Origin: an uncultured bacterium
GTDB taxonomy: Bacteria; Patescibacteriota; Minisyncoccia; Phycocordibacterales; PALSA-1337
Length of the DNA: 64,000 nucleotides
Reading direction: 5' to 3'
Assembly (NCBI GenBank): GCA_903870315.1
Contig: CAIQCJ010000002.1
Location: forward strand, 4,820-68,819
In this document: piece by piece, positions 1-64,000 of the stretch
How the letters are laid out: every line of letters starts with the position of its first letter
Position numbering within the stretch: position 1 is the stretch's first letter
Notes under the pieces: generated by a model
The model's input: the letters and a program-made list of their open reading frames with translations, nothing else
What the model was told of the DNA's origin: nothing
The model's database searches: none
Translations under genes and position numbers: made by a program

Positions 1-797
1 TTTCTCAAAAAAGTATTCGTGACTTAACCGACAAAGATTGGGCTGTTATTTATCGATCGTTTGAAACTAGAATCGAGCCATACATAAAACTGACGGCGGA
101 TGCAATCCGAAAATTTAATCATGGACAAAAAGCGCGAGTGCTTCGAAATATTGAGAACGCAATCAAGAGTGTAAAAAGTGCAAAAGGAGTTGTTGCCGAT
201 GCTTTGTTTAATCTCAAGGACGAAATAGGAATCACAATAAATCTCGTAACTCCTGCATTGACTGATCTCTATGACAAGGAAGGAATCGCAGCCGGATCGC
301 TTGTTGGATTTGATAGTCCTGCACTCCAGAGAAGTGTAATTGATAGATCAATCGCACTTATGGCAAAAAGCTACAACGAAACGACTCTTAATCTCCTAAA
401 AAGCAAACTTGATCAGGGAATAGCGGAAGGGCAGTCAATACCGGAACTTAAAAACACAATCTCGGATATTTATGAATTCAGCGATGCGACTCGTGCAGAA
501 ATGGTCGCCCGTACTGAAGCATTCAGGGCAGCAAATCTCGCAACAAAAGAAGCATGGAAACAAAGTGGAGTGGTAGAGACAGTGAAGTGGTACACCGCCG
601 AAGACAGTCTTGTCTGTACATTATGTGCGCCAATGGATGGAAAAGTCATAAGCGTCAATGAAAACTTTTTCGACAAAGGGGACACAGCACAAGGTTCGGA
701 TGGTTCTTCTTTTGACATCACGTATTCGGACGTGGAGACTCCGCCACTTCACCCCGACTGCCGATGCTACATCAGACCCGAAGATTTATCAGAGTAA
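1..797 (+). CDS. Phage head morphogenesis protein (Mu F / SPP1 gp7-like), 5' partial
   Basis: Open frame runs from window start (frame of ORF 138..797 has no stop back to base 3). Position immediately upstream of prohead protease and capsid. C-terminal HPDCRCY motif typical of this family. Confidence 0.55.
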   Translation, partial: SQKSIRDLTDKDWAVIYRSFETRIEPYIKLTADAIRKFNHGQKARVLRNIENAIKSVKSAKGVVADALFNLKDEIGITINLVTPALTDLYDKEGIAAGSLVGFDSPALQRSVIDRSIALMAKSYNETTLNLLKSKLDQGIAEGQSIPELKNTISDIYEFSDATRAEMVARTEAFRAANLATKEAWKQSGVVETVKWYTAEDSLVCTLCAPMDGKVISVNENFFDKGDTAQGSDGSSFDITYSDVETPPLHPDCRCYIRPEDLSE

Positions 798-815
798 TTA
801 TATTAATTAAATATT

Positions 816-1832
816 ATGAATAAAACATTTGAATTATTTACAAACGAAGCTCGGGAAAAGTTCACTGCCGCATTTGCGACACAAGAATTTTCAGACTTCA
901 TCGCAAAGACAAAAGCTGCAACCGACTCGGGAACATTCCGAGTGATCATCTCGACTGCTGCGCCAGATAGGCAAGGAGATTCAGTTGATCAGAATCTCTG
1001 GGATTTAAATAACTATCTCAACAATCCTGTCGTGTTATGGGCTCACGATTATTACTCGTTGCCGATCGGTGTAGCAACAAAGATAGAAAAGCAAAATGTT
1101 GCCGGAGCAGATGTGCTTGTTGCTGAAGGAAAATTCGCACCTGCTGATGCAAACCCATTCGCACAGCAAGTACGTGCTCTCTACGATGCAGGAATAGTGC
1201 GTGCAACCTCTGTTGGATTTATTCCAAACTCTGCCCGCATGGACGGTAAGAGTGATCAAGGGCATGAGCTTCTTGAATTTTCATTCGTGCCGGTGCCAGC
1301 CAATCCACAAGCACTCTCTTTGTCTCAAGCGAAAGAACTAGGTCTCAATCTTGAACTTCTCAAGACCAAGGGAATTGTTTTTGAGATGAAAGATCAGGAG
1401 CCGGACGAAGGAGATGTATGCACACTTTCGGACGGAAGCGAGGGAGTCCTAGAAGAAAACGGAAATGGAGAACTGGTGTGCGTACCAAAACCGAAAGCTG
1501 CAGACAAACCTGAAGATACAGAAAAGACAGCAAGCCCTCTCTCTAAAAAGACCAGAGAGAACATTCAAAATACCATCGAAGCCTTAAAGGCAGAAATCGC
1601 CGCTTTGGAAACGCTGCTAAAAACAGCCGACTTCCAGAGTGGTGAAGGGAAGGATAACCCGAACGATGCGGGTCCCTCAAAACAAAGGTCGAATCCTGAA
1701 GAATCTAGCGAAGTTTTTAATTTTGAAAATTGGAAATTCAGCCGCGAGGTTTTGCAGGCAATTGTAACTTCCGGTAGCGAAGCACTCGAGCGCTTCAACA
1801 AAGCTGCTCGTGTGATTGGCCGCCGGAAATAA
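816..1832 (+). CDS. HK97-family prohead protease (S78) with C-terminal coiled-coil scaffold-like extension
   Basis: VVLWAHDYYSLPIGVATKIE ... ATSVGF matches the Peptidase_S78 His and Ser blocks. C-terminal heptad-like ENIQNTIEALKAEIAALETLLK segment. Lies between head morphogenesis and capsid genes. Confidence 0.6.
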   Translation: MNKTFELFTNEAREKFTAAFATQEFSDFIAKTKAATDSGTFRVIISTAAPDRQGDSVDQNLWDLNNYLNNPVVLWAHDYYSLPIGVATKIEKQNVAGADVLVAEGKFAPADANPFAQQVRALYDAGIVRATSVGFIPNSARMDGKSDQGHELLEFSFVPVPANPQALSLSQAKELGLNLELLKTKGIVFEMKDQEPDEGDVCTLSDGSEGVLEENGNGELVCVPKPKAADKPEDTEKTASPLSKKTRENIQNTIEALKAEIAALETLLKTADFQSGEGKDNPNDAGPSKQRSNPEESSEVFNFENWKFSREVLQAIVTSGSEALERFNKAARVIGRRK

Positions 1833-1843
1833 TATACAAAACA

Positions 1844-3043
1844 ATGGATCAAAAAGATCAAAAACAACTTGAAGTTTTCAAGTCTGCAATGAACAACTTC
1901 TTTGACGATGCTATGAAGGAAAAACTCGGTCCCTACATTGGCGAGGTATCTGCAAATACGACTAGGGAGATCGTAGAGAAACTACGTCTCGAGCGTATGC
2001 AGTATGGCCAAGATAAGACCGGACTTTCCGAAAAGCAGAAAAAAGATTTTGTCGAAGTGGTCAAGAGCATCCTCATGAATGTCCCTATCGATGTAAAAGC
2101 CAATGAGGCTTTAATCGAGGAACAGGATAATCGTGGAGGTTTTCTTGTCTCGCGCGAAGTGGCTAACGCCATCTTGCGTATTGCCGCATCTGTCGGTGTT
2201 GTTTTGAGCCAAGCCCAGAAATGGGATCTCAAAACCGATGAGCTCGGAATTCCGAACTACACCGGAGCATTTTTGACTGGTCAATACCTCGGTGTTGATG
2301 CGGTCGGAACTGTTCAAGGTATGGCATTCGGTCAGGCAGCCTTGATGGCTAAAAAGTGGCAGCTCGCATTCGTGATTGGCAACGATCTTCTCGCTGATGC
2401 CTCAGTTAATCTTGCAGATTGGCTCTTGGCACTCGGTGGTGAAGCTCTTGCAAACATGATCGACTATCAAGCTTTCATGGGTACAGGAAGTCCTTTCGTT
2501 GGACTTTTGAATGACACAAAAGTGCCGAAGTATACCTTGCCTTCAGGCGAGACTTCGTTCGATAAGCTCGATCCGATCACTGACTGCTCAAATATCATCG
2601 CTCAACTTGAAGAATCTGTATTGGATGGTGCCGCATTTTATATGCACCGCACTGTCTGGGCAGCACTTCGAGCGGCAAAGACTACGCAGGGTATTCCAAT
2701 ATTGCCTCTTGCCGGTTTGGCAAGTCCCGCAGTTTTGGCAAACAGCCCAACTGGCGGCGGTCCGAAACCTGTAGGCGAGATTATGGGCTTCCCAGTTTTC
2801 ACTATTCGTCATTTGCCTCAGCTTTCCGCTACTGCAGCCGGAACAAAGTTCGCAGTCTTCGGAAATATGAAAGCAACGGCGTTCGGTGACAAGGGAGAGA
2901 TGCGTGTAGAACAGTACAACTCTGGTAACTTCGGAGGCAAAGAAATTGCCCTCGCTGATCAGCGCGGAATTGTCTACAAGCATCGCCATGCGTTCGTCAA
3001 TGTTCTGCCAAAGGCGTTCACCACGATTGAGACAGCTTCTTAA
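1844..3043 (+). CDS. Phage major capsid protein (HK97-fold)
   Basis: 399 aa ORF directly after the prohead protease, followed by a strong stem-loop. Size and position typical of HK97-type MCP. Sequence-level family assignment not verifiable here. Confidence 0.55.
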   Translation: MDQKDQKQLEVFKSAMNNFFDDAMKEKLGPYIGEVSANTTREIVEKLRLERMQYGQDKTGLSEKQKKDFVEVVKSILMNVPIDVKANEALIEEQDNRGGFLVSREVANAILRIAASVGVVLSQAQKWDLKTDELGIPNYTGAFLTGQYLGVDAVGTVQGMAFGQAALMAKKWQLAFVIGNDLLADASVNLADWLLALGGEALANMIDYQAFMGTGSPFVGLLNDTKVPKYTLPSGETSFDKLDPITDCSNIIAQLEESVLDGAAFYMHRTVWAALRAAKTTQGIPILPLAGLASPAVLANSPTGGGPKPVGEIMGFPVFTIRHLPQLSATAAGTKFAVFGNMKATAFGDKGEMRVEQYNSGNFGGKEIALADQRGIVYKHRHAFVNVLPKAFTTIETAS

Positions 3044-3060
3044 ATTGTAAGCAATAAATT

Positions 3061-3089
3061 CGACAGAGAAATATCCTAATTCTCTGTCG
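3061..3089 (+). terminator. Perfect 10-bp stem-loop (cgacagagaa / ttctctgtcg, 9-nt loop) immediately after capsid gene. Possible attenuator/terminator or RNA processing site
   Basis: Inverted repeat read directly from sequence. Not followed by a clear U-run, so intrinsic-terminator status is uncertain. Confidence 0.3.
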
Positions 3090-3141
3090 GAAAAATTGCG
3101 AAATAAAGGTCGGATTACAAACAATAATTCAAAACATAACT

Positions 3142-3582
3142 ATGCACAGTATTTATGACAACGTTGCGGTTTCTAAGAGCATCGCTCCACAAAGCGATAG
3201 CGGTGGCAGCGCAGTAGACGGCGCAGTCGTCGACACACTCGGCTACGAGACAGCGATGATTGTGTTTGAAGCCGGGGCGATTTCTGGAACTCCTGATGCG
3301 ACATCAATCGCAGTCAAGCTCCAAGAAGGTGATGCTGCTGACGGTAGCGACATGGCTGATGCCAAGGACAATACCGAAACAGTGATTGGCGGAACCATCA
3401 CTGCAGCCGGAGTTCTTCTCGCTCGTGTTGAAGGCTTAGGCCTAAATAGGAAGCGATATCTCCGAGTTGTAGAGACAACGACCTTCACCAACGGTACAAC
3501 GCCGGCAGTTTCTGTTCATGGAAACATCCTGCTCGGCCGAGGTTTACAAAAACCTGCCAACGCTGACGTTTCAAACACCTAA
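3142..3582 (+). CDS. Hypothetical phage head-associated protein (Ala/Gly/Thr-rich; possible decoration protein)
   Basis: 146 aa ORF with own ATG after capsid gene. Composition and position only. Confidence 0.3.
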   Translation: MHSIYDNVAVSKSIAPQSDSGGSAVDGAVVDTLGYETAMIVFEAGAISGTPDATSIAVKLQEGDAADGSDMADAKDNTETVIGGTITAAGVLLARVEGLGLNRKRYLRVVETTTFTNGTTPAVSVHGNILLGRGLQKPANADVSNT

Positions 3583-3649
3583 GAGAATTGATCGCGTTCT
3601 CGCAGTATCCGTTTATGCGGATACTGACGAGGACACGATCCACAAACAT

Positions 3650-4303
3650 ATGAGCGAACAAATATATCCTCACGCCTTAACTACAGTTCAAAGAGTCAAA
3701 GATCTTCTCGGCATCACTGTTACAAATGCCGATCCCGTTCTTTTGCGTTTGATAAATGGAGCTACAGATTTTATTCAGGGCTACTGCAATGAATTCTTCG
3801 CGCAAAAAACCTACACGAATGATCTCTACTCAATCTGGGGTGAGCGACAGGAATACTTGATGCTCAATCATGGCAACGTGACTTCTCTTAGCAGTTTCCA
3901 GTACCGAGCAGGTACGCCATCAAATCCAATCTGGACAGATTTCCTCGCTGATCAATATGAGCTCGTTGAGCCTGATCCAAGTGGTATGTGTAAAAGCGGA
4001 ATGATTCGCATCTATGCGGGTTTTGCTCCGCTTCTTTACACAAGCACCAATGCGATCAGAGCTACATACACGGCAGGTTTTCTTATCAGTTGGTCTGACT
4101 TCGGAAATTTGGCAAAACATAATCTTCCAGCAGATCTTACAAACCTCTGCGAAAGTCTTGTGACTCGATATTGGAAGCATCGTGAATCAAGCGGAAAGAA
4201 AACCGAATCGATAAAAGATTCGAATGTCAGTTGGAATGATTTTCTGGATAGTTTCGACACAGACGTACTCGAAAGATATGTGCGTCCAGTGAGATTCATC
4301 TAA
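3650..4303 (+). CDS. Head-tail connector protein (gp6-like)
   Basis: VKDLLGITVTNADPVLLRLINGATDFIQGYCN resembles the N-terminal signature of gp6-like head-tail connector/DNA-packaging proteins. Start chosen at internal Met (MSEQ) because upstream part of ORF 3518.. overlaps the preceding gene. Confidence 0.45.
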   Translation: MSEQIYPHALTTVQRVKDLLGITVTNADPVLLRLINGATDFIQGYCNEFFAQKTYTNDLYSIWGERQEYLMLNHGNVTSLSSFQYRAGTPSNPIWTDFLADQYELVEPDPSGMCKSGMIRIYAGFAPLLYTSTNAIRATYTAGFLISWSDFGNLAKHNLPADLTNLCESLVTRYWKHRESSGKKTESIKDSNVSWNDFLDSFDTDVLERYVRPVRFI

Positions 4304-4307
4304 AGCT

Positions 4308-4817
4308 ATGGCAGAAACTCAATTCAACATAAGAATTCAGAACCTTGATCAAATTGTTTCTGCATTCAGACAAGCACCATCGATCACTGCTCCAAGAATA
4401 TCCGATGCAATCAACAAAGCACTCGCTATTCTTGCGAAAAACGGAGACGAAAGCACATTCCAATTCAAAACACCAAGAGAGCTACGAACAGGGTACCTCT
4501 CAGCATCATGGGGAGCTCCCGGACGAGGATTGTCACTTGCGACACCATCAAATCTCTCGGGAAAAATATGGACAAACGCAGGATATGCAATCTACGTTCA
4601 CGAAGGAACAGCACCACACACAATCACTGTCAGAGTAAAAAAAGTTCTGGCAAATCAAAAAACCGGAGAGATATTCGGAAAAACAGTGCATCACCCGGGA
4701 ACCGCTCCCAACAGATTCATCCCGAGAATTATCAGCAAAAGCCAAAGCGATATCAATACAGCTTTCAGAGTTGCTCTTGATTACATCGTGCAGGACATAG
4801 CAAACAAATCGCAATGA
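4308..4817 (+). CDS. Phage head-tail joining / head closure-like protein (hypothetical)
   Basis: 169 aa ORF in the canonical slot between connector and tail genes. No recognisable motif. Confidence 0.3.
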   Translation: MAETQFNIRIQNLDQIVSAFRQAPSITAPRISDAINKALAILAKNGDESTFQFKTPRELRTGYLSASWGAPGRGLSLATPSNLSGKIWTNAGYAIYVHEGTAPHTITVRVKKVLANQKTGEIFGKTVHHPGTAPNRFIPRIISKSQSDINTAFRVALDYIVQDIANKSQ

Positions 4818-5254
4818 GTGCAATAGGAAATATAAAACTGAAAATTATTGATCATCTTAACGCTCTCAAAACTGCGGGAACATTGGGGCAGGTAATTGTC
4901 GAACAGGCGGGAGCGCAAAACATGTTCGACAGAGATCTTCTTGTGTACCCGAGCGCGATTCTGCTTCCCGGCACAGCCGAAGGAAACGTCGAATCAAATC
5001 AAGACAACTTATATCTCTACTCGTTTGACATTGTGGTCGTTATGAAAAATGACAACATCACCGGACAAACGGCAGTAGAAGATTTACTCGAAGCTGTAGT
5101 TCAAGAATTCAACAAAGATTTTACTCTTGGCGGAACAGCAGTCGGAGCAGTCGATCCGACATCGTCATCGCCGGCGGCCATCGAATCAAGCGGACAGACA
5201 TATACAGTATTCGTGGTTACGCTCAAGGCGAAAACATTACTCACGTTCAACTAA
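4814..5254 (+). CDS. Phage tail component (hypothetical; tail completion/terminator slot)
   Basis: 146 aa ORF, ATGA-type overlap with the upstream gene. Position only. Confidence 0.3.
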   Translation: MSAIGNIKLKIIDHLNALKTAGTLGQVIVEQAGAQNMFDRDLLVYPSAILLPGTAEGNVESNQDNLYLYSFDIVVVMKNDNITGQTAVEDLLEAVVQEFNKDFTLGGTAVGAVDPTSSSPAAIESSGQTYTVFVVTLKAKTLLTFN

Positions 5255-5268
5255 AAACATGATCGAAA

Positions 5269-5441
5269 AAGCAAACATTACCAAAGACATGTCTTCACCC
5301 GTCAAAGAGTATCACTTTGCCGGAAGCGGAAAATATTATCCTCTCACTGTTACTGCCAAAAGCAGAGAGGAAGCCGAGAAGATATGGATCGAGAAAAGGC
5401 AGGAAGTAAAGGTCGAGGAAACAAATAATCAAACACAATAA
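5269..5441 (+). CDS. Small hypothetical phage protein (57 aa)
   Basis: ATG at 5269 (MIEKANITKD...) in frame with the tail of ORF 5127..5441. Fills the gap before the major tail gene. Confidence 0.25.
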
Positions 5442-5443
5442 TT

Positions 5444-6433
5444 ATGTCAAAAGGAATAGGAAAATTATTTCAGATAGGAATTGCAAAGGAGACATCAAGA
5501 GGCACTCCGATCGCGACAGCTTCATACTGGCCAGCTTTCACCGATGCTTCGCCAGAAGAAAAAGTAGAGAATGCCGTTGATTCACAGTCGTATGGTGTGA
5601 TTGAAGACAGTGCCTCTCAGACCAGAGTTAAAAACTGGATGGAAGGATCAATCAATGCTCCGGTTACAGATCAAAGTTTCGTGCTCTTGCTTCTGTCTCT
5701 TCTCGGTACAGATACTCCTGCTTTGCATGCAGGAGAAACTACAGTCTACGATCACGTTCTGACTGTGGCACAAAATTCGCAGCATCAGTCGCTGACTCTT
5801 TTCGTTCACGATCCGATCGCAAGTCAGGATTACTCGCATACTCTTGGAGTGGTCCATAAGATGGATATTGATTATGCGTTAAAAGATTTTGTGAAATATG
5901 CCGCCTCAATTATGGGTCAGCAGGGATCGCAAAAATCAGCTTTCTCTCCGTCACAATCGGCCGAGAATAGATTCGTACCTCAGTATCTAACATTCAAAAC
6001 CGCAACTAACCTCGCAGGACTTGCCGCTGCAACTCCGATAGCAATAAAGAGTTTGAAACTTACGATCGATGACACCATCGAATCACAGGATGTTCTCGGA
6101 AGCGCATCGCCAGCCGACTTTTTGAATAAAGAATTCAAAATAGAAGGAACGCTTGAAGCAATCTGGCAAAACGAAAGTGACTTCAAAACAAACACGATCG
6201 CCAATACACCTCAAGCAATGCGCCTTGATTTGATCAACTCCGCAGTAACACTCGGAACTTCCGCACATCCTGAAATTAAAATTGATCTTGCAAAAGTTTA
6301 CTTCACCGAGTTCAGTCGTCCGATAAAAGTAAAAGATATTGTCTACCAGACTTTGAAATTCAAAGCCGCATATTCGATATCAGATGCGCAGATGGTGAAA
6401 ATCACCTGCACAAACACAGTCGCAGCTTATTAA
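5444..6433 (+). CDS. Phage major tail (tube) protein
   Basis: 329 aa ORF immediately upstream of the G/GT chaperone pair and tape measure gene, the conserved siphovirus order. Confidence 0.45.
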   Translation: MSKGIGKLFQIGIAKETSRGTPIATASYWPAFTDASPEEKVENAVDSQSYGVIEDSASQTRVKNWMEGSINAPVTDQSFVLLLLSLLGTDTPALHAGETTVYDHVLTVAQNSQHQSLTLFVHDPIASQDYSHTLGVVHKMDIDYALKDFVKYAASIMGQQGSQKSAFSPSQSAENRFVPQYLTFKTATNLAGLAAATPIAIKSLKLTIDDTIESQDVLGSASPADFLNKEFKIEGTLEAIWQNESDFKTNTIANTPQAMRLDLINSAVTLGTSAHPEIKIDLAKVYFTEFSRPIKVKDIVYQTLKFKAAYSISDAQMVKITCTNTVAAY

Positions 6434-6451
6434 TAGAAGTAATTAACATTT

Positions 6452-6778
6452 ATGGAAGAAAGAGAAACAAAAAATATCACAACGCCGAGTAATCACGTAA
6501 TAGTCCTCAAAACTTATCTCACTGGTAGGGAAGTGAACGATATTAAACGCACACTTTTCGGATCGGTATCAGTCGAGCGAGGAGAAGATGGTAAACCGGT
6601 CATTCCGGAATATCCGCTCTCTTTGGCAATTGACCGAGAGAAGAAACTTCTCGAATACACGGTGATCTCGATTGACGGCGTCAAAGAAAATGCCGCTGAC
6701 AAAGTTCAAGATCTGGTTGCGGGGGACTACAAGTTCGTAGTTGCGGAAGCTGAAAAAGCGGTAGATGGAAATTTTTAG
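6452..6778 (+). CDS. Tail assembly chaperone (G product)
   Basis: 108 aa ORF directly upstream of tape measure gene. Ends in slippery heptamer plus stop. See frameshift feature. Confidence 0.55.
   Translation: MEERETKNITTPSNHVIVLKTYLTGREVNDIKRTLFGSVSVERGEDGKPVIPEYPLSLAIDREKKLLEYTVISIDGVKENAADKVQDLVAGDYKFVVAEAEKAVDGNF
6769..6775 (+). promoter_or_regulatory. -1 programmed ribosomal frameshift slippery heptamer A_AAT_TTT at the end of the chaperone gene
   Basis: Zero-frame codons gga aat ttt tag, so heptamer AAATTTT (X_XXY_YYZ) sits directly on the stop codon. The -1 frame is open for 68 further codons. Confidence 0.55.
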
Positions 6779-6984
6779 AGGGCGAAGTTGAGGCGGCATG
6801 GGTCAGATACTTCGCCTTTGGAAATCTCGAATTCCCCGATGAAATGACGGTAGCGATTCTTTGCAGAGAAATGGGCTGGACATGGAATGAGCTTCAGAAT
6901 CAGCCGATCTGGTTTGTGAAAAATCTCATGGCATATCTTAGCGCTGAATCAGATCACATAAAAAAGCAGCAAAAAAATAAATGA
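6775..6984 (+). CDS. Tail assembly chaperone -1 frame extension (T part of G-T fusion)
   Basis: -1 frame reads LEGEVEAAWVRYFAFGNLEFPDEMTVAILCREMGWTWNELQNQPIWFVKNLMAYLSAESDHIKKQQKNK* with no internal stop and no ATG start. Terminates in ATGA overlap with tape measure start at 6981. Confidence 0.5.
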   Translation, partial: LEGEVEAAWVRYFAFGNLEFPDEMTVAILCREMGWTWNELQNQPIWFVKNLMAYLSAESDHIKKQQKNK

Positions 6985-8861
6985 ATTCAATACTCCAAAT
7001 AGTCATACAAGCAGTTGATCAGGCATCTGAAGCCTTGAGTAATATCGGCAATGCAATAAGTGCCGATGGACAAAAAGCGTTGACTACTCAGCAACAGATG
7101 CAACAAATGGGTCAAGCAATGGAACAGGCTGGTACTCGAGTATTGGCTATGGGTGCGGCTGCTGATGCCTTTTATGGAGGAGCAGTTCTTGCAGCAGAAA
7201 AAAGTCAGCAGGCAGAAGCTAGTCTGGCGGCAAGTGTTGAAAATTTGGTCAAACAATCTGAAGCAAGTATGGGTGCTGATAGCGGTGCTGCTCAGCAGAA
7301 AGCTTTTCTTACAACGAAGATACAGGAAGCTCAAGCTAGTATTGCCAAGCTTTCATCAGAGACGGAGAAAAGTACGCAGCTCGCCAAAGATCATGGAGCC
7401 GCTAACGAGGCGAATGCGGCGAAGATAGATGCTCTCAATCAGACAGTCGCAAAATATCAAGGTCAGCTTGATCTTCTAAACAATACGCAGAAACTTGCAG
7501 GCGCATCGGCTCAGTCGATAATTTCAACATTTGAAAACCTTGCAGAAAAGAATGTGGCTCTTGGTTTCGGTATTGAGGATTCGGTAAATGCTCTCAATGG
7601 ATTATTTACTGAAACAAAAAGCATGCCGGAAGCCATACAGGCATATAATGCCGCTCTTGATTTATCTAGATTCAAACATATGGATCTTGAGACTGCGACA
7701 AAGCAAGTTGAAATGGCGCTACAAGGTCAAGGTCGCGCACTAGCAACTCTTGGCATCCAAATTAAAGATGGACTCACGCCAATGCAAGCACTTCAAGCCT
7801 TGCAAGAGCAGGTCAAAGGACAGGCTGAAGCATATGCCGACACGCTCGGAGGAAAAACGGCGGTAGCATTGCAAAAAATAAATAAATTATTTGAGGACAT
7901 GGGCAAAACGCAGATGCCGATTTTGACAAAACTGATCGGAATTTTTGCGGACATCATAGACAAGATAGATCAGTGGGTCACTGCTCATCCAAAATTGACA
8001 GCAGCTATTATGGTTTCAATTGGAGTATTTGGAGTCCTTGCAACAATCGCAGGAACGCTTCTCATAACTGTCGGGGCATTAGTCGTGATATTCGGTACTG
8101 CCGCAGCAGCGGTCGCAGGATGGGCAATTGCAATTATTGCCGCAGTAGCAATTCTTGCAGGCATCGTAACACTCATCTTTGAATACCATACTCAGATATG
8201 GAATTTCATTCAGATGATCTGGCAGAAAATAACTGCATGGCTCGGAGAACAGTGGACAAAAATCACTGCTGACTTCAATCAGGCATGGAATGCGATAAAA
8301 ACTCTAGCAAAAGATGTTATGGATTTTGTGATGAGTATTATTACAGCTGATGTTCAGATAATTGGTACGGCATGGAATACAGCATGGAGCGGTATATCAG
8401 ATTTCTTCACAGGTATATGGAACGGAATAAAAAATGCTTTGCAAAGTGCGGTGTCATTCATTACTGATCAGTTGAATAATCTCTTTAGTTTTGTCTCAAA
8501 TATTGCAGGAAAAATATCAGCGCCAATTCAATCAATAACAAGTTTTGTCTCAAGCGCTGCTTCAGCCGCAGGAAGAATCGGAAGTTCAATCGGCAATGCA
8601 GTCTCAAGTGTTGTGCCTCATTTCGCATCTGGCGGAATAGTGAACGGTCCGACGTACGCGCTTGTCGGCGAAGCGGGTCCCGAGGCAATTATTCCACTCT
8701 CAATGCTTGGACGTGGTGGAAGTACGATAGGGAATAATCAATCAGGCTCAATCAACGTGTATCTTTCAGGAAATTTTTACACAGATCAGCAGAACGCAAC
8801 AAGAATCGGAAACATGATCGCAAAGGTCTTGAATCAACAGCTTAAGCTCAAGAATTACTGA
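6981..8861 (+). CDS. Tail tape measure protein
   Basis: 626 aa. N-terminal coiled-coil-rich region, central hydrophobic/TM block, and repeated W-containing segments (ITAWLGEQWTKITADFNQAWNAIK; GTAWNTAWSGISDFFTGIWNGIKNAL) typical of TMPs. Follows G/GT chaperone. Confidence 0.75.
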   Translation: MNSILQIVIQAVDQASEALSNIGNAISADGQKALTTQQQMQQMGQAMEQAGTRVLAMGAAADAFYGGAVLAAEKSQQAEASLAASVENLVKQSEASMGADSGAAQQKAFLTTKIQEAQASIAKLSSETEKSTQLAKDHGAANEANAAKIDALNQTVAKYQGQLDLLNNTQKLAGASAQSIISTFENLAEKNVALGFGIEDSVNALNGLFTETKSMPEAIQAYNAALDLSRFKHMDLETATKQVEMALQGQGRALATLGIQIKDGLTPMQALQALQEQVKGQAEAYADTLGGKTAVALQKINKLFEDMGKTQMPILTKLIGIFADIIDKIDQWVTAHPKLTAAIMVSIGVFGVLATIAGTLLITVGALVVIFGTAAAAVAGWAIAIIAAVAILAGIVTLIFEYHTQIWNFIQMIWQKITAWLGEQWTKITADFNQAWNAIKTLAKDVMDFVMSIITADVQIIGTAWNTAWSGISDFFTGIWNGIKNALQSAVSFITDQLNNLFSFVSNIAGKISAPIQSITSFVSSAASAAGRIGSSIGNAVSSVVPHFASGGIVNGPTYALVGEAGPEAIIPLSMLGRGGSTIGNNQSGSINVYLSGNFYTDQQNATRIGNMIAKVLNQQLKLKNY

Positions 8862-8862
8862 C

Positions 8863-10293
8863 ATGCTTCAAATTAAACGAAACACAAGTACGGATATAAG
8901 CGCAGGAGTTCAGTGGAAAACTGTTCAGATCACTGAGGTGCTGACTAAAGAAGTGAGTAAGTTGCAATTCACGATTTATAAAACACCGGCGACCACATCA
9001 ATGATTCCGGTTGTTGGTGATCAGATTGATGTGTACGAAAATAGTGTTCATATTTTTGGTGGCACATGCACGAATGTCGAGATTACTATCCAAGGCGGAG
9101 TGCTACTTGCGTATCAGATATCTTGTGTTGATTGGAGCTACAAACTAAACAGCATACTTGTGACGAAAACATACTCCGCAATGGATCCGGCCGACATTGT
9201 CGCGGATATTGTCGCAAACTTTGTACCGGCAAGTCTGGGATTTACTCAAGCTCACGTGGTTCGTGGAGGTTTCCAAGTTGCATCAATTAAATTCAAGTAT
9301 GAGCAGGTAACTCAAGCATTGGAAAAGTTAGCAAAACAAATTGGATGGGAATGGTACGTTGATCCATCAAAAGATATTCATTTCTTCCTCGTGCAAAATA
9401 ATCCTGCGCCTTTCAACATCGATGAGACTTCAGGAAAGATTGAATGGCCGTCGCTTGATGTTCAGGTGGATCTCACCAATATGAAAAATAGTGTCTACGT
9501 CGTCGGCGGAAATTATCTAAAAACATTTACTGCGTTAACTGCCGTTGATGTTTATCAGACAGACGGAGTAAAAACGGTGTTTGGTTTGGCTTATGCCTAT
9601 GACCAGACAGGCTTCACAGTAACCCTAGACGGAACAACTCAAACAGTCGGAATTGATCAGCAAACTGATCCAACTACAGTGCAATGGCTCTATAGTGCAT
9701 CGGGCAGATTTGTCCGATCAACAAGTACTGTAGCAACTGGTCATACACTAAAAATATTTGGTAATGCACAGATTCCTATTCTTGCCCATGCTCAAAACTC
9801 TTCAGCAATTGCACAATACGGAGAAAATCAGGATTCAGTCATCGACAGGCAGATACGATCGGTAGCGGAAGCTCAGCAACGAGCGCTCGCTGAGATTCTT
9901 CAGTTCGGACATCCAGTCTATGACGTTAAATTCAAAACAATTCAAACGGGGCTTGTGATCGGGCAGACGATACTGCTAAACAGCTCAAAGCTAGGCATTA
10001 CAAATTATCCGCTTGTGATCAAGCGAATCGAAGGAACCGGATACAGTCCAAGCCAGTTCGAATACCAAGTCGAAGCGCTAGGATCCGACAACGTAACATT
10101 TGTCGACATTATGAGCAGACTTCTTACTCAAGAAAATAACAACACCGATACTTCAGACAACTCAGTAATTGAAGGACTTCTGGCTTTTGCTGAAGGCTTC
10201 ACGTTCTCCGATGCTCTGACAGCCACGCCAACAACAGGTCCATATAAATGGGGTCAATCTAATACAAAGTGGGGCTTCTTTACTTGGGCATAA
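8863..10293 (+). CDS. Phage distal tail / baseplate-like protein
   Basis: 476 aa ORF immediately after TMP (1-nt spacing). Position-based call. Confidence 0.4.
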   Translation: MLQIKRNTSTDISAGVQWKTVQITEVLTKEVSKLQFTIYKTPATTSMIPVVGDQIDVYENSVHIFGGTCTNVEITIQGGVLLAYQISCVDWSYKLNSILVTKTYSAMDPADIVADIVANFVPASLGFTQAHVVRGGFQVASIKFKYEQVTQALEKLAKQIGWEWYVDPSKDIHFFLVQNNPAPFNIDETSGKIEWPSLDVQVDLTNMKNSVYVVGGNYLKTFTALTAVDVYQTDGVKTVFGLAYAYDQTGFTVTLDGTTQTVGIDQQTDPTTVQWLYSASGRFVRSTSTVATGHTLKIFGNAQIPILAHAQNSSAIAQYGENQDSVIDRQIRSVAEAQQRALAEILQFGHPVYDVKFKTIQTGLVIGQTILLNSSKLGITNYPLVIKRIEGTGYSPSQFEYQVEALGSDNVTFVDIMSRLLTQENNNTDTSDNSVIEGLLAFAEGFTFSDALTATPTTGPYKWGQSNTKWGFFTWA

Positions 10294-10299
10294 AACATT

Positions 10300-10818
10300 A
10301 TGAAAGAATTAATCAAAAAATTATTCGGAATAAAAGACAGTGCATCAATGCAGGGGATTATTAAAATCCGAGCATATAAAGCTGGCACTAAGGAATTGGT
10401 TCGGGAGATTGTGTGCAAAAACACTATCATGCAAGCAGCGAATATTGGCAAAGATTTGATCGTGCAGAAACTCATTGCAACAGCAACAGGAATTGATCCG
10501 TACACATTGCACATTACATATGGAGCTATTGGCACAAGTCAAACAGCACCAACAACAGCAGATACTCGACTTGGCGCGGAATCAGCTAGGGTCGCAATTA
10601 CATTCGGACAAGATAGCGGATACAACATCGCAGTCATGCAGTTTTTCTTTCCAGATTCTTCGCTAACAAACCAAACATACTATGAATTTGGAACTTTTGT
10701 TGACGGAACATCTACTCCAAATAGTGGACAGCTTTTCAATCATGCACTTTTCGGAGTGCCTTATTCCAAATCGGCCGGTATTGATACCACGATCGAGGTC
10801 GATATAACTCTTACTTAA
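10300..10818 (+). CDS. Phage tail protein (hypothetical)
   Basis: 172 aa ORF in tail module. No motif recognised. Confidence 0.3.
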   Translation: MKELIKKLFGIKDSASMQGIIKIRAYKAGTKELVREIVCKNTIMQAANIGKDLIVQKLIATATGIDPYTLHITYGAIGTSQTAPTTADTRLGAESARVAITFGQDSGYNIAVMQFFFPDSSLTNQTYYEFGTFVDGTSTPNSGQLFNHALFGVPYSKSAGIDTTIEVDITLT

Positions 10819-10823
10819 AAAAT

Positions 10824-11816
10824 ATGATATCAACAGGACAACAAGCACTCGCATCCGACTTCATCGCTACTTCCGCAGGCGCGGGAAGCAGTGGTCAGGT
10901 TCCGAAATGCAATTCACTCGGAAAGATAGATAACTCTTTTCTTCCAATTAAATTCGGCGGTACCGGAGCGGATGGTGTGCTTTCAATCACATCGGGTACG
11001 ACAACAATAAGCGCCGGAAGTGCAAGTGTTCTTGTTAAAAATTACACATCCATATCGATCACAGGAACTGGAAAACTCGCATTTTCAAATCCCGGATCAA
11101 ATGGAACTTTAATATTTCTAAAATCGCAAGGAAACGTAACACTCACGTCATCAACCGCTCCAATGATTGATGCCTCTAATATGGGAGGTCCGGCAGGAAC
11201 GGCTGGATATTATGGCGATGGAACTAGCCCAACACAAGGAGCGGGCGGAAACTTTTATAGCGGTGGATCATGGGGACAAGGCGGTGGTGGTGGAGGTGGA
11301 GGTGGCGCACTTTCAGGTGGTGGCACTGGTTACTACAGTGGAAGTGTGCCTGCTGCCGGTGGAGGAACGACTGGTCTGAAAAGTATTCTCGCATCTTACG
11401 CTTACGCAAAAGGGACGAAACTCGTGACAGGTGCAGGCGGTGGTACAGGAAACAACGGAGCAGGTTATGGTGCATCAGGTGGTGCAGGTGGAGTCGGAGG
11501 CGGATGTTTGGTAATTGAATGCGCCGGTTATTTAAATTTCACAACAGCAAACGGAATTTCTGCCGCAGGATCGAATGGTGGAAACGGAACATCAAGTGGT
11601 AATGGAAATGGATTCGATGGTGGTGGGGGTGGTGGAGGCGGAGGTGGAACTGTAATTCTTTTATACAACCTTCTTACAGCAAATTCAGGAACAGTAAATG
11701 TTAATGGCGGAAACGGCGGGAACGGAGGTACTGGCGGAACTGGAAGTCCTGCCGGTTCAGGTGGTGGCGGGGGTAGCGGCTTGTCATTAGTAGCTCAAAA
11801 TACAGAATTTACATAA
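10824..11816 (+). CDS. Glycine-rich tail fibre-like protein with poly-Gly tracts
   Basis: 330 aa, runs of 8-10 Gly (GGGGGGGGG) and GxG repeats. Last gene of the tail module. Confidence 0.4.
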   Translation: MISTGQQALASDFIATSAGAGSSGQVPKCNSLGKIDNSFLPIKFGGTGADGVLSITSGTTTISAGSASVLVKNYTSISITGTGKLAFSNPGSNGTLIFLKSQGNVTLTSSTAPMIDASNMGGPAGTAGYYGDGTSPTQGAGGNFYSGGSWGQGGGGGGGGGALSGGGTGYYSGSVPAAGGGTTGLKSILASYAYAKGTKLVTGAGGGTGNNGAGYGASGGAGGVGGGCLVIECAGYLNFTTANGISAAGSNGGNGTSSGNGNGFDGGGGGGGGGGTVILLYNLLTANSGTVNVNGGNGGNGGTGGTGSPAGSGGGGGSGLSLVAQNTEFT

Positions 11817-11824
11817 AAAATATT

Positions 11825-11998
11825 ATGCAAGAACAAGAACAAAAACCAAATATTATTCACGAATTGAAATGCGGTATATGTGGAAAAGTCTGCGGAACGA
11901 TTACGTTTCCGTCAGAATCTGAAGTGGATCTAGATGAGGTCTCTGCTGGCCACGAAACATTATGTGATGAACATTCACCAAAAAATCCCGATGAATGA
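11825..11998 (+). CDS. Small Cys-rich (CxxC ... CDEH) hypothetical protein, possible zinc ribbon
   Basis: ATG at 11825. MQEQEQKPNIIHELKCGICGKVCGTITFPSESEVDLDEVSAGHETLCDEHSPKNPDE. Below ORF-track length cut-off. Stop overlaps next start. Confidence 0.25.
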   Translation: MQEQEQKPNIIHELKCGICGKVCGTITFPSESEVDLDEVSAGHETLCDEHSPKNPDE

Positions 11999-12203
11999 AA
12001 ACCCTATTGAAAAAAGAATAGAGACTATTGAATCCGAAATAAAGCAGATCAAGGAAAATCACTTGGCACACATCAAGGAAATTTTGGCTGTGGTAAAAAC
12101 CAATCAGGAATGGATAATGCGATTTTTTTGGATTCTTACATCCGCTTCGGTCGCAGGACTAATTACTGGAATTATAAATTTATTAATCAAAACAAAAATA
12201 TGA
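11991..12203 (+). CDS. Putative holin-like small membrane protein (single C-terminal TM)
   Basis: MNENPIEKRIETIESEIKQIKENHL... then hydrophobic FFWILTSASVAGLITGIINLLI segment. Immediately upstream of, and overlapping, the endolysin gene. Confidence 0.3.
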   Translation: MNENPIEKRIETIESEIKQIKENHLAHIKEILAVVKTNQEWIMRFFWILTSASVAGLITGIINLLIKTKI

Positions 12204-13258
12204 ATGAACAATCAATTGCAACCGGAGCTTTAATATCTCCGCATGACTATAGGGACGGATATGCGTCAGCGGCAGTTGCAGAACAAATTTCTACACAAAT
12301 TAATCTGCCGGTATCTTACAAAACAATTCTCGCATCTCCGATGATGCAAGCGTTGGAGCCAGCATGCGTGTCGCACAGTGTTGTCGACAACCTAAAACTT
12401 TACTGGTTTAGAAAAACAGGGAAGTGGATTGACTTCTCTCCGAGATTTCTCGATATCCTCGCTAAAAGATTTGATGGTCAGGATCGTGCGACAGGCGGTA
12501 CGTATCCTCGTCTCGTATTCAAGCTCGCAGTTTTGTACGGATGTGCCACAACAGCGACACTACCGAACGACACATCGCTGTCAGTCTTGAATTATCGTGA
12601 TGATAGCAAGCTCACTCCTGAAGTATTCGCTGAAGCTAGTCAGTATAAGATTCCCGGCTACGTTTCTGTACCGCTCGATTTTCAAGGAACACGTCAATCA
12701 ATCTATTTATACGGAGCGATTTCGACACTCTTTCAAGTTGGTGATGAATTATGGACTCCATCATGGGCAGACAAGGACATTGACCCATTACGTCCGCCAA
12801 AAGTTATCCTTTCAGGGCATCAAATGTCGCCATTCGGATGGGAAGACAACGTGTACAACGATCTCCAAAATGAATGGAGCGATAAATGGGCAAATAAAGG
12901 ACAGGATCGCTATGATCCAAAAGCATGGTCGCCATACATCATCGAACAGTGGGCAGTCGCAGAAATTCCTCAAGATGTTCAGGACTTTTTGAAAGCTTTG
13001 CCCGCTCCAAATAATTTTCATTACAGTTGGCAAAGAGATCTTGCACTTGGCGACAATAACGATGATGTCAAATTCGCGCAGATCGCATTTATGATCCTAG
13101 GATTTCTCGCACCAATTCCTGCTAATGAGCTCGGCATCTTCGGTCCGAAAACTGCCGCAGCAAACGCTAAGTATCAGCAAGCACATAAGATCGCACCGGC
13201 ACCGAATCATATAGGTCCGCAAACGCGCGCGGCATTAAACGCACAATTTGCGATCTAG
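12200..13258 (+). CDS. Endolysin: N-terminal hydrolase domain (possibly Cys-peptidase-like) plus C-terminal peptidoglycan-binding domain (PG_binding_1-like)
   Basis: C-terminus DDVKFAQIAFMILGFLAPIPANELGIFGPKTAAANAKYQQAHKIAPAPNHIGPQTRAALN fits the G..V..lQ..L...G(x)FG..T..A...(Y/F)Q...G..G..T...L PG-binding pattern. Located between two holin-like genes. Confidence 0.5.
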   Translation: MNEQSIATGALISPHDYRDGYASAAVAEQISTQINLPVSYKTILASPMMQALEPACVSHSVVDNLKLYWFRKTGKWIDFSPRFLDILAKRFDGQDRATGGTYPRLVFKLAVLYGCATTATLPNDTSLSVLNYRDDSKLTPEVFAEASQYKIPGYVSVPLDFQGTRQSIYLYGAISTLFQVGDELWTPSWADKDIDPLRPPKVILSGHQMSPFGWEDNVYNDLQNEWSDKWANKGQDRYDPKAWSPYIIEQWAVAEIPQDVQDFLKALPAPNNFHYSWQRDLALGDNNDDVKFAQIAFMILGFLAPIPANELGIFGPKTAAANAKYQQAHKIAPAPNHIGPQTRAALNAQFAI

Positions 13259-13286
13259 GTCGAATTATTAATCAATAAAAAATATC

Positions 13287-13505
13287 ATGAATCCAACACT
13301 TAAAAGATATCTGATAAGCTCAGCCACAACGTTTGTAACAGCTTTTATCATTTCCGTCGGCGCACAACTTACAACGATGCAAATCACGCCAGAAACGCTC
13401 GGGTGGGGAATTGTTGCGTCTATCGGAGCAACAGCCTGCCGTGCGGCGATTAAAGCCCTAATTGAGGCTTTTTCAGGCACAACTGGTGATCCATTATTGG
13501 GTTAA
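13287..13505 (+). CDS. Small two-TM membrane protein (holin/antiholin-like)
   Basis: 72 aa, two hydrophobic segments (ATTFVTAFIISVGAQL; GWGIVASIGATACRAAI). Last gene of lysis cassette. Confidence 0.35.
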   Translation: MNPTLKRYLISSATTFVTAFIISVGAQLTTMQITPETLGWGIVASIGATACRAAIKALIEAFSGTTGDPLLG

Positions 13506-13550
13506 AATAGCCCATAAAATAAGGGTATTGTGATTAATTTGAGGATATAG

Positions 13551-13579
13551 TTGCTTTATGTGTTAAAAGCTGATAAAAT
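13551..13579 (+). promoter_or_regulatory. Sigma70-like promoter upstream of fic/defense cargo: TTGCTT-17-TGaTAAAAT
   Basis: -35 ttgctt (13551-13556), 17-nt spacer, extended -10 tga taaaat (13571-13579), about 30 nt upstream of the Fic start. Confidence 0.35.
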
Positions 13580-13608
13580 CTAGGTTGTTAGAAATTAACA
13601 GTAAAAAC

Positions 13609-14691
13609 ATGGAAGACAACAGCCGAAAATTTGATCACAGAATTAAAAATCCTGAGCCTCATATCGTCGCTTTTTTGGCAGCGATAGATGAAATTCGTGG
13701 AGCTTTTCGCGTTGGTCTTCGCATGACTCCTCAAGCGATCACCAATCTGCACAAATCCGTACTCGTGACATCAGCTGGTGCTTCTACACGTATTGAAGGT
13801 GCAAAACTTTCTGACGAAGAAGTAAAGAAAATCATGGAAGGATTCTCAATCCAAAAATTCTCCGATCGTGATTCACAGGAAGTGCAGGGCTATCTTGAAA
13901 CGCTCAAAAATGTTTTCGACAATTATAAAGACTTGCCATTGCGAGAAAGCATAATTACTTCGCTCCACAAAGAGCTTCTAAAATATTCAAACAAGGACGA
14001 CTTACATCGTGGAGAATACAAGCATAAGGAAAATCTAGTCGGCGTTCTCGATGCCAAAGGAAATGTGGCAAAGATCATGTTTGAAACAACCCCAGCATAT
14101 CTCACACAAAAAGAGATGACTGAGCTTGTTGAATGGACACAGGAAGCACTAGAGAAAGAACGCTTCCATCCACTTCTAGTGATCGCCAATTTCCTTATTG
14201 AATTCCTGAAAATACACCCATTTGAAGACGGAAATGGTCGTATTTCGCGTGTTCTCACGAACTTACTACTTCTTCGACAAGGCTATTCATTTGCACAATA
14301 CGTCTCGCATGAGCAGATCATAGAGCAACGCAAGGATCAATACTATCTTGCTCTCCGATCATCGCAGGCGACATTTAGAAGTCAAACCAAGCCGGAAGGA
14401 CAAGAAGAAACGATCACACCTTGGCTCAACTTCTTCTTTTCAGTTGTGAAAGAACAGGCAGACAAGTCAATCGTGCTTGTAGAAGAAGAAACACACGAAG
14501 ACATAATGTCTCCAAAGCAAAACGAAGTCTTGGAATATCTCTCAAAGGTAAAAGAAGCTGGTCCAGCCGAGATTGTCAGAGAAACTGGAATTATTATGCC
14601 ATCGGTTCGTAAATCACTTGAACGGCTTGTCGAGCTTGGCAAAGTAAAAAGAATTGGTCGAGGCAGAGCAACGAGGTACGTAAAAATATAA
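13609..14691 (+). CDS. Fic family protein (Fic/Doc AMPylation-type domain) with C-terminal winged-helix-like region
   Basis: Canonical Fic motif HPFEDGNGRISR. ORF-track start 13585 is TTG; ATG (MEDNSRKF) at 13609 chosen. Confidence 0.8.
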   Translation: MEDNSRKFDHRIKNPEPHIVAFLAAIDEIRGAFRVGLRMTPQAITNLHKSVLVTSAGASTRIEGAKLSDEEVKKIMEGFSIQKFSDRDSQEVQGYLETLKNVFDNYKDLPLRESIITSLHKELLKYSNKDDLHRGEYKHKENLVGVLDAKGNVAKIMFETTPAYLTQKEMTELVEWTQEALEKERFHPLLVIANFLIEFLKIHPFEDGNGRISRVLTNLLLLRQGYSFAQYVSHEQIIEQRKDQYYLALRSSQATFRSQTKPEGQEETITPWLNFFFSVVKEQADKSIVLVEEETHEDIMSPKQNEVLEYLSKVKEAGPAEIVRETGIIMPSVRKSLERLVELGKVKRIGRGRATRYVKI

Positions 14692-14695
14692 AATT

Positions 14696-16636
14696 ATGAA
14701 AAATAGTACAAAAAAAATTAATCTAACATCATCAAATCTCAGTGAAGAAAAGCTTTATGATCTGAAAAAAATATTGCCAGAAGTATTTAGTGAAAATAAA
14801 ATTGATTGGGACAAATTAAAAACTGTCCTTGGCGACAACATTGATCCTCGACTTGAAAAATTCGGGCTTTCTTGGGCTGGAAAAAATAATGCCATACGTA
14901 GCGTTATAGTTCCAAGCAGTTCGACACTTCGTCCAGACACAAAGGCAAGCGTAAATTTCAACGTGACAGAAAATCTATTCATTGAGGGTGATAACCTAGA
15001 AGTTTTGAAACTTTTACAAAAGGCGTATTTTGAAAAAGTAAAAGTTATATACGTAGATCCTCCATATAACACTGGATCAGATTTTGTTTATAAAGATGAT
15101 TTTAAATCTCCAATCAAGGCATACCTTGAGCAGACAGGCCAAGTAACCAATGATGGACAGAGGCTTCAAACAAACAAAGAGACGAACGGACGATATCATA
15201 GTGATTGGCTTTCAATGATGTATCCTCGACTTAAATTAGCGTGGAATCTCCTAAGAGAAGATGGAATAATTTTTGTAAGTATTGATGACAATGAGGTCAA
15301 TCATTTACGATTAATCATGGATGAAATATTTGGCGAGGAAAACTATTTGAATGCGTTTTGTTGGGTTAATAATCTAAAGGGTCGTCAAATATCTGGATCA
15401 GGAGCGGCGAAAACATATGAATATGTATTGGCATATGCTAAGAAAATTGAAAATGTTGGAATATTTGAGATGTCTGTTGAGAAATTAAAAGCTTTGATGC
15501 CTAGTAGTTACAAAGGATTTAATTATGAGACTGAAAATGACGAGGGTGGAGACTTTGTTGTAAAAAATGAACTTTATAATACAAACTCTGCTTTCAACGA
15601 AGAAACTCGTCCTAGTTTGGTTTACAATATTCACTATAATTTCAAAACAAAAGAGGTAAAGTTTTCTAGTATTAAAGAAGATGTTGATTTTGCCGGCTTT
15701 ACGAAAATTACACCAAAGAAAAACAACAATGGGAGACACAAATATCATGCTTGGAGATGGAGCAAAGACAAGGTTGCTAATGAATTAGCTGATTTAAAAT
15801 TTGTCGAAACAAAAGAGGGTGCAAAGATCTATACAAAGATCCGTGAATATACAAGCACTGCATTAAAAGACATAATCACTGATATTACAACAAGTAATGG
15901 AGCGAGCGATATTAAAGAATTATTTAATGGTGCAAAATACTTTGACTATCCAAAGCCTGTTGATTTACTAAAAGTATTTATCAGCCAAATGGGGACCGAG
16001 GGTATTGTTTTGGACTTCTTCGCGGGTTCTGGTACAACAGCCCATGCGGTGATGAGTCTTAATGCTGAAGATGGTGGAAGTAGAAAATTTGTCTTGGTTC
16101 AACTACCTGAAAGTACTAATAAAGAAAGCGAGGCGTATAAGGATGGATACAAAACTATAGCAGATATTGCCATAGAGCGTATTCGTCGCGCAGCAAAAAA
16201 ACTGTCAGACAAAACGGGTTTCAAGGTATTTAGACTGGGAGCTTCTAACTATCCAGAAAATAACTTTGAGTTTGATCCAGATAAAAGCGAGGATGAAAAT
16301 AAAAAAGCTTTTACATCCTATCTTGTAAAAGCAAAACAAAGTTCGCTATTTGATGATGAAAATGGTCTAGATGTTGTGTATGAAAATATTGTAAAAGAAG
16401 GTTTTTCGCTGAACTCTGTAATAGAGGAAAGAAAACTTGGCAAAAATAATCTTTACATCGTGAAGGACGGTGAACGCAAAATTCATATTTGTCTAGATAA
16501 AACAGTTGACAAAGATACGATCAAAGAACTCTCTGATCGCAATTACAAAGATTCAGTATTTATATGTATTGATAATGCTTTGGATGACACGGGGAAGGCG
16601 AACCTGGGTCTTAATCTAGAACTTAAAACTATTTAA
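14696..16636 (+). CDS. mod: Type III restriction-modification system methyltransferase (Mod, beta-class N6A/N4C MTase)
   Basis: Motif IV DPPY (KVIYVDPPYNTGSDF) precedes motif I FxGxG (VLDFFAGSGTTAHAV), i.e. beta-class order typical of Type III Mod. Immediately followed by res. Confidence 0.85.
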   Translation: MKNSTKKINLTSSNLSEEKLYDLKKILPEVFSENKIDWDKLKTVLGDNIDPRLEKFGLSWAGKNNAIRSVIVPSSSTLRPDTKASVNFNVTENLFIEGDNLEVLKLLQKAYFEKVKVIYVDPPYNTGSDFVYKDDFKSPIKAYLEQTGQVTNDGQRLQTNKETNGRYHSDWLSMMYPRLKLAWNLLREDGIIFVSIDDNEVNHLRLIMDEIFGEENYLNAFCWVNNLKGRQISGSGAAKTYEYVLAYAKKIENVGIFEMSVEKLKALMPSSYKGFNYETENDEGGDFVVKNELYNTNSAFNEETRPSLVYNIHYNFKTKEVKFSSIKEDVDFAGFTKITPKKNNNGRHKYHAWRWSKDKVANELADLKFVETKEGAKIYTKIREYTSTALKDIITDITTSNGASDIKELFNGAKYFDYPKPVDLLKVFISQMGTEGIVLDFFAGSGTTAHAVMSLNAEDGGSRKFVLVQLPESTNKESEAYKDGYKTIADIAIERIRRAAKKLSDKTGFKVFRLGASNYPENNFEFDPDKSEDENKKAFTSYLVKAKQSSLFDDENGLDVVYENIVKEGFSLNSVIEERKLGKNNLYIVKDGERKIHICLDKTVDKDTIKELSDRNYKDSVFICIDNALDDTGKANLGLNLELKTI

Positions 16637-16639
16637 TTT

Positions 16640-19258
16640 ATGAAGCTTAAATTTGACGCAAATCAAGATTTTCAGATCGATGCGATAAATGCGATCGCTG
16701 ATCTTTTTGAAGGTCAAAGCAAGACAGCAAGTAAAATGATAGCTGGTAGTGGGCTTCTTGGTATTTATCCAAATATTCTCACTCTTACAAAAGAGGAGAT
16801 ATTAATAAATACGGCTAAAGTTCAGGATCATAATGGGATCTTGAATGGTGGTTTGGTAAAAGATTTAGATTTCTCTATTGAAATGGAAACTGGTACGGGT
16901 AAAACTTATGTCTATATACGAACCATTTTTGAATTAAATAGAAAATATGGTTGGAAAAAGTTTATTATTCTTGTGCCTTCAGTTGCAATTCGCGAAGGAG
17001 TCATAAAGACACTTAAAATAACTAAGGATCATTTTGCTGATCTTTACGATAATGTTCCATATCGTTTTTATGAGTATCAGTCAAAAAATATTTCTCAGGT
17101 TAAACATTTTGCAGATAGTAGTAATATCGAAATAATGGTTATGACGATTGGAGCTTTCAACAAAGACACGAATGTTCTATATAGTGAGCGAGATCAAATG
17201 CATGGTGAACAACCGATTAGCTATATTCAAAAGACTAACCCTATTTTAATTTTGGATGAACCTCAAAATATGGAGGGAGATTCGACAAAAAAGGCGATCG
17301 ATAATTTTAATTCAATATTTCGTTTGCGATATTCTGCAACACACAAGAATTTGTACAACCTAGTCTATCAACTTGCTCCATATGATGCCTATCAACTCGG
17401 ACTAGTTAAAAAGATAGAAGTATTTTCTGTTGTTGATCAAGACGATGCAACATCAGCCCCACTAATAAATTTAATTGAAGTTAAACCTAGTAAGACTGCC
17501 CTCAAAGCTCAAGTGGAGATAATATCAAAAGACGATCAGGGTGAAGGAAAGAAAAAAAAGATCAGCGTAAAACAGGGTGATGACCTAGCAAAAAAGACCA
17601 ACAATGCAACATATGAAGGTTATGTTATTGAAGAACTCACAGCTGACGCTCCAGATTTTGGCTCAATCGGCTCTATTCGCTTTAGAAATAATATACAGAT
17701 TAAGAAGGGCGAAGGTATTGGTGGAAATCGTGAAGACATAATGAAAGAGCAGATTACTGAAACAATCAAATTGCATTTTGAAAAGAAGAAAAAACTTAGA
17801 GAGTTTGGAATTAAAGTTCTTTCATTATTTTTTATTGATCGTGTTGATAATTATGTGAAAGACGATGGTTTTATCAGACAAACATTCATAAAGCAATTCA
17901 ATATTCTTAAAAAAGAATACGGTGAAAGTGGCGCAAACGTAAATACTGTCCATAAGGGATACTTTGCAATGAAGAATGCAAATGAGTACATTGAGCGTGA
18001 ATCTGCAATAGCTGAAAACAAAGAGGCTTACGAACTGATAATGAAAGACAAGGAAAGATTACTTTCTTTTGAGGAACCAACAGAATTTATCTTTTCACAC
18101 TCTGCACTTAAGGAAGGTTGGGACAATCCAAATATTTTTAATATTTGCACACTTAATCTTACATCTTCGACGATGAAAAAACGTCAAGAAATTGGTCGAG
18201 GTATGCGACTCTGCGTTAATCAGGATGGAGAACGAATCTTCTTAAAAAATATTAATCTTTTGTCAGTGATTGCAAACGAGAGTTACTCCAGCTATGTCGC
18301 AGGCCTTCAGTCTGAGTTTGTTGATGATGGTATATACAAAGCACCGCCATTACCATACAACGCAAAAAGAAAAATCACAGTTAAACTCAAAAGAGGATTC
18401 AATACTGACGAAAATTTCAAAGCAATATGGGATCGTATATCAAAAAAGACAAAATACGTAGTTCGAGTTGATTCTGGCCGTGTTCTTGAGCGAGCAATAA
18501 AAAGAATCAATGAATTAAAGATACTTAAACCTCAAATTAAAATTGAGCGTGCAGGAATATCTATTGCACAGGAGGGTATCGCGGCAAGTATAATAGGCGG
18601 TCAATCTTTTGAACTTACACAAAACAAGCGTACGATTGATTGCGTTGGACTTATTAAAAGTGAGACAAAACTCACAAGAGACACAGTGGCAACAATTTTA
18701 GAAAAGTCTAAAAACCTTAAATCTTTCTTCAATAATCCTGAGAAATTTATTTATGAGGTGACGAAAATAATAAAAGAAGAATTGGTACATGATTATATTG
18801 AGCAGATAAGCTATGAAATTATTCCTGAAAAATACAATGTGGATCAATTTGAAAATATTTCAAGCTATGTTGATGCGACAGAGCCAGTTAAACACTCAAT
18901 CTATGAAGCCATTGTCTATGATTCCGAAGTTGAACAACAATTTGCAGTAGATCTTGATCAGGATGAAAGAATTAAATTATTTATAAAACTTCCAGCTTGG
19001 TTCAAGGTTGAAACACCGGTGGGAACATATAACCCAGACTGGGCTATTGTAACAGCAAAAAGAGATCTGCAAGGGAAGGAGGATCATGAAAAAGTCTATT
19101 TTATAATTGAGACAAAGGGCGGTACAAACCTGAGATCGTCCGAACGTGCAAAGATAGATTCAGCCAAGAAGCACTTTGAAGTGATCTCGGTTAACTATAA
19201 AGAGATCAACAAAGGCTATAAACAATTTAATCAGGAATGCTTGATTAATAAGCAATAA
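16640..19258 (+). CDS. res: Type III restriction enzyme Res subunit (SF2 helicase plus C-terminal PD-(D/E)xK endonuclease)
   Basis: Walker A METGTGKTYV, motif II ILDEPQNM, C-terminal YNPDWAIV ... IIETKG nuclease motif. 3-nt spacing after mod. Confidence 0.85.
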   Translation: MKLKFDANQDFQIDAINAIADLFEGQSKTASKMIAGSGLLGIYPNILTLTKEEILINTAKVQDHNGILNGGLVKDLDFSIEMETGTGKTYVYIRTIFELNRKYGWKKFIILVPSVAIREGVIKTLKITKDHFADLYDNVPYRFYEYQSKNISQVKHFADSSNIEIMVMTIGAFNKDTNVLYSERDQMHGEQPISYIQKTNPILILDEPQNMEGDSTKKAIDNFNSIFRLRYSATHKNLYNLVYQLAPYDAYQLGLVKKIEVFSVVDQDDATSAPLINLIEVKPSKTALKAQVEIISKDDQGEGKKKKISVKQGDDLAKKTNNATYEGYVIEELTADAPDFGSIGSIRFRNNIQIKKGEGIGGNREDIMKEQITETIKLHFEKKKKLREFGIKVLSLFFIDRVDNYVKDDGFIRQTFIKQFNILKKEYGESGANVNTVHKGYFAMKNANEYIERESAIAENKEAYELIMKDKERLLSFEEPTEFIFSHSALKEGWDNPNIFNICTLNLTSSTMKKRQEIGRGMRLCVNQDGERIFLKNINLLSVIANESYSSYVAGLQSEFVDDGIYKAPPLPYNAKRKITVKLKRGFNTDENFKAIWDRISKKTKYVVRVDSGRVLERAIKRINELKILKPQIKIERAGISIAQEGIAASIIGGQSFELTQNKRTIDCVGLIKSETKLTRDTVATILEKSKNLKSFFNNPEKFIYEVTKIIKEELVHDYIEQISYEIIPEKYNVDQFENISSYVDATEPVKHSIYEAIVYDSEVEQQFAVDLDQDERIKLFIKLPAWFKVETPVGTYNPDWAIVTAKRDLQGKEDHEKVYFIIETKGGTNLRSSERAKIDSAKKHFEVISVNYKEINKGYKQFNQECLINKQ

Positions 19259-19262
19259 ATTT

Positions 19263-20429
19263 ATGAAAGAAAGAATTAAGGATACAATACAAGACTGTAA
19301 CATCAATTTCCTGATTGGATCCGGACTTTCTTCTCCGTTCTTAAAAACACTCGGAAATATCGAAATACTACTTACAAAATTAGATGACCAAAATATTACT
19401 GACACAGAAAAGAAAGTGATTCGAGCATCACTCTACAAAAAATTTTTTGAAGATGCGATCCTTAAAAATCCCAAGATATTAGAGTCAGATATTGATGCTA
19501 ATTCTGCACTGAAGCATTATCACGACTTTCTGAAGTCAATTAACTCAATTCTTCTTAGACGTAAAAGTACGATATTAAGTAAGGAAGTTAATTTATTTAC
19601 TACCAACTTCGATATTTTTTTAGATAAAGCTCTCGAAGATGTATCAGTTGAATACAACGATGGATTCAATGGTCGATTTCTCCCTCAATTTAGTCTAACC
19701 AACTTCAAAAAATCAAGGTTTAAAAAGAGCCTGCATTATGACAACATATCAGAAATACCTGTATTTAATTTGCTTAAATTACATGGATCACTTTCTTGGA
19801 AACTGATTGATAAAACGGAAAATAGTGAAATAGTATTTTCTTCTGACTTGTCCAATCTTAAGGATATACAAAGTAAGATACCGAGCATGGAACACCTGAT
19901 TGATGTTCAAGCTGACTCAACAGTAGAGACCCTAGTAAATGCTGTCCCGGGCAAAGTCCTTGATCCATCAGTTCAAACCTTTATGGAAGCATATGAAAAG
20001 CTCTCGATTGTAAATCCTAATAAAGATAAGTTCCGTCACACACTACTTAATCAGACTTACTACGAAATGCTTAGGATATATTCGAATGAATTGGAAAAAG
20101 AAAATACCGTTTTGTTTGTCATGGGTTTTTCTTTTGCAGACGAGCATATCCGTGAAATTACACTTCGCGCAGCCAATTCTAACCCGACAATGATGATCTA
20201 TATATTTGCATATAGCTCAAAGAGTAAAGCGGACATTCAATCTAAATTCGATTCAAAAAATATAAAAAATAAGAATATTGTAATTGTCGGTCCAGAAACT
20301 AAAGAGGACGGTGATGACAAATTTAAATACGACCTAGAGACAATTAACGCCCAAATTTTTGATTGTCTTCTTGAAAAAGAGGATACAAAAGAGTCGGCAA
20401 CATCAGATGTGCCTAAGGAGGCTAAATAA
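19263..20429 (+). CDS. SIR2-like (SIR2_2 family) NADase-type defense protein
   Basis: NFLIGSGLSSPF (GxGxS N-terminal block), TTNFD, KLHGSLSW and VMGFSFADEHI blocks characteristic of defense-associated SIR2-like domains. Directly upstream of HerA-like ATPase. Confidence 0.7.
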   Translation: MKERIKDTIQDCNINFLIGSGLSSPFLKTLGNIEILLTKLDDQNITDTEKKVIRASLYKKFFEDAILKNPKILESDIDANSALKHYHDFLKSINSILLRRKSTILSKEVNLFTTNFDIFLDKALEDVSVEYNDGFNGRFLPQFSLTNFKKSRFKKSLHYDNISEIPVFNLLKLHGSLSWKLIDKTENSEIVFSSDLSNLKDIQSKIPSMEHLIDVQADSTVETLVNAVPGKVLDPSVQTFMEAYEKLSIVNPNKDKFRHTLLNQTYYEMLRIYSNELEKENTVLFVMGFSFADEHIREITLRAANSNPTMMIYIFAYSSKSKADIQSKFDSKNIKNKNIVIVGPETKEDGDDKFKYDLETINAQIFDCLLEKEDTKESATSDVPKEAK

Positions 20430-20433
20430 TTTT

Positions 20434-22335
20434 ATGAATAATGATTCAATCGCAGAAGACGCAATTTTCAAAATAGGAAAGGTCATCTCGGTTGATGGCA
20501 GGACAATTAGAGTTGGCATAGATAAAACTAAAAATTCTTCGCATCTTGTATACAAAGGTGAGCTTCTAAAAAATATTTCGGTGGGTGGTTACATAAAAAT
20601 TATTAAGGGGTTCACAAAAATAATTGGCAAGGTTGAGGGAGAATTTATTAATGAAGATAAACAGTTCGGTAAAAAGGGTTATGGTAGCGAGAAGGAAAAG
20701 ATCAATAGAGTCTTGAGCGTCAGTCTACTCGGTTTTTTTAGAGGTAGTCACTTTGAGAGAGGTATTAAAGAATTGCCACTTATTGATAATGAATGCTTTT
20801 TACTTCACAACAGAGAATTTGATCAAGTACATAATTTCATCAAAGATAATGATGATCCTATTACAATTGGTGCATTAGCATTAGAAAAAGGTCAGTCAAT
20901 AAAAGTCGGTATAAATAGTTTATTTGCTAGTCATATTGGAATATTTGGTAACACTGGTAGCGGAAAATCTTACACTCTTGCAAAAATTTATCGTGAACTT
21001 TTTGAGAAATATAAGAATGAAATAAAATTCAAGAGAAATGCTAGGTTTTTTCTGATTGATTTTAACGGAGAATATATAGACACATCTTCGAGAAGTGATA
21101 GTGTAATCATTGATAAAAAATATAAAAGCACCTATAAATTGTCTACTAGAAATGACAAGGGTGACAAGTACCCGATTCCAATAGATGCAATAAGAGAAGC
21201 TGAATTCTGGGTTATTTTTCTTCAGGCAACAGAAAAAACTCAAGCTCCGTTCTTAAAGAGGGCTGTTGAGAGTGTTTATCTTCAGGGCAAGATACAAGTT
21301 GAATCAGATTTAAAAGACATGATCGCAAAGATGATTTTTACTGCGACAACTGATGGTGATAAGACCTTGGAGAAAACAGTCGTAATGAATCTTCTTGAAG
21401 AAATAAAGGATTGCTTGGGGGGTAATACAACAATAGATGATCTTATTTCAGACTATCGCCTCAATCTGCATTATCATAGTAAAAATAATAAATATTACTA
21501 CGGCACTGATTCAGCCACCGCAATGTATAGCGACAATGCTTCATACAAGCAAACTGTTGTTGACGATAAAATTAATACGCTTTCCATAAACACGAAACAA
21601 ATATCTCCTATTGATGAAGTTAGACTTCAAATTGTGATTCAGTACTATGAAGACATAATTAGAGGTTTTTCAAACAAGGAACATCTCTCTCCACTGCTCA
21701 AACGATTAGATAAAAGAGTGGATCATTTAAAGAAGGTGATCAACGTCATAAATGACGCTGAAACCCCAATGCCAAAGCAGAAAAATCTTATTATTGTATC
21801 TCTAAAAGATGTAAATATTCAGATAAGAAAGATCATCCCGATGCTTTTATGTAGAAAGCTGTATAATGATAAAAAAGAAAGTAACAATGATCAGACATAT
21901 CTCAATCTTATAGTTGATGAGGCACACAATATTTTGTCTGAAAATTCAGAAAGGGAAAGTGAGCAATGGAAAGATTACCGCCTTGAGACATTCGAGGAAA
22001 TTATTAAGGAAGGTCGAAAGTTTGGTGTTTTCTTAACAATTGCAAGTCAACGTCCATCGGATATTTCACCAACGATCATATCTCAATTACATAATTACTT
22101 TTTACATAGATTGATAAATAATGAGGATATACGAGCAGTAGAAAAAACAATTTCATATCTCGATAAAGTATCTTTTGAATACCTTCCAATTCTTCCTACG
22201 GGTACATGTATAGTTGCTGGACTTTTGGCAAATGTGCCAGTAGTGGTTGATATTGGTAGAATTATTCCACCTAAGCACGAACCAAAAAATAAGACTCGCA
22301 CGCTTATTGATAAATGGAAAACAAATAAAAAATAA
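20434..22335 (+). CDS. HerA/FtsK-like ATPase (SIR2-HerA partner)
   Basis: ATG at 20434 preceded by aaggagg RBS. N-terminal barrel-like KIGKVISVDGRTIRVG. Walker A GIFGNTGSGKSYTL, Walker B LNLIVDEAHNIL. Confidence 0.7.
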   Translation: MNNDSIAEDAIFKIGKVISVDGRTIRVGIDKTKNSSHLVYKGELLKNISVGGYIKIIKGFTKIIGKVEGEFINEDKQFGKKGYGSEKEKINRVLSVSLLGFFRGSHFERGIKELPLIDNECFLLHNREFDQVHNFIKDNDDPITIGALALEKGQSIKVGINSLFASHIGIFGNTGSGKSYTLAKIYRELFEKYKNEIKFKRNARFFLIDFNGEYIDTSSRSDSVIIDKKYKSTYKLSTRNDKGDKYPIPIDAIREAEFWVIFLQATEKTQAPFLKRAVESVYLQGKIQVESDLKDMIAKMIFTATTDGDKTLEKTVVMNLLEEIKDCLGGNTTIDDLISDYRLNLHYHSKNNKYYYGTDSATAMYSDNASYKQTVVDDKINTLSINTKQISPIDEVRLQIVIQYYEDIIRGFSNKEHLSPLLKRLDKRVDHLKKVINVINDAETPMPKQKNLIIVSLKDVNIQIRKIIPMLLCRKLYNDKKESNNDQTYLNLIVDEAHNILSENSERESEQWKDYRLETFEEIIKEGRKFGVFLTIASQRPSDISPTIISQLHNYFLHRLINNEDIRAVEKTISYLDKVSFEYLPILPTGTCIVAGLLANVPVVVDIGRIIPPKHEPKNKTRTLIDKWKTNKK

Positions 22336-22339
22336 TTAT

Positions 22340-23092
22340 ATGTCAGAATATTACAACGCCAACAGAACAAGAAACATCTACGATCCAGAAAGTCCGGAAC
22401 CTTTTAAGTTGTCACGATCAAAAATCGAGCTCTATATGAAATGCCCGAAATGCTTCTATATGGATCGCAGACTTGGTGTTGGACAGCCACCGGGCTTCCC
22501 GTTTGCCCTAAATTCGGCCGTAGATGCCCTCCTAAAGAAAGAATTCGACATACATAGAGCTAAGAAGACTCCTCATCCGCTTATGAAGGCGTACGGCCTT
22601 GATATGGTCCCTTTTGCACACGAGAAGATGGGAGAGTGGCGAGAGAATTTCAAAGGGGTCCAGTATCACCATGAAGCTACAAATTTCATTATGACCGGAG
22701 CTGTGGACGACTTGTGGGTGAATGGGGAAGGGGAAATCACTGTTGTTGATTACAAATCAACAAGTAAACCTGCAAAAGTAACTCTAGATGCTGACTGGCA
22801 GATTGGATACAAGCGTCAGATGGAAATGTATCAATGGTTACTACGCAAGCTAGGCTTCAAAGTGTCAAATACTGGTTATTTTGTATATTGTAATGGAAAA
22901 ACTGATCGCACAGCATTTGATGGAAAACTAGAATTTGATATTGATTTATTACCCTACACTGGAAGTGACTCGTGGGTCGGCGGAGTCCTCCATGAGATCA
23001 AGCAGTGTCTTGATGGCGAAATGCCAGATTCGAGTCATGATTGCGACTTCTGTAATTTTAGAAAAGCCGCAAATGCAGTTGATAAAAAATAA
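22340..23092 (+). CDS. PD-(D/E)XK nuclease, Cas4/RecB-like with Cys cluster
   Basis: N-terminal CPKC, core GAVDDLWV ... EITVVDYKS (D ... E-x-K), C-terminal HDCDFCNF Cys cluster. ATG at 22340 (MSEYY) chosen over upstream in-frame start. Confidence 0.5.
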   Translation: MSEYYNANRTRNIYDPESPEPFKLSRSKIELYMKCPKCFYMDRRLGVGQPPGFPFALNSAVDALLKKEFDIHRAKKTPHPLMKAYGLDMVPFAHEKMGEWRENFKGVQYHHEATNFIMTGAVDDLWVNGEGEITVVDYKSTSKPAKVTLDADWQIGYKRQMEMYQWLLRKLGFKVSNTGYFVYCNGKTDRTAFDGKLEFDIDLLPYTGSDSWVGGVLHEIKQCLDGEMPDSSHDCDFCNFRKAANAVDKK

Positions 23093-23134
23093 TCTGTCCT
23101 TCATTTAAAAACAAAAATATTGTAAAATTACCAA

Positions 23135-23743
23135 ATGGATCAAATTATCTACATTTTAATAAACGAAGCGATGCCCGGATATGTAAAAGTTGGTAAGACT
23201 ACAGATTTAGAGCAAAGGGTCCGCGATCTATCGCGTGCTTCAGGAGTTCCTCTTCCTTTTGAAGTTTTTTATGCTGCAAAAGTGAAAGACATGCATGAAG
23301 CTGAAAAATTAATACATGATGCCTTTGGAGATACACGCGTAGCTCCGAACCGAGAATTTTTTAAGATTGCTCCAGAAAGAATTGTGGCGGCCTTAAAATT
23401 GGCTCAATTAGAAAATGTAACCCCACATAGCGACTTCGTTGATTCTCCTGAAGAACAAAAAGCTCTAGATAACGCTAGGAAGAATCGGGCAAAATTTAAT
23501 TTTGAAATGGTAAAAATAATGCCGGGTAGTATTTTAACTTTCACTCGAAATCCAGAGATAACATGTAAGGTTATCAATGACACACAAATTGAATATAATG
23601 GGGAAATAAAAAGTCTTTCTGAGGCGGCAAAACTAGCTCTTGGGATTGATTACCAAGTGGCCGGGACATTGTACTGGGAATATGATGGGGAGACATTGGA
23701 TGAACGCCGAAGGCGCTTCGAAGAAGGTAACGATCAAGAATAA
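23135..23743 (+). CDS. T5orf172 (GIY-YIG-like) domain protein with DUF4357-like C-terminus
   Basis: IYILINEAMPGYVKVGKTTDLEQRVRDL ... FEVFYAAKVKDMHEAEKLIHDAF ... NREFFKI matches the T5orf172 pattern. Confidence 0.5.
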   Translation: MDQIIYILINEAMPGYVKVGKTTDLEQRVRDLSRASGVPLPFEVFYAAKVKDMHEAEKLIHDAFGDTRVAPNREFFKIAPERIVAALKLAQLENVTPHSDFVDSPEEQKALDNARKNRAKFNFEMVKIMPGSILTFTRNPEITCKVINDTQIEYNGEIKSLSEAAKLALGIDYQVAGTLYWEYDGETLDERRRRFEEGNDQE

Positions 23744-23747
23744 AATT

Positions 23748-23906
23748 ATGTCATTAGATGGTAAAGATCCAGACGAAATAATAGAGATTGCTGAAATAGC
23801 ACAAAACCAAGGTGTTGATATTGAGGATGCTGAAAAAATAAAAGACCTTATGGATGATGAAGGACTGGACGAAGAAGATGCTGCGGAGTTGGTGGATTTA
23901 ATTTAA
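23748..23906 (+). CDS. Small acidic hypothetical protein (52 aa)
   Basis: MSLDGKDPDEIIEIAEIAQNQGVDIEDAEKIKDLMDDEGLDEEDAAELVDLI, ATG 4 nt after the upstream stop. Very acidic. Confidence 0.3.
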   Translation: MSLDGKDPDEIIEIAEIAQNQGVDIEDAEKIKDLMDDEGLDEEDAAELVDLI

Positions 23907-23917
23907 TAAATAATTTG

Positions 23918-24793
23918 ATGACATTTTCTGAAAACAAAGTTCTAAAATATTTTGAAAAAAATAAAACAACGATACTGACACTGTCATTTTTAGCGTTGGT
24001 CTTTATTGCACTCAATATCTCCGGAAATGCTGTGTACTATAAATTTTTTAATACCAATATAGATCAAGCGACCACCACAGCAGATATATCAACAGGCGGT
24101 TCTCCTTCAAGCTGCAACGTCCTCGGTATAAATTTGCACGGTGAGCTCTATACATATATTCCAAAACAAAATGATGTTGATCCAACGACAAACTATGATG
24201 TGGTTTCTAGCGAGAATGTTGTATCGCTTATCCAGAAAGCTGATCAGGATAGCACCATAAAGGCAATCCTTATAGAAGTAGATTCACCCGGCGGAGAACC
24301 CGTTGCGGGAGAGGAAATTGCGAATGCCCTAAAGACCGCTACCAAGCCAACCGTTGCAGTGATTAGGCAAACTGGAGCATCTGCCGCCTATTGGGCAATC
24401 AGCAGTGCAGGAAAAATATTTGCATCAAGAAATTCTGATGTTGGTAGTATCGGCGTTACCGAATCATACGTTCAAGATCCGACAACGAGCAAAAACTTTG
24501 TACAGATCTCAGTAGGGAAGTATAAAGACACCGGTAATCCAGCTAAACCCCTAACAGCTGATGACAAAGCTCTTCTTTTGAGAGATATCAAAATTGTTCA
24601 ACAGAATTTTATTAATGATGTTGCGACGAATCGAAATCTTTCGGTAGATGCGGTAACAAAAATTGCGGATGGCTCATCAGTTCTTGGAGATAAAGCTAAG
24701 TCAGTTGGTTTGATTGATGAGATTGGAGATGAAACGTCAGCACAAAATTATTTGTCACAAAAAATAGGAACGCCGGCATCTCTTTGTTGGTAA
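23918..24793 (+). CDS. SppA/S49-family membrane serine peptidase (signal peptide peptidase-like)
   Basis: N-terminal TM, AILIEVDSPGGEPVAGEEIANAL, Ser nucleophile context TGASAAYWAIS, Lys in VGKYKD. ORF-track start 23915 is TTG; ATG at 23918. Confidence 0.55.
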   Translation: MTFSENKVLKYFEKNKTTILTLSFLALVFIALNISGNAVYYKFFNTNIDQATTTADISTGGSPSSCNVLGINLHGELYTYIPKQNDVDPTTNYDVVSSENVVSLIQKADQDSTIKAILIEVDSPGGEPVAGEEIANALKTATKPTVAVIRQTGASAAYWAISSAGKIFASRNSDVGSIGVTESYVQDPTTSKNFVQISVGKYKDTGNPAKPLTADDKALLLRDIKIVQQNFINDVATNRNLSVDAVTKIADGSSVLGDKAKSVGLIDEIGDETSAQNYLSQKIGTPASLCW

Positions 24794-24800
24794 AATAAAA

Positions 24801-25076
24801 TTATTTTATATTTGCGATTCCTTTGAAGACCTCCATTTCCATAAGAACGTGATTATAAAGTTCGTCAGAAATTTCGTCATTCTTAAATTCAACTTTCCGT
24901 TTCAAATTATTTACTTCTAAAAAGAGTCTTCTTTTTCGCCCATCAAAATTATATAGAACCACTAGTGTAAAAGATCCATCGAGCTTCTCGTGGTACCAAA
25001 GCGTGGCTTTTTCTCCTTCCCAGATATGACCATTTTTACGTAGGGTCTCAAATGGATCGATTTCATATTTCGACAT
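24801..25076 (-). CDS. Hypothetical protein (91 aa)
   Basis: Only minus-strand ORF in the prophage cargo region. No motif. Confidence 0.3.
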   Translation of the reverse strand: MSKYEIDPFETLRKNGHIWEGEKATLWYHEKLDGSFTLVVLYNFDGRKRRLFLEVNNLKRKVEFKNDEISDELYNHVLMEMEVFKGIANIK

Positions 25077-25160
25077 ACGTGTGTATTAGCATAGATTCCA
25101 AAAAACTCATAGTAAAATAATGTGGTAGTTTATCCACAGATACCCTTGTTTTACTTACTC

Positions 25161-25189
25161 TTGCATTTCTACAATGTGGGAGTATAATG
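25161..25189 (+). promoter_or_regulatory. Sigma70-like promoter TTGCAT-17-TATAAT with embedded AATGTGGGAGT motif, ~230 nt upstream of integrase
   Basis: -35 ttgcat 25161-25166, 17-nt spacer containing tgtgggag (25175-25182), perfect -10 tataat 25184-25189. Confidence 0.35.
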
Positions 25190-25422
25190 TCATCAACCCA
25201 ACCTACTTAGTGCGCGCCAACGTAGGCTAGGGTAGGGAAGATCGAAAAAACCATTATAAGCATTCAGCCTATTGTCCCGTGAGGGAAAGCCCACAAAAGG
25301 CATTGAAGATAGTTCAAAGCCTTTCTTTCGTTCAAAAGTGTGGGGGTTTTTAGAATGTTGATCTCGGAAGACAATCCAACAACTCCTAGACAAGAGGCTT
25401 TGATTAACAAGCAAATAAATAT

Positions 25423-26367
25423 ATGTTACTTCGAGATGCAATCGAAAAATATTTGCTCTGGAAGGGTACTGAGACTCGTGTAGCAGCTAAAGTCTACAGA
25501 CCATTCCTTGAGCATTTCTACACCTACGTTGGCAACAGAGATACCCTCGACATAACCCTTGAGGACATCTCCGGATTCCGAGCATCGTTGCGATTAAAAT
25601 ACAACGATGGCAACATTGCGAACCATAACAATGTGATCAAGAATTTCTACAAATGGCTTGAAGCACTCAGGGCAACAACTGTACATCCATTCCTGATACG
25701 CAACCCAAGATTCCAAGCTCCTGAGAGACCGGTAGCGACACCGGACGAGGTTAAAAGAATGTGCGCTACCCTTAATGAGAATTCCTACGGGGATCTTATA
25801 AGACTTATTGCGATCAGACTCATGTGGGAGTCGATGATCAGGGTAAGCGAGCTTGTGGACCTAAATATTAACGACATCGTGTCGCAAAAGAATTACACAG
25901 AAATTGTAGGTAAGAAAAATTATAAGAAACGATGGATTATGTGGTCGCCAGAAACCCATCAACTCCTGCTAACGTATGTCACCAAGCGAAAAGCGTATCT
26001 TGATCACGAAGCATTGTTCGCTCATGAGAAAGGCGGTGTAGCACAAAGAATGAATACTAGAAGCGTTGAGCGATGGTTAAAAATTGCTCGAGAAAAAGCG
26101 GGTATTGAAAAAGAAATATCTTGTCACGCATTGAGACATGGCGGAGCGCACGAGCTGGTCAAGAAAGGTGCGAGCCTAAAATTCATTGGATTGATCCTCG
26201 GACACTCAGATAACAACCCTCGAGCCGGCATGCAATATCTACGATTCAGTAAGGAGGAATCCCTAGATGTAGTAAACAAATTTGTGGGACTAAGATTCAA
26301 TCCGAATGAAATTCCGCCTCAATTAGAGCCTTTAGTCGGAGCGTATGGAGCTTACAGCATGGCGTGA
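25423..26367 (+). CDS. int: Tyrosine-type phage integrase / site-specific recombinase
   Basis: C-terminal catalytic region HALRHGGAHELV ... LGH ... MQYL (R, HxxR, Y). N-terminal SAM-like core-binding region. Confidence 0.85.
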   Translation: MLLRDAIEKYLLWKGTETRVAAKVYRPFLEHFYTYVGNRDTLDITLEDISGFRASLRLKYNDGNIANHNNVIKNFYKWLEALRATTVHPFLIRNPRFQAPERPVATPDEVKRMCATLNENSYGDLIRLIAIRLMWESMIRVSELVDLNINDIVSQKNYTEIVGKKNYKKRWIMWSPETHQLLLTYVTKRKAYLDHEALFAHEKGGVAQRMNTRSVERWLKIAREKAGIEKEISCHALRHGGAHELVKKGASLKFIGLILGHSDNNPRAGMQYLRFSKEESLDVVNKFVGLRFNPNEIPPQLEPLVGAYGAYSMA

Positions 26368-26409
26368 TGCCTCTTTGTAAATGTGGGAGTTTTATGATAA
26401 ATTGTCATT

Positions 26410-26628
26410 ATGACAAAAGGAGAGGAAAGTAGTAAAAAACCAAAAGGAGGTCGTGGTAAAGTCGAATCGCTTCGAAATCAAGCCATTGTGACCTTATACG
26501 AGACTGATCATAAGCTCTACAACACAAATACGTTGGGGAAGTTATTCGGGCGCGATAGGAAGACCGTTCAAGGCATTATTAAGAGGTTTGCACCTTCACA
26601 GCAAAATAAGACGGCTATCGGCCAATAA
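26410..26628 (+). CDS. Small basic HTH protein (excisionase / transposase-HTH-like)
   Basis: 72 aa, LRNQAIVTLYETDHKLYNTNTLGKLFGRDRKTVQGIIKRF helix-turn-helix-like segment. Directly downstream of int. Promoter-like TTGTAA-17-TGaTAAATT ends about 7 nt before the ATG (possible leaderless mRNA). Confidence 0.4.
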   Translation: MTKGEESSKKPKGGRGKVESLRNQAIVTLYETDHKLYNTNTLGKLFGRDRKTVQGIIKRFAPSQQNKTAIGQ

Positions 26629-26849
26629 AAGGCCTAGGCGGGCTCAAAAGAGTAATCCACTTGTCGCACTTGCTATATGTTGTGGGATGTTTATACTTAA
26701 TGGTGTGATCATTGAAAACTAGATTCTCCACGAAACTTCGGGTGATAGGGGAACTTTTATAGCCGCTTCGAGCGGCATTACAAATACGACACTATGTCGC
26801 ACAATATATCTTTTGCGAAGTGATAAGATATGAAAAAACCGATTATATC

Positions 26850-27173
26850 TTAAAGGCCTGGAGACGGTAGCATCGAAGGTATCTGCTGTATATTGGTTGG
26901 TTGGCCATTTTTCATGGCTGTAAGGTTAGTTATGGCAGGCTTCCAGATAAGGTCTATGAATACTCCATAAAGATATGTTGCTGGTATCTTCAAAAAGTTA
27001 TTCCATATATCCACTACAGAACCACCAACGTATGAGAAATTGTCTTGAGTATTTGGAGAATTGACTATGGAGCGCAAGTTATAACCAAAATAACTCAGGG
27101 TCAGGATAACAACTACGACAAGTATGATCATATTTATGAATCCCCTATTTGTTGACCTTTTTGGAAAAAACAT
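26850..27173 (-). CDS. Small hypothetical membrane protein
   Basis: 107 aa, N-terminal hydrophobic segment. At the phage/host junction, origin unclear. Confidence 0.3.
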   Translation of the reverse strand: MFFPKRSTNRGFINMIILVVVVILTLSYFGYNLRSIVNSPNTQDNFSYVGGSVVDIWNNFLKIPATYLYGVFIDLIWKPAITNLTAMKNGQPTNIQQIPSMLPSPGL

Positions 27174-27238
27174 TTTTGTTGGCGCTGAGGCGCATTAATA
27201 TTTAAAAATCCTTGAACTATGTACTTATTTTACAATAA

Positions 27239-28549
27239 TTATGGTAAATAAGAAAGTGGGTTTAGATATGCTGAGAAAGGCGCAATCGGAATAACCGCAT
27301 CGTAGCAGTTCCTGCTTGATGTAAGTGGTTGGATGACGACACCTTGACTGGCATAGACTCCAAAATGTAGATGTGGCCCAGTTGAATATCCAGTATTGCC
27401 ACTATAACCTATAATATCTCCGGTAGACACAGTAGACCCTATGGTAGCTATTGGCAATGAGAGGTGTGCATACAATGTCGAAAGTCCGTTGTTGTGTTTG
27501 ATCATTACCCATTTACCAAAAGAGTAGCAACCCTTAACTAGATCTGTATTCCCTGTTCCTACAATAATTCCGGAAAGGGCAGCTTTTACAGGTGTGCCTA
27601 TAGATGCGCGGAAATCTACACCGGTATGACCTTTTCCGTTGTATATCTGTGGATTGGCAGTAGAAAACGAAGTATTACCGAAATATTGGGTTATCTTCAC
27701 TACGTCTAGCGGCCAATTCAATATACTTCCAGTTTTTGGTATGGCAGACTTATCGACTGAGGTTGTCAGTTGGGATTCATAGTTCAAAACTTCTTGTTCA
27801 AAGGCTTGTTGTAGACGTAGTTTTTCAGCTAGGATACTTTGATACTGGGCTTGGGATTGTTTGGTATCTTGGAGAAGACTGTTTTGTTGTTGAGCCGTAG
27901 ATAAGACTATGGATTGCTGATTTTTCTTCTGTTTGCTCAGAGAAAGCAGGTCGGCACGAGCTCTCTCGGTACTACTTTTTGTAGACTCCAAAATAGTTTT
28001 ATTTTTCTTCAGGCCGGTTATACGTTCCAGTAGCTGGTTTTGTACGGTTCCAATCTTAGTCAATGAATCCAGAGTATCTGATATAGATTCACTACTCAAT
28101 ATCTTCTCAACCAAAGTAGACCCACTATTTTCTGATAAAGTGGCGAAAGTATCAGCTAAGATACGTTTATCATCATCTATATTCTGAGCACTAGAAGAAA
28201 TATCTGAAGATAGTCTCTGGATATCGAGATTCTTGTTTACTATCTTAGAATTGGTTATTTTCAACTCATCTGAAAGTTTCTTTTGTGTCAACTGAAGAGA
28301 TTTTATGGTCGATGTTAGAGATGAAGCTTGTCCAGACAGTGTATCGATCTGACTCTGGTAACTAGCGATTTCAGTTTCTAGATTCTTGATATCCTGATTC
28401 CTCTGGTTAATCTTAGCCTGGACAGTGTCTACAACAGCACAGGCTGAATGGATTTGTAGGCTTATAGATAAGGTCATAACAGCCACAACTATAAAAATGT
28501 AGTTAGCAACTGATCGATAGATCTTCTTATTTGAGCTTGGAGATAGCAT
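27239..28549 (-). CDS. M23 family metallopeptidase with N-terminal coiled-coil (EnvC-like murein hydrolase activator)
   Basis: Long Q/S/L-rich coiled-coil then HTGVDF and HLHFGV M23 zinc-binding motifs. Confidence 0.7.
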   Translation of the reverse strand: MLSPSSNKKIYRSVANYIFIVVAVMTLSISLQIHSACAVVDTVQAKINQRNQDIKNLETEIASYQSQIDTLSGQASSLTSTIKSLQLTQKKLSDELKITNSKIVNKNLDIQRLSSDISSSAQNIDDDKRILADTFATLSENSGSTLVEKILSSESISDTLDSLTKIGTVQNQLLERITGLKKNKTILESTKSSTERARADLLSLSKQKKNQQSIVLSTAQQQNSLLQDTKQSQAQYQSILAEKLRLQQAFEQEVLNYESQLTTSVDKSAIPKTGSILNWPLDVVKITQYFGNTSFSTANPQIYNGKGHTGVDFRASIGTPVKAALSGIIVGTGNTDLVKGCYSFGKWVMIKHNNGLSTLYAHLSLPIATIGSTVSTGDIIGYSGNTGYSTGPHLHFGVYASQGVVIQPLTSSRNCYDAVIPIAPFSAYLNPLSYLP

Positions 28550-29912
28550 TGTTCAAGCGTTCCTTAGTCTCTTCTGGTCCAAGTAAGAAAGCAGATATAA
28601 ATGGGTCTGGAGAACGTTCTTGACCAGTTAGAGCAACGCGTAGTGGCCAGAGAACATTGCCCTTACCAGCGGTTTCGGCATAAGACCAAAGTGCCACTTT
28701 GACAGCGTCTGCTGTGAATCCATATTCACCAACCTCTTTCTCCAGACGAACTAGAATATCCAAAGATTTTTCTAGGTGAGTTTTCGTATTTGCCACAGAA
28801 GGATCTTTCTTCCAGAACAACATATCGTTTGGATATTGTGGTAATTCATTGATAAAGCCAAGTTCACCAGAAACACTAAATATGTTGGTAATATCTCCGA
28901 AAGAAGATATCTTCTCTTTCAATATAGAAGCTAGACGCTTATTCAAAGTACTTCCGCCAGAGAGCCATTCTGGCATGAATGGAGAGGCCAGATCCAGAAA
29001 ATTCTGATCGGTTAGACGCATGAGATACTGGTGATTGAACCAAGATAGCTTTTCTTCATTGAAGATGGCACCACCTTTTTGGATGCGGTTTATTTCAAAC
29101 TCTTTTACTATTTCTTCAAAAGTTAGGAATTCTTTGTCGTCTTTGGGGTGCCAACCAAGAAGTGTCAGATAATTGACAACAGCTTCTGGCAAGTATCCCC
29201 TTCTACGGTATTCTGTTATAGAAGCACCACCATTTCTCTTTGAAAGTTTAGACCGGTCTTTTCCTAGAAGAAGTGGCAGATGAGCATATTTAGGGGGAGT
29301 AAATCCTAAGGCCTCATATATAAGTATTTGTCGAGGTGTGTTGGATATATGATCTTCTCCACGAATAATATTAGTGATACCCATCTCTATGTCGTCTACG
29401 ACCACAACCAAATGGAAAATCGGCTCATCTATGCTTTTTGCTATAACAAAATCTCCAAGTTCAGTAGTATCAAATTCCACTTTTCCACGGATCATATCTT
29501 CGAAAGATACTTTATTCTTTGGATTTCTGAAACGTATAACTTCAGCCCTGGTAGTAGATTTGGTTGTCGCGGCTATAGAGCCCCCCTCTTTGACTGGAGT
29601 CTCCTGGGATATATAGGCGTGTCCAGAGTCTATGAGTTTCTGGATATATTTTTTGTAAATTTCTGTGCGGTCAGATTGTCTGAAGAAGGCATCGTATTTG
29701 AGACCAAGCCATTCTAGACTCTCAATGATATTTTCTTCATACTCTTTCTTGGATCTTTCCTTATCGGTATCCTCTATACGCAAGATGAATTTGCCGCCAT
29801 TTTGTCTAGCAAATATACAAGAAAATAGTGCGGTTCTATAACTACCGACGTGAAAATATCCCGTTGGCGACGGGGCGAATCTCGTCACAATTTTCCCGTC
29901 ATTATGATTCAT
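28527..29912 (-). CDS. gltX: Glutamyl-tRNA synthetase
   Basis: HIGH-type motif SPTGYFHVGSYRTAL, KMSKS-type LSKRNG. Class I aaRS architecture. Confidence 0.85.
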   Translation of the reverse strand: MNHNDGKIVTRFAPSPTGYFHVGSYRTALFSCIFARQNGGKFILRIEDTDKERSKKEYEENIIESLEWLGLKYDAFFRQSDRTEIYKKYIQKLIDSGHAYISQETPVKEGGSIAATTKSTTRAEVIRFRNPKNKVSFEDMIRGKVEFDTTELGDFVIAKSIDEPIFHLVVVVDDIEMGITNIIRGEDHISNTPRQILIYEALGFTPPKYAHLPLLLGKDRSKLSKRNGGASITEYRRRGYLPEAVVNYLTLLGWHPKDDKEFLTFEEIVKEFEINRIQKGGAIFNEEKLSWFNHQYLMRLTDQNFLDLASPFMPEWLSGGSTLNKRLASILKEKISSFGDITNIFSVSGELGFINELPQYPNDMLFWKKDPSVANTKTHLEKSLDILVRLEKEVGEYGFTADAVKVALWSYAETAGKGNVLWPLRVALTGQERSPDPFISAFLLGPEETKERLNNAISKLK

Positions 29913-29921
29913 TGGAGATAT

Positions 29922-30425
29922 TTATCCTTTTATTTCTGCTCCAGCCGATGCTGTGGCTTTGAAAGTCTTCAAGATAATATTGCCATTCTTATCAGTTATA
30001 GGTTTGTCTGTAGAAATATCGAACTTCTTATCGCCGTTGTCTGAATATAGAACTGCATAGTACATATAACCGTCTATCGTTGACTGCGTAAGGGTAATCT
30101 TTGCTGGAGCTATGCCTGCCGAGAGGTATGTCTGGCCTATGACATCTTCAGGCTTACCACCAACACTTTTCTGTATAATTACCCAGCCAGGGTTGGCCAA
30201 CTGAACCGATGATACATAGACTACGTTTCCTGGGTACTGATCTGACATAATCAATCCATTTGAGGTGTTGCTGGTAGATACAGTCTGTTCTGGTGCTGTG
30301 ACTACTGGGGCCTCGACGCCTTTGTTGCTGAAGACTATAACACCTATAACTATCAAAGCCACAATGACTACCGCCGTTACGACCCATTGCCAAGCTTTTA
30401 TGCCATTTGTGTTCTGATTTTCCAT
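29922..30425 (-). CDS. Membrane-anchored hypothetical protein
   Basis: N-terminal TM (WQWVVTAVVIVALIVIGVIVF) then Ser/Thr-rich extracellular region. Confidence 0.4.
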   Translation of the reverse strand: MENQNTNGIKAWQWVVTAVVIVALIVIGVIVFSNKGVEAPVVTAPEQTVSTSNTSNGLIMSDQYPGNVVYVSSVQLANPGWVIIQKSVGGKPEDVIGQTYLSAGIAPAKITLTQSTIDGYMYYAVLYSDNGDKKFDISTDKPITDKNGNIILKTFKATASAGAEIKG

Positions 30426-30465
30426 AGATTTTAATGATTATTTTTAATAAAGCTATTATACTGCT

Positions 30466-31599
30466 TTATTTCTCATGTGACAATGCTATATCGATAATAG
30501 CTTCAGCGATGATCAAGGCGCTATCTGGTTTGGAAAAATCTTTAGCTTTTTGCGCCATAAGCTGCTTGATAGCAGGATTATTGTATATACGATCCAGTTC
30601 TTCTATGAGAATATGCGGTGTCATATTATTTTCTTCTATAACTACAGCGGCACCAGTCTCTGCATAAGCAAAAGCATTCGAAGTTTGGTCATGACTTATA
30701 GAATTTGGCAAAGGTATGATGATAGACGGCTTGCCCCAGTTAGCTATCTCAAATATAGTCGACCCAGCTCTCGAAACTATAATATCGGCCACGCCAGCAG
30801 ACATGCGCATAGCCAAATCATTCAAATAGTCAAAAGGATGATATCTATCCTTATAAGGATGGTCCCGTAATATCATATCGGATGTACCTTTTATCTCTTT
30901 GAGATTTTTCTTACCGGTTTGATGTATGATCTGGTAACGATTGAGAAGTTCTGGTATAGACTCAATAATAGTATCATTGATAGCTTGTGAACCTTGTGAG
31001 CCACCCAAAATAAGTATTGTTGGAGTATTTTGTTCCAATTGTAAAAATTCATGAGCACCGTTAACAAGTGGTGTAGCTATGTCTCCACGTATAGGGTTAC
31101 CAGTGAAAGCAATCTTACTATTGTCTGTGTTGAAATATTTACTGGCACTTTCATAAGAGACAGCTATCTTCTTTGCAAATTTGCCAGCCCATAGATTGAC
31201 TCTGCCTGGATGACTATCAGATTCGTGTATAACTACAGGTATCCTAAGCAGTTTGGCTGCAAATATGGCTGGAAAACTAGCGTAACCACCTTTCCCGACC
31301 ACAACATCTGGATATATAGAATACATCTTGATAGTTGCTGACAGACAGCCAACAATGGTCTTGAATATGTCAGTGATATTTAATATAGAAAAATACCTGC
31401 GTAACTTCCCTGCTGGGACATAAACATATTCTATCTCATTGTCGAATAAGGCGCGTGGATTGTACTTGTCTGGCGCCATATAATAAAGAGTTGGCATAAG
31501 TATCTTGCGATCCTTGGCTTGTTTTCTTAAATTTTCGACTATGGCAATGATAGGATAAAAGTGTCCGCCAGTCATACCTCCTGTAAATAGTATTTTCAT
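30466..31599 (-). CDS. murG: Undecaprenyldiphospho-muramoylpentapeptide beta-N-acetylglucosaminyltransferase
   Basis: N-terminal MKILFTGGMTGGHFYPIIAI (G-loop of MurG). GT28 size and position next to ftsW. Confidence 0.8.
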   Translation of the reverse strand: MKILFTGGMTGGHFYPIIAIVENLRKQAKDRKILMPTLYYMAPDKYNPRALFDNEIEYVYVPAGKLRRYFSILNITDIFKTIVGCLSATIKMYSIYPDVVVGKGGYASFPAIFAAKLLRIPVVIHESDSHPGRVNLWAGKFAKKIAVSYESASKYFNTDNSKIAFTGNPIRGDIATPLVNGAHEFLQLEQNTPTILILGGSQGSQAINDTIIESIPELLNRYQIIHQTGKKNLKEIKGTSDMILRDHPYKDRYHPFDYLNDLAMRMSAGVADIIVSRAGSTIFEIANWGKPSIIIPLPNSISHDQTSNAFAYAETGAAVVIEENNMTPHILIEELDRIYNNPAIKQLMAQKAKDFSKPDSALIIAEAIIDIALSHEK

Positions 31600-31649
31600 A
31601 GATATTTATTTTATATAGTCTATAATATCATCTTTTTTCTATAATTTCC

Positions 31650-32753
31650 TTATTGTTGTTTACGGTGTTTGGATATATTCGCGACTATACCCGTTGCCGC
31701 TAAGGTGATGATCAGGGCCGTTCCCCCGTGGCTGACGAACAAAAGTGGTACACCAGAGAGAGGTATTATACCAAGCATAGCAGCCATATTCATGAAGGAT
31801 TCGGTGATCACTAGTATTCCTACTCCTATAGCCACAAAAGCTCCGAAAGAGTCTACAGATCTGGTGCTGATACGAAATATGCTCGAAGCAAAAAGTATAT
31901 ACATAATAATTAGACCGACGCCACCAATAAAGCCGAACTCCTCCGCAGCAACAGCGAAAATGGAGTCATCGGTTGGTTGAGGTAAGTATCCAAACTTTTG
32001 TATGCTCTGACCAAAACCACGCCCAGATAACTGACCAGAACCTATAGCTATGAGAGACTGATTGATCTGGTATCCGGCACCTTGAGTATCGCTGGATTTA
32101 TTGAAAAATGTCTGCACCCTCTTTAAGGCATAAGGTCGCATAGAAACAACCCCAACAACAATAGCTGCCATAAGAAGTAGTGCTATGGTTATGTGTTTGA
32201 GTGGCACACCAGCGATAAATAGCATGACTATGCCAGTTCCACCGATTATAAGGAGTGTGTCTGTGTCAGATTGTATAAGCAGGAGTATGCCAAGGATTGT
32301 CATCATCACTATATAAGGGAGCAGACCATATTTGAAAGTTTTTATCTTGTCTTTGGCGAAATATATCCAAGCAGCTAGATATATAATGAAAGCAATCTTC
32401 AATAATTCTGATGGTTGTAAAGATACTGGTCCTAGACTAAGCCAACGGGAAGCTCCACCATGATATATAGATAGTGCTGGTATAAAAAGCAGTAAGTTCA
32501 CGGCTATGGAACCCATGAATATGAAAAGTGCTGACTTCCTCAACCAGCTATTATCAATCCTAGAAAAAACATAGAAGGCGATTATTCCTAGGACCAAGCT
32601 TAGCGCTTGTTTCGCGGCAATCGTACCGAAACTTACATTACTTTGAGCCAAGAGTCCTAACGACGCAGATAAGAATATAAAAAATCCTAATATGGTCAAA
32701 ATCCCAACCATCGTCAAGAAAAATCTGTCTATTTTGTTAGCGTGCGAATCCAT
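31650..32753 (-). CDS. ftsW: SEDS-family peptidoglycan glycosyltransferase FtsW/RodA
   Basis: Polytopic membrane protein ~367 aa, multiple TM helices. Canonical ftsW-murG adjacency. Confidence 0.7.
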   Translation of the reverse strand: MDSHANKIDRFFLTMVGILTILGFFIFLSASLGLLAQSNVSFGTIAAKQALSLVLGIIAFYVFSRIDNSWLRKSALFIFMGSIAVNLLLFIPALSIYHGGASRWLSLGPVSLQPSELLKIAFIIYLAAWIYFAKDKIKTFKYGLLPYIVMMTILGILLLIQSDTDTLLIIGGTGIVMLFIAGVPLKHITIALLLMAAIVVGVVSMRPYALKRVQTFFNKSSDTQGAGYQINQSLIAIGSGQLSGRGFGQSIQKFGYLPQPTDDSIFAVAAEEFGFIGGVGLIIMYILFASSIFRISTRSVDSFGAFVAIGVGILVITESFMNMAAMLGIIPLSGVPLLFVSHGGTALIITLAATGIVANISKHRKQQ

Positions 32754-33376
32754 TATGGGCTTATTGTAGCGTTTTCTAACTGGCTAGCCTCATTTGTTGA
32801 ATGTGGATTGTTTTCAGATTGTGAGTTTCTGAATAATTCTATGTCACTACGGACTAGCTCATAATCTGGTAAATCAGATATCTTCGAAACGCCCATGTGT
32901 GCGAGGAGTTGTATGGTCGGCTTGTATAGAAAACTACGTGCGTCTTTAGGATTGTCTACTCTTTCTACCAGACCACGTATAAGCAAAGCGCGGAGTATGA
33001 ACTGGGAATTGACGCCACGTATATAGTCAATATCAGCTCTGGAAATCGGTCCTTGGTACAAGACAATAGATAATGTTTCTAGGCCAGCCTTACCAAGATC
33101 GCGTGATAGTTCATCCTTGGTTAATTTTTCAATGAGCGGAGAAAGATCTGATGAAGTGCCTAGTGTAACTTCATCTTCGGTTTGGATGATGGTGAGGCCG
33201 CGGCTATTGAGCGCAAGTTCTAGGTCAGTCAAGCCCGCTTTGACGTCTTCCATCGTGATGCTTTCGCCAAGTAATGTCGCTAGCTTTTTTATAGCTAGAG
33301 GCTCGGCTTTCCAGAAAAGGATGGCTTCAATACGTCTAGCTATGCCATTTGCTTGATTTGGTAATGTTTGCTCCAT
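32753..33376 (-). CDS. scpB: Segregation and condensation protein B
   Basis: IEAILFWKAEPLAIKKLATLLG and tandem winged-helix organisation. Adjacent to scpA. Confidence 0.75.
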   Translation of the reverse strand: MEQTLPNQANGIARRIEAILFWKAEPLAIKKLATLLGESITMEDVKAGLTDLELALNSRGLTIIQTEDEVTLGTSSDLSPLIEKLTKDELSRDLGKAGLETLSIVLYQGPISRADIDYIRGVNSQFILRALLIRGLVERVDNPKDARSFLYKPTIQLLAHMGVSKISDLPDYELVRSDIELFRNSQSENNPHSTNEASQLENATISP

Positions 33377-33422
33377 AGGATTTATCTATAAGTTTGATTA
33401 TATCATCTGGCTAGTCAACTAA

Positions 33423-34184
33423 CTAATATCTCGGCAACGACACGTCTTTTGTCTCCATGTTAATATCTCCATAAGTCGATTCTTGCGTGACATGCATTAC
33501 CCCTTGCTTTACAAGTTCAAGCATAGCAAGAAAACTTACGATCACATTCACCCGATTTTCTTTAGTCAATCCGGTTCCGTCACCAGCGTGATCCTTTGTA
33601 AATTCCTTGAAGCTCATGCGTAAGTGGCTAGTTATGCGGGTGGTCAGAGTACCAATCATATCTTCCAAACTGATAACTTTCTCGACCACAACTTGTGGTA
33701 ACTTCTCCTTCTTTGGTAGTCGATTTATAAGATCAGCGAGTGTCATGCGCGCTTTCTCTAGAGTGAATTCTGGGCTTGGCACGAAGACCGGAGTTGCGAA
33801 ACGTGACCTTGAATGTGCCGACTGTGACTGTTCGAATATCATATTGTTGCCGAATATTTCATTTATACGTTTTCCAGCTTCTTTGATACGTTGGTATATT
33901 TTCAAACGTTTCTCCAGATCATCCATATCAGACTTCTCATCTTCGGTAATATTAAGTTCCGGTAAAAGTGACTTAGACTTTATGAGGAGAAGTGTCGAAG
34001 CCACCAAGATGAAATGAGCCGATTCTCCCATCGGCATATTATCGAATTGCTTCACATGCACGATAAAGTCGTCAGTCACTTTCGCCAATGAGACATCATT
34101 TATAAAAAGTTTGCGCTTCTCGATAAGGTCGAGGAGTAAGTCTAGTGGCCCTTCGAATGCCTGCATTTTGACTGTAAATGACAT
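33423..34184 (-). CDS. scpA: Segregation and condensation protein A
   Basis: N-terminal FEGPLDLLLDLIEKRKL kleisin motif. Confidence 0.75.
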   Translation of the reverse strand: MSFTVKMQAFEGPLDLLLDLIEKRKLFINDVSLAKVTDDFIVHVKQFDNMPMGESAHFILVASTLLLIKSKSLLPELNITEDEKSDMDDLEKRLKIYQRIKEAGKRINEIFGNNMIFEQSQSAHSRSRFATPVFVPSPEFTLEKARMTLADLINRLPKKEKLPQVVVEKVISLEDMIGTLTTRITSHLRMSFKEFTKDHAGDGTGLTKENRVNVIVSFLAMLELVKQGVMHVTQESTYGDINMETKDVSLPRY

Positions 34185-34223
34185 AGATTGAACTTATATT
34201 AATATAACAAATAGAAGTATTTT

Positions 34224-35243
34224 CTAAACGACACCTACAGCACGCTTTACCTCTTCAAGTTTTTGCGACGCGACCTTATTCGCTCTTTTTGCGCCATCTG
34301 CTAAAACCTTCGCTACAACCTTTTCAGCTTTCTTGGATAGCTCAGCTCGTTTCTCGCGCAACGGTTTGACAAATGCATCGATATCTTCCACAAGCGCATC
34401 CTTAAGCACTTTGTATTTTCCTTTGTTCGCCTCGTAGAGCGGCTTGAGCTCGGCTTCGCTCTTGAAAAGTTTGTGGATGGCGTAAACATTTTGTGGGATG
34501 CCATCGGATGGTTTTCCATCTGGTCCGATAGCGCCAAGCCCAGCGTCTGTAACAATACTCATAACCGCCTTTATGATCTCCTCGCGCGTGGCAAAAAGAG
34601 GAATCGTGTTGTTGTAACTCTTCGACATCTTGCGGCCATCGATACCTGGTACCGTAGCGACATTCGGAATGATGAGCGGCTCTGGAAGCTTGAAGGTTTC
34701 ATTTCTAAATGTATAGTTGAACTTCTCTGCAATATCACGAGCGTATTCGACATGTTGCTTCTGATCTGATCCAACGGGCACGACGTCTGTATTGTAAAGC
34801 AAAATATCTGCTGCCATGAGGACTGGATAGTTAAATGTGCCGACATTGAGTTCCTTGTTCTTCGCCTCCGCGTCCTTGTAAGCGTGCGCGCGCATGAGGT
34901 ATGGCATGGTCACGATAGTGTCGAATATCCACGCCAGCTCTGTGTGTGCCGGAACATCCGACTGTTTGAATATGATAGACTTCTTCGGATCGAGTCCGAT
35001 GGCTAGGAAATCTAACACCAACTCTTGTGTTAGTCTACGCATCTTGGACGCGTCTTGGACCAGGTTCAATGCGTGATAATCCGCGATGAATAAGTAGCAT
35101 TCATAATTTCCGGAATTCTGTAGATTGACGAATTGCTTCATTGCACCAAAATAGTTTCCAATATGAGCTTGGCCAGTTGGCTTGATGCCTGATAAAAGGA
35201 TTTTCTTTTTTGATGCACTTTTGGCACCGGGTTTATTGAACAT
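34224..35243 (-). CDS. trpS: Tryptophanyl-tRNA synthetase
   Basis: SGIKPTGQAHIGNYFGA (HIGH region) and KMSKS (RKMSKSYNN). Confidence 0.85.
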   Translation of the reverse strand: MFNKPGAKSASKKKILLSGIKPTGQAHIGNYFGAMKQFVNLQNSGNYECYLFIADYHALNLVQDASKMRRLTQELVLDFLAIGLDPKKSIIFKQSDVPAHTELAWIFDTIVTMPYLMRAHAYKDAEAKNKELNVGTFNYPVLMAADILLYNTDVVPVGSDQKQHVEYARDIAEKFNYTFRNETFKLPEPLIIPNVATVPGIDGRKMSKSYNNTIPLFATREEIIKAVMSIVTDAGLGAIGPDGKPSDGIPQNVYAIHKLFKSEAELKPLYEANKGKYKVLKDALVEDIDAFVKPLREKRAELSKKAEKVVAKVLADGAKRANKVASQKLEEVKRAVGVV

Positions 35244-35378
35244 GACTATAATAATAGCAGAAATATGCGGAGAAATGGAGGTTTGTAGAGTTGTTGACGT
35301 ACTGTTAATATGTATGGTATAGTTGTGAAAGTAAAAAAGGGGGGTTCTTTAAATTCAAACTGTACAAGGAGGAAAAAT

Positions 35379-35813
35379 ATGAAGATTAGTAAAAATAAAG
35401 TTGGGGTGTTGTTCCTATTAGTATTGGTAACAATGCTCTTGGGGTCGATAAAGTCGAGTAGCGCCGTCGATGATTTGACCGCGTTTATCTTGGCGGGTCG
35501 TGCTGATCAAGTAGCCTCGTCACTTACAAATGAAGTACGCGAAGTTGCTATAAAAGCCAAAAAGGCCGACCGGTTCGAAAAGCAACGAGCAGTGCTTCAG
35601 TTGACGGATATACCGAGCGTGATAATAACTGCTGGCGCTATACCTCGTGACAATATGGCCGAGCTAAATGATGAACGAATCACTGTAGGTGCAAGGATCC
35701 GTTACAACATAAGTAGCCAATTCACCATCATTGGTGAAGCTGGGGTTCCGGCAAGTACTATGCAAAGAGTGACTGGAAATGGTACTTCACTCTTTCTGAA
35801 GTATAAGTTCTAA
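35379..35813 (+). CDS. Secreted hypothetical protein (signal peptide)
   Basis: aggagg RBS then ATG at 35379 (MKISKNKVGVLFLLVLVTMLLGSIKSSSA). ORF-track start 35310 likely spurious. Confidence 0.4.
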   Translation: MKISKNKVGVLFLLVLVTMLLGSIKSSSAVDDLTAFILAGRADQVASSLTNEVREVAIKAKKADRFEKQRAVLQLTDIPSVIITAGAIPRDNMAELNDERITVGARIRYNISSQFTIIGEAGVPASTMQRVTGNGTSLFLKYKF

Positions 35814-35824
35814 CAAGTATGACC

Positions 35825-35868
35825 CAGCGGCCGTCCAAGCAATTGGATAGCCGCTGTTTTCATTTTCT
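35825..35868 (+). terminator. Rho-independent terminator after secreted-protein gene
   Basis: cagcgg ... ccgctg stem with internal ccaa-gcaa-ttgg mini-hairpin, then ttttcatttt. Confidence 0.45.
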
Positions 35869-35905
35869 CAATTGCAAAGTATTTCCTCTGTCATATTGCG
35901 AATCT

Positions 35906-37027
35906 TTAAACCCCCTCACCTTTCAATTTTTCTATGGCTTCGCGAGCGGTACGTGATAGTTTACGCGGCATTTCTACTATAACTTTGACCAGAAGATCAC
36001 CTCTCTTATTGTGATCGTTTGGTACTCCATGATGTTTTACTTTCAATATGTCACCATTATTAGAACCTTCTGGAATCTTGAGTACTATATCACCATCAAG
36101 AGTTTTGATAATTTGTTCACCTCCTGTTATGGCAGTAGTCAGTCTTACACGTAGATCAGTTGTGAGATTGTATCCAACACGACGGATATATTGATGTGGG
36201 TTGACATGGACCTTCACATACATATCTCCTGCTACACCTCCAGTAACAGCCTCGCCCATGCCACTTAACCTGACCATCTGATCATCCTCTATGCCAGCTG
36301 GTATCTTGACTATGATCTCTTGTTGACGATCTAACACACCATCCCCATGACATGTGGAACATATTTCTTTCGGCATTTGACCTTTGCCATGACAGGTATC
36401 ACATACTCGTACAGTGTTAAATGTGCCCATAAAAGAACGACGTGTTTCATTGACTTTACCTTTTCCTTCGCAAGCTTCACAAGTTTTCATATTTGTACCT
36501 GGTTTAGCACCCGTTCCAGAACATGTTACACAGCTCGAAACCTTCGTCACAACAATATTCCTCTCAACTCCGAAGATAGAGTCCTCAAAGGAGATTTGTA
36601 TATCAACAGAGACATCATGACCCCTCTTCTGACGACCCTGGCTTCTACCACGACCACCAAAGAAATCACCGAAGATGTCACCGAGGTCGAATTCTACACC
36701 ACCTTGGTTGGCACCTTGAGTAAATCCCGAGAAATCGAAGCCATTGAAGTCTTGGGTGTTAAATCCACTAAAGCCTCCTTGACTACCATAACCTCCAGCT
36801 CCACCCATACCTGGTCCAGCAGAACCAAACCTGTCGTATTGGGTACGCTTCTGATCATCCGACAACACCGAATAAGCCTCGCTAGCCTCCTTGAACTTTT
36901 GCGAGGAAGCTACGTCGCCTTTCGTCTTGTCTGGATGATGTTCGTGGGCGAGTCTACGGAATGCCTTTTTGATATCATCTTTCGAGGCACCTTTCTCAAC
37001 ACCGAGTGTTTTGTAGTAGTCTTTCAT
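35906..37027 (-). CDS. dnaJ: Chaperone DnaJ
   Basis: J-domain YYKTLGV ... HPDK, G/F-rich linker, four CxxCxGxG zinc-finger repeats. Confidence 0.9.
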   Translation of the reverse strand: MKDYYKTLGVEKGASKDDIKKAFRRLAHEHHPDKTKGDVASSQKFKEASEAYSVLSDDQKRTQYDRFGSAGPGMGGAGGYGSQGGFSGFNTQDFNGFDFSGFTQGANQGGVEFDLGDIFGDFFGGRGRSQGRQKRGHDVSVDIQISFEDSIFGVERNIVVTKVSSCVTCSGTGAKPGTNMKTCEACEGKGKVNETRRSFMGTFNTVRVCDTCHGKGQMPKEICSTCHGDGVLDRQQEIIVKIPAGIEDDQMVRLSGMGEAVTGGVAGDMYVKVHVNPHQYIRRVGYNLTTDLRVRLTTAITGGEQIIKTLDGDIVLKIPEGSNNGDILKVKHHGVPNDHNKRGDLLVKVIVEMPRKLSRTAREAIEKLKGEGV

Positions 37028-37049
37028 GGATTATTGGTCTCGTCAGAGA

Positions 37050-38975
37050 TTATTTCTTCTCCTTGAACTCTGCGTCCTTCACGTTGTCGCCAGCTTCTGG
37101 ACCCTTACCAGAATCTTGCGCGCCAGGATTCGTGCCACCTTGCGCACCAGCTCCAGCAGCGCCCGCCTGTTCCTGATTCATATACTGCCCTATCTTCTGT
37201 ATTTCGGTACTCAACGCTTCTGTAGCCGTTTTAAGAGCTGTAAAGTCTATCGGAGTAGCATCCTTAGCACGTTTAAGATCGGCTACCTTGTCCTCGATAG
37301 CTTTACGTAAGTCACCTGGAACTTTATCACCAGCATCTTTCAGGGCTTTTTCTGAAGTATAGGCAAGTTGCTCGGCTATATTCTTGGCTTCTATACCTTC
37401 TTTCTTTGTCTTATCTTCCGCCTCATGAGCCGCAGCATCTTTTTTCATTTTCTCAACTTCATCTTTCGATAAACCTGAAGAAGCTGTGATCTTGATGGAG
37501 TTAGCTTTACCAGTAGCCTTATCCTTTGCTGTGACACTCAATATACCATTAGCGTCTATATCGAAGCTAACTTCGACTTGAGGCATACCACGAGGTGCTG
37601 GCGGAATACTATCGAGGATGAAACGGCCGAGGGACTTATTGTCTGAAGCCATAGCACGTTCACCTTGAGTGATATGTATCTCCACAGAAGTTTGATTATC
37701 TGCTGCTGTAGAAAATACTTGAGATCTTTGGGTGGGAACAGTTGTATTCTTTTCTATAAGTTTTGTAGCGACACCGCCCATAGTTTCGATACCGAGTGAA
37801 AGAGGAATAACATCCAGCAATAAAACATCTTTCACTTCACCACCAAGGATTCCTCCTTGGATAGCCGCACCCACCGCAACCACCTCGTCGGGATTCACAC
37901 CCATGTGAGGATCTCTTCCGAATAACTTTTTCACAGCCTCCTGCATAGCTGGCATACGAGTCTGACCACCTACTAGCACGACTTCATTTATCTCAGCTAT
38001 TTTAAATGGTGAAGCATCCATAGCACGCTTAGTAATCATGATGGCGCGATCCAAGAATTCTGTACATATATCTTCAAGCTGTGCGCGAGTCATAGTAACT
38101 AGCAAGTGTTTTGGTCCATCTGCACCAGAGGTAATGAATGGAATATTTATCTCTGTCTGTATAGCTGTAGAGAGTTCGATCTTGGCCTTTTCTGCAGCTT
38201 CATCCAGACGCTGTAACGCAAGAGAATCTTTCTTAAGATCGATACCATTTTCCTTGTTGAATTTGTCTGCCAACCAATTGACAATCTTAGCATCGATATC
38301 ACGACCACCCAAATGTGAGTCGCCGTCTGTAGACTTCACTTCGACGACGTCGTCTCCAACTTCTAGTACAGAGATATCAAATGTACCTCCCCCGAAGTCA
38401 AACACCGCAATCTTTTCATCTTTCTTTTTGTTGAAACCATAAGCCAAGGCTGCGGCTGTAGGTTCGTTGATAATGCGCATAACCTCGAGACCGGCGATTT
38501 GACCCGCGTCTTTGGTTGCTTGACGCTGCGAGTCGTTGAAGTAAGCTGGCACGGTTATAACCGCTTGCGTAACCTTTTCACCAAGACGAGCCTCAGCATC
38601 ATTCTTGAGTTTAGTAAGGATCATAGCAGAAACTTCCTCTGGACGAATCCATTTGTCGCCGAACTTTACTTCGATACCTCCAGTCGAAGACTTACGCACT
38701 TCGAATGAGAGATTCTTGATATCCTTTTGCACACCCTCTTCGTCAAAGTTGTGACCCATGAAGCGCTTGATCTGGAATATGGTGTTCTTCGGATTTGTCA
38801 CGGCTTGGCGTTTCGCAAGAAGACCTACTAGACGTTCACCAGTCTTAGACTGCGCAACTATAGAAGGAGTTGTACGCTGACCCTCACTATTTTCTAAGAC
38901 CTTCGGGATACCAGCTTCCATAACAGAGACAGCTGAGAATGTTGTTCCGAGGTCGATTCCTATAATTTTTGACAT
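37050..38975 (-). CDS. dnaK: Chaperone DnaK (Hsp70)
   Basis: [22 protein letters not shown], and C-terminal G/A-rich tail. 641 aa. Confidence 0.95.
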
Positions 38976-39076
38976 TTTAATAATTGATTAAAATTGGTAA
39001 TAATTTTGTAACTAGCCTTGATAATGAACTACAAATAAAAAGCCACAACCATTGAACTGGTTTGTAGCAGAGAAAA

Positions 39077-39424
39077 TTATAGAGACGGTGCCCGTATCTT
39101 TATACTGGAAAATAAATCGAAAGTAGGAAAAGGTGAAGTAATCTTCTTTTCTATATTCCAGAAATATGAAGAGATTATCTTAGATGGTGCGCAGAGTAAA
39201 AGAATACTTGTTGAGGATTTTTTACCAGAAATACGGTTCGTAGAAAGAGCTACTGTCTTAGGTACACGTGCCAAGGCCAAGATCGGCTCAGCGCGCAAGA
39301 TGCGACCCTTGAATTCACCACCAATCTCATAGACTTCGAAGAATATACGCACAAGCTGACCGTCTCTAGAATGGATGATTCTTTCGAATATACCCTGCTG
39401 GTTATAATGGCTCTGAATAAGCAT
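39077..39424 (-). CDS. Hypothetical protein (doubtful)
   Basis: 115 aa ORF between dnaK and the sRNA candidate. C-terminal half low-complexity. May be spurious. Confidence 0.2.
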   Translation of the reverse strand: MLIQSHYNQQGIFERIIHSRDGQLVRIFFEVYEIGGEFKGRILRAEPILALARVPKTVALSTNRISGKKSSTSILLLCAPSKIISSYFWNIEKKITSPFPTFDLFSSIKIRAPSL

Positions 39425-39463
39425 ATATTTGATATCTACTATGATACCAAATATTTCGGTGCA

Positions 39464-39492
39464 ATGGTATTGACAAATAAGATACAGTATGC
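39464..39492 (+). promoter_or_regulatory. Strong sigma70-like promoter TTGACA-17-TACTAT facing an ORF-less interval
   Basis: Perfect -35 ttgaca 39464-39469, 17-nt spacer, -10 tactat 39487-39492. Confidence 0.35.
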
Positions 39493-39499
39493 TACTATA

Positions 39500-39677
39500 G
39501 TAAAAGAAGAACGTAATTAGGATTCAACTTCCCTCCAAGAGGCTCTACTCCTGGGCCCTCCTATATCCACTCGTTCTGTCAACCTTGTCTTGGTTGTGGG
39601 GACCTAAGACATTGAATGTAAGTTTACCCATAAGAGCGTGCCGATGTTGCCAACATCTGCACGCTCTACTTTTTTAT
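39500..39677 (+). ncRNA. Candidate small RNA (~175 nt) bounded by promoter and intrinsic terminator. Identity unknown
   Basis: No + strand ORF. Promoter at 39464-39492 and terminator hairpin 39634-39666 plus U-run 39670-39676. No RNase P / SRP / tmRNA signature recognised. Confidence 0.25.
39634..39676 (+). terminator. Rho-independent terminator (gagcgtgc-cgatgttg ... caacatc-gcacgctc + TTTTTT)
   Basis: Nested 8-bp and 7-bp inverted repeats followed by tactttttt. Confidence 0.5.
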
Positions 39678-39713
39678 AAATCAGGATAGTACATCCATAG
39701 CATAATAGGATCC

Positions 39714-39929
39714 TTAGTCATCTATAACTAATAACTTAGACGGGGAATGGTGGCCATTAATGATCTGCACATTTTTACCAGGAAACTTCACACGAACGAT
39801 CTCAAGCACGCGTGTATTTGCAAGATTTCTTTCGGCTGGTTCTTTTACATAAATCTTAAAATGATCAGTCGACTCTTGTATGACGACTTCCCTTTTTGCA
39901 CCAGCTATAACGCGAACCTTTATATACAT
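39714..39929 (-). CDS. DUF167 (YggU-like) family protein
   Basis: 71 aa. IKVRVIAGAKREVV ... FKIYVKEPAERNLANTRVLEIVRVKFPG ... INGHHSPSKLLVI fits the YggU pattern ending in G..S..K. Confidence 0.5.
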   Translation of the reverse strand: MYIKVRVIAGAKREVVIQESTDHFKIYVKEPAERNLANTRVLEIVRVKFPGKNVQIINGHHSPSKLLVIDD

Positions 39930-40051
39930 ATAATTACAGTATGTGTGACTTCTTAGTGTAAATCAAATACATCTTTACATATCGTTCAAGAAATGTCATC
40001 ATGGTCGACAGAATGAAATAAACAAATTAACCTTGTAAGGGGGTGGTCTGA

Positions 40052-40354
40052 ATGGAAGTGGTCATCACATTACCACTAAAGAAAACAATACTGACCAGTC
40101 TTGTCTTTGGGATACTATGGTTTGGTGTAGATGCAATCTCATTGTACTGGCAGTGGATCTCTATCAAAACGATATGGCTTAGAAACGTAATGGTATTCGG
40201 AGGTGTTGGATGGCTTATATTTAAGCTAGTCTGTGTAGCCGAATCAATCGCAATAAGCCGTTGGATAATGAAGTGGGTTTTGAAGAGATTTGGTCTATCT
40301 TTCAGGATTATCGATGGACATTTCGGTATTAAGATTAACTCACGCAAAGATTGA
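40052..40354 (+). CDS. Small Trp-rich membrane protein
   Basis: agggggtgg RBS 8 nt upstream. Three hydrophobic segments. Followed by a clean terminator. Preferred over the overlapping antisense ORF 40027..40425. Confidence 0.4.
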   Translation: MEVVITLPLKKTILTSLVFGILWFGVDAISLYWQWISIKTIWLRNVMVFGGVGWLIFKLVCVAESIAISRWIMKWVLKRFGLSFRIIDGHFGIKINSRKD

Positions 40355-40358
40355 CTAG

Positions 40359-40400
40359 CCCCGCTCGTGCGCTTGTAAAAGCACGGCGGGGTTTTCGTTT
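40359..40400 (+). terminator. Rho-independent terminator (ccccgc-tcgtgc / gcacg-gcgggg + TTTT)
   Basis: Inverted repeats read directly, U-run 40392-40395. Confidence 0.5.
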
Positions 40401-40432
40401 GTACCTTGTAATCTTCACCTTGCACTTAGTCC

Positions 40433-41050
40433 TTATTCTTTCTTTTTGTACTCTCCAACCACGACCTTGGCTGGACGCATGAGTTTGCCGTTTAGATAGT
40501 AACCATTTTGTATAACTTTCGTAATGATATGGTCAAGCTTTTCGTCTGTGACTGGTTCATATGAGGCGGCTTCGTGAAGCGCATGATCAAACTTCTGATC
40601 TATAGGTTTAAGCTCCGTCAGGCCACCATCTTCCAAAGATTTTCTAAGTTGTGAGTAAATATACTCTACTCCAACGCGCCAGTTCTTATCAGCCTTTTCC
40701 CAAGATTCTTTGTTGCCCATAGCCATCTCAAAGCTCTCTAGAACTGGTATAATGCCCTCTATAAGGCGTTCGTTTGCGAACTTGATGAATTCCTTGCGAT
40801 CCTCCTCATCGCGCTTGCGGGCGTTGATAAGGTCGGCTTTGGCGCGTTGCCAGCCGGTGAGATACTCCATACGCTCCTTCTCTGTGGTCTTGAGTTTTTC
40901 TCGTAGTTTTTTAATGGTTTCAGTCGCTGATTCGTCAGCAACGACGGATTCATCTAGATCATCGGTGTTGGTGTCAGTGATATCTTCAACGACTATTTCA
41001 TCGGCTATTTTATTGTACTTGTCATCTTTTGATGGATCATTTTTAAACAT
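40433..41050 (-). CDS. grpE: Nucleotide exchange factor GrpE
   Basis: Acidic N-terminus, long coiled-coil, LRxxAExEN-like core (KLKTTEKERMEYLTGWQRAKADLINARKR), C-terminal beta domain. Confidence 0.85.
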   Translation of the reverse strand: MFKNDPSKDDKYNKIADEIVVEDITDTNTDDLDESVVADESATETIKKLREKLKTTEKERMEYLTGWQRAKADLINARKRDEEDRKEFIKFANERLIEGIIPVLESFEMAMGNKESWEKADKNWRVGVEYIYSQLRKSLEDGGLTELKPIDQKFDHALHEAASYEPVTDEKLDHIITKVIQNGYYLNGKLMRPAKVVVGEYKKKE

Positions 41051-41189
41051 AGTGAGGGTAGTTTAGCTGAAAATTGGTAGTGATGCAATGGTCGGCAGTT
41101 TTCGTGCTGGTATGTGCTAGGTGAGCATGTCGAATAAACAAAAGGCGACCACTTTGGCCGCCTTTGTGAGTAATACCGAGATAAATCTT

Positions 41190-41603
41190 TTAACGCTTAC
41201 TCCACTGAGGAGACTTACGAGCCTTCTTGAGACCGAATTTTCTGCGTTCCTTGGCTCTAGCATCACGTTTGAGATAGCCTAGCTTCTTGACCTTACCACG
41301 GAGTTGTACATCGTAGACAAGTAAAGCACGAGCTACACCATGACGGACAGCTTCTGATTGTGAAGAAATGCCACCACCTGAAACCTTGATTGTTATATGG
41401 AATTTTTCAGCAGGCTTAGCGTTTGTTATAGGATCAGTAACGTTTGCTTGCATTTCGCGCGTAGGAAAATATCCTTCCAAAGTCTTACCATTTACTTCAT
41501 AACCGCTTTTTGCACCAGGAAATAGACGGACGCGAGCCACAGAAGTCTTGCGGCGACCAACGGCTTCAAAGTACTTTCCTGCTATTTTTGTTGTTGTAGT
41601 CAT
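41190..41603 (-). CDS. rpsI: 30S ribosomal protein S9
   Basis: GRRKTSVARV and C-terminal RKSPQWSKR. Confidence 0.9.
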   Translation of the reverse strand: MTTTTKIAGKYFEAVGRRKTSVARVRLFPGAKSGYEVNGKTLEGYFPTREMQANVTDPITNAKPAEKFHITIKVSGGGISSQSEAVRHGVARALLVYDVQLRGKVKKLGYLKRDARAKERRKFGLKKARKSPQWSKR

Positions 41604-41624
41604 GTTAAAAATTTGCGTCAGCGC

Positions 41625-41969
41625 TTATTTCTTTATTGATAAATTCTTTAATCTTGGAGTGCGGAGTTTGTTCTTAGGGATCATATTGTAAACAGCACGC
41701 TTCAAAACCTCAATCATACCAGCACGATCAATAAGATGGCCTAGCTTTTCTTGGTTGAGACCTCCTCTGAAGCCGGTATAAGTCGTATAGTTGTCAGTGA
41801 CCTTCTTCTTGGCGTTGACATCGGCTTTGTCGGCGTTTATGATCTCAACTTTGACATCGGAGACTATATTTTTGGCGAAGGAAGTCGAACTCTTACCCAT
41901 AAGTAAAGCTGCCGCTTCGCTGGCAATGCGTCCGATCTTTTTGTTCTGTGCGTCTATTGTGTATTTCAT
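41625..41969 (-). CDS. rplM: 50S ribosomal protein L13 (short form)
   Basis: KIGRIASEAAALLMGK ... IINADK ... YTGFRGGL ... MIPKNKL pattern. Canonical rplM-rpsI order. Confidence 0.8.
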   Translation of the reverse strand: MKYTIDAQNKKIGRIASEAAALLMGKSSTSFAKNIVSDVKVEIINADKADVNAKKKVTDNYTTYTGFRGGLNQEKLGHLIDRAGMIEVLKRAVYNMIPKNKLRTPRLKNLSIKK

Positions 41970-42000
41970 GTTATTTGATGGTGTTAAGATTGAAAGCGCA

Positions 42001-42351
42001 TTATACGAATTGGATCACCGACATTGGACTTCCATCTAGATCACGAGCTGGTACGCCTACTATGCGGGTATAACCACCTTTGCGATCTATATACTTCGGC
42101 GCGATAGTCTCAAATAGTTTCTTCACCTCAGGTGCTCCCTGTATACGAGTCATGATAATACGTCGTGAAGCGACAGTATTGACCTTGGCTCTCGTGATCA
42201 ACTTCTCCACAAATGGTCGGAGTTCCTTAGCCTTAGCTGTTGTTGTCTTGATCTGGTTATCGCGGATCAAGTTACGAGCGAGCGAGCGCATCAAAGCTTG
42301 ACGCTGCGTCTTCTCTCTGCCGAATTTTCTTACTGAGTTATGATGTCGCAT
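42001..42351 (-). CDS. rplQ: 50S ribosomal protein L17
   Basis: MRHHNSVRKFGREKTQRQALMRSLARNLI. Confidence 0.9.
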   Translation of the reverse strand: MRHHNSVRKFGREKTQRQALMRSLARNLIRDNQIKTTTAKAKELRPFVEKLITRAKVNTVASRRIIMTRIQGAPEVKKLFETIAPKYIDRKGGYTRIVGVPARDLDGSPMSVIQFV

Positions 42352-42369
42352 TTTAGTAGTGTTAAAAGA

Positions 42370-43347
42370 TTATTGTTTCAAGGTAATACCGTGTTGAGCT
42401 AGTAATTTCTTGATCTCTTGCATACCTTTTGCACCAAGACCATCAACATCCATGATGTCTGACTCTTTCTTGCGAGCCAAACCACCCAATGTACGGATAT
42501 TTGCGTTCATCAAAGCCTTTATGGTGCGTGAAGAAAAGCCTAGAGAATCTATGCGTGTTTTCAAAAGTTCTGCATCTATAATCTTACCATCAGCATCTGA
42601 GCCTTCTTTACCTCCAGTTTCGACTGAATCTTCTTTTATCTTCTCAATAACCTCTTCCTCCTTGAAGCCGACAATAGACTTGAGTTGGCTGATCATAAGT
42701 GAAATAGACTTCTCTAGAGCGTCGTGAGGAGTAATAGTACCGTCTGTTTCTATGATCAGGCGTAGACGGTTGAAATCTGTACGATCTCCAACGCGCATAT
42801 TTTCTACTTCATAGTTGGCCTTACGGACAGGAGTAAAAGCGGCATCTAGAGTTATGACACCTATCTCGACGCGGTCCTTCTGAACAACTTCCTTTGGAAC
42901 ATATCCAAGGCCCTTCTCTATAGTTATCTCCATATCAAGATCAGATGACTTATCTGTAAGAGATGCTATGTGTAGATCGGTATTTATAATCTCTACTTGT
43001 CCAGGGACTTTGATATCCTTGGCTGTAACCTCATGAACACCCTTTATATTGAGGGAGAAAGTAACGGGTTCATCTGTAGTAAGACGAACGCGCAACTTCT
43101 TCAGGTTCAATAGAATAGTTATAACGTCTTCTTTGACTCCAGGTATAGCTGAAAATTCATGCTCAACTCCTATTATCTTGACCTTGGTAACAGCTGCACC
43201 TGGCAAAGATGACAAGATAATGCGGCGTAGAGAATTTCCTAGAGTGTGACCGTAGCCAGGATAAAGGCCATCAATCTCATAAACTCCGCTATTGGCGGTT
43301 TCGTTTATAACTTTTGGTTTTGAAGGAAGTACAACGTCGTATATCAT
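42370..43347 (-). CDS. rpoA: DNA-directed RNA polymerase subunit alpha
   Basis: N-terminal assembly domain (GYGHTLGNSLRRILLSSLPG) and C-terminal CTD. Position between rplQ and rpsD. Confidence 0.9.
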   Translation of the reverse strand: MIYDVVLPSKPKVINETANSGVYEIDGLYPGYGHTLGNSLRRIILSSLPGAAVTKVKIIGVEHEFSAIPGVKEDVITILLNLKKLRVRLTTDEPVTFSLNIKGVHEVTAKDIKVPGQVEIINTDLHIASLTDKSSDLDMEITIEKGLGYVPKEVVQKDRVEIGVITLDAAFTPVRKANYEVENMRVGDRTDFNRLRLIIETDGTITPHDALEKSISLMISQLKSIVGFKEEEVIEKIKEDSVETGGKEGSDADGKIIDAELLKTRIDSLGFSSRTIKALMNANIRTLGGLARKKESDIMDVDGLGAKGMQEIKKLLAQHGITLKQ

Positions 43348-43380
43348 ATGATTATTTTTAAATTATTAAAATTATAAGGA

Positions 43381-43986
43381 TTAACGTGTATAGAACTCTA
43401 GCACTGAACGAACATCAAATAGAAGTCCAGTCGTATCGGCTACAGGCTCACCGTCTATAGTGATAGTCTTAGTATCTGCATTGATCTTAATCCAAGCAGG
43501 AGTAGTGTTGGCTTTGAGTTCTTCGTCCAACTTAGCAAATATTCCCTTCTTCTTACTTCCTTCTCTGATGGTTACAATATCTCCAACCTTAACTTTATAT
43601 GAAGGTATGTTGACCGCTTTTCCATTTACCACAATATGGCCATGGTTGACTATCTGACGAGCACCAGAACGTGAAGAAGAGAAACCTGCACGGAGTACAA
43701 CGTTGTCCAAACGACTTTCCAAAGCTGTCAAAAGATTCTTGGCGTTATCACCTTTCGTCTGCAATGCTTGGCTAACGTAATTGCTAAACTGACCACTAGA
43801 TATACCATAGCTATAACGAGCTTTTTGCTTCTCAAGCATTTGGCGTCCGTATTCACTCTTACCACCACGACCCTTCTTCTTGGTCGTCTTAGCTTGAGAA
43901 CGCATAGCGAACTTTTGCGTCTGAGTCTTCTTGAAGACGGGCGCTCCTAGGTATCTTGCTTTTTTGTATCGTGGTCCGATTTGCAT
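43381..43986 (-). CDS. rpsD: 30S ribosomal protein S4
   Basis: MQIGPRYKKARYLG N-terminus, S4 RNA-binding domain (LDNVVLRAGFSSSRSGARQIVNHGHIVVNG). Confidence 0.9.
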   Translation of the reverse strand: MQIGPRYKKARYLGAPVFKKTQTQKFAMRSQAKTTKKKGRGGKSEYGRQMLEKQKARYSYGISSGQFSNYVSQALQTKGDNAKNLLTALESRLDNVVLRAGFSSSRSGARQIVNHGHIVVNGKAVNIPSYKVKVGDIVTIREGSKKKGIFAKLDEELKANTTPAWIKINADTKTITIDGEPVADTTGLLFDVRSVLEFYTR

Positions 43987-44033
43987 GTTATTTGGTTGAA
44001 GTTAAAGGTTTAAATTAGTAGAGAAAGTGATGA

Positions 44034-44462
44034 CTATACACGACGTGGCTTCTTAGGTGTCGGTCCATTGAAAGGAACCGGTGTTTGATCTGATATCGAA
44101 ATAATGTTTACACCCTTACTTATGAAACCCCTGATGGCAGATTCACGACCAGAACCAACGCCTTTTACGACTACTCTGATCTCTTTCAAACCTAAGTTGA
44201 CGGCCTTCAATGCCAATGTCTCACCAACCTTTGCAGCTGCGAAAGGAGTACCTTTCTTGGCTCCACGAAAACCAGCACCTCCTGCCGAACCCCACATAAG
44301 AGCATTGCCTTTGTCGTCAGTCAGCATAACCTTGGTGTTGTTGTAGGTAGATTGAACATGTAGGATACCTGTCTCTACACGCTTCTTCGAAGAAACTGCT
44401 GGAGCCTTCTTCTCTGCCCCTGCATCTTTCGCGTCTGTTGTTACAATTCTTTTTTTACCCAT
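44034..44462 (-). CDS. rpsK: 30S ribosomal protein S11
   Basis: GILHVQSTYNNTKV ... GFRGAKKGTPFAA. Confidence 0.9.
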   Translation of the reverse strand: MGKKRIVTTDAKDAGAEKKAPAVSSKKRVETGILHVQSTYNNTKVMLTDDKGNALMWGSAGGAGFRGAKKGTPFAAAKVGETLALKAVNLGLKEIRVVVKGVGSGRESAIRGFISKGVNIISISDQTPVPFNGPTPKKPRRV

Positions 44463-44496
44463 GATAGTTTGAATTTAGGTTTTATAAACGCTGATT

Positions 44497-44877
44497 TTAT
44501 GTCTTTTCTTCCTTACGACGACCAGATCCCATGGTCTTACGGATATTTCCACGAACTGTTCTGGAGTTTGTCTTGGTGCGTTGACCACGTGTTGGGAGAT
44601 GGCGAGCATGACGGCTTCCACGATATGACTTGATATCTTTCAGGCGTTTAATATTTGAGGCGACCTCTCGCTTGAGATCACCTTCTATTTTGTAGCTCTC
44701 GACGAGCTTGCGTATGGCATTTTCTTGGTCAACTGTGAGATCCTTCGGCTTCACATCTAAAGCGACCTTGGTGGTAGCTAGAATGTGACGTGCACGTGCT
44801 TGACCGATACCGTAAATAGCGGTGAGTGCAAATTCCATTCTCTTATTTTCTGGAAGTGTAATACCTAGGATACGCAT
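44497..44877 (-). CDS. rpsM: 30S ribosomal protein S13
   Basis: MRILGITLPENKRMEFALTAIYGIG. Confidence 0.9.
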   Translation of the reverse strand: MRILGITLPENKRMEFALTAIYGIGQARARHILATTKVALDVKPKDLTVDQENAIRKLVESYKIEGDLKREVASNIKRLKDIKSYRGSRHARHLPTRGQRTKTNSRTVRGNIRKTMGSGRRKEEKT

Positions 44878-44925
44878 ATAGTTTATTTAAAAATTGGAAT
44901 ATGTTAAGTCGGTAGTATTAATAAA

Positions 44926-45042
44926 TTAACCCTGACGCTGTTTATGACGAGGGTTTGAACTGCAGACAACGTAAATATAACCACCACGACGTACGACGGT
45001 GCACTTTGGACAAATCTTTTTTACTGAAGCTTTTACTCTCAT
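44926..45042 (-). CDS. rpmJ: 50S ribosomal protein L36
   Basis: Reverse-complement translation [38 protein letters not shown] (38 aa), not in ORF track. Fills the rpsM-infA gap. Confidence 0.8.
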
Positions 45043-45049
45043 TGTTATA

Positions 45050-45271
45050 TTAAAAACGTCTTGTAATACGCGCTCTGCCTCCGTATGAATCTATATCCAA
45101 ATCAACTTTGTCGCCGATGAGAACACGTATTCTGTTCATTCTCATCTTACCTGCAAGATAAGCTAGAATGACCTCCTTAGATCCTTCAAGCTCGACTCGG
45201 AACAAAGTATCAGGCAACGCCTCAACGACGGTGCCTTTTGCGGTATTCCTTGATTTTGACACGTTATCCAT
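45050..45271 (-). CDS. infA: Translation initiation factor IF-1
   Basis: [61 protein letters not shown]. Confidence 0.85.
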
Positions 45272-45353
45272 TACGTAATTGCGCAGAAATGTATATTAGC
45301 AGAACGTCATATAATCGTCAAGTACCCGAATACGTGGATAGGACATTTTCAGA

Positions 45354-46751
45354 CTATTTCAGCTTTATGGATATTCTATTCGTGTTCATCGGTACTTTAG
45401 ACCAAGGTGGCATAACCTCACCATCTACATTTTCTATGACTTGACTATATTGTCCAAAGATACTCTCTACTTGAACCGAGTTTTTGCCAAGAATTTTCTT
45501 GATGATCTCATCTATAGGTACGAAAGCGGTAAGCTTGATGGTACCTTTTATCTTTATAGATATAATAGGCTTGCTAACCTGTTTCGAAGAGGTTGGTGAG
45601 GCCGTACTCATAACAGAGACGGCTAGTTGATCTAAACCTGTTACGTCGTACTTGAAAGAACCAAATGTCGAAATAGCAGCCTGTCCAGCCAAGCGACTGA
45701 TCAGGTCGGACTTTTTGAAAATCATACCACTTACCGAACCTTGAAGAATCATTGAGCTGTGATCTTTGTCGATGCTAATAACCGTAGATGATGCAAAAGA
45801 CGATATGAAACCAGTATTATACAAAATATATCCGTTTGGAATAGTCAGTTGTATTTGCTTCTTAAGATCTGAAAAGATCTTACTCTTGAGTGCATCTGTA
45901 GAAGAGCCTATAACGTCTGAACTCACTATGCTCTTAACCCCTATCATACCACCAGCAACCGGGCCGGTTAGTCTGGCATATATGGTGTCGTATTTTGTAG
46001 TTCCTTTGTAAGCAATCATCTTAAAATCACTAATCGAGCTATTAGTTGTAATATTGTAAGTATCACCGGGTTGATCGGCTATGATGGTGGTATCTATACT
46101 TCCAGGAATAACAGACTTTGATGAAGAAACGGTGTAACCAGGCACGACAACAGATCCAGACAGACGATAAACTTTGCCCGATGAATTTACAACACGTGTG
46201 CCAGCTACGAGTCTTTGAGGCTGGTTATTGAAGGCATTATAAATAGTTACTGGGCCTTGCGCTTTTGCGAGAACGGCCGGTCCGGCTGAAGCAGAGACTG
46301 TAGTGCTGGCAGATTCTCTAACTGTAATGAATGAAAATGGTATGGTTCCAGATGCTATAGCCAATCCTTGTGCAGAATCTTGAGCGAGATATGTACTGTT
46401 AACATCAACGGAGGCAACTTTTGGTGTGACCGTGAAAGATGCTCTAGCAAAATAAACAGATGCTATATATCCAAGTCCAGCCACAACAACAATCAATCCA
46501 ATTATAAGAAGAAGCCATTTTAGACCACTGCGCTTCCTCTTATGAGTGTGAGTTTGTTGGTGATTATGGTCTGGTCTGTTTTGCTGACTGTGTTCTTGTT
46601 TGTGGTCATGCCTCCTCTCTTCTGCGACATTCACCGGTTGTGGTGAATGGTGAATAGCCTTGACATCAACATGGGCTGGTGACTTATGCGCTGGTATGTC
46701 ATGTATAGAACGACGGTTTGATGGTCGTATATCTTCTAAGCGGCGATTCAT
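45354..46751 (-). CDS. His-rich N-terminus single-TM membrane protein with large extracytoplasmic domain (hypothetical)
   Basis: N-terminal HxH-rich 70 aa (HDHKQEHSQQNRPDHNHQQTHTHKRKR), TM LKWLLLIIGLIVVVAGLGYIASVYF, then Ser/Thr/Val-rich region. Confidence 0.4.
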   Translation of the reverse strand: MNRRLEDIRPSNRRSIHDIPAHKSPAHVDVKAIHHSPQPVNVAEERRHDHKQEHSQQNRPDHNHQQTHTHKRKRSGLKWLLLIIGLIVVVAGLGYIASVYFARASFTVTPKVASVDVNSTYLAQDSAQGLAIASGTIPFSFITVRESASTTVSASAGPAVLAKAQGPVTIYNAFNNQPQRLVAGTRVVNSSGKVYRLSGSVVVPGYTVSSSKSVIPGSIDTTIIADQPGDTYNITTNSSISDFKMIAYKGTTKYDTIYARLTGPVAGGMIGVKSIVSSDVIGSSTDALKSKIFSDLKKQIQLTIPNGYILYNTGFISSFASSTVISIDKDHSSMILQGSVSGMIFKKSDLISRLAGQAAISTFGSFKYDVTGLDQLAVSVMSTASPTSSKQVSKPIISIKIKGTIKLTAFVPIDEIIKKILGKNSVQVESIFGQYSQVIENVDGEVMPPWSKVPMNTNRISIKLK

Positions 46752-46778
46752 GCGTTGATTATATCAACAAAGATGAGT

Positions 46779-47840
46779 CTAAGCGAGACTGTTGATAGCT
46801 TCTATGTATATGTTTTCTGTGATCAGTTCTATCTTGGCCTTGGAACTTGGTATACGTAGTAACCTCGTCAACAGTTTCGGATATTTCTCTGAGGAGACAA
46901 ATACATGGACAGGAGCTGCGTGTGGTATCTCTGCCAACTTAATAAATTCGTGGTATTCTCTTGACCAAGATTGCAATATTTTTTCTATAATTACGCCTGA
47001 GTTTCGGTTATGAGATGGGTCTACGTGCATTTCTGCATATAAAGACAACATAGACTCAGCGGTATGCTTTTTTACGCCGAGAGCAGCAGCGATCCTATGA
47101 GTTATGGTATTCAATCCGACAGGATAAGATGCAAAATATATAGCTCCAAGATTATTGATACTGACTATGTCAGTTATTTCGTTGTGGACATGTACACACA
47201 CATGAGCAGCTGCATCCGGGATAAGTTCCCTGCTCGATATATAATGCAGTATGAGTGAAGAGTGAAATACTATCTTATCTATAGAGACTATATTTCTACA
47301 GATATTCTCCAAATCCGTGATAAAACTCTTGCTAGCAGAGCTGACTACAAATGACACCTCCAGTTTCGCAGCACTTTTACCTTGCCAATCTTGTGTCGGA
47401 TAACCATTTAATAAAATAGAAAAGACTTTCTTCTCTATAATCTTCAGTTGGCCTGATCGGTATGCCTCTTCTGTTATGTGAAGCGTTGGCCTAGCTTTTT
47501 CGTTGGCTATAAGGTTGTTGACTAACTTTTCAGTTATCTTGGTATTTTTTGCGAAGACGGTCGAAACTGCTTGGGCTTGCGAAATAAGCCAAGGTGAAGA
47601 TACAACGCAATGAACTACTGATATCTTCGCTTTTGAATTATGCAGTATAAGATCTTTCAAAACACCTTCGACTATAAGTTTGGTGGCGGACAAAATATTT
47701 TCTGTGAGGGAACGACTATCCTTGGTTACACGATTTGGTATCTCTATACCAAGTTCGAACAATATAGTCTTACCAGATACTAGAGATCCGCGTACTGAAG
47801 AACTTTGTATGTCCAATATGAGTATAGGGTTGCTGGCCAT
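46779..47840 (-). CDS. Actin-fold ATPase-like protein (FtsA/PilM-like, hypothetical)
   Basis: N-terminal ILILDIQSSSVRGSLV resembles FtsA/PilM phosphate-1 loop. Weak; no other motif confirmed. Confidence 0.3.
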   Translation of the reverse strand: MASNPILILDIQSSSVRGSLVSGKTILFELGIEIPNRVTKDSRSLTENILSATKLIVEGVLKDLILHNSKAKISVVHCVVSSPWLISQAQAVSTVFAKNTKITEKLVNNLIANEKARPTLHITEEAYRSGQLKIIEKKVFSILLNGYPTQDWQGKSAAKLEVSFVVSSASKSFITDLENICRNIVSIDKIVFHSSLILHYISSRELIPDAAAHVCVHVHNEITDIVSINNLGAIYFASYPVGLNTITHRIAAALGVKKHTAESMLSLYAEMHVDPSHNRNSGVIIEKILQSWSREYHEFIKLAEIPHAAPVHVFVSSEKYPKLLTRLLRIPSSKAKIELITENIYIEAINSLA

Positions 47841-47920
47841 TGACTACATTTTACAGTGTTAAGGCATTCTATAGCAAGTAGATGTACAGTTAAACAAAAT
47901 AGATATTTGGAGTGCACACA

Positions 47921-49852
47921 CTATGAAAGAATGGCTTTGATCCTTCTTACACCTTGCGCAACCGCTTCTTCTTTCTGAATCTTGAAATGCCATTTTCCTT
48001 CTGGACCAGATAATTCTTTGGTATTTTCTACATGAGGACCTCCACAAAACTCTTTTGAAAAGGCCCCATCTATAGTTTGAGTATCGCCACTACCTATAAG
48101 GTTGCCACCAATAAAATATACTGAGACATCGTCGTCATACTTTTCCCCGAATAGATGTAATGCACCAGTCTTTTCAGCCAGATTTTTTGGTAAGATGACG
48201 TTCTTAACTGGTAAAGCGGCTAGAATTTGTTCATTGACTATATCCTCAACTTTCTTCTTTTCTTCTTCGGTCATCTTGGCACCATGAGATAAATCGAAGC
48301 GTAATCGTTCTGGAGTTATGTTGGAACCCTTCTGTGTAGCAGTGTCACCAAGCACTTCTCTAAGTGCTTGGTGAAGAAGATGTGTGGCTGTGTGGTATCT
48401 CACCACCATAGGGTCAGCATGACCGTCTGTAGTACCTTCCAATCCTCCTTTGAATTTCTTCTCTGCACCAGAACGAGAAAGATCTTGGTGTTCCTTGAAT
48501 TCTTCATTGAATCCAGCCACATCTACTGCAAGATTATTCTCCTTTGCCAAGTCAACAGTCATGTCTATAGGAAAACCGTATGATGAGAACAATAAAAATG
48601 CCTCCGTCCCAGTTATGCTTGACCTGGTAGTATCACCAGTGTTGACTTTTTTTGTGGTAGCCAATTTACCAAATTCTTTTATACCAACCTCTAGAGTCCT
48701 CTCAAATTTCTCAGACTCACCACGTATCTCCGTCTTGATTTGGTGTTTATCAGAGAAGATATTTGGATATATATTCTTGTATGACTCGGCATATATATCC
48801 ACCAAATCATGCAAATGCACAGATAAATCTATGGACTTGGCATAACGTATAGCTCTGCGGAGCAAACGACGCAATATATATCCACGATCGGTGTTCGATG
48901 GAGTCACGCCATCACCTATAAGAAATGTTGCCGATCTTATATGATCAGATATTATACGTGCAGATTTCAGATCAAAATGTCTAGAGTTTTTTTTCAAAGC
49001 TGACATAACGGATCTAAAAAGATCTGTGTCGTATATATTGTCGACATCTTGCAATGCCATAGTCAGACGTTCTAAGCCAGCTCCAGTATCTACCGAAGGC
49101 TTCGGTAGATTACCGATAATCTTTCCATCTTTCTTCTCGTATTGCATGAAGACGTCGTTCCAAACCTCGACGACGTCACGTGCAACATCTGCTTGTATGA
49201 ACTGGTCGCGAGTTATAGGTCTACCACCAAATACATTTTTCACATCGTAATACATCTCTGTATCTGGTCCGCAAGGACCATTATCGCCAGCTTCCCACCA
49301 GTTGTTTGCTGCTGGTAAATAGAAAACTTTTCCGGCTTGTCCAAGTCTAGTGTCTCCTTGTGCGCCAAGGACATCGTTCTTCATAAATATGTCCTTCCAT
49401 ATACTTGCAGCCTCTTCATCTCTTGAAGCAATAGTATCTCCCTCAAAGACAGTCACGTATAAACGATTTGGATCTAGTCCGAGACCGCGATTTCCTATAT
49501 CTTCCGACTTCGATGTCAAAAACTCATAGCTCCAATGTATGGCCTCTTTCTTGAAATAATCTCCCAATGACCAATTACCAAGCATCTCAAAGAAGGTTCC
49601 GTGTGTACGGTCTCCAACATCGTCTATGTCCACAGTGCGCAGACATTTCTGTGCATCGACAAGACGTTGACCCAATGGATGTACTTTTCCAAGTAGAAAA
49701 GGTACCAGCGGCTGCATACCGGCTGTATTGAAAAGAGTGGCATTGGTAATACCTTTTTCGTTTGGTGTCACCAATGAAGCTGACGGTATAACAGCATGTC
49801 CCCTTTTCTTGAAAAACTCTAGAAATCTTGAACGGATATCTGTGGATGTCAT
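47921..49852 (-). CDS. alaS: Alanyl-tRNA synthetase (short form, 643 aa)
   Basis: N-terminal RSRFLEFFKKRGHAVIPSASLV, class II core, editing-domain HTATHLLHQALREVLG. Lacks the long C-terminal extension of ~870-aa AlaS. Confidence 0.85.
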   Translation of the reverse strand: MTSTDIRSRFLEFFKKRGHAVIPSASLVTPNEKGITNATLFNTAGMQPLVPFLLGKVHPLGQRLVDAQKCLRTVDIDDVGDRTHGTFFEMLGNWSLGDYFKKEAIHWSYEFLTSKSEDIGNRGLGLDPNRLYVTVFEGDTIASRDEEAASIWKDIFMKNDVLGAQGDTRLGQAGKVFYLPAANNWWEAGDNGPCGPDTEMYYDVKNVFGGRPITRDQFIQADVARDVVEVWNDVFMQYEKKDGKIIGNLPKPSVDTGAGLERLTMALQDVDNIYDTDLFRSVMSALKKNSRHFDLKSARIISDHIRSATFLIGDGVTPSNTDRGYILRRLLRRAIRYAKSIDLSVHLHDLVDIYAESYKNIYPNIFSDKHQIKTEIRGESEKFERTLEVGIKEFGKLATTKKVNTGDTTRSSITGTEAFLLFSSYGFPIDMTVDLAKENNLAVDVAGFNEEFKEHQDLSRSGAEKKFKGGLEGTTDGHADPMVVRYHTATHLLHQALREVLGDTATQKGSNITPERLRFDLSHGAKMTEEEKKKVEDIVNEQILAALPVKNVILPKNLAEKTGALHLFGEKYDDDVSVYFIGGNLIGSGDTQTIDGAFSKEFCGGPHVENTKELSGPEGKWHFKIQKEEAVAQGVRRIKAILS

Positions 49853-49918
49853 GGTTTACATACTAGCAATATTTATTCAAAACCTCAAAATCTTGCGCCG
49901 CAACGTAACTCAGTGTTT

Positions 49919-50779
49919 TTATCTGACTGGTGCCATGTTTGAGACCTCAGCAAGTACTACTTTTGCAGCTTCGGGATGTATGCCGACAGCGTTCAGTGAG
50001 CCAGGATTTGTAGTGATATCACTAACCACTATAATACCGAGACCAATCAAGTCTTTTTTCTGGTGGTGGTTCAAACTCACTAAGCAAGTGACGGGGTAAA
50101 GGCCATTACGATCTATTATCTTATGCAGACTGTTATCTCCTGGGTGATTCCAACTGATCATATTGAGACCTTTGCAAGTCCCGTACTGTATAGCTGCTTC
50201 AGTGAACTTGGTGTTTGTGAATAAATATCTGTCAGTAAGTTTCCTCTTTATACCACCATATTCGAATGTGGTTTCTGCTAAGTCATCAAACCTGGCTTTC
50301 ACATACAAGGCCACCTTGATATCGGACTTGAGACCAAACTCGTTGTGGAATTTCACTTCAGCCATAGCTAGGTCTTTTTCTTTCCAAGCAACTACATCCA
50401 TCTCGTGTTCTACACAAGTACCAAGAAGAGTTTGGTCAGTCACAGCCTCATAACCCCAGATTTTGAAAATCTTGGCAACGAATTTCTCAAATGGGAAACC
50501 GTCAGGACCAAGTTCGAACATGGCTCGACGAACAGAATATCTTGAAGCAACGGGAGTAGAATGTTTCTTCAGAAGTTCAAATGCTCGATGATATATATCT
50601 GTTGTGGGCATACCCTGCCACATCTCCTTCTCAACTTCATCGACAACATCGTCGATAGCTTGCGAGGAAGCACCAACGTGCCTGAGAGAATTTACTAGCT
50701 TCTCTTCCTCGAAGAGCTGTGTCGTGCCGTCAGACTTAGTGATCTGCATAAGATGATTCATAAAGATATTATAATACAA
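49919..50779 (-). CDS. ATP-cone domain fused to Mrr-like restriction-endonuclease-fold domain
   Basis: N-terminal ITKSDGTTQLFEEEKLVNSLRHVGAS (ATP-cone-like), C-terminal EMDVVAW ... AEVKF PD-(D/E)xK-like core. Confidence 0.5.
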   Translation of the reverse strand: MYYNIFMNHLMQITKSDGTTQLFEEEKLVNSLRHVGASSQAIDDVVDEVEKEMWQGMPTTDIYHRAFELLKKHSTPVASRYSVRRAMFELGPDGFPFEKFVAKIFKIWGYEAVTDQTLLGTCVEHEMDVVAWKEKDLAMAEVKFHNEFGLKSDIKVALYVKARFDDLAETTFEYGGIKRKLTDRYLFTNTKFTEAAIQYGTCKGLNMISWNHPGDNSLHKIIDRNGLYPVTCLVSLNHHQKKDLIGLGIIVVSDITTNPGSLNAVGIHPEAAKVVLAEVSNMAPVR

Positions 50780-50780
50780 T

Positions 50781-52019
50781 TTAGGATATTATTCCCCCCC
50801 CAAGACATATCTGATGATCATTATCTGTGTGTACCAAGGCATTATTCATATCATCAGTCGCTGTGTATATGACCAAAGATTGTCCTGGGGTTATAGGATC
50901 TGTTGTATGTTCTATAGTCAACACCGCCGAACTGCTGGAGTGCTTATTTCTCCTAGACTGCTCGGTAGAACGTTTACCAAGCTTACTGATAAATGCTTCT
51001 ATCAGTGGTTGACGATACCTAGAACGAATCATAACTTTTGTTCCAACAGCCGGGATTTGATTCGTCCAATTCATGTATGACAAATAAACCTCTTTTGATG
51101 AAAAAACGGACTTCTTATCATGATTTGCAACAGTCAGAGTATTTTTATCCATATCCTTCGCAATAATATAATATCTTCCATCGTCTGTTGTCTTCTTGGT
51201 TATAATAAATCCATGCCTTTCTCCTAGAGTGAAAAAGAGTGCCCCAGGATGATAACCTATGATATTGCCATCGACGTCTAGGACATCACCATGACCATAT
51301 CCTTTCTGATTTTTATTCAAATAATGTTTAAGAAAATCCTTGATATCTACCTTGCCGATGAAGCACAAACCCTGACTATCTTTCTTCAAGGCATTTGGTA
51401 GGCCGAACTTGGTTGCTAGTTTGCGTACGTCAATCTTTTCTAGATGTCCTACCGGAAACAATATATGTTCCAGATCTTTTTGGTTCAATGTCCAGAGAAA
51501 ATAAGACTGGTCTTTGTTTTTATCTTCTCCAGCCAGTAGAGAATAGCCACCAAGAGTTTTTACAGAATCTTTCTTAGTTGTAACATCTTTTATATTCTGA
51601 GCATAGTGACCTGTAGCCACGAAATCTGCTCCATGGGCTTTTGCCCATTTCCAGAATCCACCAAACTTAACCTCACGGTTACACATAACATCAGGGTTAG
51701 GTGTACGACCTAAAGAGTATTCAGAGATCATATAGTCAATGACACCTTCCTTGTATTCTTTGACCAGATCCAATGTCACAAAAGGAATACCAAGATATGC
51801 CGCCACACGCATAGCATCTCTACGTTCATCTTTCCAAGTGCAGGATATCCAATCCGGTTGCCAAACTTTGATGTAAACACCAATGATGTCGTAACCAGCT
51901 TTTTGTAATATAGCCGCAGATACAGCGCTATCAACACCGCCAGAAAGACCAACAAAAACCTTGGCTTTATGAGGTTTCATGCTTCTTATCTTTTGCTTTC
52001 TGGTTATTTGACTATTCAT
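50781..52019 (-). CDS. mnmA: tRNA-specific 2-thiouridylase
   Basis: PP-loop VFVGLSGGVDSAV. Overall MnmA length; catalytic Cys region CFIGKVD. Confidence 0.85.
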   Translation of the reverse strand: MNSQITRKQKIRSMKPHKAKVFVGLSGGVDSAVSAAILQKAGYDIIGVYIKVWQPDWISCTWKDERRDAMRVAAYLGIPFVTLDLVKEYKEGVIDYMISEYSLGRTPNPDVMCNREVKFGGFWKWAKAHGADFVATGHYAQNIKDVTTKKDSVKTLGGYSLLAGEDKNKDQSYFLWTLNQKDLEHILFPVGHLEKIDVRKLATKFGLPNALKKDSQGLCFIGKVDIKDFLKHYLNKNQKGYGHGDVLDVDGNIIGYHPGALFFTLGERHGFIITKKTTDDGRYYIIAKDMDKNTLTVANHDKKSVFSSKEVYLSYMNWTNQIPAVGTKVMIRSRYRQPLIEAFISKLGKRSTEQSRRNKHSSSSAVLTIEHTTDPITPGQSLVIYTATDDMNNALVHTDNDHQICLGGGIIS

Positions 52020-52091
52020 ATTTTATATGATAGCATCTTCGACGGAACAATCAAAATCAGAAAATTTCTAACAAAAGAAAGGGGCCTGTAA

Positions 52092-52478
52092 ATGTCGAGT
52101 ATACTAGTAGTAGAAAGTAACGAACACTTCCTACAGTTAACAGAAGAGCTTCTCAGATCTAGTGGCGGACACCATGTTATATGTGCCAGAAATGGTCATG
52201 ATGCACTAAATATCCTTGCAACGAGTAAAGATATTGAAGTCGTCTTAAGCGATACTCATCTCGAAATGAGTATGAATGGTCTAGAAATGATCGCCAAGAT
52301 TGACAAGTTGGGATACGATGTGGACATTGTCTTAATGTCTGGGTTTATGGATAAAAGTATTGAACACCAAGGGCAAAATGTCGGTGCTCAACACGTCATC
52401 CATAAGATTGGCATCGCCGAACACTTGGAACGTATTGGCCTGATTCGCGGTCAGGCACCGAAATCTTCCGATATCTAA
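52092..52478 (+). CDS. Single-domain response-regulator receiver protein (atypical acidic pocket)
   Basis: CheY-like length (128 aa), ILVVESNEH ... VVLSDTHLEM (phospho-acceptor Asp candidate) ... LMSGF. Confidence 0.5.
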   Translation: MSSILVVESNEHFLQLTEELLRSSGGHHVICARNGHDALNILATSKDIEVVLSDTHLEMSMNGLEMIAKIDKLGYDVDIVLMSGFMDKSIEHQGQNVGAQHVIHKIGIAEHLERIGLIRGQAPKSSDI

Positions 52479-52530
52479 CCCGTCTCAATGACAAGGAATA
52501 AATCCGAGTCGTTCAGACGGGTTTTTCTTA
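52479..52530 (+). terminator. Rho-independent terminator (cccgtct ... agacggg + TTTTT)
   Basis: Starts right after the receiver gene stop. U-run 52522-52526. Confidence 0.5.
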
Positions 52531-52626
52531 TGTCAGATTATCCAACAAACCTATAAATACCTAGTCGGGTCATTTCCGCCATTTGACCCTATCAGGTTAT
52601 AAAATAATACTCCACAGAATAAGATT

Positions 52627-53604
52627 CTACTGTAAGAATTTTTGTTTATTGGCTATATGACCACCGAAGGTCATAGCGTAATGCATCGCACCACTTTTAT
52701 CAGAAAGATAGAAGAAGTATTTTGTGGTTGTGGCATTAACAGTATCAGATATCGCATCTAGTCCAGGATTATCTATAGGTGTTGGTGGTAAGCCAGGATG
52801 TTTATATAGATTGTATGGAGAATCTGTCGCCAGATCAGATACTGTGAGCTGGTCTGAAGTCTTATTTAGGAAATAATAGAATGGTGGATCTACTTGAAGT
52901 GGTATCTTGTTTACTATGCGTTTCCACAAAATCCCAGCAATGATCTGTCTATCAGTTGTACTGGTAGCCTCCTTTTCAACTATAGATGCCATAGTTACTA
53001 TATCCGCAAGTGGTTTGTCGAAAGATTTTATCTTGTCGCTTAAAGGAGATATATGCTTGTCGAAGTTGCTACGCATAATACTTATGACTTCATTCGGTTT
53101 AACATTTTCCAAGAAGAAATATGTATCTGGAAAGAGATATCCTTCATACTGACTTGAAGAAGCTATGAAGTCTATATCGTCGAAAGCTGGTATGGATTTT
53201 TTCAAGATGGTCGCCATAGCTTTAGTATTTGTACCTTCTGGTATAGTTACCTTAATCTTGGAAAGTCCTTGAACTCCATAAGCTGTACGATAAGCAACTC
53301 GGATAACAGACTGTGGTTGACTGAAAAGATAATCACCACTTATAACGCGTGTCCTCTCACCGGTAATGACTACAAAGGTCTTATATAGAAACTGTGATCT
53401 GATAATGTGGTTATCTGCCAGTATCTTGGCCACTTGGGAAAGTGATGAGCCGTCTTTTATGGAGATGATAACGCGGCCAGGAAAATTATTTGGTGGTATA
53501 GCAGCGAAGATAGCCGCGATGAGCACTATCACCACAGCCAAAATAATACCGATAAAAACATTGCGCTTTATTGAGCACTTGGGTGATTCTATTACTGGAT
53601 TCAT
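52627..53604 (-). CDS. mltG: Endolytic murein transglycosylase MltG (YceG family)
   Basis: N-terminal TM, YceG-like domain length and motifs (GxYxF-like SGDYLFSQP; C-terminal PLQVDPPFYY ... LYKHPGLPPTPI). Confidence 0.6.
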   Translation of the reverse strand: MNPVIESPKCSIKRNVFIGIILAVVIVLIAAIFAAIPPNNFPGRVIISIKDGSSLSQVAKILADNHIIRSQFLYKTFVVITGERTRVISGDYLFSQPQSVIRVAYRTAYGVQGLSKIKVTIPEGTNTKAMATILKKSIPAFDDIDFIASSSQYEGYLFPDTYFFLENVKPNEVISIMRSNFDKHISPLSDKIKSFDKPLADIVTMASIVEKEATSTTDRQIIAGILWKRIVNKIPLQVDPPFYYFLNKTSDQLTVSDLATDSPYNLYKHPGLPPTPIDNPGLDAISDTVNATTTKYFFYLSDKSGAMHYAMTFGGHIANKQKFLQ

Positions 53605-54887
53605 ATAGGAAGATTGGCTGGGGCCTCAGACTTCTTGGAAGGCACACGTTCAAGTGTAGGCGTACTAGCAACCGCTCCTGGGAAGTGGAAGAGTGTAGCT
53701 AACTCTTCACCATTCAAGACTAGTGGGTTATGGTCAAAAGGAGGATAGAAATAGGAGCGACGCTTGTAAGCCATGATCACCCACTTAGACATACGATTGC
53801 GACGTATATCTTTGTAATCTTGCCAAGGGTATTCTAGTTTCCCCATCCAAGGACCTCCTGGTTTGAAACCGTTTAGATGTTCTGCACTGAAATGTTTGAA
53901 GTTGCCAATGATACCACCGATATTCGAAGGATTGAAAAAATCTTTCTTCGCCATATAAATAACGCGAATACCAGCATCGAAGGCCTGCTTCGTCACACTA
54001 CGCTCAAGTGCTTCGACGATAGATTGCTCACCCTTTGATATAGAGGGCATTTTTGTATATCCAGTAGCTTCATCCTTCAAGCCAGCAACCTTAGTCTTGG
54101 CGTCACGCATAAGTATCTTGTGGACTTCCTCTTCCGCAGAAGCCTTCCAAGCATCATGCTTCTTCCACCAATGTCCCGGCTTTGTCTGCTCTTTTTTGTG
54201 AGCACGAATAAGTATCTGAGCCCAGATCTCTTGGTTGGGACCAACACTACCAAGGAATTCTAAGAAAGGGACTAACGGATCAACCTTATATTCTTCTTTC
54301 GGATCTTTGTCTAGGCCATAGTCTACATAGGTTTTTATTGGGTATGAATCCGGCTTAGTAAAAGCGAACTCTGTAGCCCAGACTTTCATTTCGTTCTTAT
54401 CAAAATGAACCGAACGTGCGTAATCTTCTCTTTCGGTAACTTCTATTCCTGGAAATGTAGCGTACAGGGCTGTCTGGACATTGTTCTTGGCGGACTGTCG
54501 CATCCAGATGAAGAACTTAACCTGACCTTCCACAGAGACGATCTCTAGCGAGAACCAGGGCCTAGTCTCACCCATCCAAAGTATCTTGTACCAGTTACCA
54601 TCTGCTGTATTATGGAAAGTATTCAAGAACATCTCCATCGCCAAAGGAGATTTATAGAGATCTTTTGGTAGTTTGATCTCTATCACGCAATACTTCTGCG
54701 AGAAAAAGAACTGCGCTCTGACGTAGCGCATCCATAGATCCCAGAAAATCCTACCGAAAATAATAGCTAGAAATATTGGAGATAATGTCACCAAATAACT
54801 CACAACCGTGGGAGTCATTGCGCTCTTGAATGTGGAAAAGATACTAGCAAAAGCCTGGTCCAATGTCATTGCAACATTATACCACAT
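53601..54887 (-). CDS. Hypothetical membrane-associated protein
   Basis: 428 aa, N-terminal hydrophobic segment, W-rich. No motif recognised. Confidence 0.35.
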   Translation of the reverse strand: MWYNVAMTLDQAFASIFSTFKSAMTPTVVSYLVTLSPIFLAIIFGRIFWDLWMRYVRAQFFFSQKYCVIEIKLPKDLYKSPLAMEMFLNTFHNTADGNWYKILWMGETRPWFSLEIVSVEGQVKFFIWMRQSAKNNVQTALYATFPGIEVTEREDYARSVHFDKNEMKVWATEFAFTKPDSYPIKTYVDYGLDKDPKEEYKVDPLVPFLEFLGSVGPNQEIWAQILIRAHKKEQTKPGHWWKKHDAWKASAEEEVHKILMRDAKTKVAGLKDEATGYTKMPSISKGEQSIVEALERSVTKQAFDAGIRVIYMAKKDFFNPSNIGGIIGNFKHFSAEHLNGFKPGGPWMGKLEYPWQDYKDIRRNRMSKWVIMAYKRRSYFYPPFDHNPLVLNGEELATLFHFPGAVASTPTLERVPSKKSEAPANLPI

Positions 54888-54907
54888 CTATTCTGTTTAT
54901 CGAAACA

Positions 54908-55954
54908 CTATATAGCTACTGGAGAATATTTACCTTCTTTGTTGTGAACGAAATACTTAGGATTTTGGAGATTGACCAAAATAGTATTTGGTTTGACATA
55001 ACGTTCTTTCATGACTTTTCCTATAATCTCATCTTTAGCCATAGGACCATTTTTCTTCAAGATCTCTGAAATGACGTCACGTACGATACCAGGAGTATAA
55101 CCCCATTCTGCCAAAGCGTAGAGCCCACGTCCGACAAGTACGAAACGTTTGTCTTTTATAAGTTCGTTGTGAGTGGTAGCGACATGAGCTTTCTTGTTGA
55201 ACATCTTCTCTATCTGCTTGGCGACGTCGCGGAAATGTATAGGTGAACCATGTTTGCGTATTACCAAGAAAGCATAATCGCGCATACCTTTTGTGCTTAT
55301 GTTTGGAGAATCAGACTTACCCCAGTCACCAAGAGAATTCCTACCAATGTTCTTGGAAATAGCCAACCAACGACGGACAATCTCTTGATTCTTATAGCGC
55401 TCAGAGACATCTTCAAGATGACTCAGGAACTTATTTACCATCTCAGATTCTGGAAGAAGATCATCTGTCTTCAAGTTGGCATATAGATTCTTCAAAGCAG
55501 ATTCAACCTTCTTTGCAACCTCTTCGTTGACGTGCCAACGATGACGGAAATCATCATCCTCCTTCTGCTTCTTAAAAGGCTCACCTACAACCAATAGAAA
55601 GTGAATGTGGTTCTGGAGAGACTTATCTTTCGAGACATGGCCAAGGAAATCATCTTCCACTACTATTCCACCAAGAGAGTGCAATAGCTCTTCTATCTCG
55701 GCAAAAGCAGCCTTCTCAAGCTTATATTCTTCAGACTTACGAACATTGGCTATACCATAGTTTTCTATCTGTCTGACACGTTCACGAGTGATGCCGTATT
55801 TCTTACCTATAGAATCCAAGGTCATACGCTTGGTGTCCTTGCCTAGACCATAACGGTAGACGAGAACTTCATGCGCACGATCTGGTAGAGATGACAAAAG
55901 CCTTTTTACGACTTGCTTAGGTTTGAATGATATAGCTGATTGGTTAGAAGCCAT
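54908..55954 (-). CDS. Sigma-70 region-4-like HTH domain protein with uncharacterised C-terminal domain
   Basis: N-terminal LTLDSIGKKYGITRERVRQIENYGIANVRK is a classic sigma region 4.2 HTH signature. Remainder unassigned. Confidence 0.4.
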   Translation of the reverse strand: MASNQSAISFKPKQVVKRLLSSLPDRAHEVLVYRYGLGKDTKRMTLDSIGKKYGITRERVRQIENYGIANVRKSEEYKLEKAAFAEIEELLHSLGGIVVEDDFLGHVSKDKSLQNHIHFLLVVGEPFKKQKEDDDFRHRWHVNEEVAKKVESALKNLYANLKTDDLLPESEMVNKFLSHLEDVSERYKNQEIVRRWLAISKNIGRNSLGDWGKSDSPNISTKGMRDYAFLVIRKHGSPIHFRDVAKQIEKMFNKKAHVATTHNELIKDKRFVLVGRGLYALAEWGYTPGIVRDVISEILKKNGPMAKDEIIGKVMKERYVKPNTILVNLQNPKYFVHNKEGKYSPVAI

Positions 55955-56047
55955 GATATTGATTTAATAATAATCTTGTTGCTCTATATATAGATACGTT
56001 TTATCACCTATACTATATAAAGTCAAGCTATTCTACACCGAAATAGC

Positions 56048-59000
56048 TTATATGACAATACTAACTAATTTACATTTTACGACAATAATCTTTTTGACCT
56101 CCTTACCATCGATCCATTTTTTGACTTCGGGAATATTCTTTGCGGATTCTTCCATAGATTTCTTTGCTTTCTCATCACCGATATTTGCTGTGACAATGTC
56201 TATCTCAAAAGATCCGCGGATTTTACCATTTACTTGAACAGCTATAGTAACTGTAGAGTCTACAGCCAACTCTGCTTTGTATATAGGCCAACTTTCTAAG
56301 TGAATCGACCTCTTATTTCCTAAGCCAGACCACAACTCTTCAGTCATATGAGGAGCAAACGGCGCCAAGAGTTTGATCAATGATTCAAACTGCTCTTTGT
56401 TTATACCAGTTTTTTCTAGTTCATTGACTGTGATCATCAGTGTGCTTATGGCAGTGTTGAAATGTATACTAGCTATATCATCTGACACTTTTTTGATGGC
56501 CTTATGAATGATTTTTTCAGATTTAGCATAATTTTCTGGACTAATACCAGTATCTGTATCATTGGTGACTAACTTGTCAGCCAGGCGCCAAACCCTCTCG
56601 ACGAAACGACGAGAGCCGATCATACCATCTGTACTCCAGGAAATCTGTTGATCGAAAGGGCCCATAAACATCTCATATATACGCAAAGTATCGGCTCCAT
56701 AGATATTTACCACGTCAACAGGATCTACAACATTGCCGAAACGTTTGGACATCTTACGACCATCTTCGCCCATAATCAGACCAACGTGTTGAAGTTTTGC
56801 GAAAGGCTCAACAGTCGATACAACACCTATATCATACAAAAACTTATGCCAGAAACGAGCATATATAAGATGACGTGTAGCATGCTCGGCTCCACCAATA
56901 TAGAAGTCTACTGGGGACCAATATTTTTCTATTTTAGGATCAACTAAGGATTTGGCGTTCTTGGGATCCATATAACGTAGGTAATACCAAGATGAGCCGG
57001 CCCATTGAGGCATAGTGTTTGTTTCGCGTTTAGCCTTACGGCCACAAATAGGACATTTCGTATTTACCCACTTATCTATAGTAGCCAATGGAGATTCGCC
57101 TGTTCCAGTCGGTTCATATGACTTAACCTTCGGCAGCTTTACTGGTAAATCTTTTTCTGGTACAGGAACTACGCCACACTTCTCACAGTGTACAAGCGGT
57201 ATCGGTTCCCCCCAATATCGCTGTCTCGAGAAAACCCAGTCGCGAAGCTTGTATTTTGTAACCAATTTACCATGAACAAAATCAGTAATGTCCTTCTTAA
57301 CAGATCCCGATGAACTTCCATCAAATCTACCAGAGTTAACCAGGACACCATCATCTGTATAAGCGCTGTCTCTGTTTGTCTTATCCCAGAAATAAAGAGA
57401 GAAACGGATATCATGTTTAGTCTCATTGAGTTTGGTGATTACAAGTCTACTGTCTACCCATTCGTAGCTATGCTTCTCCAACTCTTCTTCGGCTACTTTT
57501 TTCTGTGATCCACTGTTTAACTTGAACAATACACCGGTTATATGTGTGTCGTGATTCTCGTCCTTCCAAGAAGCAAAGAAGTGTCCGTGTGATTCTCCAA
57601 GTATTCTTTCGAATTTAACATCATCGTAACCAGTCTCTTCCAAGATTTCTCTCTTAGCAGAGGCTACCGAATCTTCACCTTCTTCTATACCACCGGTTAT
57701 AAACGTCTTCCTTGGAGTCTTCTTCCAATTCAAGATCAGATATTTGTCTTCAGACCAGTGTCTGACTATCGCTGTTATAGAAGAACGCTTATTGGTTTTC
57801 TTGAGAAGAACTGGAGCACCGCCAGAAGTGTAATCTTTGAAGTCAGGTATGATGACATTCTTAATCTGCAGACCAAACTTCTGAGCAAAAGCAAAATCTC
57901 TCTCATCATGAGCTGGTACAGCCATAACAGCACCAGTTCCATAGTCAGCCAAAACATAATCCGCTATCCAGACTGGTACTTTTTCTCCGTTGGCTGGATT
58001 GATAACAGAGATGCCCTTAAGCTCAACCCCGGTCTTCTCTTTGGTGGCGTCAGTACGGTCTATCTCAGACTTATTTTTCGTGCGTGAGATATAAGATTCA
58101 ACCTCTACGCGGTTTGTCACAACCTGCAAGAGCTCGGCGACCAATTTGTGTTCTGGTGCGAGTACGACATAAGTCACACCAAAAAGTGTGTCTGGTCTAG
58201 TGGTAAAGACTTCTATGTCTTTGACACTGGCTTTTTTGTCTAAACTTTTCGCTTGTTCTTTTGAGATTTCAATCTCAAACTTCAAAAGAGAGCCCTCTGA
58301 TCTACCTATCCAATCTTTTTGAGATTTAACTATGGAAGCTGGCCAGTCCAGTGCTCTACGACCGCTGGTATCTTTCATGTCGATATCATTAAGCAGACGC
58401 TCGGCATAATCCGTTATCTTGAGAACCCACTGACGAAGTGGTTTCTTCTCTACAGGCGTACCACAACGCTCACAGCGACCATCTTCGACATCTTCGTTGG
58501 CTAACCCAGTCTTACAAGAAGGACACCAGTTTATCGGTTCATATGATTCGTAAGCCAAACCTTTCTTCCATATCTGTAAAAAGATCCACTGTGTCCAATG
58601 ATAATACTTAGGATCAGTAGTATTGATCTCTCTCGACCAATCATAATCACATCCGAGTATCTCCAGCTGTTCTTTGTAATGCACGACATTCTTCTTAACA
58701 GAAACTTCTGGATTGGTCTTAGTCTTAATAGCATAATTCTCTGCAGGTAAACCGAAGGCGTCAAAACCCATAGGATGGAGCACGTTGAAGCCTTGCATAC
58801 GCTTCATCCTAGACACGATATCTGTAGCTATATAACCTTTGGGGTGACCAACATGAAGTCCGACTCCAGACGGATATGGAAACATATCCAAGATATAGTA
58901 TTTCAGCTTGATAGAACTGATTTTCTTGTCGGAGATAACCTCAGATCTATATATCTTACTAGTAGCCCATTTCTTCTGCCATTTTTTCTCGAGCTTTTTG

Positions 59001-59056
59001 TGATCATACAAAGATAAAGACTTGGAAGAGTCTTGATTTGTAGGCATCTTTTTCAT
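56048..59056 (-). CDS. leuS: Leucyl-tRNA synthetase carrying an inserted NUDIX-box domain
   Basis: HIGH (LHVGHPKGY), KMSKS (KMSKRFGN), VPAHDERDFAFAQKFGL block. ~165-aa insertion (residues ~403-568) containing GGIEEGEDSVASAKREILEETGY (GX5EX7REUXEEXGU NUDIX box). Confidence 0.85.
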   Translation of the reverse strand: MKKMPTNQDSSKSLSLYDHKKLEKKWQKKWATSKIYRSEVISDKKISSIKLKYYILDMFPYPSGVGLHVGHPKGYIATDIVSRMKRMQGFNVLHPMGFDAFGLPAENYAIKTKTNPEVSVKKNVVHYKEQLEILGCDYDWSREINTTDPKYYHWTQWIFLQIWKKGLAYESYEPINWCPSCKTGLANEDVEDGRCERCGTPVEKKPLRQWVLKITDYAERLLNDIDMKDTSGRRALDWPASIVKSQKDWIGRSEGSLLKFEIEISKEQAKSLDKKASVKDIEVFTTRPDTLFGVTYVVLAPEHKLVAELLQVVTNRVEVESYISRTKNKSEIDRTDATKEKTGVELKGISVINPANGEKVPVWIADYVLADYGTGAVMAVPAHDERDFAFAQKFGLQIKNVIIPDFKDYTSGGAPVLLKKTNKRSSITAIVRHWSEDKYLILNWKKTPRKTFITGGIEEGEDSVASAKREILEETGYDDVKFERILGESHGHFFASWKDENHDTHITGVLFKLNSGSQKKVAEEELEKHSYEWVDSRLVITKLNETKHDIRFSLYFWDKTNRDSAYTDDGVLVNSGRFDGSSSGSVKKDITDFVHGKLVTKYKLRDWVFSRQRYWGEPIPLVHCEKCGVVPVPEKDLPVKLPKVKSYEPTGTGESPLATIDKWVNTKCPICGRKAKRETNTMPQWAGSSWYYLRYMDPKNAKSLVDPKIEKYWSPVDFYIGGAEHATRHLIYARFWHKFLYDIGVVSTVEPFAKLQHVGLIMGEDGRKMSKRFGNVVDPVDVVNIYGADTLRIYEMFMGPFDQQISWSTDGMIGSRRFVERVWRLADKLVTNDTDTGISPENYAKSEKIIHKAIKKVSDDIASIHFNTAISTLMITVNELEKTGINKEQFESLIKLLAPFAPHMTEELWSGLGNKRSIHLESWPIYKAELAVDSTVTIAVQVNGKIRGSFEIDIVTANIGDEKAKKSMEESAKNIPEVKKWIDGKEVKKIIVVKCKLVSIVI

Positions 59057-59180
59057 AAAGACAATAATAGCTTAAAATAGCTCCAAAAACAAAAGCCCCA
59101 AGGACACACAACCAGATTTGGTGTGCATCCTCAGGGGCCATCCTAGAATCATCAGATTCAACTGATAATATCTTGAATCA

Positions 59181-59915
59181 CTAAGAACTCGACTTCCCAT
59201 CAAACAGCGTCTGACCAACAGGACCTTTCAGTTCCCATTTCCAGCAAGGTTGTGTCATACGTCCAACGATCTGCTTATGATATTCAGAAAAAGAAGCTCT
59301 ATTTGGCTCAAAGTTCTCATGGAACGAGGCTTCATAGACATGATTTTGAGGATCATAATCTATTTTCCAGACACCAAGACTCATGAGATCGAGCACTGAC
59401 TGCGCCCAACCATATGGAAACAACATCTGTTTTCCATCTTCTTCTTCGTTTGGATACTTCAGCTTCCCATCCGCAATAACGTCATCAACTTCATAGTGAA
59501 TATCATCTAGCCGCAGATGATTACGCCGATGACCAAACAGACCCTTGTAGATGTAAGTATATTTTCGTTTGCCAGCATTTTCATCTGGCCGACGACTAGA
59601 CATCAAGAGGCCAAACATGTTCAATATGGAACCATACTTGGTCAAGGTTTCAATATTACCTCGGATGGTGAAAGACCCATCCAATATCTCAAGTGTTTCC
59701 AATGCGCGTTTCTCTAGATCTCCAGCCGTAACATATGTCCAATCCAACATCTTGATGATTGGTTCTGGTATCTCCGATGCTGTATCATGATTAACCGTAA
59801 AATGATGCGGTTGCAATCCCAAAGATTCGCGAGCGATGGATATGGCTTGTGTGTTTGTCGCTATGCTCACTGAGGCTCCTTTGTTGCCAATGTGGCAACT
59901 TGTTTTAAGGATCAT
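59181..59915 (-). CDS. Hypothetical protein (weak metallophosphoesterase-like motifs)
   Basis: 244 aa. GDLEKRA and IRGNIE weakly resemble GDxVDRG/GNHE of PPP phosphatases. Not convincing. Confidence 0.25.
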   Translation of the reverse strand: MILKTSCHIGNKGASVSIATNTQAISIARESLGLQPHHFTVNHDTASEIPEPIIKMLDWTYVTAGDLEKRALETLEILDGSFTIRGNIETLTKYGSILNMFGLLMSSRRPDENAGKRKYTYIYKGLFGHRRNHLRLDDIHYEVDDVIADGKLKYPNEEEDGKQMLFPYGWAQSVLDLMSLGVWKIDYDPQNHVYEASFHENFEPNRASFSEYHKQIVGRMTQPCWKWELKGPVGQTLFDGKSSS

Positions 59916-59988
59916 GGATCACCCGACTCGAAAGAGTCGAAATGGTGTCTGAAGTAAGATTACGCATCTACAGAAAAAAGTCAATTAT

Positions 59989-61101
59989 CTAAATTTTAAA
60001 CTCTATAACCTCTCCATCCTTCACAATATATTCTTTACCTTCTGTACGTATAAGACCTTTCTCACGAGCGGCGGCATATGAGCGTATTGCAAGTAACTTA
60101 TCCCACTCAATGATCTCAGCACGAACAAACTTCTCCTTGAAGTCTCCATGTATGGCTGTACCAGCTTCTGGGGCTGTCCAACCACGCTTGATAGTCCACG
60201 CACGCGTCTCATCCTCACCAGTTGTAAAGTAAGTGATTAGGCCAAGAAGCTCATAACCTTTGCGGATGAGATCATTTACACCATCATCGTGGACACCGAG
60301 TCCTTCACGCATCTCTATCTTATCTTCTGCGTCTAGATCTTTGAGCTCTTGTTCTATACCAGCATCAACTATGACATGGCCAGCTTTTGTCTCACTGAAA
60401 AAATGAATAAGTTTAGTCCAGCGATCATCTTTTACTGTATCACCACCAATCTCATCGAGGTTCTTAGCACCAGCTTTTTTATTCAAGACATATATGAACG
60501 GCTTAGCAGTGATCAAACAGAGTTGCTTAAGAAATGGCGCTTCAAACTCGTCAGCAACTATGGAAGAAGCCAGCTTACCAGCCTCCAGGGCTCTCACCAG
60601 GCGTTCTATCAGACCAGCTTCGATGATAGCTTCTTTCTTACCAGATCTGACTTCTTTGTTAAGATTTGCACTTCTTTTTGTAATGGTCTGTAGGTCAGCT
60701 AGGACAAGCTCTAGATTTATGACTTCTATATCTTTTACAGGATCAATCTTACCATCGACGTGGATGATATTCTGATCTTCGAAGATACGCACAACCTGAG
60801 CGATAGCATCTGTCTCGCGGATATTTGATAGGAATTTATTGCCGAGACCTTCACCTTCTGAAGCACCTTTGACCAATCCAGCAATGTCGACGAATTCCAC
60901 AGCAGCTGGAATGGTCTTGGCAGATACAGAAAATTCACTCAACTTCACTAGACGCTCATCTGGTACTGCAACCACACCTATAGATGGATCAATTGTACAA
61001 AAAGGATAATTCTCAGCGGCAACACTCTTCTTAGTAAGTGCGTTAAAGAGCGTGGATTTACCCACGTTTGGTAGACCAACTATGCCAATACTTAAACTCA
61101 T
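59989..61101 (-). CDS. ychF: Ribosome-binding ATPase YchF (Obg-family GTPase/ATPase)
   Basis: [20 protein letters not shown]1 motif. C-terminal TGS domain. 370 aa. Confidence 0.9.
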
Positions 61102-61207
61102 AATAGAACCACTATATCAGAAGACATGATTCTTACCAAGAAGCTTTTAAGAATTTCTCAAGAAGCTACGAGTAAATACTAAGTGGATATAATGAAGTGA
61201 TAACAGA

Positions 61208-61732
61208 TCACATCCCTGTTGGTCTAGCTAGACGCCAGTTCGTAAGTATCGTGACAAGACTAACAGAGTCCGCGACATTGCGGGCATTTGTCCAAGTGAC
61301 TGTGCTGGTGACAGTCGCGTATGAGGCACTGGTAAATGGTGCACTAGACGGGCTCAGAGATAGTCTGATCGATCTATGGAATTTAGTATCGACTGTGCTC
61401 GAAGAATTTCCATTAAAATACCAGAACGATGTACCGGACACGCTACTAGTAGCCAGACCACAAGGTCCTGGTATACAAGAGCTAAATGGAACGGAAAAAG
61501 CTGTATTGTCTGTGGTAGAGGCGTTTGTACCAAAGTCCCTAATGTTGCCGACTGCCTCTATACCCTCTCGAGCGATCTGTACGGCTTCTAACTTGTCTAG
61601 ATCTATACGAGTAGAAGTATTCGCATCCACAAGCAAATTCCCGGCAACTATAGAACCTATGGCGAATATTGCTATAGCCAAAACTAGTTCCATAAGACTA
61701 AATCCTCTCTTTGTAAAAATTTTTCTATTCAT
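61208..61732 (-). CDS. Type IV pilin / pseudopilin-like protein
   Basis: N-terminal KRGFSLMELVLAIAIFAIGSIV prepilin cleavage/methylation motif. Confidence 0.6.
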   Translation of the reverse strand: MNRKIFTKRGFSLMELVLAIAIFAIGSIVAGNLLVDANTSTRIDLDKLEAVQIAREGIEAVGNIRDFGTNASTTDNTAFSVPFSSCIPGPCGLATSSVSGTSFWYFNGNSSSTVDTKFHRSIRLSLSPSSAPFTSASYATVTSTVTWTNARNVADSVSLVTILTNWRLARPTGM

Positions 61733-61753
61733 AGAGTTTCATAAAATATAATA

Positions 61754-62251
61754 TCAATTCTCAACTACTGTTCCAAGATTGTCTAGAGTCAGAGTTTTTG
61801 TCAGACCATTCCAAACTATAGATATGGTACCAGTGGCTGTCGGTGTACCTGTATGCTTAGCAAATCCGATCTCGTTCATCGGTGTTGGAAAAGTTATATA
61901 TGTACCAGCCAAAAGCTGGTATTGGTCATCTGCCAAAGTATTGTGAGAAGAACAAGCTGTACCGGTCGTACCAGCATATAGAGCATAAGAAGCAGTGGTT
62001 GTACCAGTAGACCAGAAAACATTATTGAGACACAGTCCGTAAGCGCTATCATTCTTCTGCGTGACCGCCTGACTTCTAGCACGAGTCAAAGAATCACCAA
62101 GCTGACCCTGCATACCAGTGATGGTCTGACTATTGTAAAACTGTATACCAAGTGGAGCCGTTACAAGAGACACCACCGATATTACAGCGATGACGATGAT
62201 CATCTCTATGAGAGTAAAACCGGATCTATGAGCTGATCTTGTGTAGTACAT
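61754..62251 (-). CDS. Type IV pilin / pseudopilin-like protein
   Basis: N-terminal RSGFTLIEMIIVIAVISV class III signal peptide. Confidence 0.65.
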   Translation of the reverse strand: MYYTRSAHRSGFTLIEMIIVIAVISVVSLVTAPLGIQFYNSQTITGMQGQLGDSLTRARSQAVTQKNDSAYGLCLNNVFWSTGTTTASYALYAGTTGTACSSHNTLADDQYQLLAGTYITFPTPMNEIGFAKHTGTPTATGTISIVWNGLTKTLTLDNLGTVVEN

Positions 62252-62305
62252 ATATAAATAAGATTATATCACACAGAAACAATATGAGATTAACTATATA
62301 TGAGA

Positions 62306-63358
62306 CTATCCCAAACTACCAGTAAGTTTGTAGATTGGTAGGATGATAGACAAAGCTAGAGTCGCAACGGCCACACCAATAATGACAAGCAATACTGGTT
62401 CTATGACTACCGGTAGACGCTTGGTCTTGATGTTAATCTCTTTTGTATAATAATCCGCCAGGTTTGTGAATGATTCTTGCAAAGATCCAGAGTTCTCTCC
62501 GACAGAAAGAAGGTTGACGAAGTTGGGAGGATAAAGTATAGGATACAACTTCACAGTTTCCGTTACAGAGACTCCATTCAAAAGTCTGCTCCTAATATCG
62601 GTCAATGCTTTCTTATAATACAGGTTACCTGTTCCGACAAAGGCTATCTCCAAAGATTCATCTAGAGTCAACCCTGACCTCAAAAGTGTAGCCAAAAGTT
62701 GACTGAACAAAGCTAGTTGATAGTCGCGTATCATGTCACCGATAAAACCAAGATGTATGGTCACGGTGTCTATTACCATTTTTACTGGTTTGAGGCGCTT
62801 GAGTACTTGAAATATGACTGAGACCAAAATTATACCGAAAAGTACATACATCCAATACGACTGCAAGAAAACCGACGCATCTAAGATGAACTGGGTTATC
62901 CAAGGCAACTGTACGTGCAGACTAGAGAACATGGGAACAAGCTTAGGTAATATAAATACAGCCAAACCACCACCAAGCACAACCGTAGCTGCTATGACAA
63001 GCTTAGGATATAGAGTCACTGAACTGATCTCTTTTCTCAAGTTACTATCACGACTCAACCACTCCGCCAAAAAGTCTAGATTTTCCGGTAAAGATCCTGA
63101 GAGTTCTCCGGCACGCACCAAGCTAGTGACGACAGTGCCAAAACGGCTGTTACTGTTCGACATGGCCGTATATAGCGAGACACCTTTTGACAAGTGATCT
63201 CGTAATTCCGATAGAGTTTTTTTCAGATTTGATGAACGTGCCTGGCTAGCCAATGATAAGATAGCTTCATCTATAGAGACGCCTCCACGTAAAAGCACAG
63301 ACAAGTTTTTGGCAAACTCGACCTGGTCCTCAAGTTGTAGTGTTGTCTTGAATGTCAT
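62306..63358 (-). CDS. Type II secretion / type IV pilus platform protein (GspF/PilC family)
   Basis: Two T2SSF-type repeats, three TM segments. Adjacent to GspE-like ATPase. Confidence 0.8.
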   Translation of the reverse strand: MTFKTTLQLEDQVEFAKNLSVLLRGGVSIDEAILSLASQARSSNLKKTLSELRDHLSKGVSLYTAMSNSNSRFGTVVTSLVRAGELSGSLPENLDFLAEWLSRDSNLRKEISSVTLYPKLVIAATVVLGGGLAVFILPKLVPMFSSLHVQLPWITQFILDASVFLQSYWMYVLFGIILVSVIFQVLKRLKPVKMVIDTVTIHLGFIGDMIRDYQLALFSQLLATLLRSGLTLDESLEIAFVGTGNLYYKKALTDIRSRLLNGVSVTETVKLYPILYPPNFVNLLSVGENSGSLQESFTNLADYYTKEINIKTKRLPVVIEPVLLVIIGVAVATLALSIILPIYKLTGSLG

Positions 63359-63398
63359 GTGAATATGCCTACTATCCCGGAGTTCTTACTCACCTAGA

Positions 63399-64000
63399 CT
63401 AGTTGGTAAGTCCCAGTATCTCTTCAAATGTTGTCAGTCCTTTGAATACCAATCCGACTCCATTGTAGAACATAGGAATCATACCATTTTCTGCGGCTTT
63501 TGACTCTATAGATGAGGCTGACGACTTCTTGATAATAAGGTCTCTTATATCATCGTCGATCTCCATGACTTCAAATATACCCATACGGCCCATATATCCA
63601 GTATGGTTACAGTTCTTACAACCAGTTCCTTTATAAAGTTTCAAGTCTTCTATACGCTGACCTGGAAAATGTTTCGACATAAGTGTATTAAACTCTGGAG
63701 TATCCTTTATACGTTTTATCTCTGAGAGATTTTCTGGATGAGGTGGATACAAGATCTTGCAATATGAACAAACCTTTCTTACAAGTCTCTGTGCTATGAC
63801 AACATTCACCGAGGAAGCCACAAGGAAAGGCTCAACTCCCATTTCTGAAAGGCGTGGGAAAATAGTGGCGGCGTCGTTGGCATGCATAGTCGAGAGTAGC
63901 ATATGTCCGGTCATGGCTGCATTCACGGCGATAGAAGCTGTCTCATTATCACGAATCTCACCAACCATAATTACGTCTGGGTCTTGGCGAACGATCTCAC
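63399..64000 (-). CDS. Type II secretion / type IV pilus assembly ATPase (GspE/PilB family), N-terminus outside window
   Basis: Its C-terminal ~190 aa lie in the window: [33 protein letters not shown] (His box), tetracysteine CSYCK ... CKNCNHTG. Open frame continues to window end. Confidence 0.8.

Follow-up and report, generated by a model that had tools for sequence, protein, structure and literature searches.

A probable temperate siphovirus-type prophage with base-exact integration sites and predicted defence cargo in a Paceibacteria chromosome

Several sets of Patescibacteria prophages have been described: three Paceibacteria MAGs from aquifers reportedly carry ten (PMC12455944), groundwater Patescibacteriota are reported to have 411 temperate vOTUs (PMC12911398), and att-flanked prophages have been reported for Absconditicoccaceae (bioRxiv 10.1101/2024.03.08.584096). 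Given that such elements have been reported in these numbers, the original prediction that the present locus offers a rare view of an intact temperate phage in such hosts was overstated. The locus spans positions 1-26806 of the window (the whole stretch of 64,000 nucleotides that was analysed) and is very probably the right-hand 26.8 kb of a ~36.4-kb prophage, derived from a temperate, long-tailed siphovirus-type phage with an HK97-fold capsid and resident in a Paceibacteria (Ca. Taylorbacteria-like) chromosome. It is like the Paceibacteria aquifer prophages and the groundwater vOTUs in host class, tailed temperate type and possession of a C-5 cytosine methylase, and is of comparable size (reported mean 43.7 kb versus 36.4 kb here). 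However, those are software predictions (CheckV, geNomad, DRAM-v) with unresolved att sites and with 'AMGs' as cargo, whereas here attL, attR, attB and a natural empty site are base-exact, and several predicted defence systems make up the cargo. The Absconditicoccaceae prophages and phage RSA-ATP1 of the same report are likewise apparently intact in Patescibacteria and encode RusA-like, replication-initiator, endolysin and holin proteins, but their host class is different and they use genetic code 25, whereas code 11 gives clean reading frames in both the element and its host. What this locus adds to the catalogued prophages is the exact integration sites, the natural empty site and a swappable, predicted anti-phage defence block.

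With lambda/HK97-type temperate siphoviruses the element shares the order terminase, portal, protease, HK97 capsid, connectors, tube, G/GT with a -1 frameshift, tape measure, tip and fibre; in both, the integrase is of the tyrosine type with a short core, and non-essential cargo separates int from the tail/lysis genes. Unlike these phages, it has a fused portal and MuF, lysis genes placed after the tail genes, all but one gene co-directional, a papain-fold peptidase as endolysin and no recognised CI/Cro-type switch. Positions 1-13505 are the late operon of a phage of siphovirus type, with all genes in the same direction. This region had been described as a siphovirus morphogenesis and lysis module, and the ORFs then named all lie on the plus strand where they had been placed, with profile support for most of the assignments:

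3-797, plus: C-terminal MuF domain of a portal-MuF fusion (PF04233, Phage_Mu_F, E=1.3e-17; phrog_2662 portal E=4.4e-30)
816-1832, plus: prohead (head maturation) protease with a C-terminal coiled-coil/scaffold-like tail (phrog_80 E=1.5e-14; phrog_617 E=1e-15)
1844-3043, plus: HK97-fold major capsid protein (Phage_capsid PF05065 E=1.3e-24; phrog_10 E=2.8e-24)
3142-3582, plus: conserved phage protein with no assigned role (phrog_5707 E=7.7e-15)
3650-4303, plus: head-tail adaptor, gp6-like connector (PF05135 E=8e-8; phrog_442 E=1.3e-21)
4308-4817, plus: Neck1/tail completion protein (phrog_5 E=4.9e-9)
4814-5254, plus: tail terminator (phrog_4204 E=1.7e-4, weak)
5444-6433, plus: tail tube protein (Phage_tube_2 PF18906 E=3.4e-16; phrog_290 E=1.5e-29)
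6452-6984, plus: tail assembly chaperones G (6452-6778) and G-T, read from the sequence
6981-8861, plus: tape measure protein, 626 aa (phrog_58 E=5.5e-30, phrog_991 E=6e-30 and 20 further TMP PHROGs)
8863-10293, plus: putative tail tip protein in the distal-tail-protein position (phrog_400 'tail protein' E=3e-9, a weak and sole family match)
10300-10818, plus: small tail/fibre-associated protein (phrog_5417 E=7e-11; phrog_4176 tail fibre E=2.6e-6)
10824-11816, plus: glycine-rich putative tail fibre, from its composition (30% Gly)
11825-11998, plus: 57-aa acidic, Cys-containing protein
11991-12203, plus: 70-aa holin candidate with one C-terminal TMD (KD19 = 2.01 at residues 45-66)
12200-13258, plus: endolysin with predicted N-terminal papain-fold (C1-like) cysteine peptidase and C-terminal PG_binding_1 domains (profiles, AF2, Foldseek)
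13287-13505, plus: 72-aa small membrane protein, second holin-like or lysis accessory (borderline TMD, residues 8-26)

The first of these ORFs is the C-terminal third of the portal-MuF fusion, whose gene starts upstream of the window; the complete fusion is 739 aa long in the public contig L002, and PF04860 and PF04233 are both found on the full gene in L001-L004, where the head-tail adaptor is called as 217 aa. The protease, earlier named as S78, holds as a head maturation protease by its phrog_80 match, but Pfam Peptidase_S78 stays below threshold (15.5 bits versus a cutoff of 21, E=0.02), and no PDB sequence match was found for it. The exact capsid protein is present in 66 collection blocks. 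In the chaperone region a slippery heptamer, A_AAT_TTT at 6769-6775, indicates a -1 frameshift yielding a 177-aa G-T product, which is stop-free on translation and ends at the TGA at 6982-6984, overlapping the start of the tape measure gene. No sheath gene is present alongside the tail tube gene. The tail tip protein has a 42% identical homologue in the related genome L151 but no PDB match; the glycine-rich ORF, for which no Pfam or PHROG family was found, has its N-terminal 118 aa 71% conserved in L151. The distal tail protein and fibre are proposed by position only. The late operon would build a capsid and a non-contractile tail of ~95 nm.

The left half, which had been noted as missing and worth searching for, lies in public assemblies on the same contig as these genes. 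Two contigs, L002 (ENA) and L004 (JGI), are 100% identical to window positions 1-13043 and extend into a left arm that encodes replication proteins, TerS/TerL, the complete portal and two methylases; within it, TerL matches phrog_38 at E=1.3e-66, and RepO-like, RusA-like and ParB-MTase genes are recognised. The complete order is attL, two small genes, AAA_24 ATPase, RepO-like initiator, RusA-like resolvase, ParB-N6 methylase, C5 methylase, TerS/TerL, portal-MuF, protease, capsid, connector proteins, tube, G/GT, tape measure, tail tip, glycine-rich fibre, lysis cassette, cargo, integrase, small HTH protein and attR. Judged from 47 IMG/VR contigs with TerL identities of 45-97% and conserved synteny, this phage lineage is widespread.

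Three holin-type ORFs had been proposed in the lysis cassette, and they fare differently. The 57-aa ORF was rejected as a holin, being devoid of a hydrophobic segment (maximum KD19 1.01). The 70-aa product has one clear TMD, its stop codon overlaps the endolysin start, and it is 72-80% conserved adjoining the endolysin in L150 and L151. The 72-aa product has one borderline segment and is 75% conserved downstream of the endolysin in L150. The PG_binding_1 domain earlier assigned to the endolysin is retained, barely at threshold (23.3 bits versus 23), whereas its catalytic domain had been missed: on profile and model evidence this is a papain-fold (C1-like) cysteine peptidase. Profile comparison with the PDB recovered xylellain (3OIS, E=1.5e-8) and also cathepsins, the AF2 model (pLDDT 93) matches 3OIS in Foldseek with a TM of 0.78, and Q50, C56, H207 and N224 are invariant in 40 homologues; PF00112 did not match the protein itself. 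It shares the fold and the Gln/Cys/His/Asn catalytic set with xylellain and the C1A papain-family peptidases, and its two-domain architecture with a protein of an uncultured Caudovirales (A0A6J5MXS7, 'Peptidoglycan binding-like', TMq 0.75), but identity to these is only 15-21%, and here the protein stands in the endolysin position with a fused cell-wall binding domain. Characterised cysteine-peptidase endolysins belong to the CHAP, NlpC/P60, Amidase_5 or C39-like types (PMC10318531, PMC3314691). We propose that the one-TMD holin releases the peptidase, which, anchored by PG_binding_1, would cut the peptide part of the host peptidoglycan.

The element does not end at 13505, as had been supposed, and the next 13 kb (predicted defence cargo, integrase and attR) are part of it as well:

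13585-14691, plus: Fic-domain protein, SoFic-type defence candidate (PF02661 E=7e-17; PADLOC SoFic E=3.7e-43)
14696-19258, plus: type III R-M, Mod 14696-16636 and Res 16640-19258 (PADLOC MTase_III E=2.5e-169, REase_III E=1.5e-248; Pfam N6_N4_Mtase, ResIII, RE_endonuc)
19263-22335, plus: SIR2-HerA pair, SIR2 19263-20429 and HerA 20434-22335 (PADLOC SIR2 E=4.4e-62, HerA E=2e-174)
22340-23092, plus: RecB/Cas4-like PD-(D/E)XK nuclease, a conserved gene that anchors the variable cargo on the right (PF12705 E=1e-15)
23135-23743, plus: T5orf172/MUG113 protein, PADLOC candidate PDC-S57 (PF10544 E=6e-18; PDC-S57 E=1.6e-69)
23915-24793, plus: S49 (SppA-like) peptidase with an N-terminal membrane segment (PF01343 E=1.4e-28)
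24801-25076, minus: conserved 91-aa ORF; every other gene of the element is on the plus strand (74-79% identical in L154 and L161)
25423-26367, plus: tyrosine integrase (PF00589 E=7e-26; phrog_1 integrase E=8e-34)
26410-26628, plus: 72-aa basic protein with a weak HTH signal (HTH_23 E=0.043, sub-threshold)
26794-26806, plus: attR core ATGTCGCACAATA, from homology break points

The suggested check for an att duplication revealed one, together with an empty site. The ~36.4 kb are enclosed by a 13-bp direct repeat, ATGTCGCACAATA, whose attR copy is the sole exact one within the window; attL is the identical 13 nt at 2391-2403 of L140rc, ~9.6 kb left of window position 1. A contig of the same species, L137, has a single copy (attB, L137rc 8268-8280) and no insert; it is 99.96% identical to the window from 26794 onward, with GltX 100% identical. 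L140 in turn connects the other flank of the empty site (99.9%) with the phage left arm (99.9% to L002) at ATGTCGCACAATA. The insertion point is the spacer separating two convergent host genes, and no tRNA or Rfam RNA was found at this site. Upon induction, the integrase would excise the circle, perhaps together with the 72-aa HTH protein, whose position adjoining int and attR suggests a possible excisionase or regulator.

Rightward of the lysis genes, ~12 kb of cargo extend up to the integrase. Five different cargo sets are seen between the same anchors in L136, L150, L151, L154 and L161; given that related elements hold different defence systems at the same position, we infer that the slot between the lysis genes and the conserved nuclease gene is a defence hotspot. 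Copies of the nuclease, 77-90% identical, occupy the same relative place in L150, L151, L154 and L161, and homology with the variant L136 restarts exactly at 22334. In L154 and L161 the S49 peptidase, again 3' of the nuclease, is 51-58% conserved; no Pfam family matches the 91-aa ORF, whose AF2 model (pLDDT 67) gave no fold match. In the lysogen, the low-GC cargo (SoFic, type III R-M and SIR2-HerA) may protect the host, and hence the prophage too, against other phages. The arrangement is akin to the hotspots of P2-like phages and P4-like satellites (bioRxiv 10.1101/2021.01.21.427644), which likewise offer a fixed slot with conserved flanking element genes and varied defence systems. It differs from them in the type of phage, in the host phylum, in the anchors (here the lysis cassette and RecB/Cas4-like nuclease), in that the defence role is predicted, and in that its nuclease anchor is likewise a mark of variable islands in Paceibacteria chromosomes.

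This last feature bears on an alternative that we consider unlikely, namely that the insert is a composite of an integrase-less phage (attL to the lysis genes) and a defence island or captured stretch of host DNA that brings the integrase (from Fic to integrase), the two now moving together or one of them still mobile. Three GC zones are apparent: 44.3% in the late module, 35.0% in the cargo (13585-22335), and a host-like 40-41% in the right arm (nuclease, S49 peptidase and 91-aa ORF). Nuclease homologues 75-77% identical occur in plain chromosomal contexts, downstream of a variable island and with no phage within 10 kb in L155 and L157, and adjoining uvrBAC in L159; together with the right-arm GC, these suggest that the element may in part derive from the host chromosome by capture, or from another element. 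In the variant L136/L003 the structural part is just 91.4% identical, versus 99.3% for the segment from the nuclease to the host, and L161 shares the right arm with an unrelated integrase (21% identical). Against this, mosaic identity patterns are usual among temperate phages, and there is a single integrase and a single pair of core repeats, with no internal second core copy or hybrid att found inside the element. Moreover, the whole 36.4 kb is missing from the empty site, and tail/lysis genes are joined directly to cargo and nuclease in four divergent genomes (L150, L151, L154 and the window).

Somewhat less probable still is a cryptic prophage that has lost particle formation and is kept for the benefit of its defence cargo to the host. 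Consistent with this, no CI/Cro-like repressor or recognisable excisionase was found in the element, no circular (attP) junction was found in IMG/VR, the only database searched, and the endolysin catalytic domain appears to have been lost from a related element in the complete genome of a Ca. Campbellbacteria member (CP064977.1). However, all modules are present with uninterrupted ORFs, the programmed frameshift included; the ENA and JGI assemblies are 100% identical over 13 kb; near-identical chromosomes are found both with the site occupied and with it empty; and assemblies break at the att site. That the phage belongs to another organism and was linked to Patescibacteria by an assembly or binning artefact is scarcely credible, a notion with no specific support beyond the general caution due to metagenomic contigs, given that the same precise junctions at the 13-bp repeat, with a matching empty site, recur in assemblies that were made independently by different pipelines (megahit k141 contigs, GROS21 scaffolds and JGI), and that the linkage is physical on one contig and therefore independent of binning.

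For the single temperate prophage that we favour, the host had been predicted to be Patescibacteria-like, and this is upheld: RpoA of the window is 84-87% identical to its best matches, from Ca. Taylorbacteria/Paceibacterota MAGs, so that by this marker the host is a Patescibacterium (Paceibacteria), a member of the ultra-small bacteria. Neither a host in a well-studied phylum nor degraded structural genes were encountered. The best 80 genome matches in the RpoA search are all Patescibacteria-type MAGs, and the host GC is 41.5%.

The genes of positions 1-13505 follow one another on the + strand without a break, with short or overlapping junctions in the ORF map, and Pfam and PHROG searches assigned most of them:

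3-797, + strand: Phage_Mu_F domain (E=1.3e-17), the C-terminus of a 739-aa portal-MuF fusion
816-1832, + strand: head maturation protease (phrog_80, E=1.5e-14; Pfam S78 15.5 bits, cutoff 21)
1844-3043, + strand: HK97-type capsid protein (PF05065, E=1.3e-24)
3650-4303, + strand: gp6-like head-tail adaptor (PF05135, phrog_442)
4308-4817, + strand: Neck1/tail completion protein (phrog_5)
4814-5254, + strand: tail terminator (phrog_4204, weak)
5444-6433, + strand: tail tube protein (PF18906, E=3.4e-16)
6981-8861, + strand: tape measure protein, 626 aa (more than 20 tape-measure PHROGs)
8863-10293 and 10300-10818, + strand: two tail tip proteins (weak matches only)
10824-11816, + strand: protein with 30% glycine (no family match)

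The original prediction of an S78 protease holds as regards the protease, which phrog_80 recovers; for the family, the Pfam S78 score falls below threshold. A sequence search of the PDB returned no match for this protein or for the 476-aa tail protein. The proposed G/GT pair is borne out by the 3' end of the G gene (...GGA AAT TTT TAG), which contains the canonical -1 slippery site A_AAT_TTT at 6769-6775; from there the -1 frame stays open up to 6982-6984, where a TGA shares bases with the ATG of the tape-measure gene, and the fusion product is 177 aa long. No ORF between the neck and tape-measure genes matched a sheath family in Pfam or PHROG, and a non-contractile tail is thus the reasonable reading. 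With the usual tape-measure ruler of 0.15 nm per residue, 626 aa would correspond to a tail of about 94 nm.

An identical copy of the capsid protein is encoded in 66 blocks of public assemblies, the longest of the contigs reaching 115 kb. Two contigs that are 100% identical to positions 1-13043, L002 (ENA ERZ27313057 k141_256063, 110.7 kb) and L004 (JGI Ga0212088_10000786, 72.2 kb), carry upstream of this region replication genes (an AAA_24 ATPase, a RepO-like initiator and a RusA-like resolvase), a ParB-N6 methylase and a C5 methylase, and a packaging set comprising a 195-aa putative small terminase, TerL (L002 4867-6321; phrog_38, E=1.3e-66), an 84-aa gene and the 739-aa fusion, in which the portal domain is PF04860 and the C-terminus is window 3-797. 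The left half that had been noted as missing therefore exists, intact, upstream. In IMG/VR, 47 contigs encode a TerL 45-97% identical to this one and share the same synteny of replication, packaging, head and tail genes. Megablast of positions 1-14000 against 50,697 GenBank phages gave no match.

At its right end the element encodes an integrase together with two small proteins:

24801-25076, - strand: 91-aa ORF, the only minus-strand gene of the element, 74-79% conserved in the distant relatives L154 and L161
25423-26367, + strand: tyrosine integrase (PF00589)
between the integrase and attR: 72-aa basic protein with a weak, sub-threshold HTH signal (HTH_23, E=0.043)

The 91-aa ORF has no Pfam match, and its single-sequence AF2 model is poor (pLDDT 67) and gave no significant match in a fold search. 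Neither Pfam nor PHROG recognised a repressor, antirepressor or excisionase in the element, and a scan of 11.7-27.3 kb for promoters and terminators found promoters no more often than expected from shuffled sequence. A look-up of the neighbouring host GltX by exact sequence returned several occupied contigs and a single empty one, L137 (ERZ19030192 scaffold_1204). This phage-free contig carries a small membrane-protein gene with, immediately after it, an SLT-like gene and genes for L27, L9, CtpB, CorA, CysRS and DnaB, and its 99.96% identity to the window begins exactly at 26794. A 25-nt probe made of the other flank of the empty site and the core then retrieved one JGI contig, L140, in which that flank (99.9% identical to L137) is joined to the phage left arm (99.9% identical to L002). 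The three sites read as follows:

attB (L137): left flank ...TATGTATC, core ATGTCGCACAATA, right flank TATCTTTTG...
attL (L140): left flank ...TATGTATC, core ATGTCGCACAATA, right flank AAGCTTATG...
attR (window): left flank ...ACGACACT, core ATGTCGCACAATA, right flank TATCTTTTG...

Hence the suggested att duplication is confirmed, with the 13-bp core at both ends of the element and once in the empty contig. Within the window the core has a single copy, and because no internal copy exists, integration of two elements in tandem at the same att site was rejected. Coordinate arithmetic places the left end of the element 9.6 kb before the start of the window and its right end at 26806, a length of about 36,407 bp. 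The attB site sits between two convergent genes, and since the window holds no tRNA or tmRNA gene and no Rfam RNA, it is not an RNA gene. A further contig (L139, ERZ27313080 k141_233199) ends about 250 nt inside the right end of the prophage, which fits a sample in which both alleles, occupied and empty, are present. The attP junction was not found in IMG/VR; the phage is predicted to excise and form particles. The locus is a base-resolved example, for which the precise attL, attR and attB sequences, a near-identical chromosome with the site empty and the full gene map are all available; it can act as a standard for delimiting prophages in CPR genomes and for quantifying their induction with metagenomic reads.

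A search with the P'-arm pattern returned only L107 (IMG/VR 3300022555_000354), which was rejected as a source of attL: its core is right, but its left flank differs from that of the empty site. At L107 1160-1300 a 12-nt core, TGTCGCACAATA, is joined to a flank with a CAP-domain gene. This variant phage comes from the same sample; it is 87% identical to L140 in nucleotides, with 89-98% amino-acid identity for most shared proteins, and the different flank probably reflects a second integration context or host.

To the right of the element the chromosome encodes an M23 peptidase, GltX, MurG, FtsW, ScpAB, TrpRS and YceG, along with DnaJ/K, GrpE, S9, L13, L17, RpoA, S4, S11, S13, AlaRS, MnmA, LeuRS, YchF and PilC. 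The last of these, a PilC-type platform protein (62306-63358, - strand; PDB 3jc8, E=1.8e-36), bears out the type IV pilus genes noted originally. When RpoA was compared with one genome per GTDB species, the best 80 loci all belonged to Patescibacteria-type MAGs, the top matches (84-87% identical) being Ca. Taylorbacteria, Paceibacterota and Parcubacteria. This one marker supports the predicted CPR-like (Patescibacteria) host and gave no placement in a well-studied phylum.

The lysis cassette follows the tail genes:

11825-11998, + strand: 57-aa ORF without a hydrophobic stretch
11991-12203, + strand: 70-aa ORF, holin candidate, with one strong transmembrane segment (residues 45-66) and a stop overlapping the endolysin start
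12200-13258, + strand: endolysin, 352 aa as called in public contigs (PG_binding_1 23.3 bits, just at the cutoff of 23)
13287-13505, + strand: 72-aa ORF with one borderline hydrophobic segment

The first of these had been taken for a holin, a role that its lack of any hydrophobic stretch contradicts. The N-terminal 270 residues of the endolysin have no Pfam or PHROG match. Among its 235 homologues in a large protein collection a few carry a precomputed Peptidase_C1 (PF00112) match, and an alignment of 40 of the homologues reveals four invariant residues, Q50, C56, H207 and N224, which would correspond to the papain set of a catalytic Cys-His-Asn triad and an oxyanion-hole Gln. A profile search of the PDB recovered xylellain (3OIS, E=1.5e-8, residues 5-235) as well as cathepsins L, K and V, with cathepsin L1 (3KSE) aligning over residues 43-238. 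Similarly, the AF2 model (pLDDT 93) has 3OIS as its best Foldseek match (E=1e-12, TMt 0.78), with papain and cathepsins ranking next. Together with PG_binding_1, these profile and fold matches indicate that the lysin combines a papain-fold cysteine peptidase with a domain for wall binding. Given that the window protein does not match PF00112 even at E<=1, we file it as papain-fold or C1-like, not as a C1A member. Its place after the holin candidate and its fusion to PG_binding_1 point to peptidoglycan degradation, and such an anchored lysin is consistent with the peptidoglycan genes of the window (murG, ftsW, the M23 peptidase and YceG). The type is also present in uncultured phages: among viral models, the full-length architecture matches a "Peptidoglycan binding-like" protein of an uncultured Caudovirales phage (TMq 0.75). 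No characterised papain-fold lysin with a wall-binding domain was found in PMC10318531 or PMC3314691. The enzyme of the window is a candidate for lysing otherwise intractable CPR cells.

Between the lysis genes and the integrase region lies a run of cargo genes:

from 13585, + strand: Fic protein (PADLOC SoFic)
14696-19258, + strand: type III Mod/Res (PADLOC methylase/endonuclease pair)
19263-22335, + strand: SIR2 and HerA (PADLOC)
from 22340, + strand: RecB/Cas4-family PD-(D/E)XK nuclease (PADLOC: Cas4-like)
from 23135, + strand: T5orf172 protein (PADLOC PDC-S57)
from 23915, + strand: S49 peptidase

By PADLOC models, three known systems are complete here, type III Mod+Res, SIR2+HerA and SoFic. 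The block from Fic to HerA has a GC content of 35.0%, against 44.3% in the late module and 41.5% in the host. A second lysogen (scaffold_227; L003, L136), with structural genes 91.4% identical to those of the window, loses homology after the lysis genes and regains it, at 99.3%, at 22334, the start of the nuclease. Extending the comparison to elements with an endolysin 80-86% or a nuclease 77-90% identical to that of the window yielded six different cargo sets in a common frame:

window, lysis genes to nuclease: SoFic, type III R-M and SIR2-HerA
L136, lysis genes to nuclease: 963-aa ResIII protein and 941-aa Ppl-like protein
L150 (688-kb contig): SoFic, a different type III R-M and a GajB-like UvrD helicase
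L151: type II R-M headed by a LexA/S24-Dam fusion, and PDC-S18
L161: Fic, a methylase, ResIII, SMODS/AGS_C and SLATT
L154 (complete Ca. Campbellbacteria genome CP064977.1): two methylases and an AAA_13 ATPase

The right arm, from the nuclease through S49 to the 91-aa ORF, is kept in L154 and L161, the latter with an integrase unrelated to that of the window. In gene content the slot has the pattern of a defence hotspot, the same as in P2/P4 elements (bioRxiv 10.1101/2021.01.21.427644), and its occupants are predicted to act in defence. The variable block, of roughly 9-12 kb, suggests that a genome well under 1 Mb might devote that much of a prophage to immunity. The fusion in L151 (11447-12952, + strand) is a 501-aa protein with LexA DNA-binding and S24 peptidase domains and a Dam-type methylase; it could place its R-M system under SOS-responsive control. 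In L154, positions 1-5000 hold tail genes and, at the endolysin position, only a 94-aa PG_binding_1 fragment, which suggests a decaying prophage that retains its cargo and right arm.

For the nuclease bordering the slot there are at least 8,000 homologues; identity to it is 70-100% for the top 120, and those with an organism name are labelled Paceibacterota, Parcubacteria or Campbellbacteria. We initially read it as a phage core gene, a reading weakened by homologues in chromosomal settings. One (L159/L160) adjoins uvrB-uvrA-uvrC-hrcA-grpE-dnaK, and two others (L155, L157), on Paceibacteria chromosomes free of phage genes, lie between the gene of a 236-aa exonuclease (RNase_H_2/PolB-exo) and LCAT-DUF4012-MurJ-LepA. 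Directly upstream of the nuclease in the latter two, at about 4000-10000, is a variable island, consisting of type I R-M, SduA and Fic in L155, and of a zeta-like kinase, an HTH protein, a methylase, an SDH protease and DUF6941 in L157. Hence the phage lineage may have acquired the nuclease gene from the host, or the host from the phage. These chromosomal islands, and the host-like GC of the nuclease's right-arm neighbours, lend some weight to the insert being a composite of a phage and an integrase-bearing island; in the window lineage, however, the nuclease lies unambiguously within the att-bounded insert.

The att-bounded insert is a real, well-preserved and unusually well-delimited Patescibacteria prophage. 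Patescibacteria account for a large part of the diversity of bacteria, very few of them can be cultured, and to our knowledge nearly all that is known of their phages comes from software predictions. The Paceibacteria among them are ultra-small and mostly lack CRISPR, and the variable block points to phages carrying defence systems in such a lineage. We tentatively propose, as a possibility about which we remain rather doubtful, that in Paceibacteria the conserved nuclease gene marks a defence hotspot both on a widespread temperate siphovirus family and on the chromosome, that prophages are a main vehicle shuffling R-M, SIR2-HerA, SMODS/SLATT, Fic and other systems between cells, and that the hosts are lysed by a previously uncharacterised papain-fold endolysin. 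The hotspot and this lysin are the more original aspects of the element. Prophages of its kind are already known. Ten, with a mean of 43.7 kb and some with a C5 methylase, were reported from three Paceibacteria MAGs (PMC12455944), groundwater Patescibacteriota yielded 411 temperate vOTUs (PMC12911398), and Absconditicoccaceae have att-flanked prophages (bioRxiv 10.1101/2024.03.08.584096), so that the "rare view" originally claimed no longer applies. In the Hainich aquifer Paceibacteria were the group with the most virus links (PMC12960796). These reports and the 47 IMG/VR TerL contigs place the element within an already known kind.

Among the host genes, the leucyl-tRNA synthetase (56048-59056, - strand, 1002 aa) carries an inserted NUDIX domain (PF00293, residues 440-539, E=1.4e-10) behind its editing domain, and the alanyl-tRNA synthetase (47921-49852, - strand) is only 643 aa long, with the catalytic core and SAD domain. 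A 348-aa protein (54908-55954, - strand) has both Sigma70 region 4 and a HARE-HTH domain. The names of contigs and bins (BUCK21-1, GROS21-1, AM-, MJ-, Alinen) may indicate an origin in stratified freshwater lakes.

Follow-up and report, generated by a model that had tools for sequence, protein, structure and literature searches.

Genomic Context of the Operon

The first 26.8 kb of the window (the whole 64,000-nt stretch of DNA that was analyzed) belong to a siphovirus-type prophage, of which they form the right-hand part, in an uncultured Patescibacteria (Paceibacteria-type) bacterium with a tiny genome (Table 1). Further phage genes were located upstream of the window on the same contig. Host genes were present from 27239 onward, where the prophage adjoins an M23-peptidase/gltX/murG/ftsW cluster, and the host was assigned from 90%-identity clusters that included proteins of Ca. 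Nomurabacteria, Taylorbacteria, and Jorgensenbacteria MAGs. At the right end of the prophage, homology with five relatives stops; four of them have unrelated flanking DNA, and the fifth, the IMG/VR contig L009, itself ends approximately 100 nt further on. The lysin carries a PG_binding_1 domain (Pfam), and the second lysis gene encodes a 72-aa membrane protein. Both lay directly 5' of the cargo in the relative L011 (82-83% identity), as did the 72-aa membrane protein in L002 (97% identity). The region of the integrase and its basic HTH-like neighbor was also kept in relatives, and the convergent 91-aa gene, for which a family search returned no match, was found at 79% identity in L009, L010, and the Campbellbacteria prophage L182.

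Between the lysis genes and the integrase lay nine co-oriented genes (13.55-24.8 kb), and the open reading frames, coordinates, and common orientation of this cargo of approximately 11 kb were as described in an earlier note on this DNA. The spacing of 0-5 nt given there held for six of the eight junctions, at 3-4 nt, but not for those between the nuclease and T5orf172 genes (42 nt) and between the acidic protein and S49 genes (11 nt). The operon is unusually tight for this genome: in host DNA, a gap of 5 nt or less separated just 2 of 32 co-directional gene pairs. Most junctions consisted of TAA, three to four A/T nucleotides, and ATG, which implies translational coupling. The promoter-like element proposed 5' of the Fic gene remained below threshold in a scan based on the E. 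coli consensus, which detected no surplus of such sites (39 found vs. 50 expected). On the other hand, its TTG..TT and ATA..AT columns were invariant in the distant relatives L010 and L014, in which the remaining intergenic spacer could not be aligned. This conservation suggests that the element is probably a real promoter and the predicted start of the operon.

The operon is organized as a frame with two variable slots, in which a Fic AMPylase forms the left side and a RecB/Cas4-like exonuclease and a 52-aa acidic protein (acid52) form the right side. The order of tail genes, lysis genes, cassette, nuclease, acidic protein, slot 2, and integrase was also present in a complete Ca. Campbellbacteria genome, and an equivalent lysis-to-integrase layout was found in a second phage lineage, the integrase of which is different.

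Table 1. Features of the prophage and its cargo operon, with positions in the window.
Feature	Position	Strand	Evidence or remark
Head-to-tail structural genes	138-11816		PHROG and Pfam (capsid, tube, tape-measure protein)
Lysis genes, left bound of island	12110-13505	+	Lysin 12110-13258; membrane protein 13287-13505
Promoter-like element 5' of Fic	13551-13579	+	TTGCTT-17nt-TAAAAT
Fic-domain AMPylase, C-terminal winged HTH, SoFic-like	13609-14691	+	Pfam Fic 7e-17; PADLOC SoFic 3.7e-43
Variable slot 1, swappable defense cassette	14692-22339	+	Type III R-M and SIR2-HerA
Mod, Type III R-M methyltransferase	14696-16636	+	PADLOC MTase_III 2.5e-169; Pfam N6_N4_Mtase 2.7e-29
Res, Type III R-M restriction subunit	16640-19258	+	PADLOC REase_III 1.5e-248
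SIR2-like NADase of SIR2-HerA pair	19263-20429	+	PADLOC SIR2 4.4e-62; Pfam SIR2_2 4e-13
HerA-like ATPase of SIR2-HerA pair	20434-22335	+	PADLOC HerA 2.3e-174; Pfam DUF87 6e-20
RecB/Cas4-family PD-(D/E)XK exonuclease, right frame of slot 1	22340-23092	+	PDDEXK_1 1e-15
T5orf172 (GIY-YIG-like) protein, candidate single-gene system PDC-S57 (PADLOC)	23135-23743	+	Pfam 6e-18
acid52, 52-aa acidic three-helix protein, frame gene	23748-23906	+	No family match
Membrane-anchored S49/SppA-like serine peptidase, slot 2 cargo	23918-24793	+	Pfam Peptidase_S49 1.4e-28
91-aa conserved gene, convergent with operon	24801-25076	-	No family match
Tyrosine integrase	25423-26367	+	Pfam Phage_integrase 7e-26; PHROG integrase 8e-34
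72-aa basic HTH-like protein	26410-26628	+	3' of integrase
Prophage right end/host junction	26785-26822	none	Contains ATACGACACTATGTCGCACAATATATCTTTT; conserved

Fic and the Defense Genes of Slot 1

Genes were assigned by Pfam and PADLOC HMM searches, which backed the Fic, Mod/Res, SIR2, HerA, PD-(D/E)XK, T5orf172, and S49 labels of the earlier note, and NCBIfam cut-offs were also checked. The equivalog cut-offs for SoFic, SIR2, and HerA were not reached, and the Fic, SIR2, and HerA proteins are thus related to, but divergent from, the systems that have been tested. The Fic protein contained the motif HPFEDGNGR with the inhibitory-helix motif STRIEG upstream of it. It is similar in length to SoFic, a Fic-domain abortive-infection protein (PMC12249575), and has the same core motif, with an SxxxEG inhibitory helix in the N-terminal part and a winged-helix domain at the C-terminus. 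However, it scored 43.8 bits against a SoFic cut-off of 550, and no gene for a 47-aa AS1-type antitoxin follows directly, as Mod starts 4 nt past the Fic stop codon. Its amino acid identity was 98.6% in L002/L004 and 66-70% in L010, L014, L015, and L085.

The MTase_III match spanned residues 6-643 of Mod, Mod contained the motifs DPPY and FAGSG, and Res combined ResIII (5.5e-17) and RE_endonuc (1e-33) domains (Pfam). The order of mod and res, the DPPY and FxGxG motifs, and a Res subunit composed of an SF2 helicase and a C-terminal endonuclease correspond to EcoP15I-type Type III R-M systems, whereas the system here is prophage-borne and part of a longer operon. The SIR2 protein contained GSG and HG motifs, and HerA, matched over its full length by the PADLOC model, contained Walker A (GNTGSGKS) and Walker B (VDEAH) motifs. 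As in the SIR2-HerA anti-phage system, the mechanism of which has been described (PMC11472057, PMC11514289), a SIR2_2-domain protein is adjacent to a HerA-type ATPase, both with strong PADLOC matches and with the NAD-binding, His, and Walker motifs intact. The pair differs in scoring far under the NCBIfam cut-offs (85 vs. 500 bits and 135 vs. 800 bits, respectively) and in its location 4 nt 3' of a Type III R-M system within one operon. The profile matches support the proposal that at least three defense systems are stacked in this cargo, namely three recognized systems and one catalogued candidate, PDC-S57.

Genes on the 3' Side of the Cassette

The invariant residues of the nuclease were C35/C38/C235/C238, D124, D137-x-K139, and QxxxY, and its AF2 model (pLDDT 85.9) matched AdnAB, RecE, lambda exonuclease, Cas4, EXO5, and AddB in Foldseek. 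Its fold, its D...D-x-K and QxxxY motifs, and the presence of a Cys pair at each terminus are shared with Cas4, AddB, RecE, and lambda exonuclease. It differs from them as a stand-alone protein of 250 aa that is not associated with CRISPR and has its Cys residues in a 2+2 pattern, and it scored below the cas4 cut-off (29 vs. 65 bits). Its family, also distinct, comprises at least 8000 clusters; members are spread over CPR genomes, in many cases next to housekeeping genes, and the genome-contig matches and source names are almost all CPR. The gene is a conserved part of the frame, which immediately follows the cassette in most relatives but was absent in L179.

The T5orf172 protein matched PDC-S57 (PADLOC, 1.6e-69) over its full length (residues 2-197). 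The DUF4357 domain also ascribed to it was not detected even at E≤10. In L011, L012, and L015, the acidic gene directly follows the nuclease and no T5orf172 gene separates them, a pattern indicating that T5orf172 is an insertion between two frame genes.

Acid52 was present at 76-88% identity in every relative of the phage lineage and in the second phage lineage (L179), including 88% identity between lineages whose integrases share only 26%. Its homologues formed approximately 112 clusters, all without annotation. The AF2 model comprised three helices (pLDDT 89.6) and had no fold match. In four of four further contexts, restriction or defense genes occurred within 10 kb, mostly upstream. Acid52, which lay this close to restriction or other defense genes in all contexts examined, is the most intriguing leftover of the region.

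The S49 peptidase has an N-terminal hydrophobic segment and reached 137 bits with the NCBIfam SppA_dom model (cut-off 155). Its 3281 homologues were mostly S49 peptidases at 50-60% identity, with available source names mostly from Patescibacteria, and it resembles, at the same identity, the S49/SppA proteins of approximately 290 aa in Patescibacteria genomes. The corresponding slot in relatives contained MetK, a SET-domain protein, or ClpS/DnaJ/TPR genes. As judged from these comparisons, the peptidase is a CPR-type SppA that occupies the second of the variable slots, whose cargo in relatives is of non-defense type.

Exchange of Cassettes among Related Prophages

The prophages L002 and L004/L006 occupied the same host site as the window prophage, with flanks of 90.5-97.8% nucleotide identity, and had exchanged the 7.6-kb core for 7.5-7.8 kb of other systems. 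Homology stopped at 14698-14701 and restarted at 22333-22334. These breakpoints coincide with gene boundaries, namely the stop codon of Fic on the left and the start codon of the nuclease on the right, and the 3' limit of the swappable unit is the HerA stop codon. Cassette GC content was 0.335-0.358 (0.335-0.345, approximately 0.34, for the cassette of the window), compared to 0.42-0.44 in the backbone and flanks. One replacement in this set consisted of a Type I R-M system with TIR genes (ThsB-like TIR) and PDC-M50A, and the other of MTase_III and a REase_III-like protein (Type III-like R-M) with Ppl. The near-identical prophages thus provided no more than three types of cassette, in a census of limited depth, as chromosomal copies of the nuclease dominated the scans. 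More distant cargo included a Type IV REase, MTases, a PDC-S36-like protein, and PDC-S19 in L009, a CBASS-like cyclase in L010, a C5 MTase and SNF2 helicase in L011, another HerA in L012, and Ppl in L015. The comparison across related prophages, as proposed in the earlier note, hence revealed a core replaced by other defense systems between retained flanks. Together with the phage genes and the integrase, it upholds the suggested hotspot: by alignment, the lysis-to-integrase slot is a true defense hotspot with cargo exchanged gene-for-gene.

Hotspots of this kind are already familiar in prophages, including those of P2-like phages and P4-like satellites (Rousset et al., 2022, PMC9122126); the host group (Patescibacteria/CPR) is unfamiliar. 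In both cases, conserved phage genes frame anti-phage content that differs between near-identical prophages, and the cargo adjoins one end of the integrated element. The present hotspot, whose cargo is of predicted activity, differs in its host and phage type and is framed by Fic, the RecB/Cas4-like nuclease, and the small acidic protein. Furthermore, its cargo forms a single operon, predicted to be translationally coupled through the 3-4-nt junctions, and two slots are adjacent, the second with non-defense cargo.

Possible Roles of the Operon

These results are best explained, with good though not full confidence, by a CPR prophage operon composed of a frame and two slots that would defend the lysogen and that diversifies by cassette exchange. 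Part of the operon might instead serve the phage, with the frame genes providing recombination or counter-defense functions during infection; the nuclease could process DNA ends and the acidic protein could inhibit host nucleases in a DNA-mimic-like manner. The R-M system could likewise degrade host DNA or exclude rival phages in lytic growth. The fold that the nuclease has in common with exonucleases of phage recombination (e.g., RecE and lambda exonuclease), an AAA_24 protein encoded in the phage early region, the small size, strong acidity, and cross-lineage conservation of acid52, and the orphan methyltransferases carried by the phage, typical of anti-restriction, are consistent with such a role. 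It nevertheless appears improbable, as the frame genes share predicted transcription with the defense cassettes and not with early genes, acid52 is also encoded by a chromosomal island that lacks phage genes within 10 kb, and the DNA-mimic role has no fold or family match behind it.

The same chromosomal island (L191), in which the nuclease-acidic pair follows R-M, GmrSD, and Mrr genes, and the foreign GC content of the cassette would also agree with cargo and integrase forming a separate integrative defense island beside a prophage, the left end of which, a possible site of another integrase, lies beyond the region examined. However, the 10 kb that precede the window contained no second integrase, and homology with sister prophages was unbroken over the stretch of the lysis genes and Fic and again between the nuclease and the common right end just past the integrase. 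Lysis genes immediately preceded the cargo in L011 and L186, L179 had its own Amidase_2 lysin, the integrase followed the cargo in L009, L015, and L102, and IMG/VR viral contigs of 32-40 kb combined cargo with structural or lysis genes, which renders a separate island very unlikely. The earlier suggestion that genes at the 3' end are candidates for a new module, here taken as one multi-gene defense system of nuclease, T5orf172, acidic protein, and S49, is hardly credible: the four are adjacent, co-oriented, and (nearly) identical in all near-identical prophages, one matches a defense-candidate family and another is associated with defense islands, but the swappable unit stops at HerA, a 42-nt gap unlike the coupled junctions precedes T5orf172, the nuclease family is huge and often beside housekeeping genes, the S49 resembles ordinary CPR SppA, and beyond the closest relatives the members occur separately (T5orf172 and acidic protein with MetK replacing S49 in L009, acidic protein and S49 without T5orf172 in L012, only nuclease and acidic protein in L015, acidic protein and S49 without nuclease in L179).

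Under the preferred explanation of a lysogen-defense operon, we infer that transcription would start at the promoter-like element and that the operon would be expressed in the lysogen. Mod would methylate host and prophage DNA, and Res would cut incoming unmethylated DNA, while SIR2-HerA, Fic, and possibly T5orf172 may provide later or abortive layers of protection from superinfection by other phages. Slot 1 would receive horizontally acquired low-GC defense cassettes, in this case Type III R-M and SIR2-HerA-mediated NAD depletion, and slot 2 would hold assorted cargo, in this case the S49/SppA-like peptidase, with T5orf172 inserted just upstream. Homologous recombination in the conserved flanking genes may transfer cassettes among related phages and chromosomal islands of CPR bacteria.

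Organization and Gene Content of the Cargo Operon

A complete phage morphogenesis block, identified by Pfam and PHROG searches, was located 5' of the cargo operon and encoded a MuF-like protein, a protease, an HK97-type capsid protein, and adaptor, tail tube, tape-measure, tail, and fiber proteins. The earlier note had described a cargo operon between the lysis genes and the integrase, and this arrangement was confirmed by ORF listing and by Pfam, PADLOC, and PHROG searches. Translation of the listed ORFs revealed a compact run of co-oriented plus-strand genes that extended from 13,585/13,609 to 24,793. Six of the junctions (Fic-Mod, Mod-Res, Res-SIR2, SIR2-HerA, HerA-nuclease, and T5orf172-acidic protein) consisted of TAA, 3-4 A/T, and ATG, the exceptions being nuclease-T5orf172 (gap of 42 nt) and acidic protein-S49 (11 nt). 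Coupling this tight was rare among the host genes: of the 32 co-directional pairs in that part of the window, 2 were separated by 5 nt or less. From 14691 to 23748, unrelated defense systems abut through these junctions, which leave no space for a ribosome-binding site. The promoter-like element reported in the earlier note fell below the threshold of an E. coli-consensus scan, which found 39 sites in the region against 50 expected, but its hexamer columns were invariant in relatives whose Fic proteins were 66-70% identical. Because this invariance occurred amid intergenic DNA that was otherwise unalignable, the element is probably a real promoter.

Features of the right-hand part of the prophage (window coordinates)
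Feature	Position	Strand	Evidence or description
Glycine-rich protein, 330 aa	10824-11816		Closes the tail module; mostly glycine-rich tracts, runs of 8-10 Gly
Lysin	12110-13258		PG_binding_1 domain; small membrane ORFs on either side
Promoter-like element	13551-13579		TTGCTT-17-TAAAAT
Fic	13609-14691	+	Pfam Fic 7e-17; PADLOC SoFic 3.7e-43 over residues 52-366
Mod	14696-16636	+	MTase_III 2.5e-169
Res	16640-19258	+	REase_III 1.5e-248; ResIII and RE_endonuc
SIR2	19263-20429	+	PADLOC SIR2 4.4e-62
HerA	20434-22335	+	PADLOC HerA 2.3e-174
PD-(D/E)XK nuclease	22340-23092	+	PDDEXK_1 1e-15
T5orf172 protein	23135-23743	+	Pfam 5.9e-18; PDC-S57 1.6e-69, residues 2-197 of 202
S49 peptidase	23918-24793	+	Pfam Peptidase_S49 1.4e-28, above cut-off
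91-aa gene	24801-25076	-	Convergent with the operon
72-aa basic protein			Follows the integrase, ahead of the host genes
Tyrosine integrase	25423-26367		PHROG integrase 8e-34; Pfam 7e-26
Inverted repeat CGACA-CTA-TGTCG	26790-26815		Conserved phage right end, just inside the host junction
End of homology in relatives	~26,815-26,822		ATACGACACWRTGTCGCACAATATATCTTTT

The gene identities were read directly from motifs and profiles, and all of the assignments named in the earlier note were supported by Pfam and PADLOC searches except for DUF4357 in the T5orf172 protein, for which Pfam gave no match at E <= 10. Fic carried the motif HPFEDGNGR, with a STRIEG inhibitory-helix motif upstream, and conformed to HxFx(D/E)GNGRxxR (HPFEDGNGRISR). 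The Type III restriction-modification (R-M) system comprised Mod, with DPPY (VDPPYNTG) and FxGxG (FFAGSGTT) motifs, and, after a 3-nt gap, Res, which combined an SF2 helicase domain (GTGKT and DEPQ motifs) with an endonuclease domain. SIR2 (GSG and LHGS) and HerA (Walker A/B motifs GSGKS and VDEAH) were encoded by adjacent genes with a 4-nt gap. Measured against the equivalog profiles for experimentally studied systems, SIR2 scored 84.9 bits with NCBIfam SIR2_antiphage (cut-off 500), HerA scored 134.5 bits with HerA_antiphage (cut-off 800), and Fic scored 43.8 bits with the S. oneidensis SoFic equivalog NF046030 (cut-off 550). Since these cut-offs were far from reached, the window Fic, SIR2, and HerA are divergent relatives of the characterized proteins. 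In E. coli, SoFic is directly followed by the small antitoxin gene AS1 (PMC12249575), whereas the window Fic lacks an AS1-type gene directly downstream, and Mod begins 4 nt past its stop codon.

Replacement of the Defense Cassette in Closely Related Prophages

A search for exact copies of the T5orf172 protein retrieved eight lake-metagenome contigs in which this prophage lies next to the host genes seen in the window. Five of these (L001, L003, L005, L007, and L008) were 99.9-100% identical to the window over the stretch that each covers (BLASTN). The remaining three (L002, L004, and L006) matched the left flank at window 13,039/13,348-14,701 with about 90.5-90.9% identity and the right flank from 22,333 onwards with 96.6-97.8% identity (BLASTN), and the Type III R-M and SIR2-HerA stretch was replaced. 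The replacement in L002 contained HsdM (5e-185), HsdS, and HsdR (9e-179), and the hsd genes were interspersed with two ThsB-like TIR genes and PDC-M50A. That in L004 and L006 contained a REase_III-like helicase together with a MTase_III (5e-67) and Ppl (1e-22). The comparison of the lysis-to-integrase interval that the earlier note had proposed thus revealed a swapped core, and its claim of a prophage defense hotspot was upheld: cargo was exchanged between conserved phage genes in flanks that are 90.5-97.8% identical, and PADLOC HMMs, at the level of HMM matches, identified anti-phage systems in all variants examined.

The breakpoints of the swap fell at the stop codon of Fic and the start codon of the nuclease; these positions coincide exactly with tight TAA, 3-4 A/T, and ATG junctions. 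Replacement at gene boundaries was directly visible, as was the foreign composition of the cassettes: all were 7.5-7.8 kb long, and the three were AT-rich, with a GC content of 0.335-0.358 compared with 0.44 for the phage backbone, 0.42 for Fic, 0.43 for the nuclease, and 0.42 for the host. Fic in L002 and L004 was 98.6% identical to that of the window in protein but just ~90.5% in DNA, and is therefore under purifying selection. Its greater divergence compared with the right flank is consistent with separate recombination histories on either side of the cassette.

Distribution of the Hotspot

Further IMG/VR and GTDB loci were gathered using the nuclease as an anchor, and these relatives (L009-L015 and L186) kept the frame around other cargos. 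The first slot of the IMG/VR contig L009 encoded a Type IV methyl-directed REase, two methyltransferases, a PDC-S36/PD-T4-1-like protein, and PDC-S19; that of L010 encoded Fic, a Type I-like R-M system, and a CBASS-type cyclase (2e-104); that of L011, directly after the lysin and a 72-aa protein, a C5 methyltransferase and a ZorD/DpdE-like SNF2 helicase; that of L012, another HerA; and that of L015, from a Ca. Nomurabacteria MAG, Fic, a Mod-like protein, and Ppl. A Ppl-like protein of ~950 aa was encoded directly 5' of the nuclease (L004, L014, L015, and L085) or of the acidic gene (L179). The complete Ca. Campbellbacteria genome CP064977.1 shared the architecture of the window, in the order tail fiber, lysin, methyltransferases and AAA_13 ATPase (first slot), nuclease (77%), 146-aa gene, acidic protein, DnaJ-like, TPR, S49, and ClpS proteins (second slot), 91-aa gene, and integrase. 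A second phage lineage (L179/L180) had a different lysin and an integrase that was just 26% identical, and carried methyltransferases, a DEAD/ResIII helicase, and Ppl upstream of the acidic protein (88% identical) and S49 (72%). The lysis-to-integrase defense hotspot is therefore a feature that temperate phages of Patescibacteria (CPR), as a mosaic group, have in general.

No relatives turned up in IMG/VR when S49 and HerA served as queries. T5orf172 retrieved two loci only, and the acidic-protein alignment retrieved four contigs, none beyond those known from other searches. One metagenome scan with the nuclease was dominated by chromosomal CPR copies and added one phage-lineage locus (L102).

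Frame Genes and the Second Slot

The earlier note had regarded the genes at the 3' end as a candidate new module, a view that did not hold: the nuclease and the acidic protein belong to the frame, T5orf172 is an insertion, and S49 occupies a second slot. The invariant residues of the nuclease in alignments were D124, D137-Y-K139, Q160..Y164, C35/C38, and C235/C238. Its AF2 model (pLDDT 85.9) matched, in Foldseek, the nuclease domains of AdnAB and AddB, RecE, lambda exonuclease, MGME1, Cas4 SSO0001 (E 4.9e-4), EXO5, and the Argonaute-associated Cas4-like ACE1, and a PDB sequence search with the nuclease profile gave spurious matches only. The protein is an end-processing exonuclease of the RecB/Cas4 family. 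RecB-type nuclease motifs and terminal Cys residues are common to this protein and Cas4, but it scored 29.3 bits with TIGR00372 against a cut-off of 65, and no cas genes were among its neighbors in any locus examined. This very large family is found almost exclusively in CPR, with at least 585 matches in GTDB genomes and at least 8000 clusters, and each of the best 120 matches was at least 70% identical. A defense-specific role was ruled out by the upstream neighbors in 80 CPR loci, which were a mixture of defense genes (ResIII, AAA_21, OLD/GajA, AriA, and Ppl) and housekeeping genes (cyclophilin, TspO, tRNA synthetases, and SecDF). The nuclease is thus a conserved frame gene that is neither swappable cargo nor defense-specific.

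The T5orf172 protein, with its full-length profile match and N-terminal T5orf172 domain, corresponds to the catalogued PADLOC candidate PDC-S57. Its gene was inserted between the nuclease and acidic genes, which are directly adjacent in L011, L012, L015, and L085; another T5orf172 was found beside a Type I R-M/OLD island (L189). The S49 protein contained the S49 catalytic domain but scored 137.1 bits with NCBIfam SppA_dom (cut-off 155.45). Its 3281 homologs were mostly 50-60% identical and ~290 aa long; the few with a source name were called S49/SppA peptidases, mostly from Patescibacteria MAGs. S49 is best read as a host-derived accessory gene. In relatives, the second slot, which lies between the acidic gene and the integrase, contained MetK, an S-adenosylmethionine synthetase (L009:11734-12732 and L010:11764-12699), a SET-domain protein (L011:10971-11423), or the DnaJ-like/TPR/S49/ClpS set (L186:11858-17787). 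Its cargo is made up of metabolic or proteostasis morons, not defense genes.

The 52-aa Acidic Protein

The acidic protein was 76-88% identical in all phage relatives examined, and its ~112 clusters included none with an annotation. No family match was found, as Pfam to E <= 10 gave nothing credible and PADLOC and NCBIfam gave none. AF2 predicted a confident three-helix mini-protein with two E-I-x-x-x-x-G-L-D-x-E-x-A repeats, for which a fold search gave no significant match (best E ~1). The gene was located at the 3' end of the defense cassette in the prophages examined, and the protein was 88% identical between phage lineages whose integrases were 26% identical. In four of four further unrelated contexts, restriction or other defense genes were present within 10 kb: a Type IIG enzyme and a PLD-SNF2 helicase; Type III R-M and Mrr; Type I R-M, OLD, and T5orf172; and, in a chromosomal setting, an EcoRI-type methyltransferase, GmrSD, Mrr, and a C5 methyltransferase upstream of the nuclease, a 141-aa gene, and, last, the acidic gene. 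The chromosomal island (L191:2587-10156) also encoded a HATPase/Ymh protein and had no phage genes within 10 kb. It abuts scpA of a conserved scpAB-ftsW-murG-gltX-M23 cluster, and the window prophage borders the same cluster on the opposite side.

The 88% conservation, the position at the cassette 3' end, and the R-M, Mrr, GmrSD, or OLD neighbors in all four contexts fit a reading in which mobile defense islands of CPR have a new accessory specific to this group, namely the acidic protein, alone or with the nuclease that usually precedes it, an idea that we hold to be rather unlikely. The protein might act as a modulator resembling a DNA mimic or an antitoxin, which could restrain nuclease effectors (R-M, Ppl, Mrr, and the PD-(D/E)XK nuclease) while an island becomes established in a new cell; alternatively, it might mark and promote cassette exchange at the locus. 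An analog of AS1, the SoFic antitoxin (PMC12249575), was rejected: the acidic gene lies 9 kb from Fic in the window, and such a role is unlikely because the protein also occurs in loci without Fic. This small family, associated with defense islands, is worth following.

Prophage Boundaries and Host

The ENA contig ERZ27313057 k141_256063 was 100% identical to the window, and the 10 kb that precede the window in it were also phage DNA, encoding an AAA_24 protein, a RepO-like protein, a terminase-like protein, a portal-MuF fusion, and two methyltransferases. The latter are orphan enzymes of the prophage early region (L097:2921-5343, ~4-6.3 kb 5' of window position 1 on the same contig), namely a ParB_N-fused N6/N4 methyltransferase of 421 aa and a C5 methyltransferase of 386 aa, and they coexist with the prophage's own R-M cargo. 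Orphan phage methyltransferases are typical anti-restriction self-protection genes. The glycine-rich protein that closes the tail module matched nothing in PHROG or Pfam and presumably serves as a fiber or receptor-binding protein.

At the right end, homology was lost in five relatives after a common sequence, and the inverted repeat located there is a candidate integrase-binding or core-type site. This right-end sequence was not repeated in the 10 kb upstream of the window, where the left end was not reached and no attL was found. No tRNA or Rfam family was present at the integration site. The 91-aa gene was 79% identical in phage lineages with a different integrase (L182/L186), had no family match (nothing credible in Pfam to E <= 10, nor in PADLOC and NCBIfam), and may be regulatory or excision-related.

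Beyond the prophage, the host genes encoded an M23 peptidase, gltX, murG, ftsW, and scpAB. The remark in the earlier note on a small-genome host was correct, since proteins encoded in MAGs of Ca. Nomurabacteria, Jorgensenbacteria, and Taylorbacteria fell into the same 90%-identity clusters as the nuclease and Fic, and the related genome loci were all Patescibacteria-type MAGs, barring some automatically labeled records. In L002 (L002:13686-20609, compared with window 26819-33000), a prophage that was 96.6-98% identical in DNA occupied the equivalent site next to M23-gltX-DUF7282-murG-ftsW; the host GltX and M23 proteins were just 53-55% identical to those of the window host, and an extra polysaccharide-deacetylase gene was present at the junction. 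This mismatch suggests that the temperate phage infects a very broad range of CPR hosts or, alternatively, that the assembly is chimeric.

Proposed Function and Significance

Judging from their families, Mod would protect resident DNA and Res would restrict incoming DNA. SIR2-HerA, which is known to deplete NAD+ on infection (PMC11472057; PMC11514289), would do so here, and Fic may cause abortive infection via AMPylation, as described for SoFic-type proteins (PMC12249575). Cassettes would be exchanged through homologous recombination within the conserved flanking genes, a route that has been proposed for P2/P4 hotspots (PMC9122126). Prophages of ~44 kb and genomic islands with R-M systems have been reported in Patescibacteria (PMC12455944). 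No earlier description of the present hotspot was found in the literature searched. As a concept, prophage defense hotspots are already established in enterobacterial phages; the earlier interpretation holds in that this is a real hotspot, in an under-studied host group, and does not hold for the 3' genes, which do not form a new module.

CPR bacteria have tiny genomes, mostly without CRISPR, and are regarded as having little classical immunity. The temperate phage would provide its lysogen with layered predicted defenses, including R-M, NAD depletion, Fic, and a GIY-YIG-like nuclease, and sister prophages from the same lakes carry alternative stacks at exactly the same position. The conserved frame offers a handle for mining CPR metagenomes for more defense cargo, which would lie between the lysis genes or Fic at one end and the RecB/Cas4-like nuclease and acidic mini-protein at the other. 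These observations suggest that a sizeable share of the variable immune repertoire in streamlined CPR may be phage-borne and exchanged as cassettes.

Follow-up and report, generated by a model that had tools for sequence, protein, structure and literature searches.

A SIR2-HerA-type gene pair in an exchangeable prophage cassette of an uncultured Patescibacteria lineage

SIR2-HerA (Nezha) systems pair a SIR2 protein with a HerA ATPase, and solved examples come from E. coli (8J4U, 8SU9), Paenibacillus sp. 453MF (8WLD) and S. aureus (8YHX). In the systems studied, the gene pair alone suffices for defense (PMC11472057, PMC13434337). They respond to phage SSB-type proteins, to DNA ends and to falling ATP (PMC11472057, PMC11514289, PMC13434337, bioRxiv 10.1101/2021.12.14.472415), and the ATPase of one SIR2-HerA system is reportedly stimulated by DNA ends (PMC13434337). 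The catalytic residues are N226/H287 in the S. aureus Sir2 (PMC11514289) and N163/D165/H212 in the Paenibacillus SIR2, and the N-terminus of SIR2 homologues holds an alpha1 helix that binds HerA (PMC11472057). E. coli subtypes with the same degree of divergence rely on different activities (nickase or helicase/nuclease) and have different triggers (PMC13434337).

Here, we analyzed a window of 64,000 nucleotides, the whole stretch of DNA under study, from an uncultured bacterium (Table 1). Its sir2-herA pair is an ordinary member of this well-studied defense family. Very probably, positions 19263-22335 encode a canonical two-gene SIR2-HerA (Nezha-type) abortive-infection system, which acts by the mechanism proposed below and resides in a prophage cassette of a Patescibacteria host. 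The analysis established the family identity of the genes, their intact catalytic motifs, their conserved pairing, and their prophage, host and cassette context.

Table 1. Features of the window, with strand and basis of assignment.
Feature	Position	Strand	Basis
Prophage structural and lysis module	1..13258	+	Pfam Phage_capsid, Phage_connect_1, Phage_tube_2, PG_binding_1
Capsid	1844-3043	+	Pfam Phage_capsid
Tail tube	5444-6433	+	Pfam Phage_tube_2
PG-binding lysin	12110-13258	+	Pfam PG_binding_1
Fic-domain protein (SoFic-like), constant left flank of slot	13585..14691	+	PADLOC SoFic E=3.7e-43
Cargo cassette Mod-Res-SIR2-HerA, 7.6 kb, GC 0.34	14696..22335	+	blastn vs L185; GC
Type III RM methyltransferase (Mod), first cassette gene	14696..16636	+	PADLOC MTase_III E=2.5e-169
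Type III restriction enzyme (Res), ends 4 nt before sir2	16640..19258	+	PADLOC REase_III E=1.5e-248; Pfam ResIII, RE_endonuc
SIR2 (putative SIR2_2-type NADase effector), 388 aa	19263..20429	+	PADLOC, Pfam, PDB, fold, alignment
AAGGAGG Shine-Dalgarno for herA, inside sir2 3' end, 11 nt before ATG	20416..20422	+	Read from sequence
HerA ATPase, 633 aa	20434..22335	+	PADLOC, Pfam, PDB, alignment, fold
Cas4-like PD-(D/E)XK nuclease, constant right flank, 4 nt after herA	22340..23092	+	Pfam PDDEXK_1 E=6e-16; PADLOC Cas4 E=2e-8
GIY-YIG/T5orf172 protein (PADLOC candidate system PDC-S57), prophage cargo region	23135..23743	+	PADLOC PDC-S57 E=1.6e-69; Pfam T5orf172
Tyrosine integrase of prophage	25423..26367	+	Pfam Phage_integrase E=7e-26
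Right end of integrated element (attR junction)	26793..26794	.	Empty-site contig L176; host sequence from 26794 on

The pair shares with the known systems the order of SIR2 then HerA, a SIR2_2 domain with TTNxD and KxHGS motifs, and a HerA with an N-terminal barrel, Walker A and B motifs and an SQRPS motif. Both open reading frames span the family profiles in full, and every catalytic residue is retained. A first-pass annotation of this DNA, made from sequence alone, had proposed the two-gene architecture, and PADLOC recovered it (SIR2 profile PDLC04080, E=4.4e-62; HerA profile PDLC04097, E=2e-174, over the full length), with matches much too strong to be due to chance. The 4-nt gap that it described is also there (TTTT between the sir2 stop and the herA ATG, on the same strand), as is the strong ribosome-binding site. 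The association is conserved: of the 58 related loci with upstream DNA, 54 have SIR2 immediately before HerA, at a median gap of about 0 nt. Among solved structures, both proteins come closest to subunits of SIR2-HerA complexes (those named above, together with 8yho from S. aureus and 8w9l from Paenibacillus). Identity to these is only about 20% for SIR2 and 15-21% for HerA, which sets the pair apart as a separate lineage. Its trigger and the set of activities of its HerA may differ from those of E. coli types I-III, which differ among themselves (PMC13434337). A scan for promoters and terminators gave fewer promoter-like sites than shuffled sequence and nothing above background.

The genes had been described as prophage cargo, and the neighborhood confirms this: phage genes lie upstream, an integrase lies downstream, and an empty-site allele fixes the right end of the element at around 26794. 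Running leftward from 37850, the contig with the empty site (L176) matches the window at 99.96% identity until 26794, where it diverges into host genes. Besides the genes listed in Table 1, the structural module has a connector and large tail genes, and portal, methylase and replication genes are found further upstream in L168. Scans of the window for tRNAs and Rfam families found nothing. Three alleles occur in one population: a lysogen with restriction-modification (RM) and SIR2-HerA, a lysogen with a different RM (RM') and a Ppl-like gene, and an empty site.

The second of these alleles delimits the cassette. In a 99%-identical sibling prophage (L185), a different type III RM (Mod'-Res') and the Ppl-like gene stand exactly where the window has 14696-22335, and blastn homology between the two stops at 14698 and resumes at 22333. 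The Fic protein on the left is 98.6% identical in amino acids to its sibling counterpart, and the GC content of the cassette contrasts with the 0.42-0.44 of its flanks. This replacement indicates that the type III RM and SIR2-HerA form one exchangeable low-GC cassette. Att-like direct repeats around the defense genes, within the window, were short chance matches only, and there is therefore no evidence that the defense block is a separate integrative island.

The compactness of the region might suggest that SIR2-HerA is part of an obligate larger system with the upstream type III RM and/or the downstream Cas4-like nuclease, for example because DNA ends generated by the RM feed HerA, or because the nuclease is a third effector. 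The six genes from Fic to PD-(D/E)XK are spaced by 3-4 nt. The order Mod-Res-SIR2-HerA-PD-(D/E)XK recurs in two other loci (L099 and L147, with Fic) and also in a third (L093), whose RM is different. The sibling prophage has swapped RM and second system together, and the stimulation of a SIR2-HerA ATPase by DNA ends (PMC13434337) would fit as well. Yet, we find an obligate larger system unlikely. Of the 53 related loci that extend downstream of HerA, just 4 have a PD-(D/E)XK homologue next, with L097 as an additional case, and the nuclease gene stays in the sibling when the Ppl-like gene replaces SIR2-HerA; it therefore behaves as phage backbone. Most related loci lack a type III RM upstream, and the sufficiency of SIR2-HerA pairs elsewhere (PMC11472057, PMC13434337) also argues against further obligate partners. 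The nuclease as a third subunit was set aside, being retained when SIR2-HerA is swapped out and rare among relatives. The DUF2779 protein that follows HerA in a Patescibacteria locus (L091) has no significant similarity to the PD-(D/E)XK protein of the window.

The polymorphism of the cassette in the population, with its alternative cargo and empty site, could also be expected if sir2-herA, though its sequence is intact, were a passenger of the prophage that is silent or in decay. This is improbable, because the reading frames and catalytic residues are all intact, the ribosome-binding site is strong, the operon layout is tight, and identical proteins are encoded on at least 12-21 contigs from independent samples. 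The exact sequences are already present in NCBI, JGI and ENA (lake metagenomes such as JGI 3300022555 and ENA GROS21/BUCK21 are among the sources), and the lineage best matched by PDLC04080 and PDLC04097 has thousands of environmental members. A single-protein scan of IMG/VR for HerA gave no relatives, and an alignment-based scan gave only three SIR2-HerA loci on viral contigs, all distant.

The host was placed by one marker, its AlaRS, searched against 185,579 species genomes. The five best matches (52-62% identity) are labelled Saccharibacteria or Paceibacterota; they are followed, at 49-50%, by one unclassified 'uncultured bacterium' and one Minisyncoccia MAG. This agrees with the CPR-like host suggested initially, since the closest sequences are from Patescibacteria MAGs, at 62% at most; AlaRS revealed no close species representative among these genomes. 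The further suggestion that the locus would extend the host range of SIR2-HerA is not supported, because homologues at 62-72% identity are already encoded in public MAGs that NCBI labels Patescibacteria group and Parcubacteria group. Our literature search found no paper combining Patescibacteria, 'defense systems' and SIR2.

Several lines of evidence identify the downstream gene as a HerA. The mechanical reading frame opens at a TTG at 20359, but the real start is the ATG at 20434, and public gene calls on identical contigs likewise give a product of 633 aa. The protein matches the Pfam DUF87/HerA central domain (E=6e-20) and HerA_C. The Walker A (GNTGSGKSYT, aa 172-181) and Walker B (VDEAH, aa 494-498) motifs quoted in the first-pass annotation are both found, and G172-S179, D495/E496 and R540 are invariant across the alignment of homologues. 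Its best PDB sequence matches are defense HerAs (e.g. 8yho_A, E=4e-31). The structural model is beta-rich over residues 13-123, the predicted N-terminal beta-barrel. Its confidence is low (pLDDT 63.5, with less than 50 in the C-terminal half), and so the fold search, in which the top 50 matches were all HerA proteins, was counted as supporting evidence only.

HerA, FtsK and VirB4 are members of the same ATPase superfamily. The gene could encode an ATPase with which the mobile element itself translocates DNA, for conjugation (VirB4/TraG/FtsK-type) or phage packaging, and would then lie beside an unrelated SIR2 by chance. The first-pass annotation had itself named a conjugative VirB4/FtsK ATPase as the reading to test against. 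Such a function might account for the sub-threshold Pfam matches to AAA_22 and TrwB_AAD_bind (E=0.0033, 16.8 bits, below the cutoff of 20.5) and for the tblastn search of INPHARED phage genomes, in which HerA gave only weak matches resembling terminase large subunits. It is nevertheless effectively refuted by the full-length match to the defense HerA profile, by top sequence and fold matches that are all HerA proteins, by the retention of the SIR2 partner across related loci, and by a gene context that has no T4SS genes in the window and a prophage with its own portal and packaging region upstream.

All the SIR2 blocks named initially are found in the 388-aa product: GSGLS of the NAD loop (quoted as GSGxS, aa 19-23), TTNFD (aa 113-117), KLHGSLSW (aa 172-179) and GFSFADEH (aa 288-295). 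The conservation of the catalytic Asn and His, which the first-pass annotation had proposed to check, was borne out: N115, D117 and H174, catalytic by homology, are invariant in an alignment of 40 homologous sequences. N115 and H174 align with N226 and H287 of the S. aureus Sir2, and the three Paenibacillus residues fall in the same TTNxD and KxHGS motifs. The best PDB sequence match is 8j4u_A (E=9e-18). A proposed check of the SIR2 fold was equally favorable. With an AlphaFold2 model of pLDDT 78, each of the top 36 Foldseek matches in the PDB is the SIR2 subunit of a solved SIR2-HerA complex (TM 0.5-0.6; best 8suw_B, E=3.9e-13, TM 0.59). The model places an N-terminal helix at residues 2-11, the position of the HerA-binding alpha1 helix in homologues. 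The Rossmann-type SIR2 fold and the Asn/His pair are common to all sirtuins, but there is next to no chance that the gene encodes a housekeeping sirtuin-type protein deacetylase or ADP-ribosyltransferase instead of an NADase effector, as SIR2_2 (PF13289, E=4e-13) is the sole Pfam family listed and the canonical sirtuin family (PF02146) is not among the matches, the two cysteines of the protein leave no Cys4 zinc module, the nearest folds are defense SIR2s, and the gene sits with HerA in a mobile low-GC cassette.

More distant defense families share one or the other component. DUF4297-HerA and archaeal HerA-NurA have a homologous hexameric HerA ATPase (PDB matches 9c1m, 8ziq, 4d2i and 9x1l) with a nuclease partner, DUF4297 or NurA. 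In contrast, the partner in the window is SIR2, neither of those nucleases is encoded next to HerA, and the adjoining gene is a Cas4-like PDDEXK_1 protein that is not conserved with HerA. Thoeris ThsA, DSR2 and SIR2-pAgo/SPARSA share the SIR2 NADase effector fold and presumably the logic of abortive infection by NAD+ depletion. However, fold matches to this group are much weaker (about 1e-5, against 1e-13), with ThsA and DSR2 ranking after the SIR2-HerA entries, and the SIR2 of the window has no SLOG domain, DSR2 C-terminal sensor domain or pAgo partner.

From the studied relatives we infer complex assembly, NADase activity, a trigger and a protective phenotype. The cassette would have been acquired horizontally as one unit of 7.6 kb, and sir2-herA is probably co-transcribed and translationally coupled with the upstream type III RM system. 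By analogy, SIR2 would form an auto-inhibited dodecamer that docks, via its N-terminal helix, on a HerA hexamer at its beta-barrel face. The complex would become active upon phage infection; SIR2 (N115/D117/H174) would then hydrolyze NAD+ into ADP-ribose and nicotinamide, while HerA (K178, D495/E496) would hydrolyze ATP and act on DNA. Growth of the infected cell would halt before phage progeny form. Since an integrated temperate phage has the cassette in its cargo region, the lysogen would be protected from other phages.

The P2 and P4 cargo loci of E. coli are prophage and satellite hotspots of defense genes. The locus studied here resembles them in having a slot between conserved phage genes and alternative defense cassettes in closely related prophages; it differs in its Patescibacteria host and in being flanked by a SoFic-like gene and a Cas4-like nuclease. 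In each of the two alleles observed in the slot, an ATPase-based system accompanies a type III RM. One may speculate, tentatively and with more doubt than conviction, that a temperate phage of this uncultured lineage has a dedicated slot for defense cassettes, between the SoFic-like gene and the Cas4-like nuclease, and that the slot exchanges a type III RM together with an ATPase-based abortive-infection system as one unit (RM and SIR2-HerA, or RM' and Ppl-like). This would suggest a functionally coupled module of two layers, restriction followed by NAD+-depleting suicide. If so, the slot might be the first documented case of prophage-mediated shuffling of defense cassettes in CPR bacteria, and NAD+ depletion would act in cells with minimal cofactor metabolism.

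The gene pair itself is of little import, since SIR2-HerA is well characterized and very widespread, with some relatives already in public CPR genomes. The value of the locus is modest and lies in its context, a clean natural example resting on three alleles in one population. It shows that multi-system defense cassettes are carried by temperate phages of CPR bacteria, which exchange them at precise gene boundaries; this bears on how ultra-small, CRISPR-poor bacteria gain immunity. A further question that it raises is whether CPR cells with reduced metabolism can tolerate NAD+-depleting suicide, or even benefit from it.

The SIR2-HerA pair proposed at 19263-22335 by the first-pass annotation was borne out to the base, with both ORFs where they had been placed and every quoted motif in its expected position: GSGLS (residues 19-23), TTNFD (113-117), KLHGSLSW (172-179) and GFSFADEH (288-295) in the first protein, GNTGSGKSYT (172-181) and VDEAH (494-498) in the second. 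The second ORF ends at 22335, and its mechanical call opens at TTG 20359. Reading the sequence, we found AAGGAGG at 20416-20422, the SIR2 stop codon at 20427-20429, and then four T's before an ATG at 20434, in agreement with the strong ribosome-binding site and 4-nt gap described earlier. The resulting 633-aa HerA product is also that of the gene calls on identical public contigs.

The window pair is a further member of the known, structurally characterised SIR2-HerA system. In PADLOC-DB, the first protein matched the SIR2 models of this system (best PDLC04080, E=4.4e-62) and the second matched PDLC04097 over its whole length (E=2e-174). Pfam identified SIR2_2 (E=4e-13) in the former, and the HerA central domain DUF87 (E=6e-20) with HerA_C in the latter, where conjugation-type families such as TrwB_AAD_bind were sub-threshold only. 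For both proteins the nearest solved structures by sequence are chains of SIR2-HerA complexes: SIR2 is closest to 8j4u_A/8su9 (E. coli Nezha, E=9e-18), 8yhx_G (S. aureus) and 8w9l_A (Paenibacillus), and HerA to 8yho_A (E=4e-31), 8xau, 9c1m, 8wiv and 8j4u_M. The SIR2 fold was recovered when the AlphaFold2 model (40 homologues, pLDDT 78, pTM 0.81) was searched with Foldseek against the PDB: the best 36 matches were all SIR2 chains of SIR2-HerA entries (E to 3.9e-13, TM 0.5-0.6), with ThsA and DSR2 ranking below them (E ~1e-5). The second protein might instead have been a conjugative VirB4 or FtsK ATPase. Its model is poor (pLDDT 63.5, below 50 in the C-terminal half), and the best 50 fold matches of this low-confidence model were all HerA (SIR2-HerA, DUF4297-HerA, HerA-NurA), VirB4 and FtsK being absent among them; the full-length PADLOC match likewise argues for HerA. 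Neither of the two outcomes that the first-pass annotation had named as refuting was therefore seen.

The catalytic residues are conserved. The N226/H287 dyad of the S. aureus system (PMC11514289) falls, in the sequence alignment, on N115 and H174 of the first protein, and N163/D165/H212 of the Paenibacillus protein lie in matching motifs (PMC11472057). Across 40 SIR2 sequences, G19, G21, S23, N115, D117 and H174 are invariant, which answers the question raised earlier about the catalytic His and Asn. Across 38 HerA sequences, G172-S179 (Walker A), D495/E496 (Walker B) and R540 show no or almost no variation, with S176 kept in at least 90%. The SIR2 protein has only two cysteines and thus lacks the zinc module of deacetylase sirtuins. 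In the systems studied, an auto-inhibited SIR2 dodecamer and a HerA hexamer form a ~1 MDa complex that switches on NADase, ATPase and DNA-directed activities, and catalytic mutants of either protein abolish protection (PMC11472057, PMC11514289). Upon infection NAD+ is depleted and the infection aborted (bioRxiv 10.1101/2021.12.14.472415); in one E. coli subtype, an ATP checkpoint mediates the action of phage SSB-type proteins and DNA ends (PMC13434337). Judging from sequence, the window proteins retain all the residues that this mechanism requires in homologues; they would assemble and deplete NAD+ upon infection, and an N-terminal helix of the SIR2 model takes the place of the HerA-binding helix of homologues. 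Since the window lineage is only ~15-21% identical to the solved proteins, the trigger and exact HerA activities of the homologues need not carry over.

The pair had been described as prophage cargo, and its surroundings agree. Positions 1-13258 encode capsid, head-tail connector and tail tube, as well as large tail proteins and a lysin that carries a peptidoglycan-binding domain, and a longer contig of identical sequence adds, further upstream, a portal/Mu-F protein, DNA methylases, and Rep_O-like and AAA_24 genes. The lysin is followed by a packed run, with gaps of 3-4 nt, from Fic to the Cas4-like nuclease (see table), and an integrase lies downstream. Cellular genes begin at ~26.8 kb (M23 peptidase, GluRS, MurG, FtsW, DnaK/DnaJ, RpoA, AlaRS, LeuRS). 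A contig from another sample (L176) has 99.96% identical host genes and lacks the whole prophage; it ceases to match the window at 26794 (L176:11119) and continues into L27, L9, CtpB-like, CorA, CysRS and DnaB genes. This empty-site allele sets the right-hand border of the integrated element, whose presence is thereby seen to be polymorphic. Another contig (L177) terminates exactly at 26794. The phage-host junction recurs in contigs of many independent samples and is therefore no assembly chimera. Within the tail region, a 330-aa protein (ORF 10824-11816) carries glycine-rich GGxGGx-type repeats at 11280-11768 (+; repeat family D1). A homologue of the S49 peptidase (56% identity) again follows the PD-(D/E)XK gene at a related locus, L125.

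Features of the defence run and the integrase end of the prophage (window coordinates)
Feature	Position	Strand	Remarks
Fic-domain protein	13585-14691	+	PADLOC SoFic E=3.7e-43 (single-gene defence system); ends 4 nt before type III Mod gene
Type III Mod	14696-16636
Type III Res	16640-19258
SIR2 ORF	19263-20429	+	388 aa, ORF list
HerA	20434-22335	+
Cas4-like PD-(D/E)XK nuclease	22340-23092	+	N-/C-terminal cysteine motifs CPKC ... CDFC; starts 4 nt after herA
GIY-YIG/T5orf172 protein	23135-23743	+	PADLOC candidate system PDC-S57 E=1.6e-69
S49 (SppA-like) peptidase	23915-24793	+	near integrase, not head genes
Tyrosine integrase	25423-26367	+	prophage

A sibling prophage (L175/L185) occupies the same chromosomal site. 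It matches the window at ~99% identity from the host genes to 22333, in the HerA stop codon, and at 89% between the tail genes and 14698, in the Mod start codon. Between these borders, L185:4989-12826 (ENA ERZ19026949 scaffold_227) replaces window 14696-22335, and encodes a different type III Mod (700 aa, 25% identical), a different Res (963 aa) and a Ppl-like ATPase of 941 aa (PADLOC Ppl E=2.7e-17) where the window has Mod-Res-SIR2-HerA. The GC content of the swapped segment is 0.34, against 0.415 for Fic, 0.428 for PD-(D/E)XK, 0.443 for the phage and 0.415 for the host. The swap borders and this contrast identify the 7.6-kb segment 14696-22335, type III RM plus SIR2-HerA, as the unit of acquisition. 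This cassette is flanked by two constant genes, Fic (98.6% identical between the two prophages) and the Cas4-like nuclease, and the site looks like a defence-cassette slot bounded by them. The nuclease, kept where SIR2-HerA is swapped out, may be phage backbone or accessory.

PD-(D/E)XK also follows HerA in five related loci (L093, L097, L099, L125, L147). L147 has a diverged Fic-Mod-Res-SIR2-HerA-PD-(D/E)XK run (69-92% aa identity), then cellular genes; L099 repeats the run from Mod onwards, and L093 (850-kb contig of MAG assembly GCA_048500475.1) has SIR2-HerA-PD-(D/E)XK with a different RM. On a minority reading, RM and nuclease are functionally coupled to SIR2-HerA. Of 53 loci whose downstream DNA is long enough, only 4 have a nuclease homologue after HerA, with L097 in addition, and type III RM is absent upstream in most related loci; given this rarity, we take both as co-travelling neighbours rather than subunits.

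Database searches returned more than 5,000 HerA (E<=1e-10) and more than 3,000 SIR2 (E<=1e-5) relatives, the top matches being 56-92% identical. Among 75 related loci (72 from metagenomes and three others), SIR2 is the gene immediately upstream of HerA in 54 of the 58 with more than 600 nt of upstream DNA (median gap ~0 nt). At L118:1-2004, L120:1-1268, L164 and L166, a HerA homologue (64-76% identity) had no SIR2 gene detected upstream; these may be decayed systems or have another partner. Relatives occur on 630 plasmids, adjoining genes annotated 'SIR2 family protein', and an Edaphobacter relative adjoins conjugation genes; the lineage is a widespread, horizontally mobile branch of the known system. 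The Edaphobacter albus pair (CP060393.1, L095:6847-14662; HerA 65% identical) is flanked by an EcoRII/GmrSD/Vsr restriction cluster and TrwC/TraG-type genes, which suggests carriage on an integrative conjugative element. SIR2-HerA appears rare among sequenced phages, with no real matches among 50,697 phage records, while IMG/VR yielded just three distant loci. On one viral contig (L171:7111-11491, UViG_3300000351_000079), a distant pair directly adjoins a Gabija GajA homologue (PADLOC E=6e-168), another case of defence genes stacked on a putative phage.

The proposed CPR (Patescibacteria) host is supported by one marker, AlaRS, searched against a set with a single genome for each GTDB species. 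The top five matches (52-62% identity) come from MAGs under the labels Saccharibacteria or Paceibacterota; below them, at 49-50%, stand an unclassified 'uncultured bacterium' and a Minisyncoccia MAG, and at 46-48% Uhrbacteria, Peregrinibacteria and Kaiserbacteria labels mix with others; no close species representative was found in this set. The AlaRS (47921-49852, -; 643 aa) apparently lacks the extended C-terminal part that bacterial AlaRS typically have, and matches in CPR MAGs and others span residues 1-642, so that the short form is shared. In the LeuRS (56048-59056, -; 1002 aa), residues 440-539, just past the editing domain, match the NUDIX domain (Pfam E=1.4e-10), as if a domain had been inserted into this aminoacyl-tRNA synthetase.

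The suggested extension of host range did not hold, as close homologues are already public: an adjacent pair in a 'Patescibacteria group bacterium' NCBI MAG (L091; HerA 72%, SIR2 64% identity), and a SIR2 protein (62%) in 'Parcubacteria group bacterium ADurb.Bin192'. The exact window proteins are in NCBI, JGI and ENA. CPR defence repertoires and prophages have been surveyed (PMC12259885, PMC12911398, PMC13059738), and our literature search found no paper naming SIR2-HerA in CPR. The observation is thus confirmed and its interpretation supported, the novelty claim excepted. With the system characterised, CPR homologues public and SIR2-HerA apparently rare in sequenced phages, the prophage-borne cassette slot is the only element that is mildly new.
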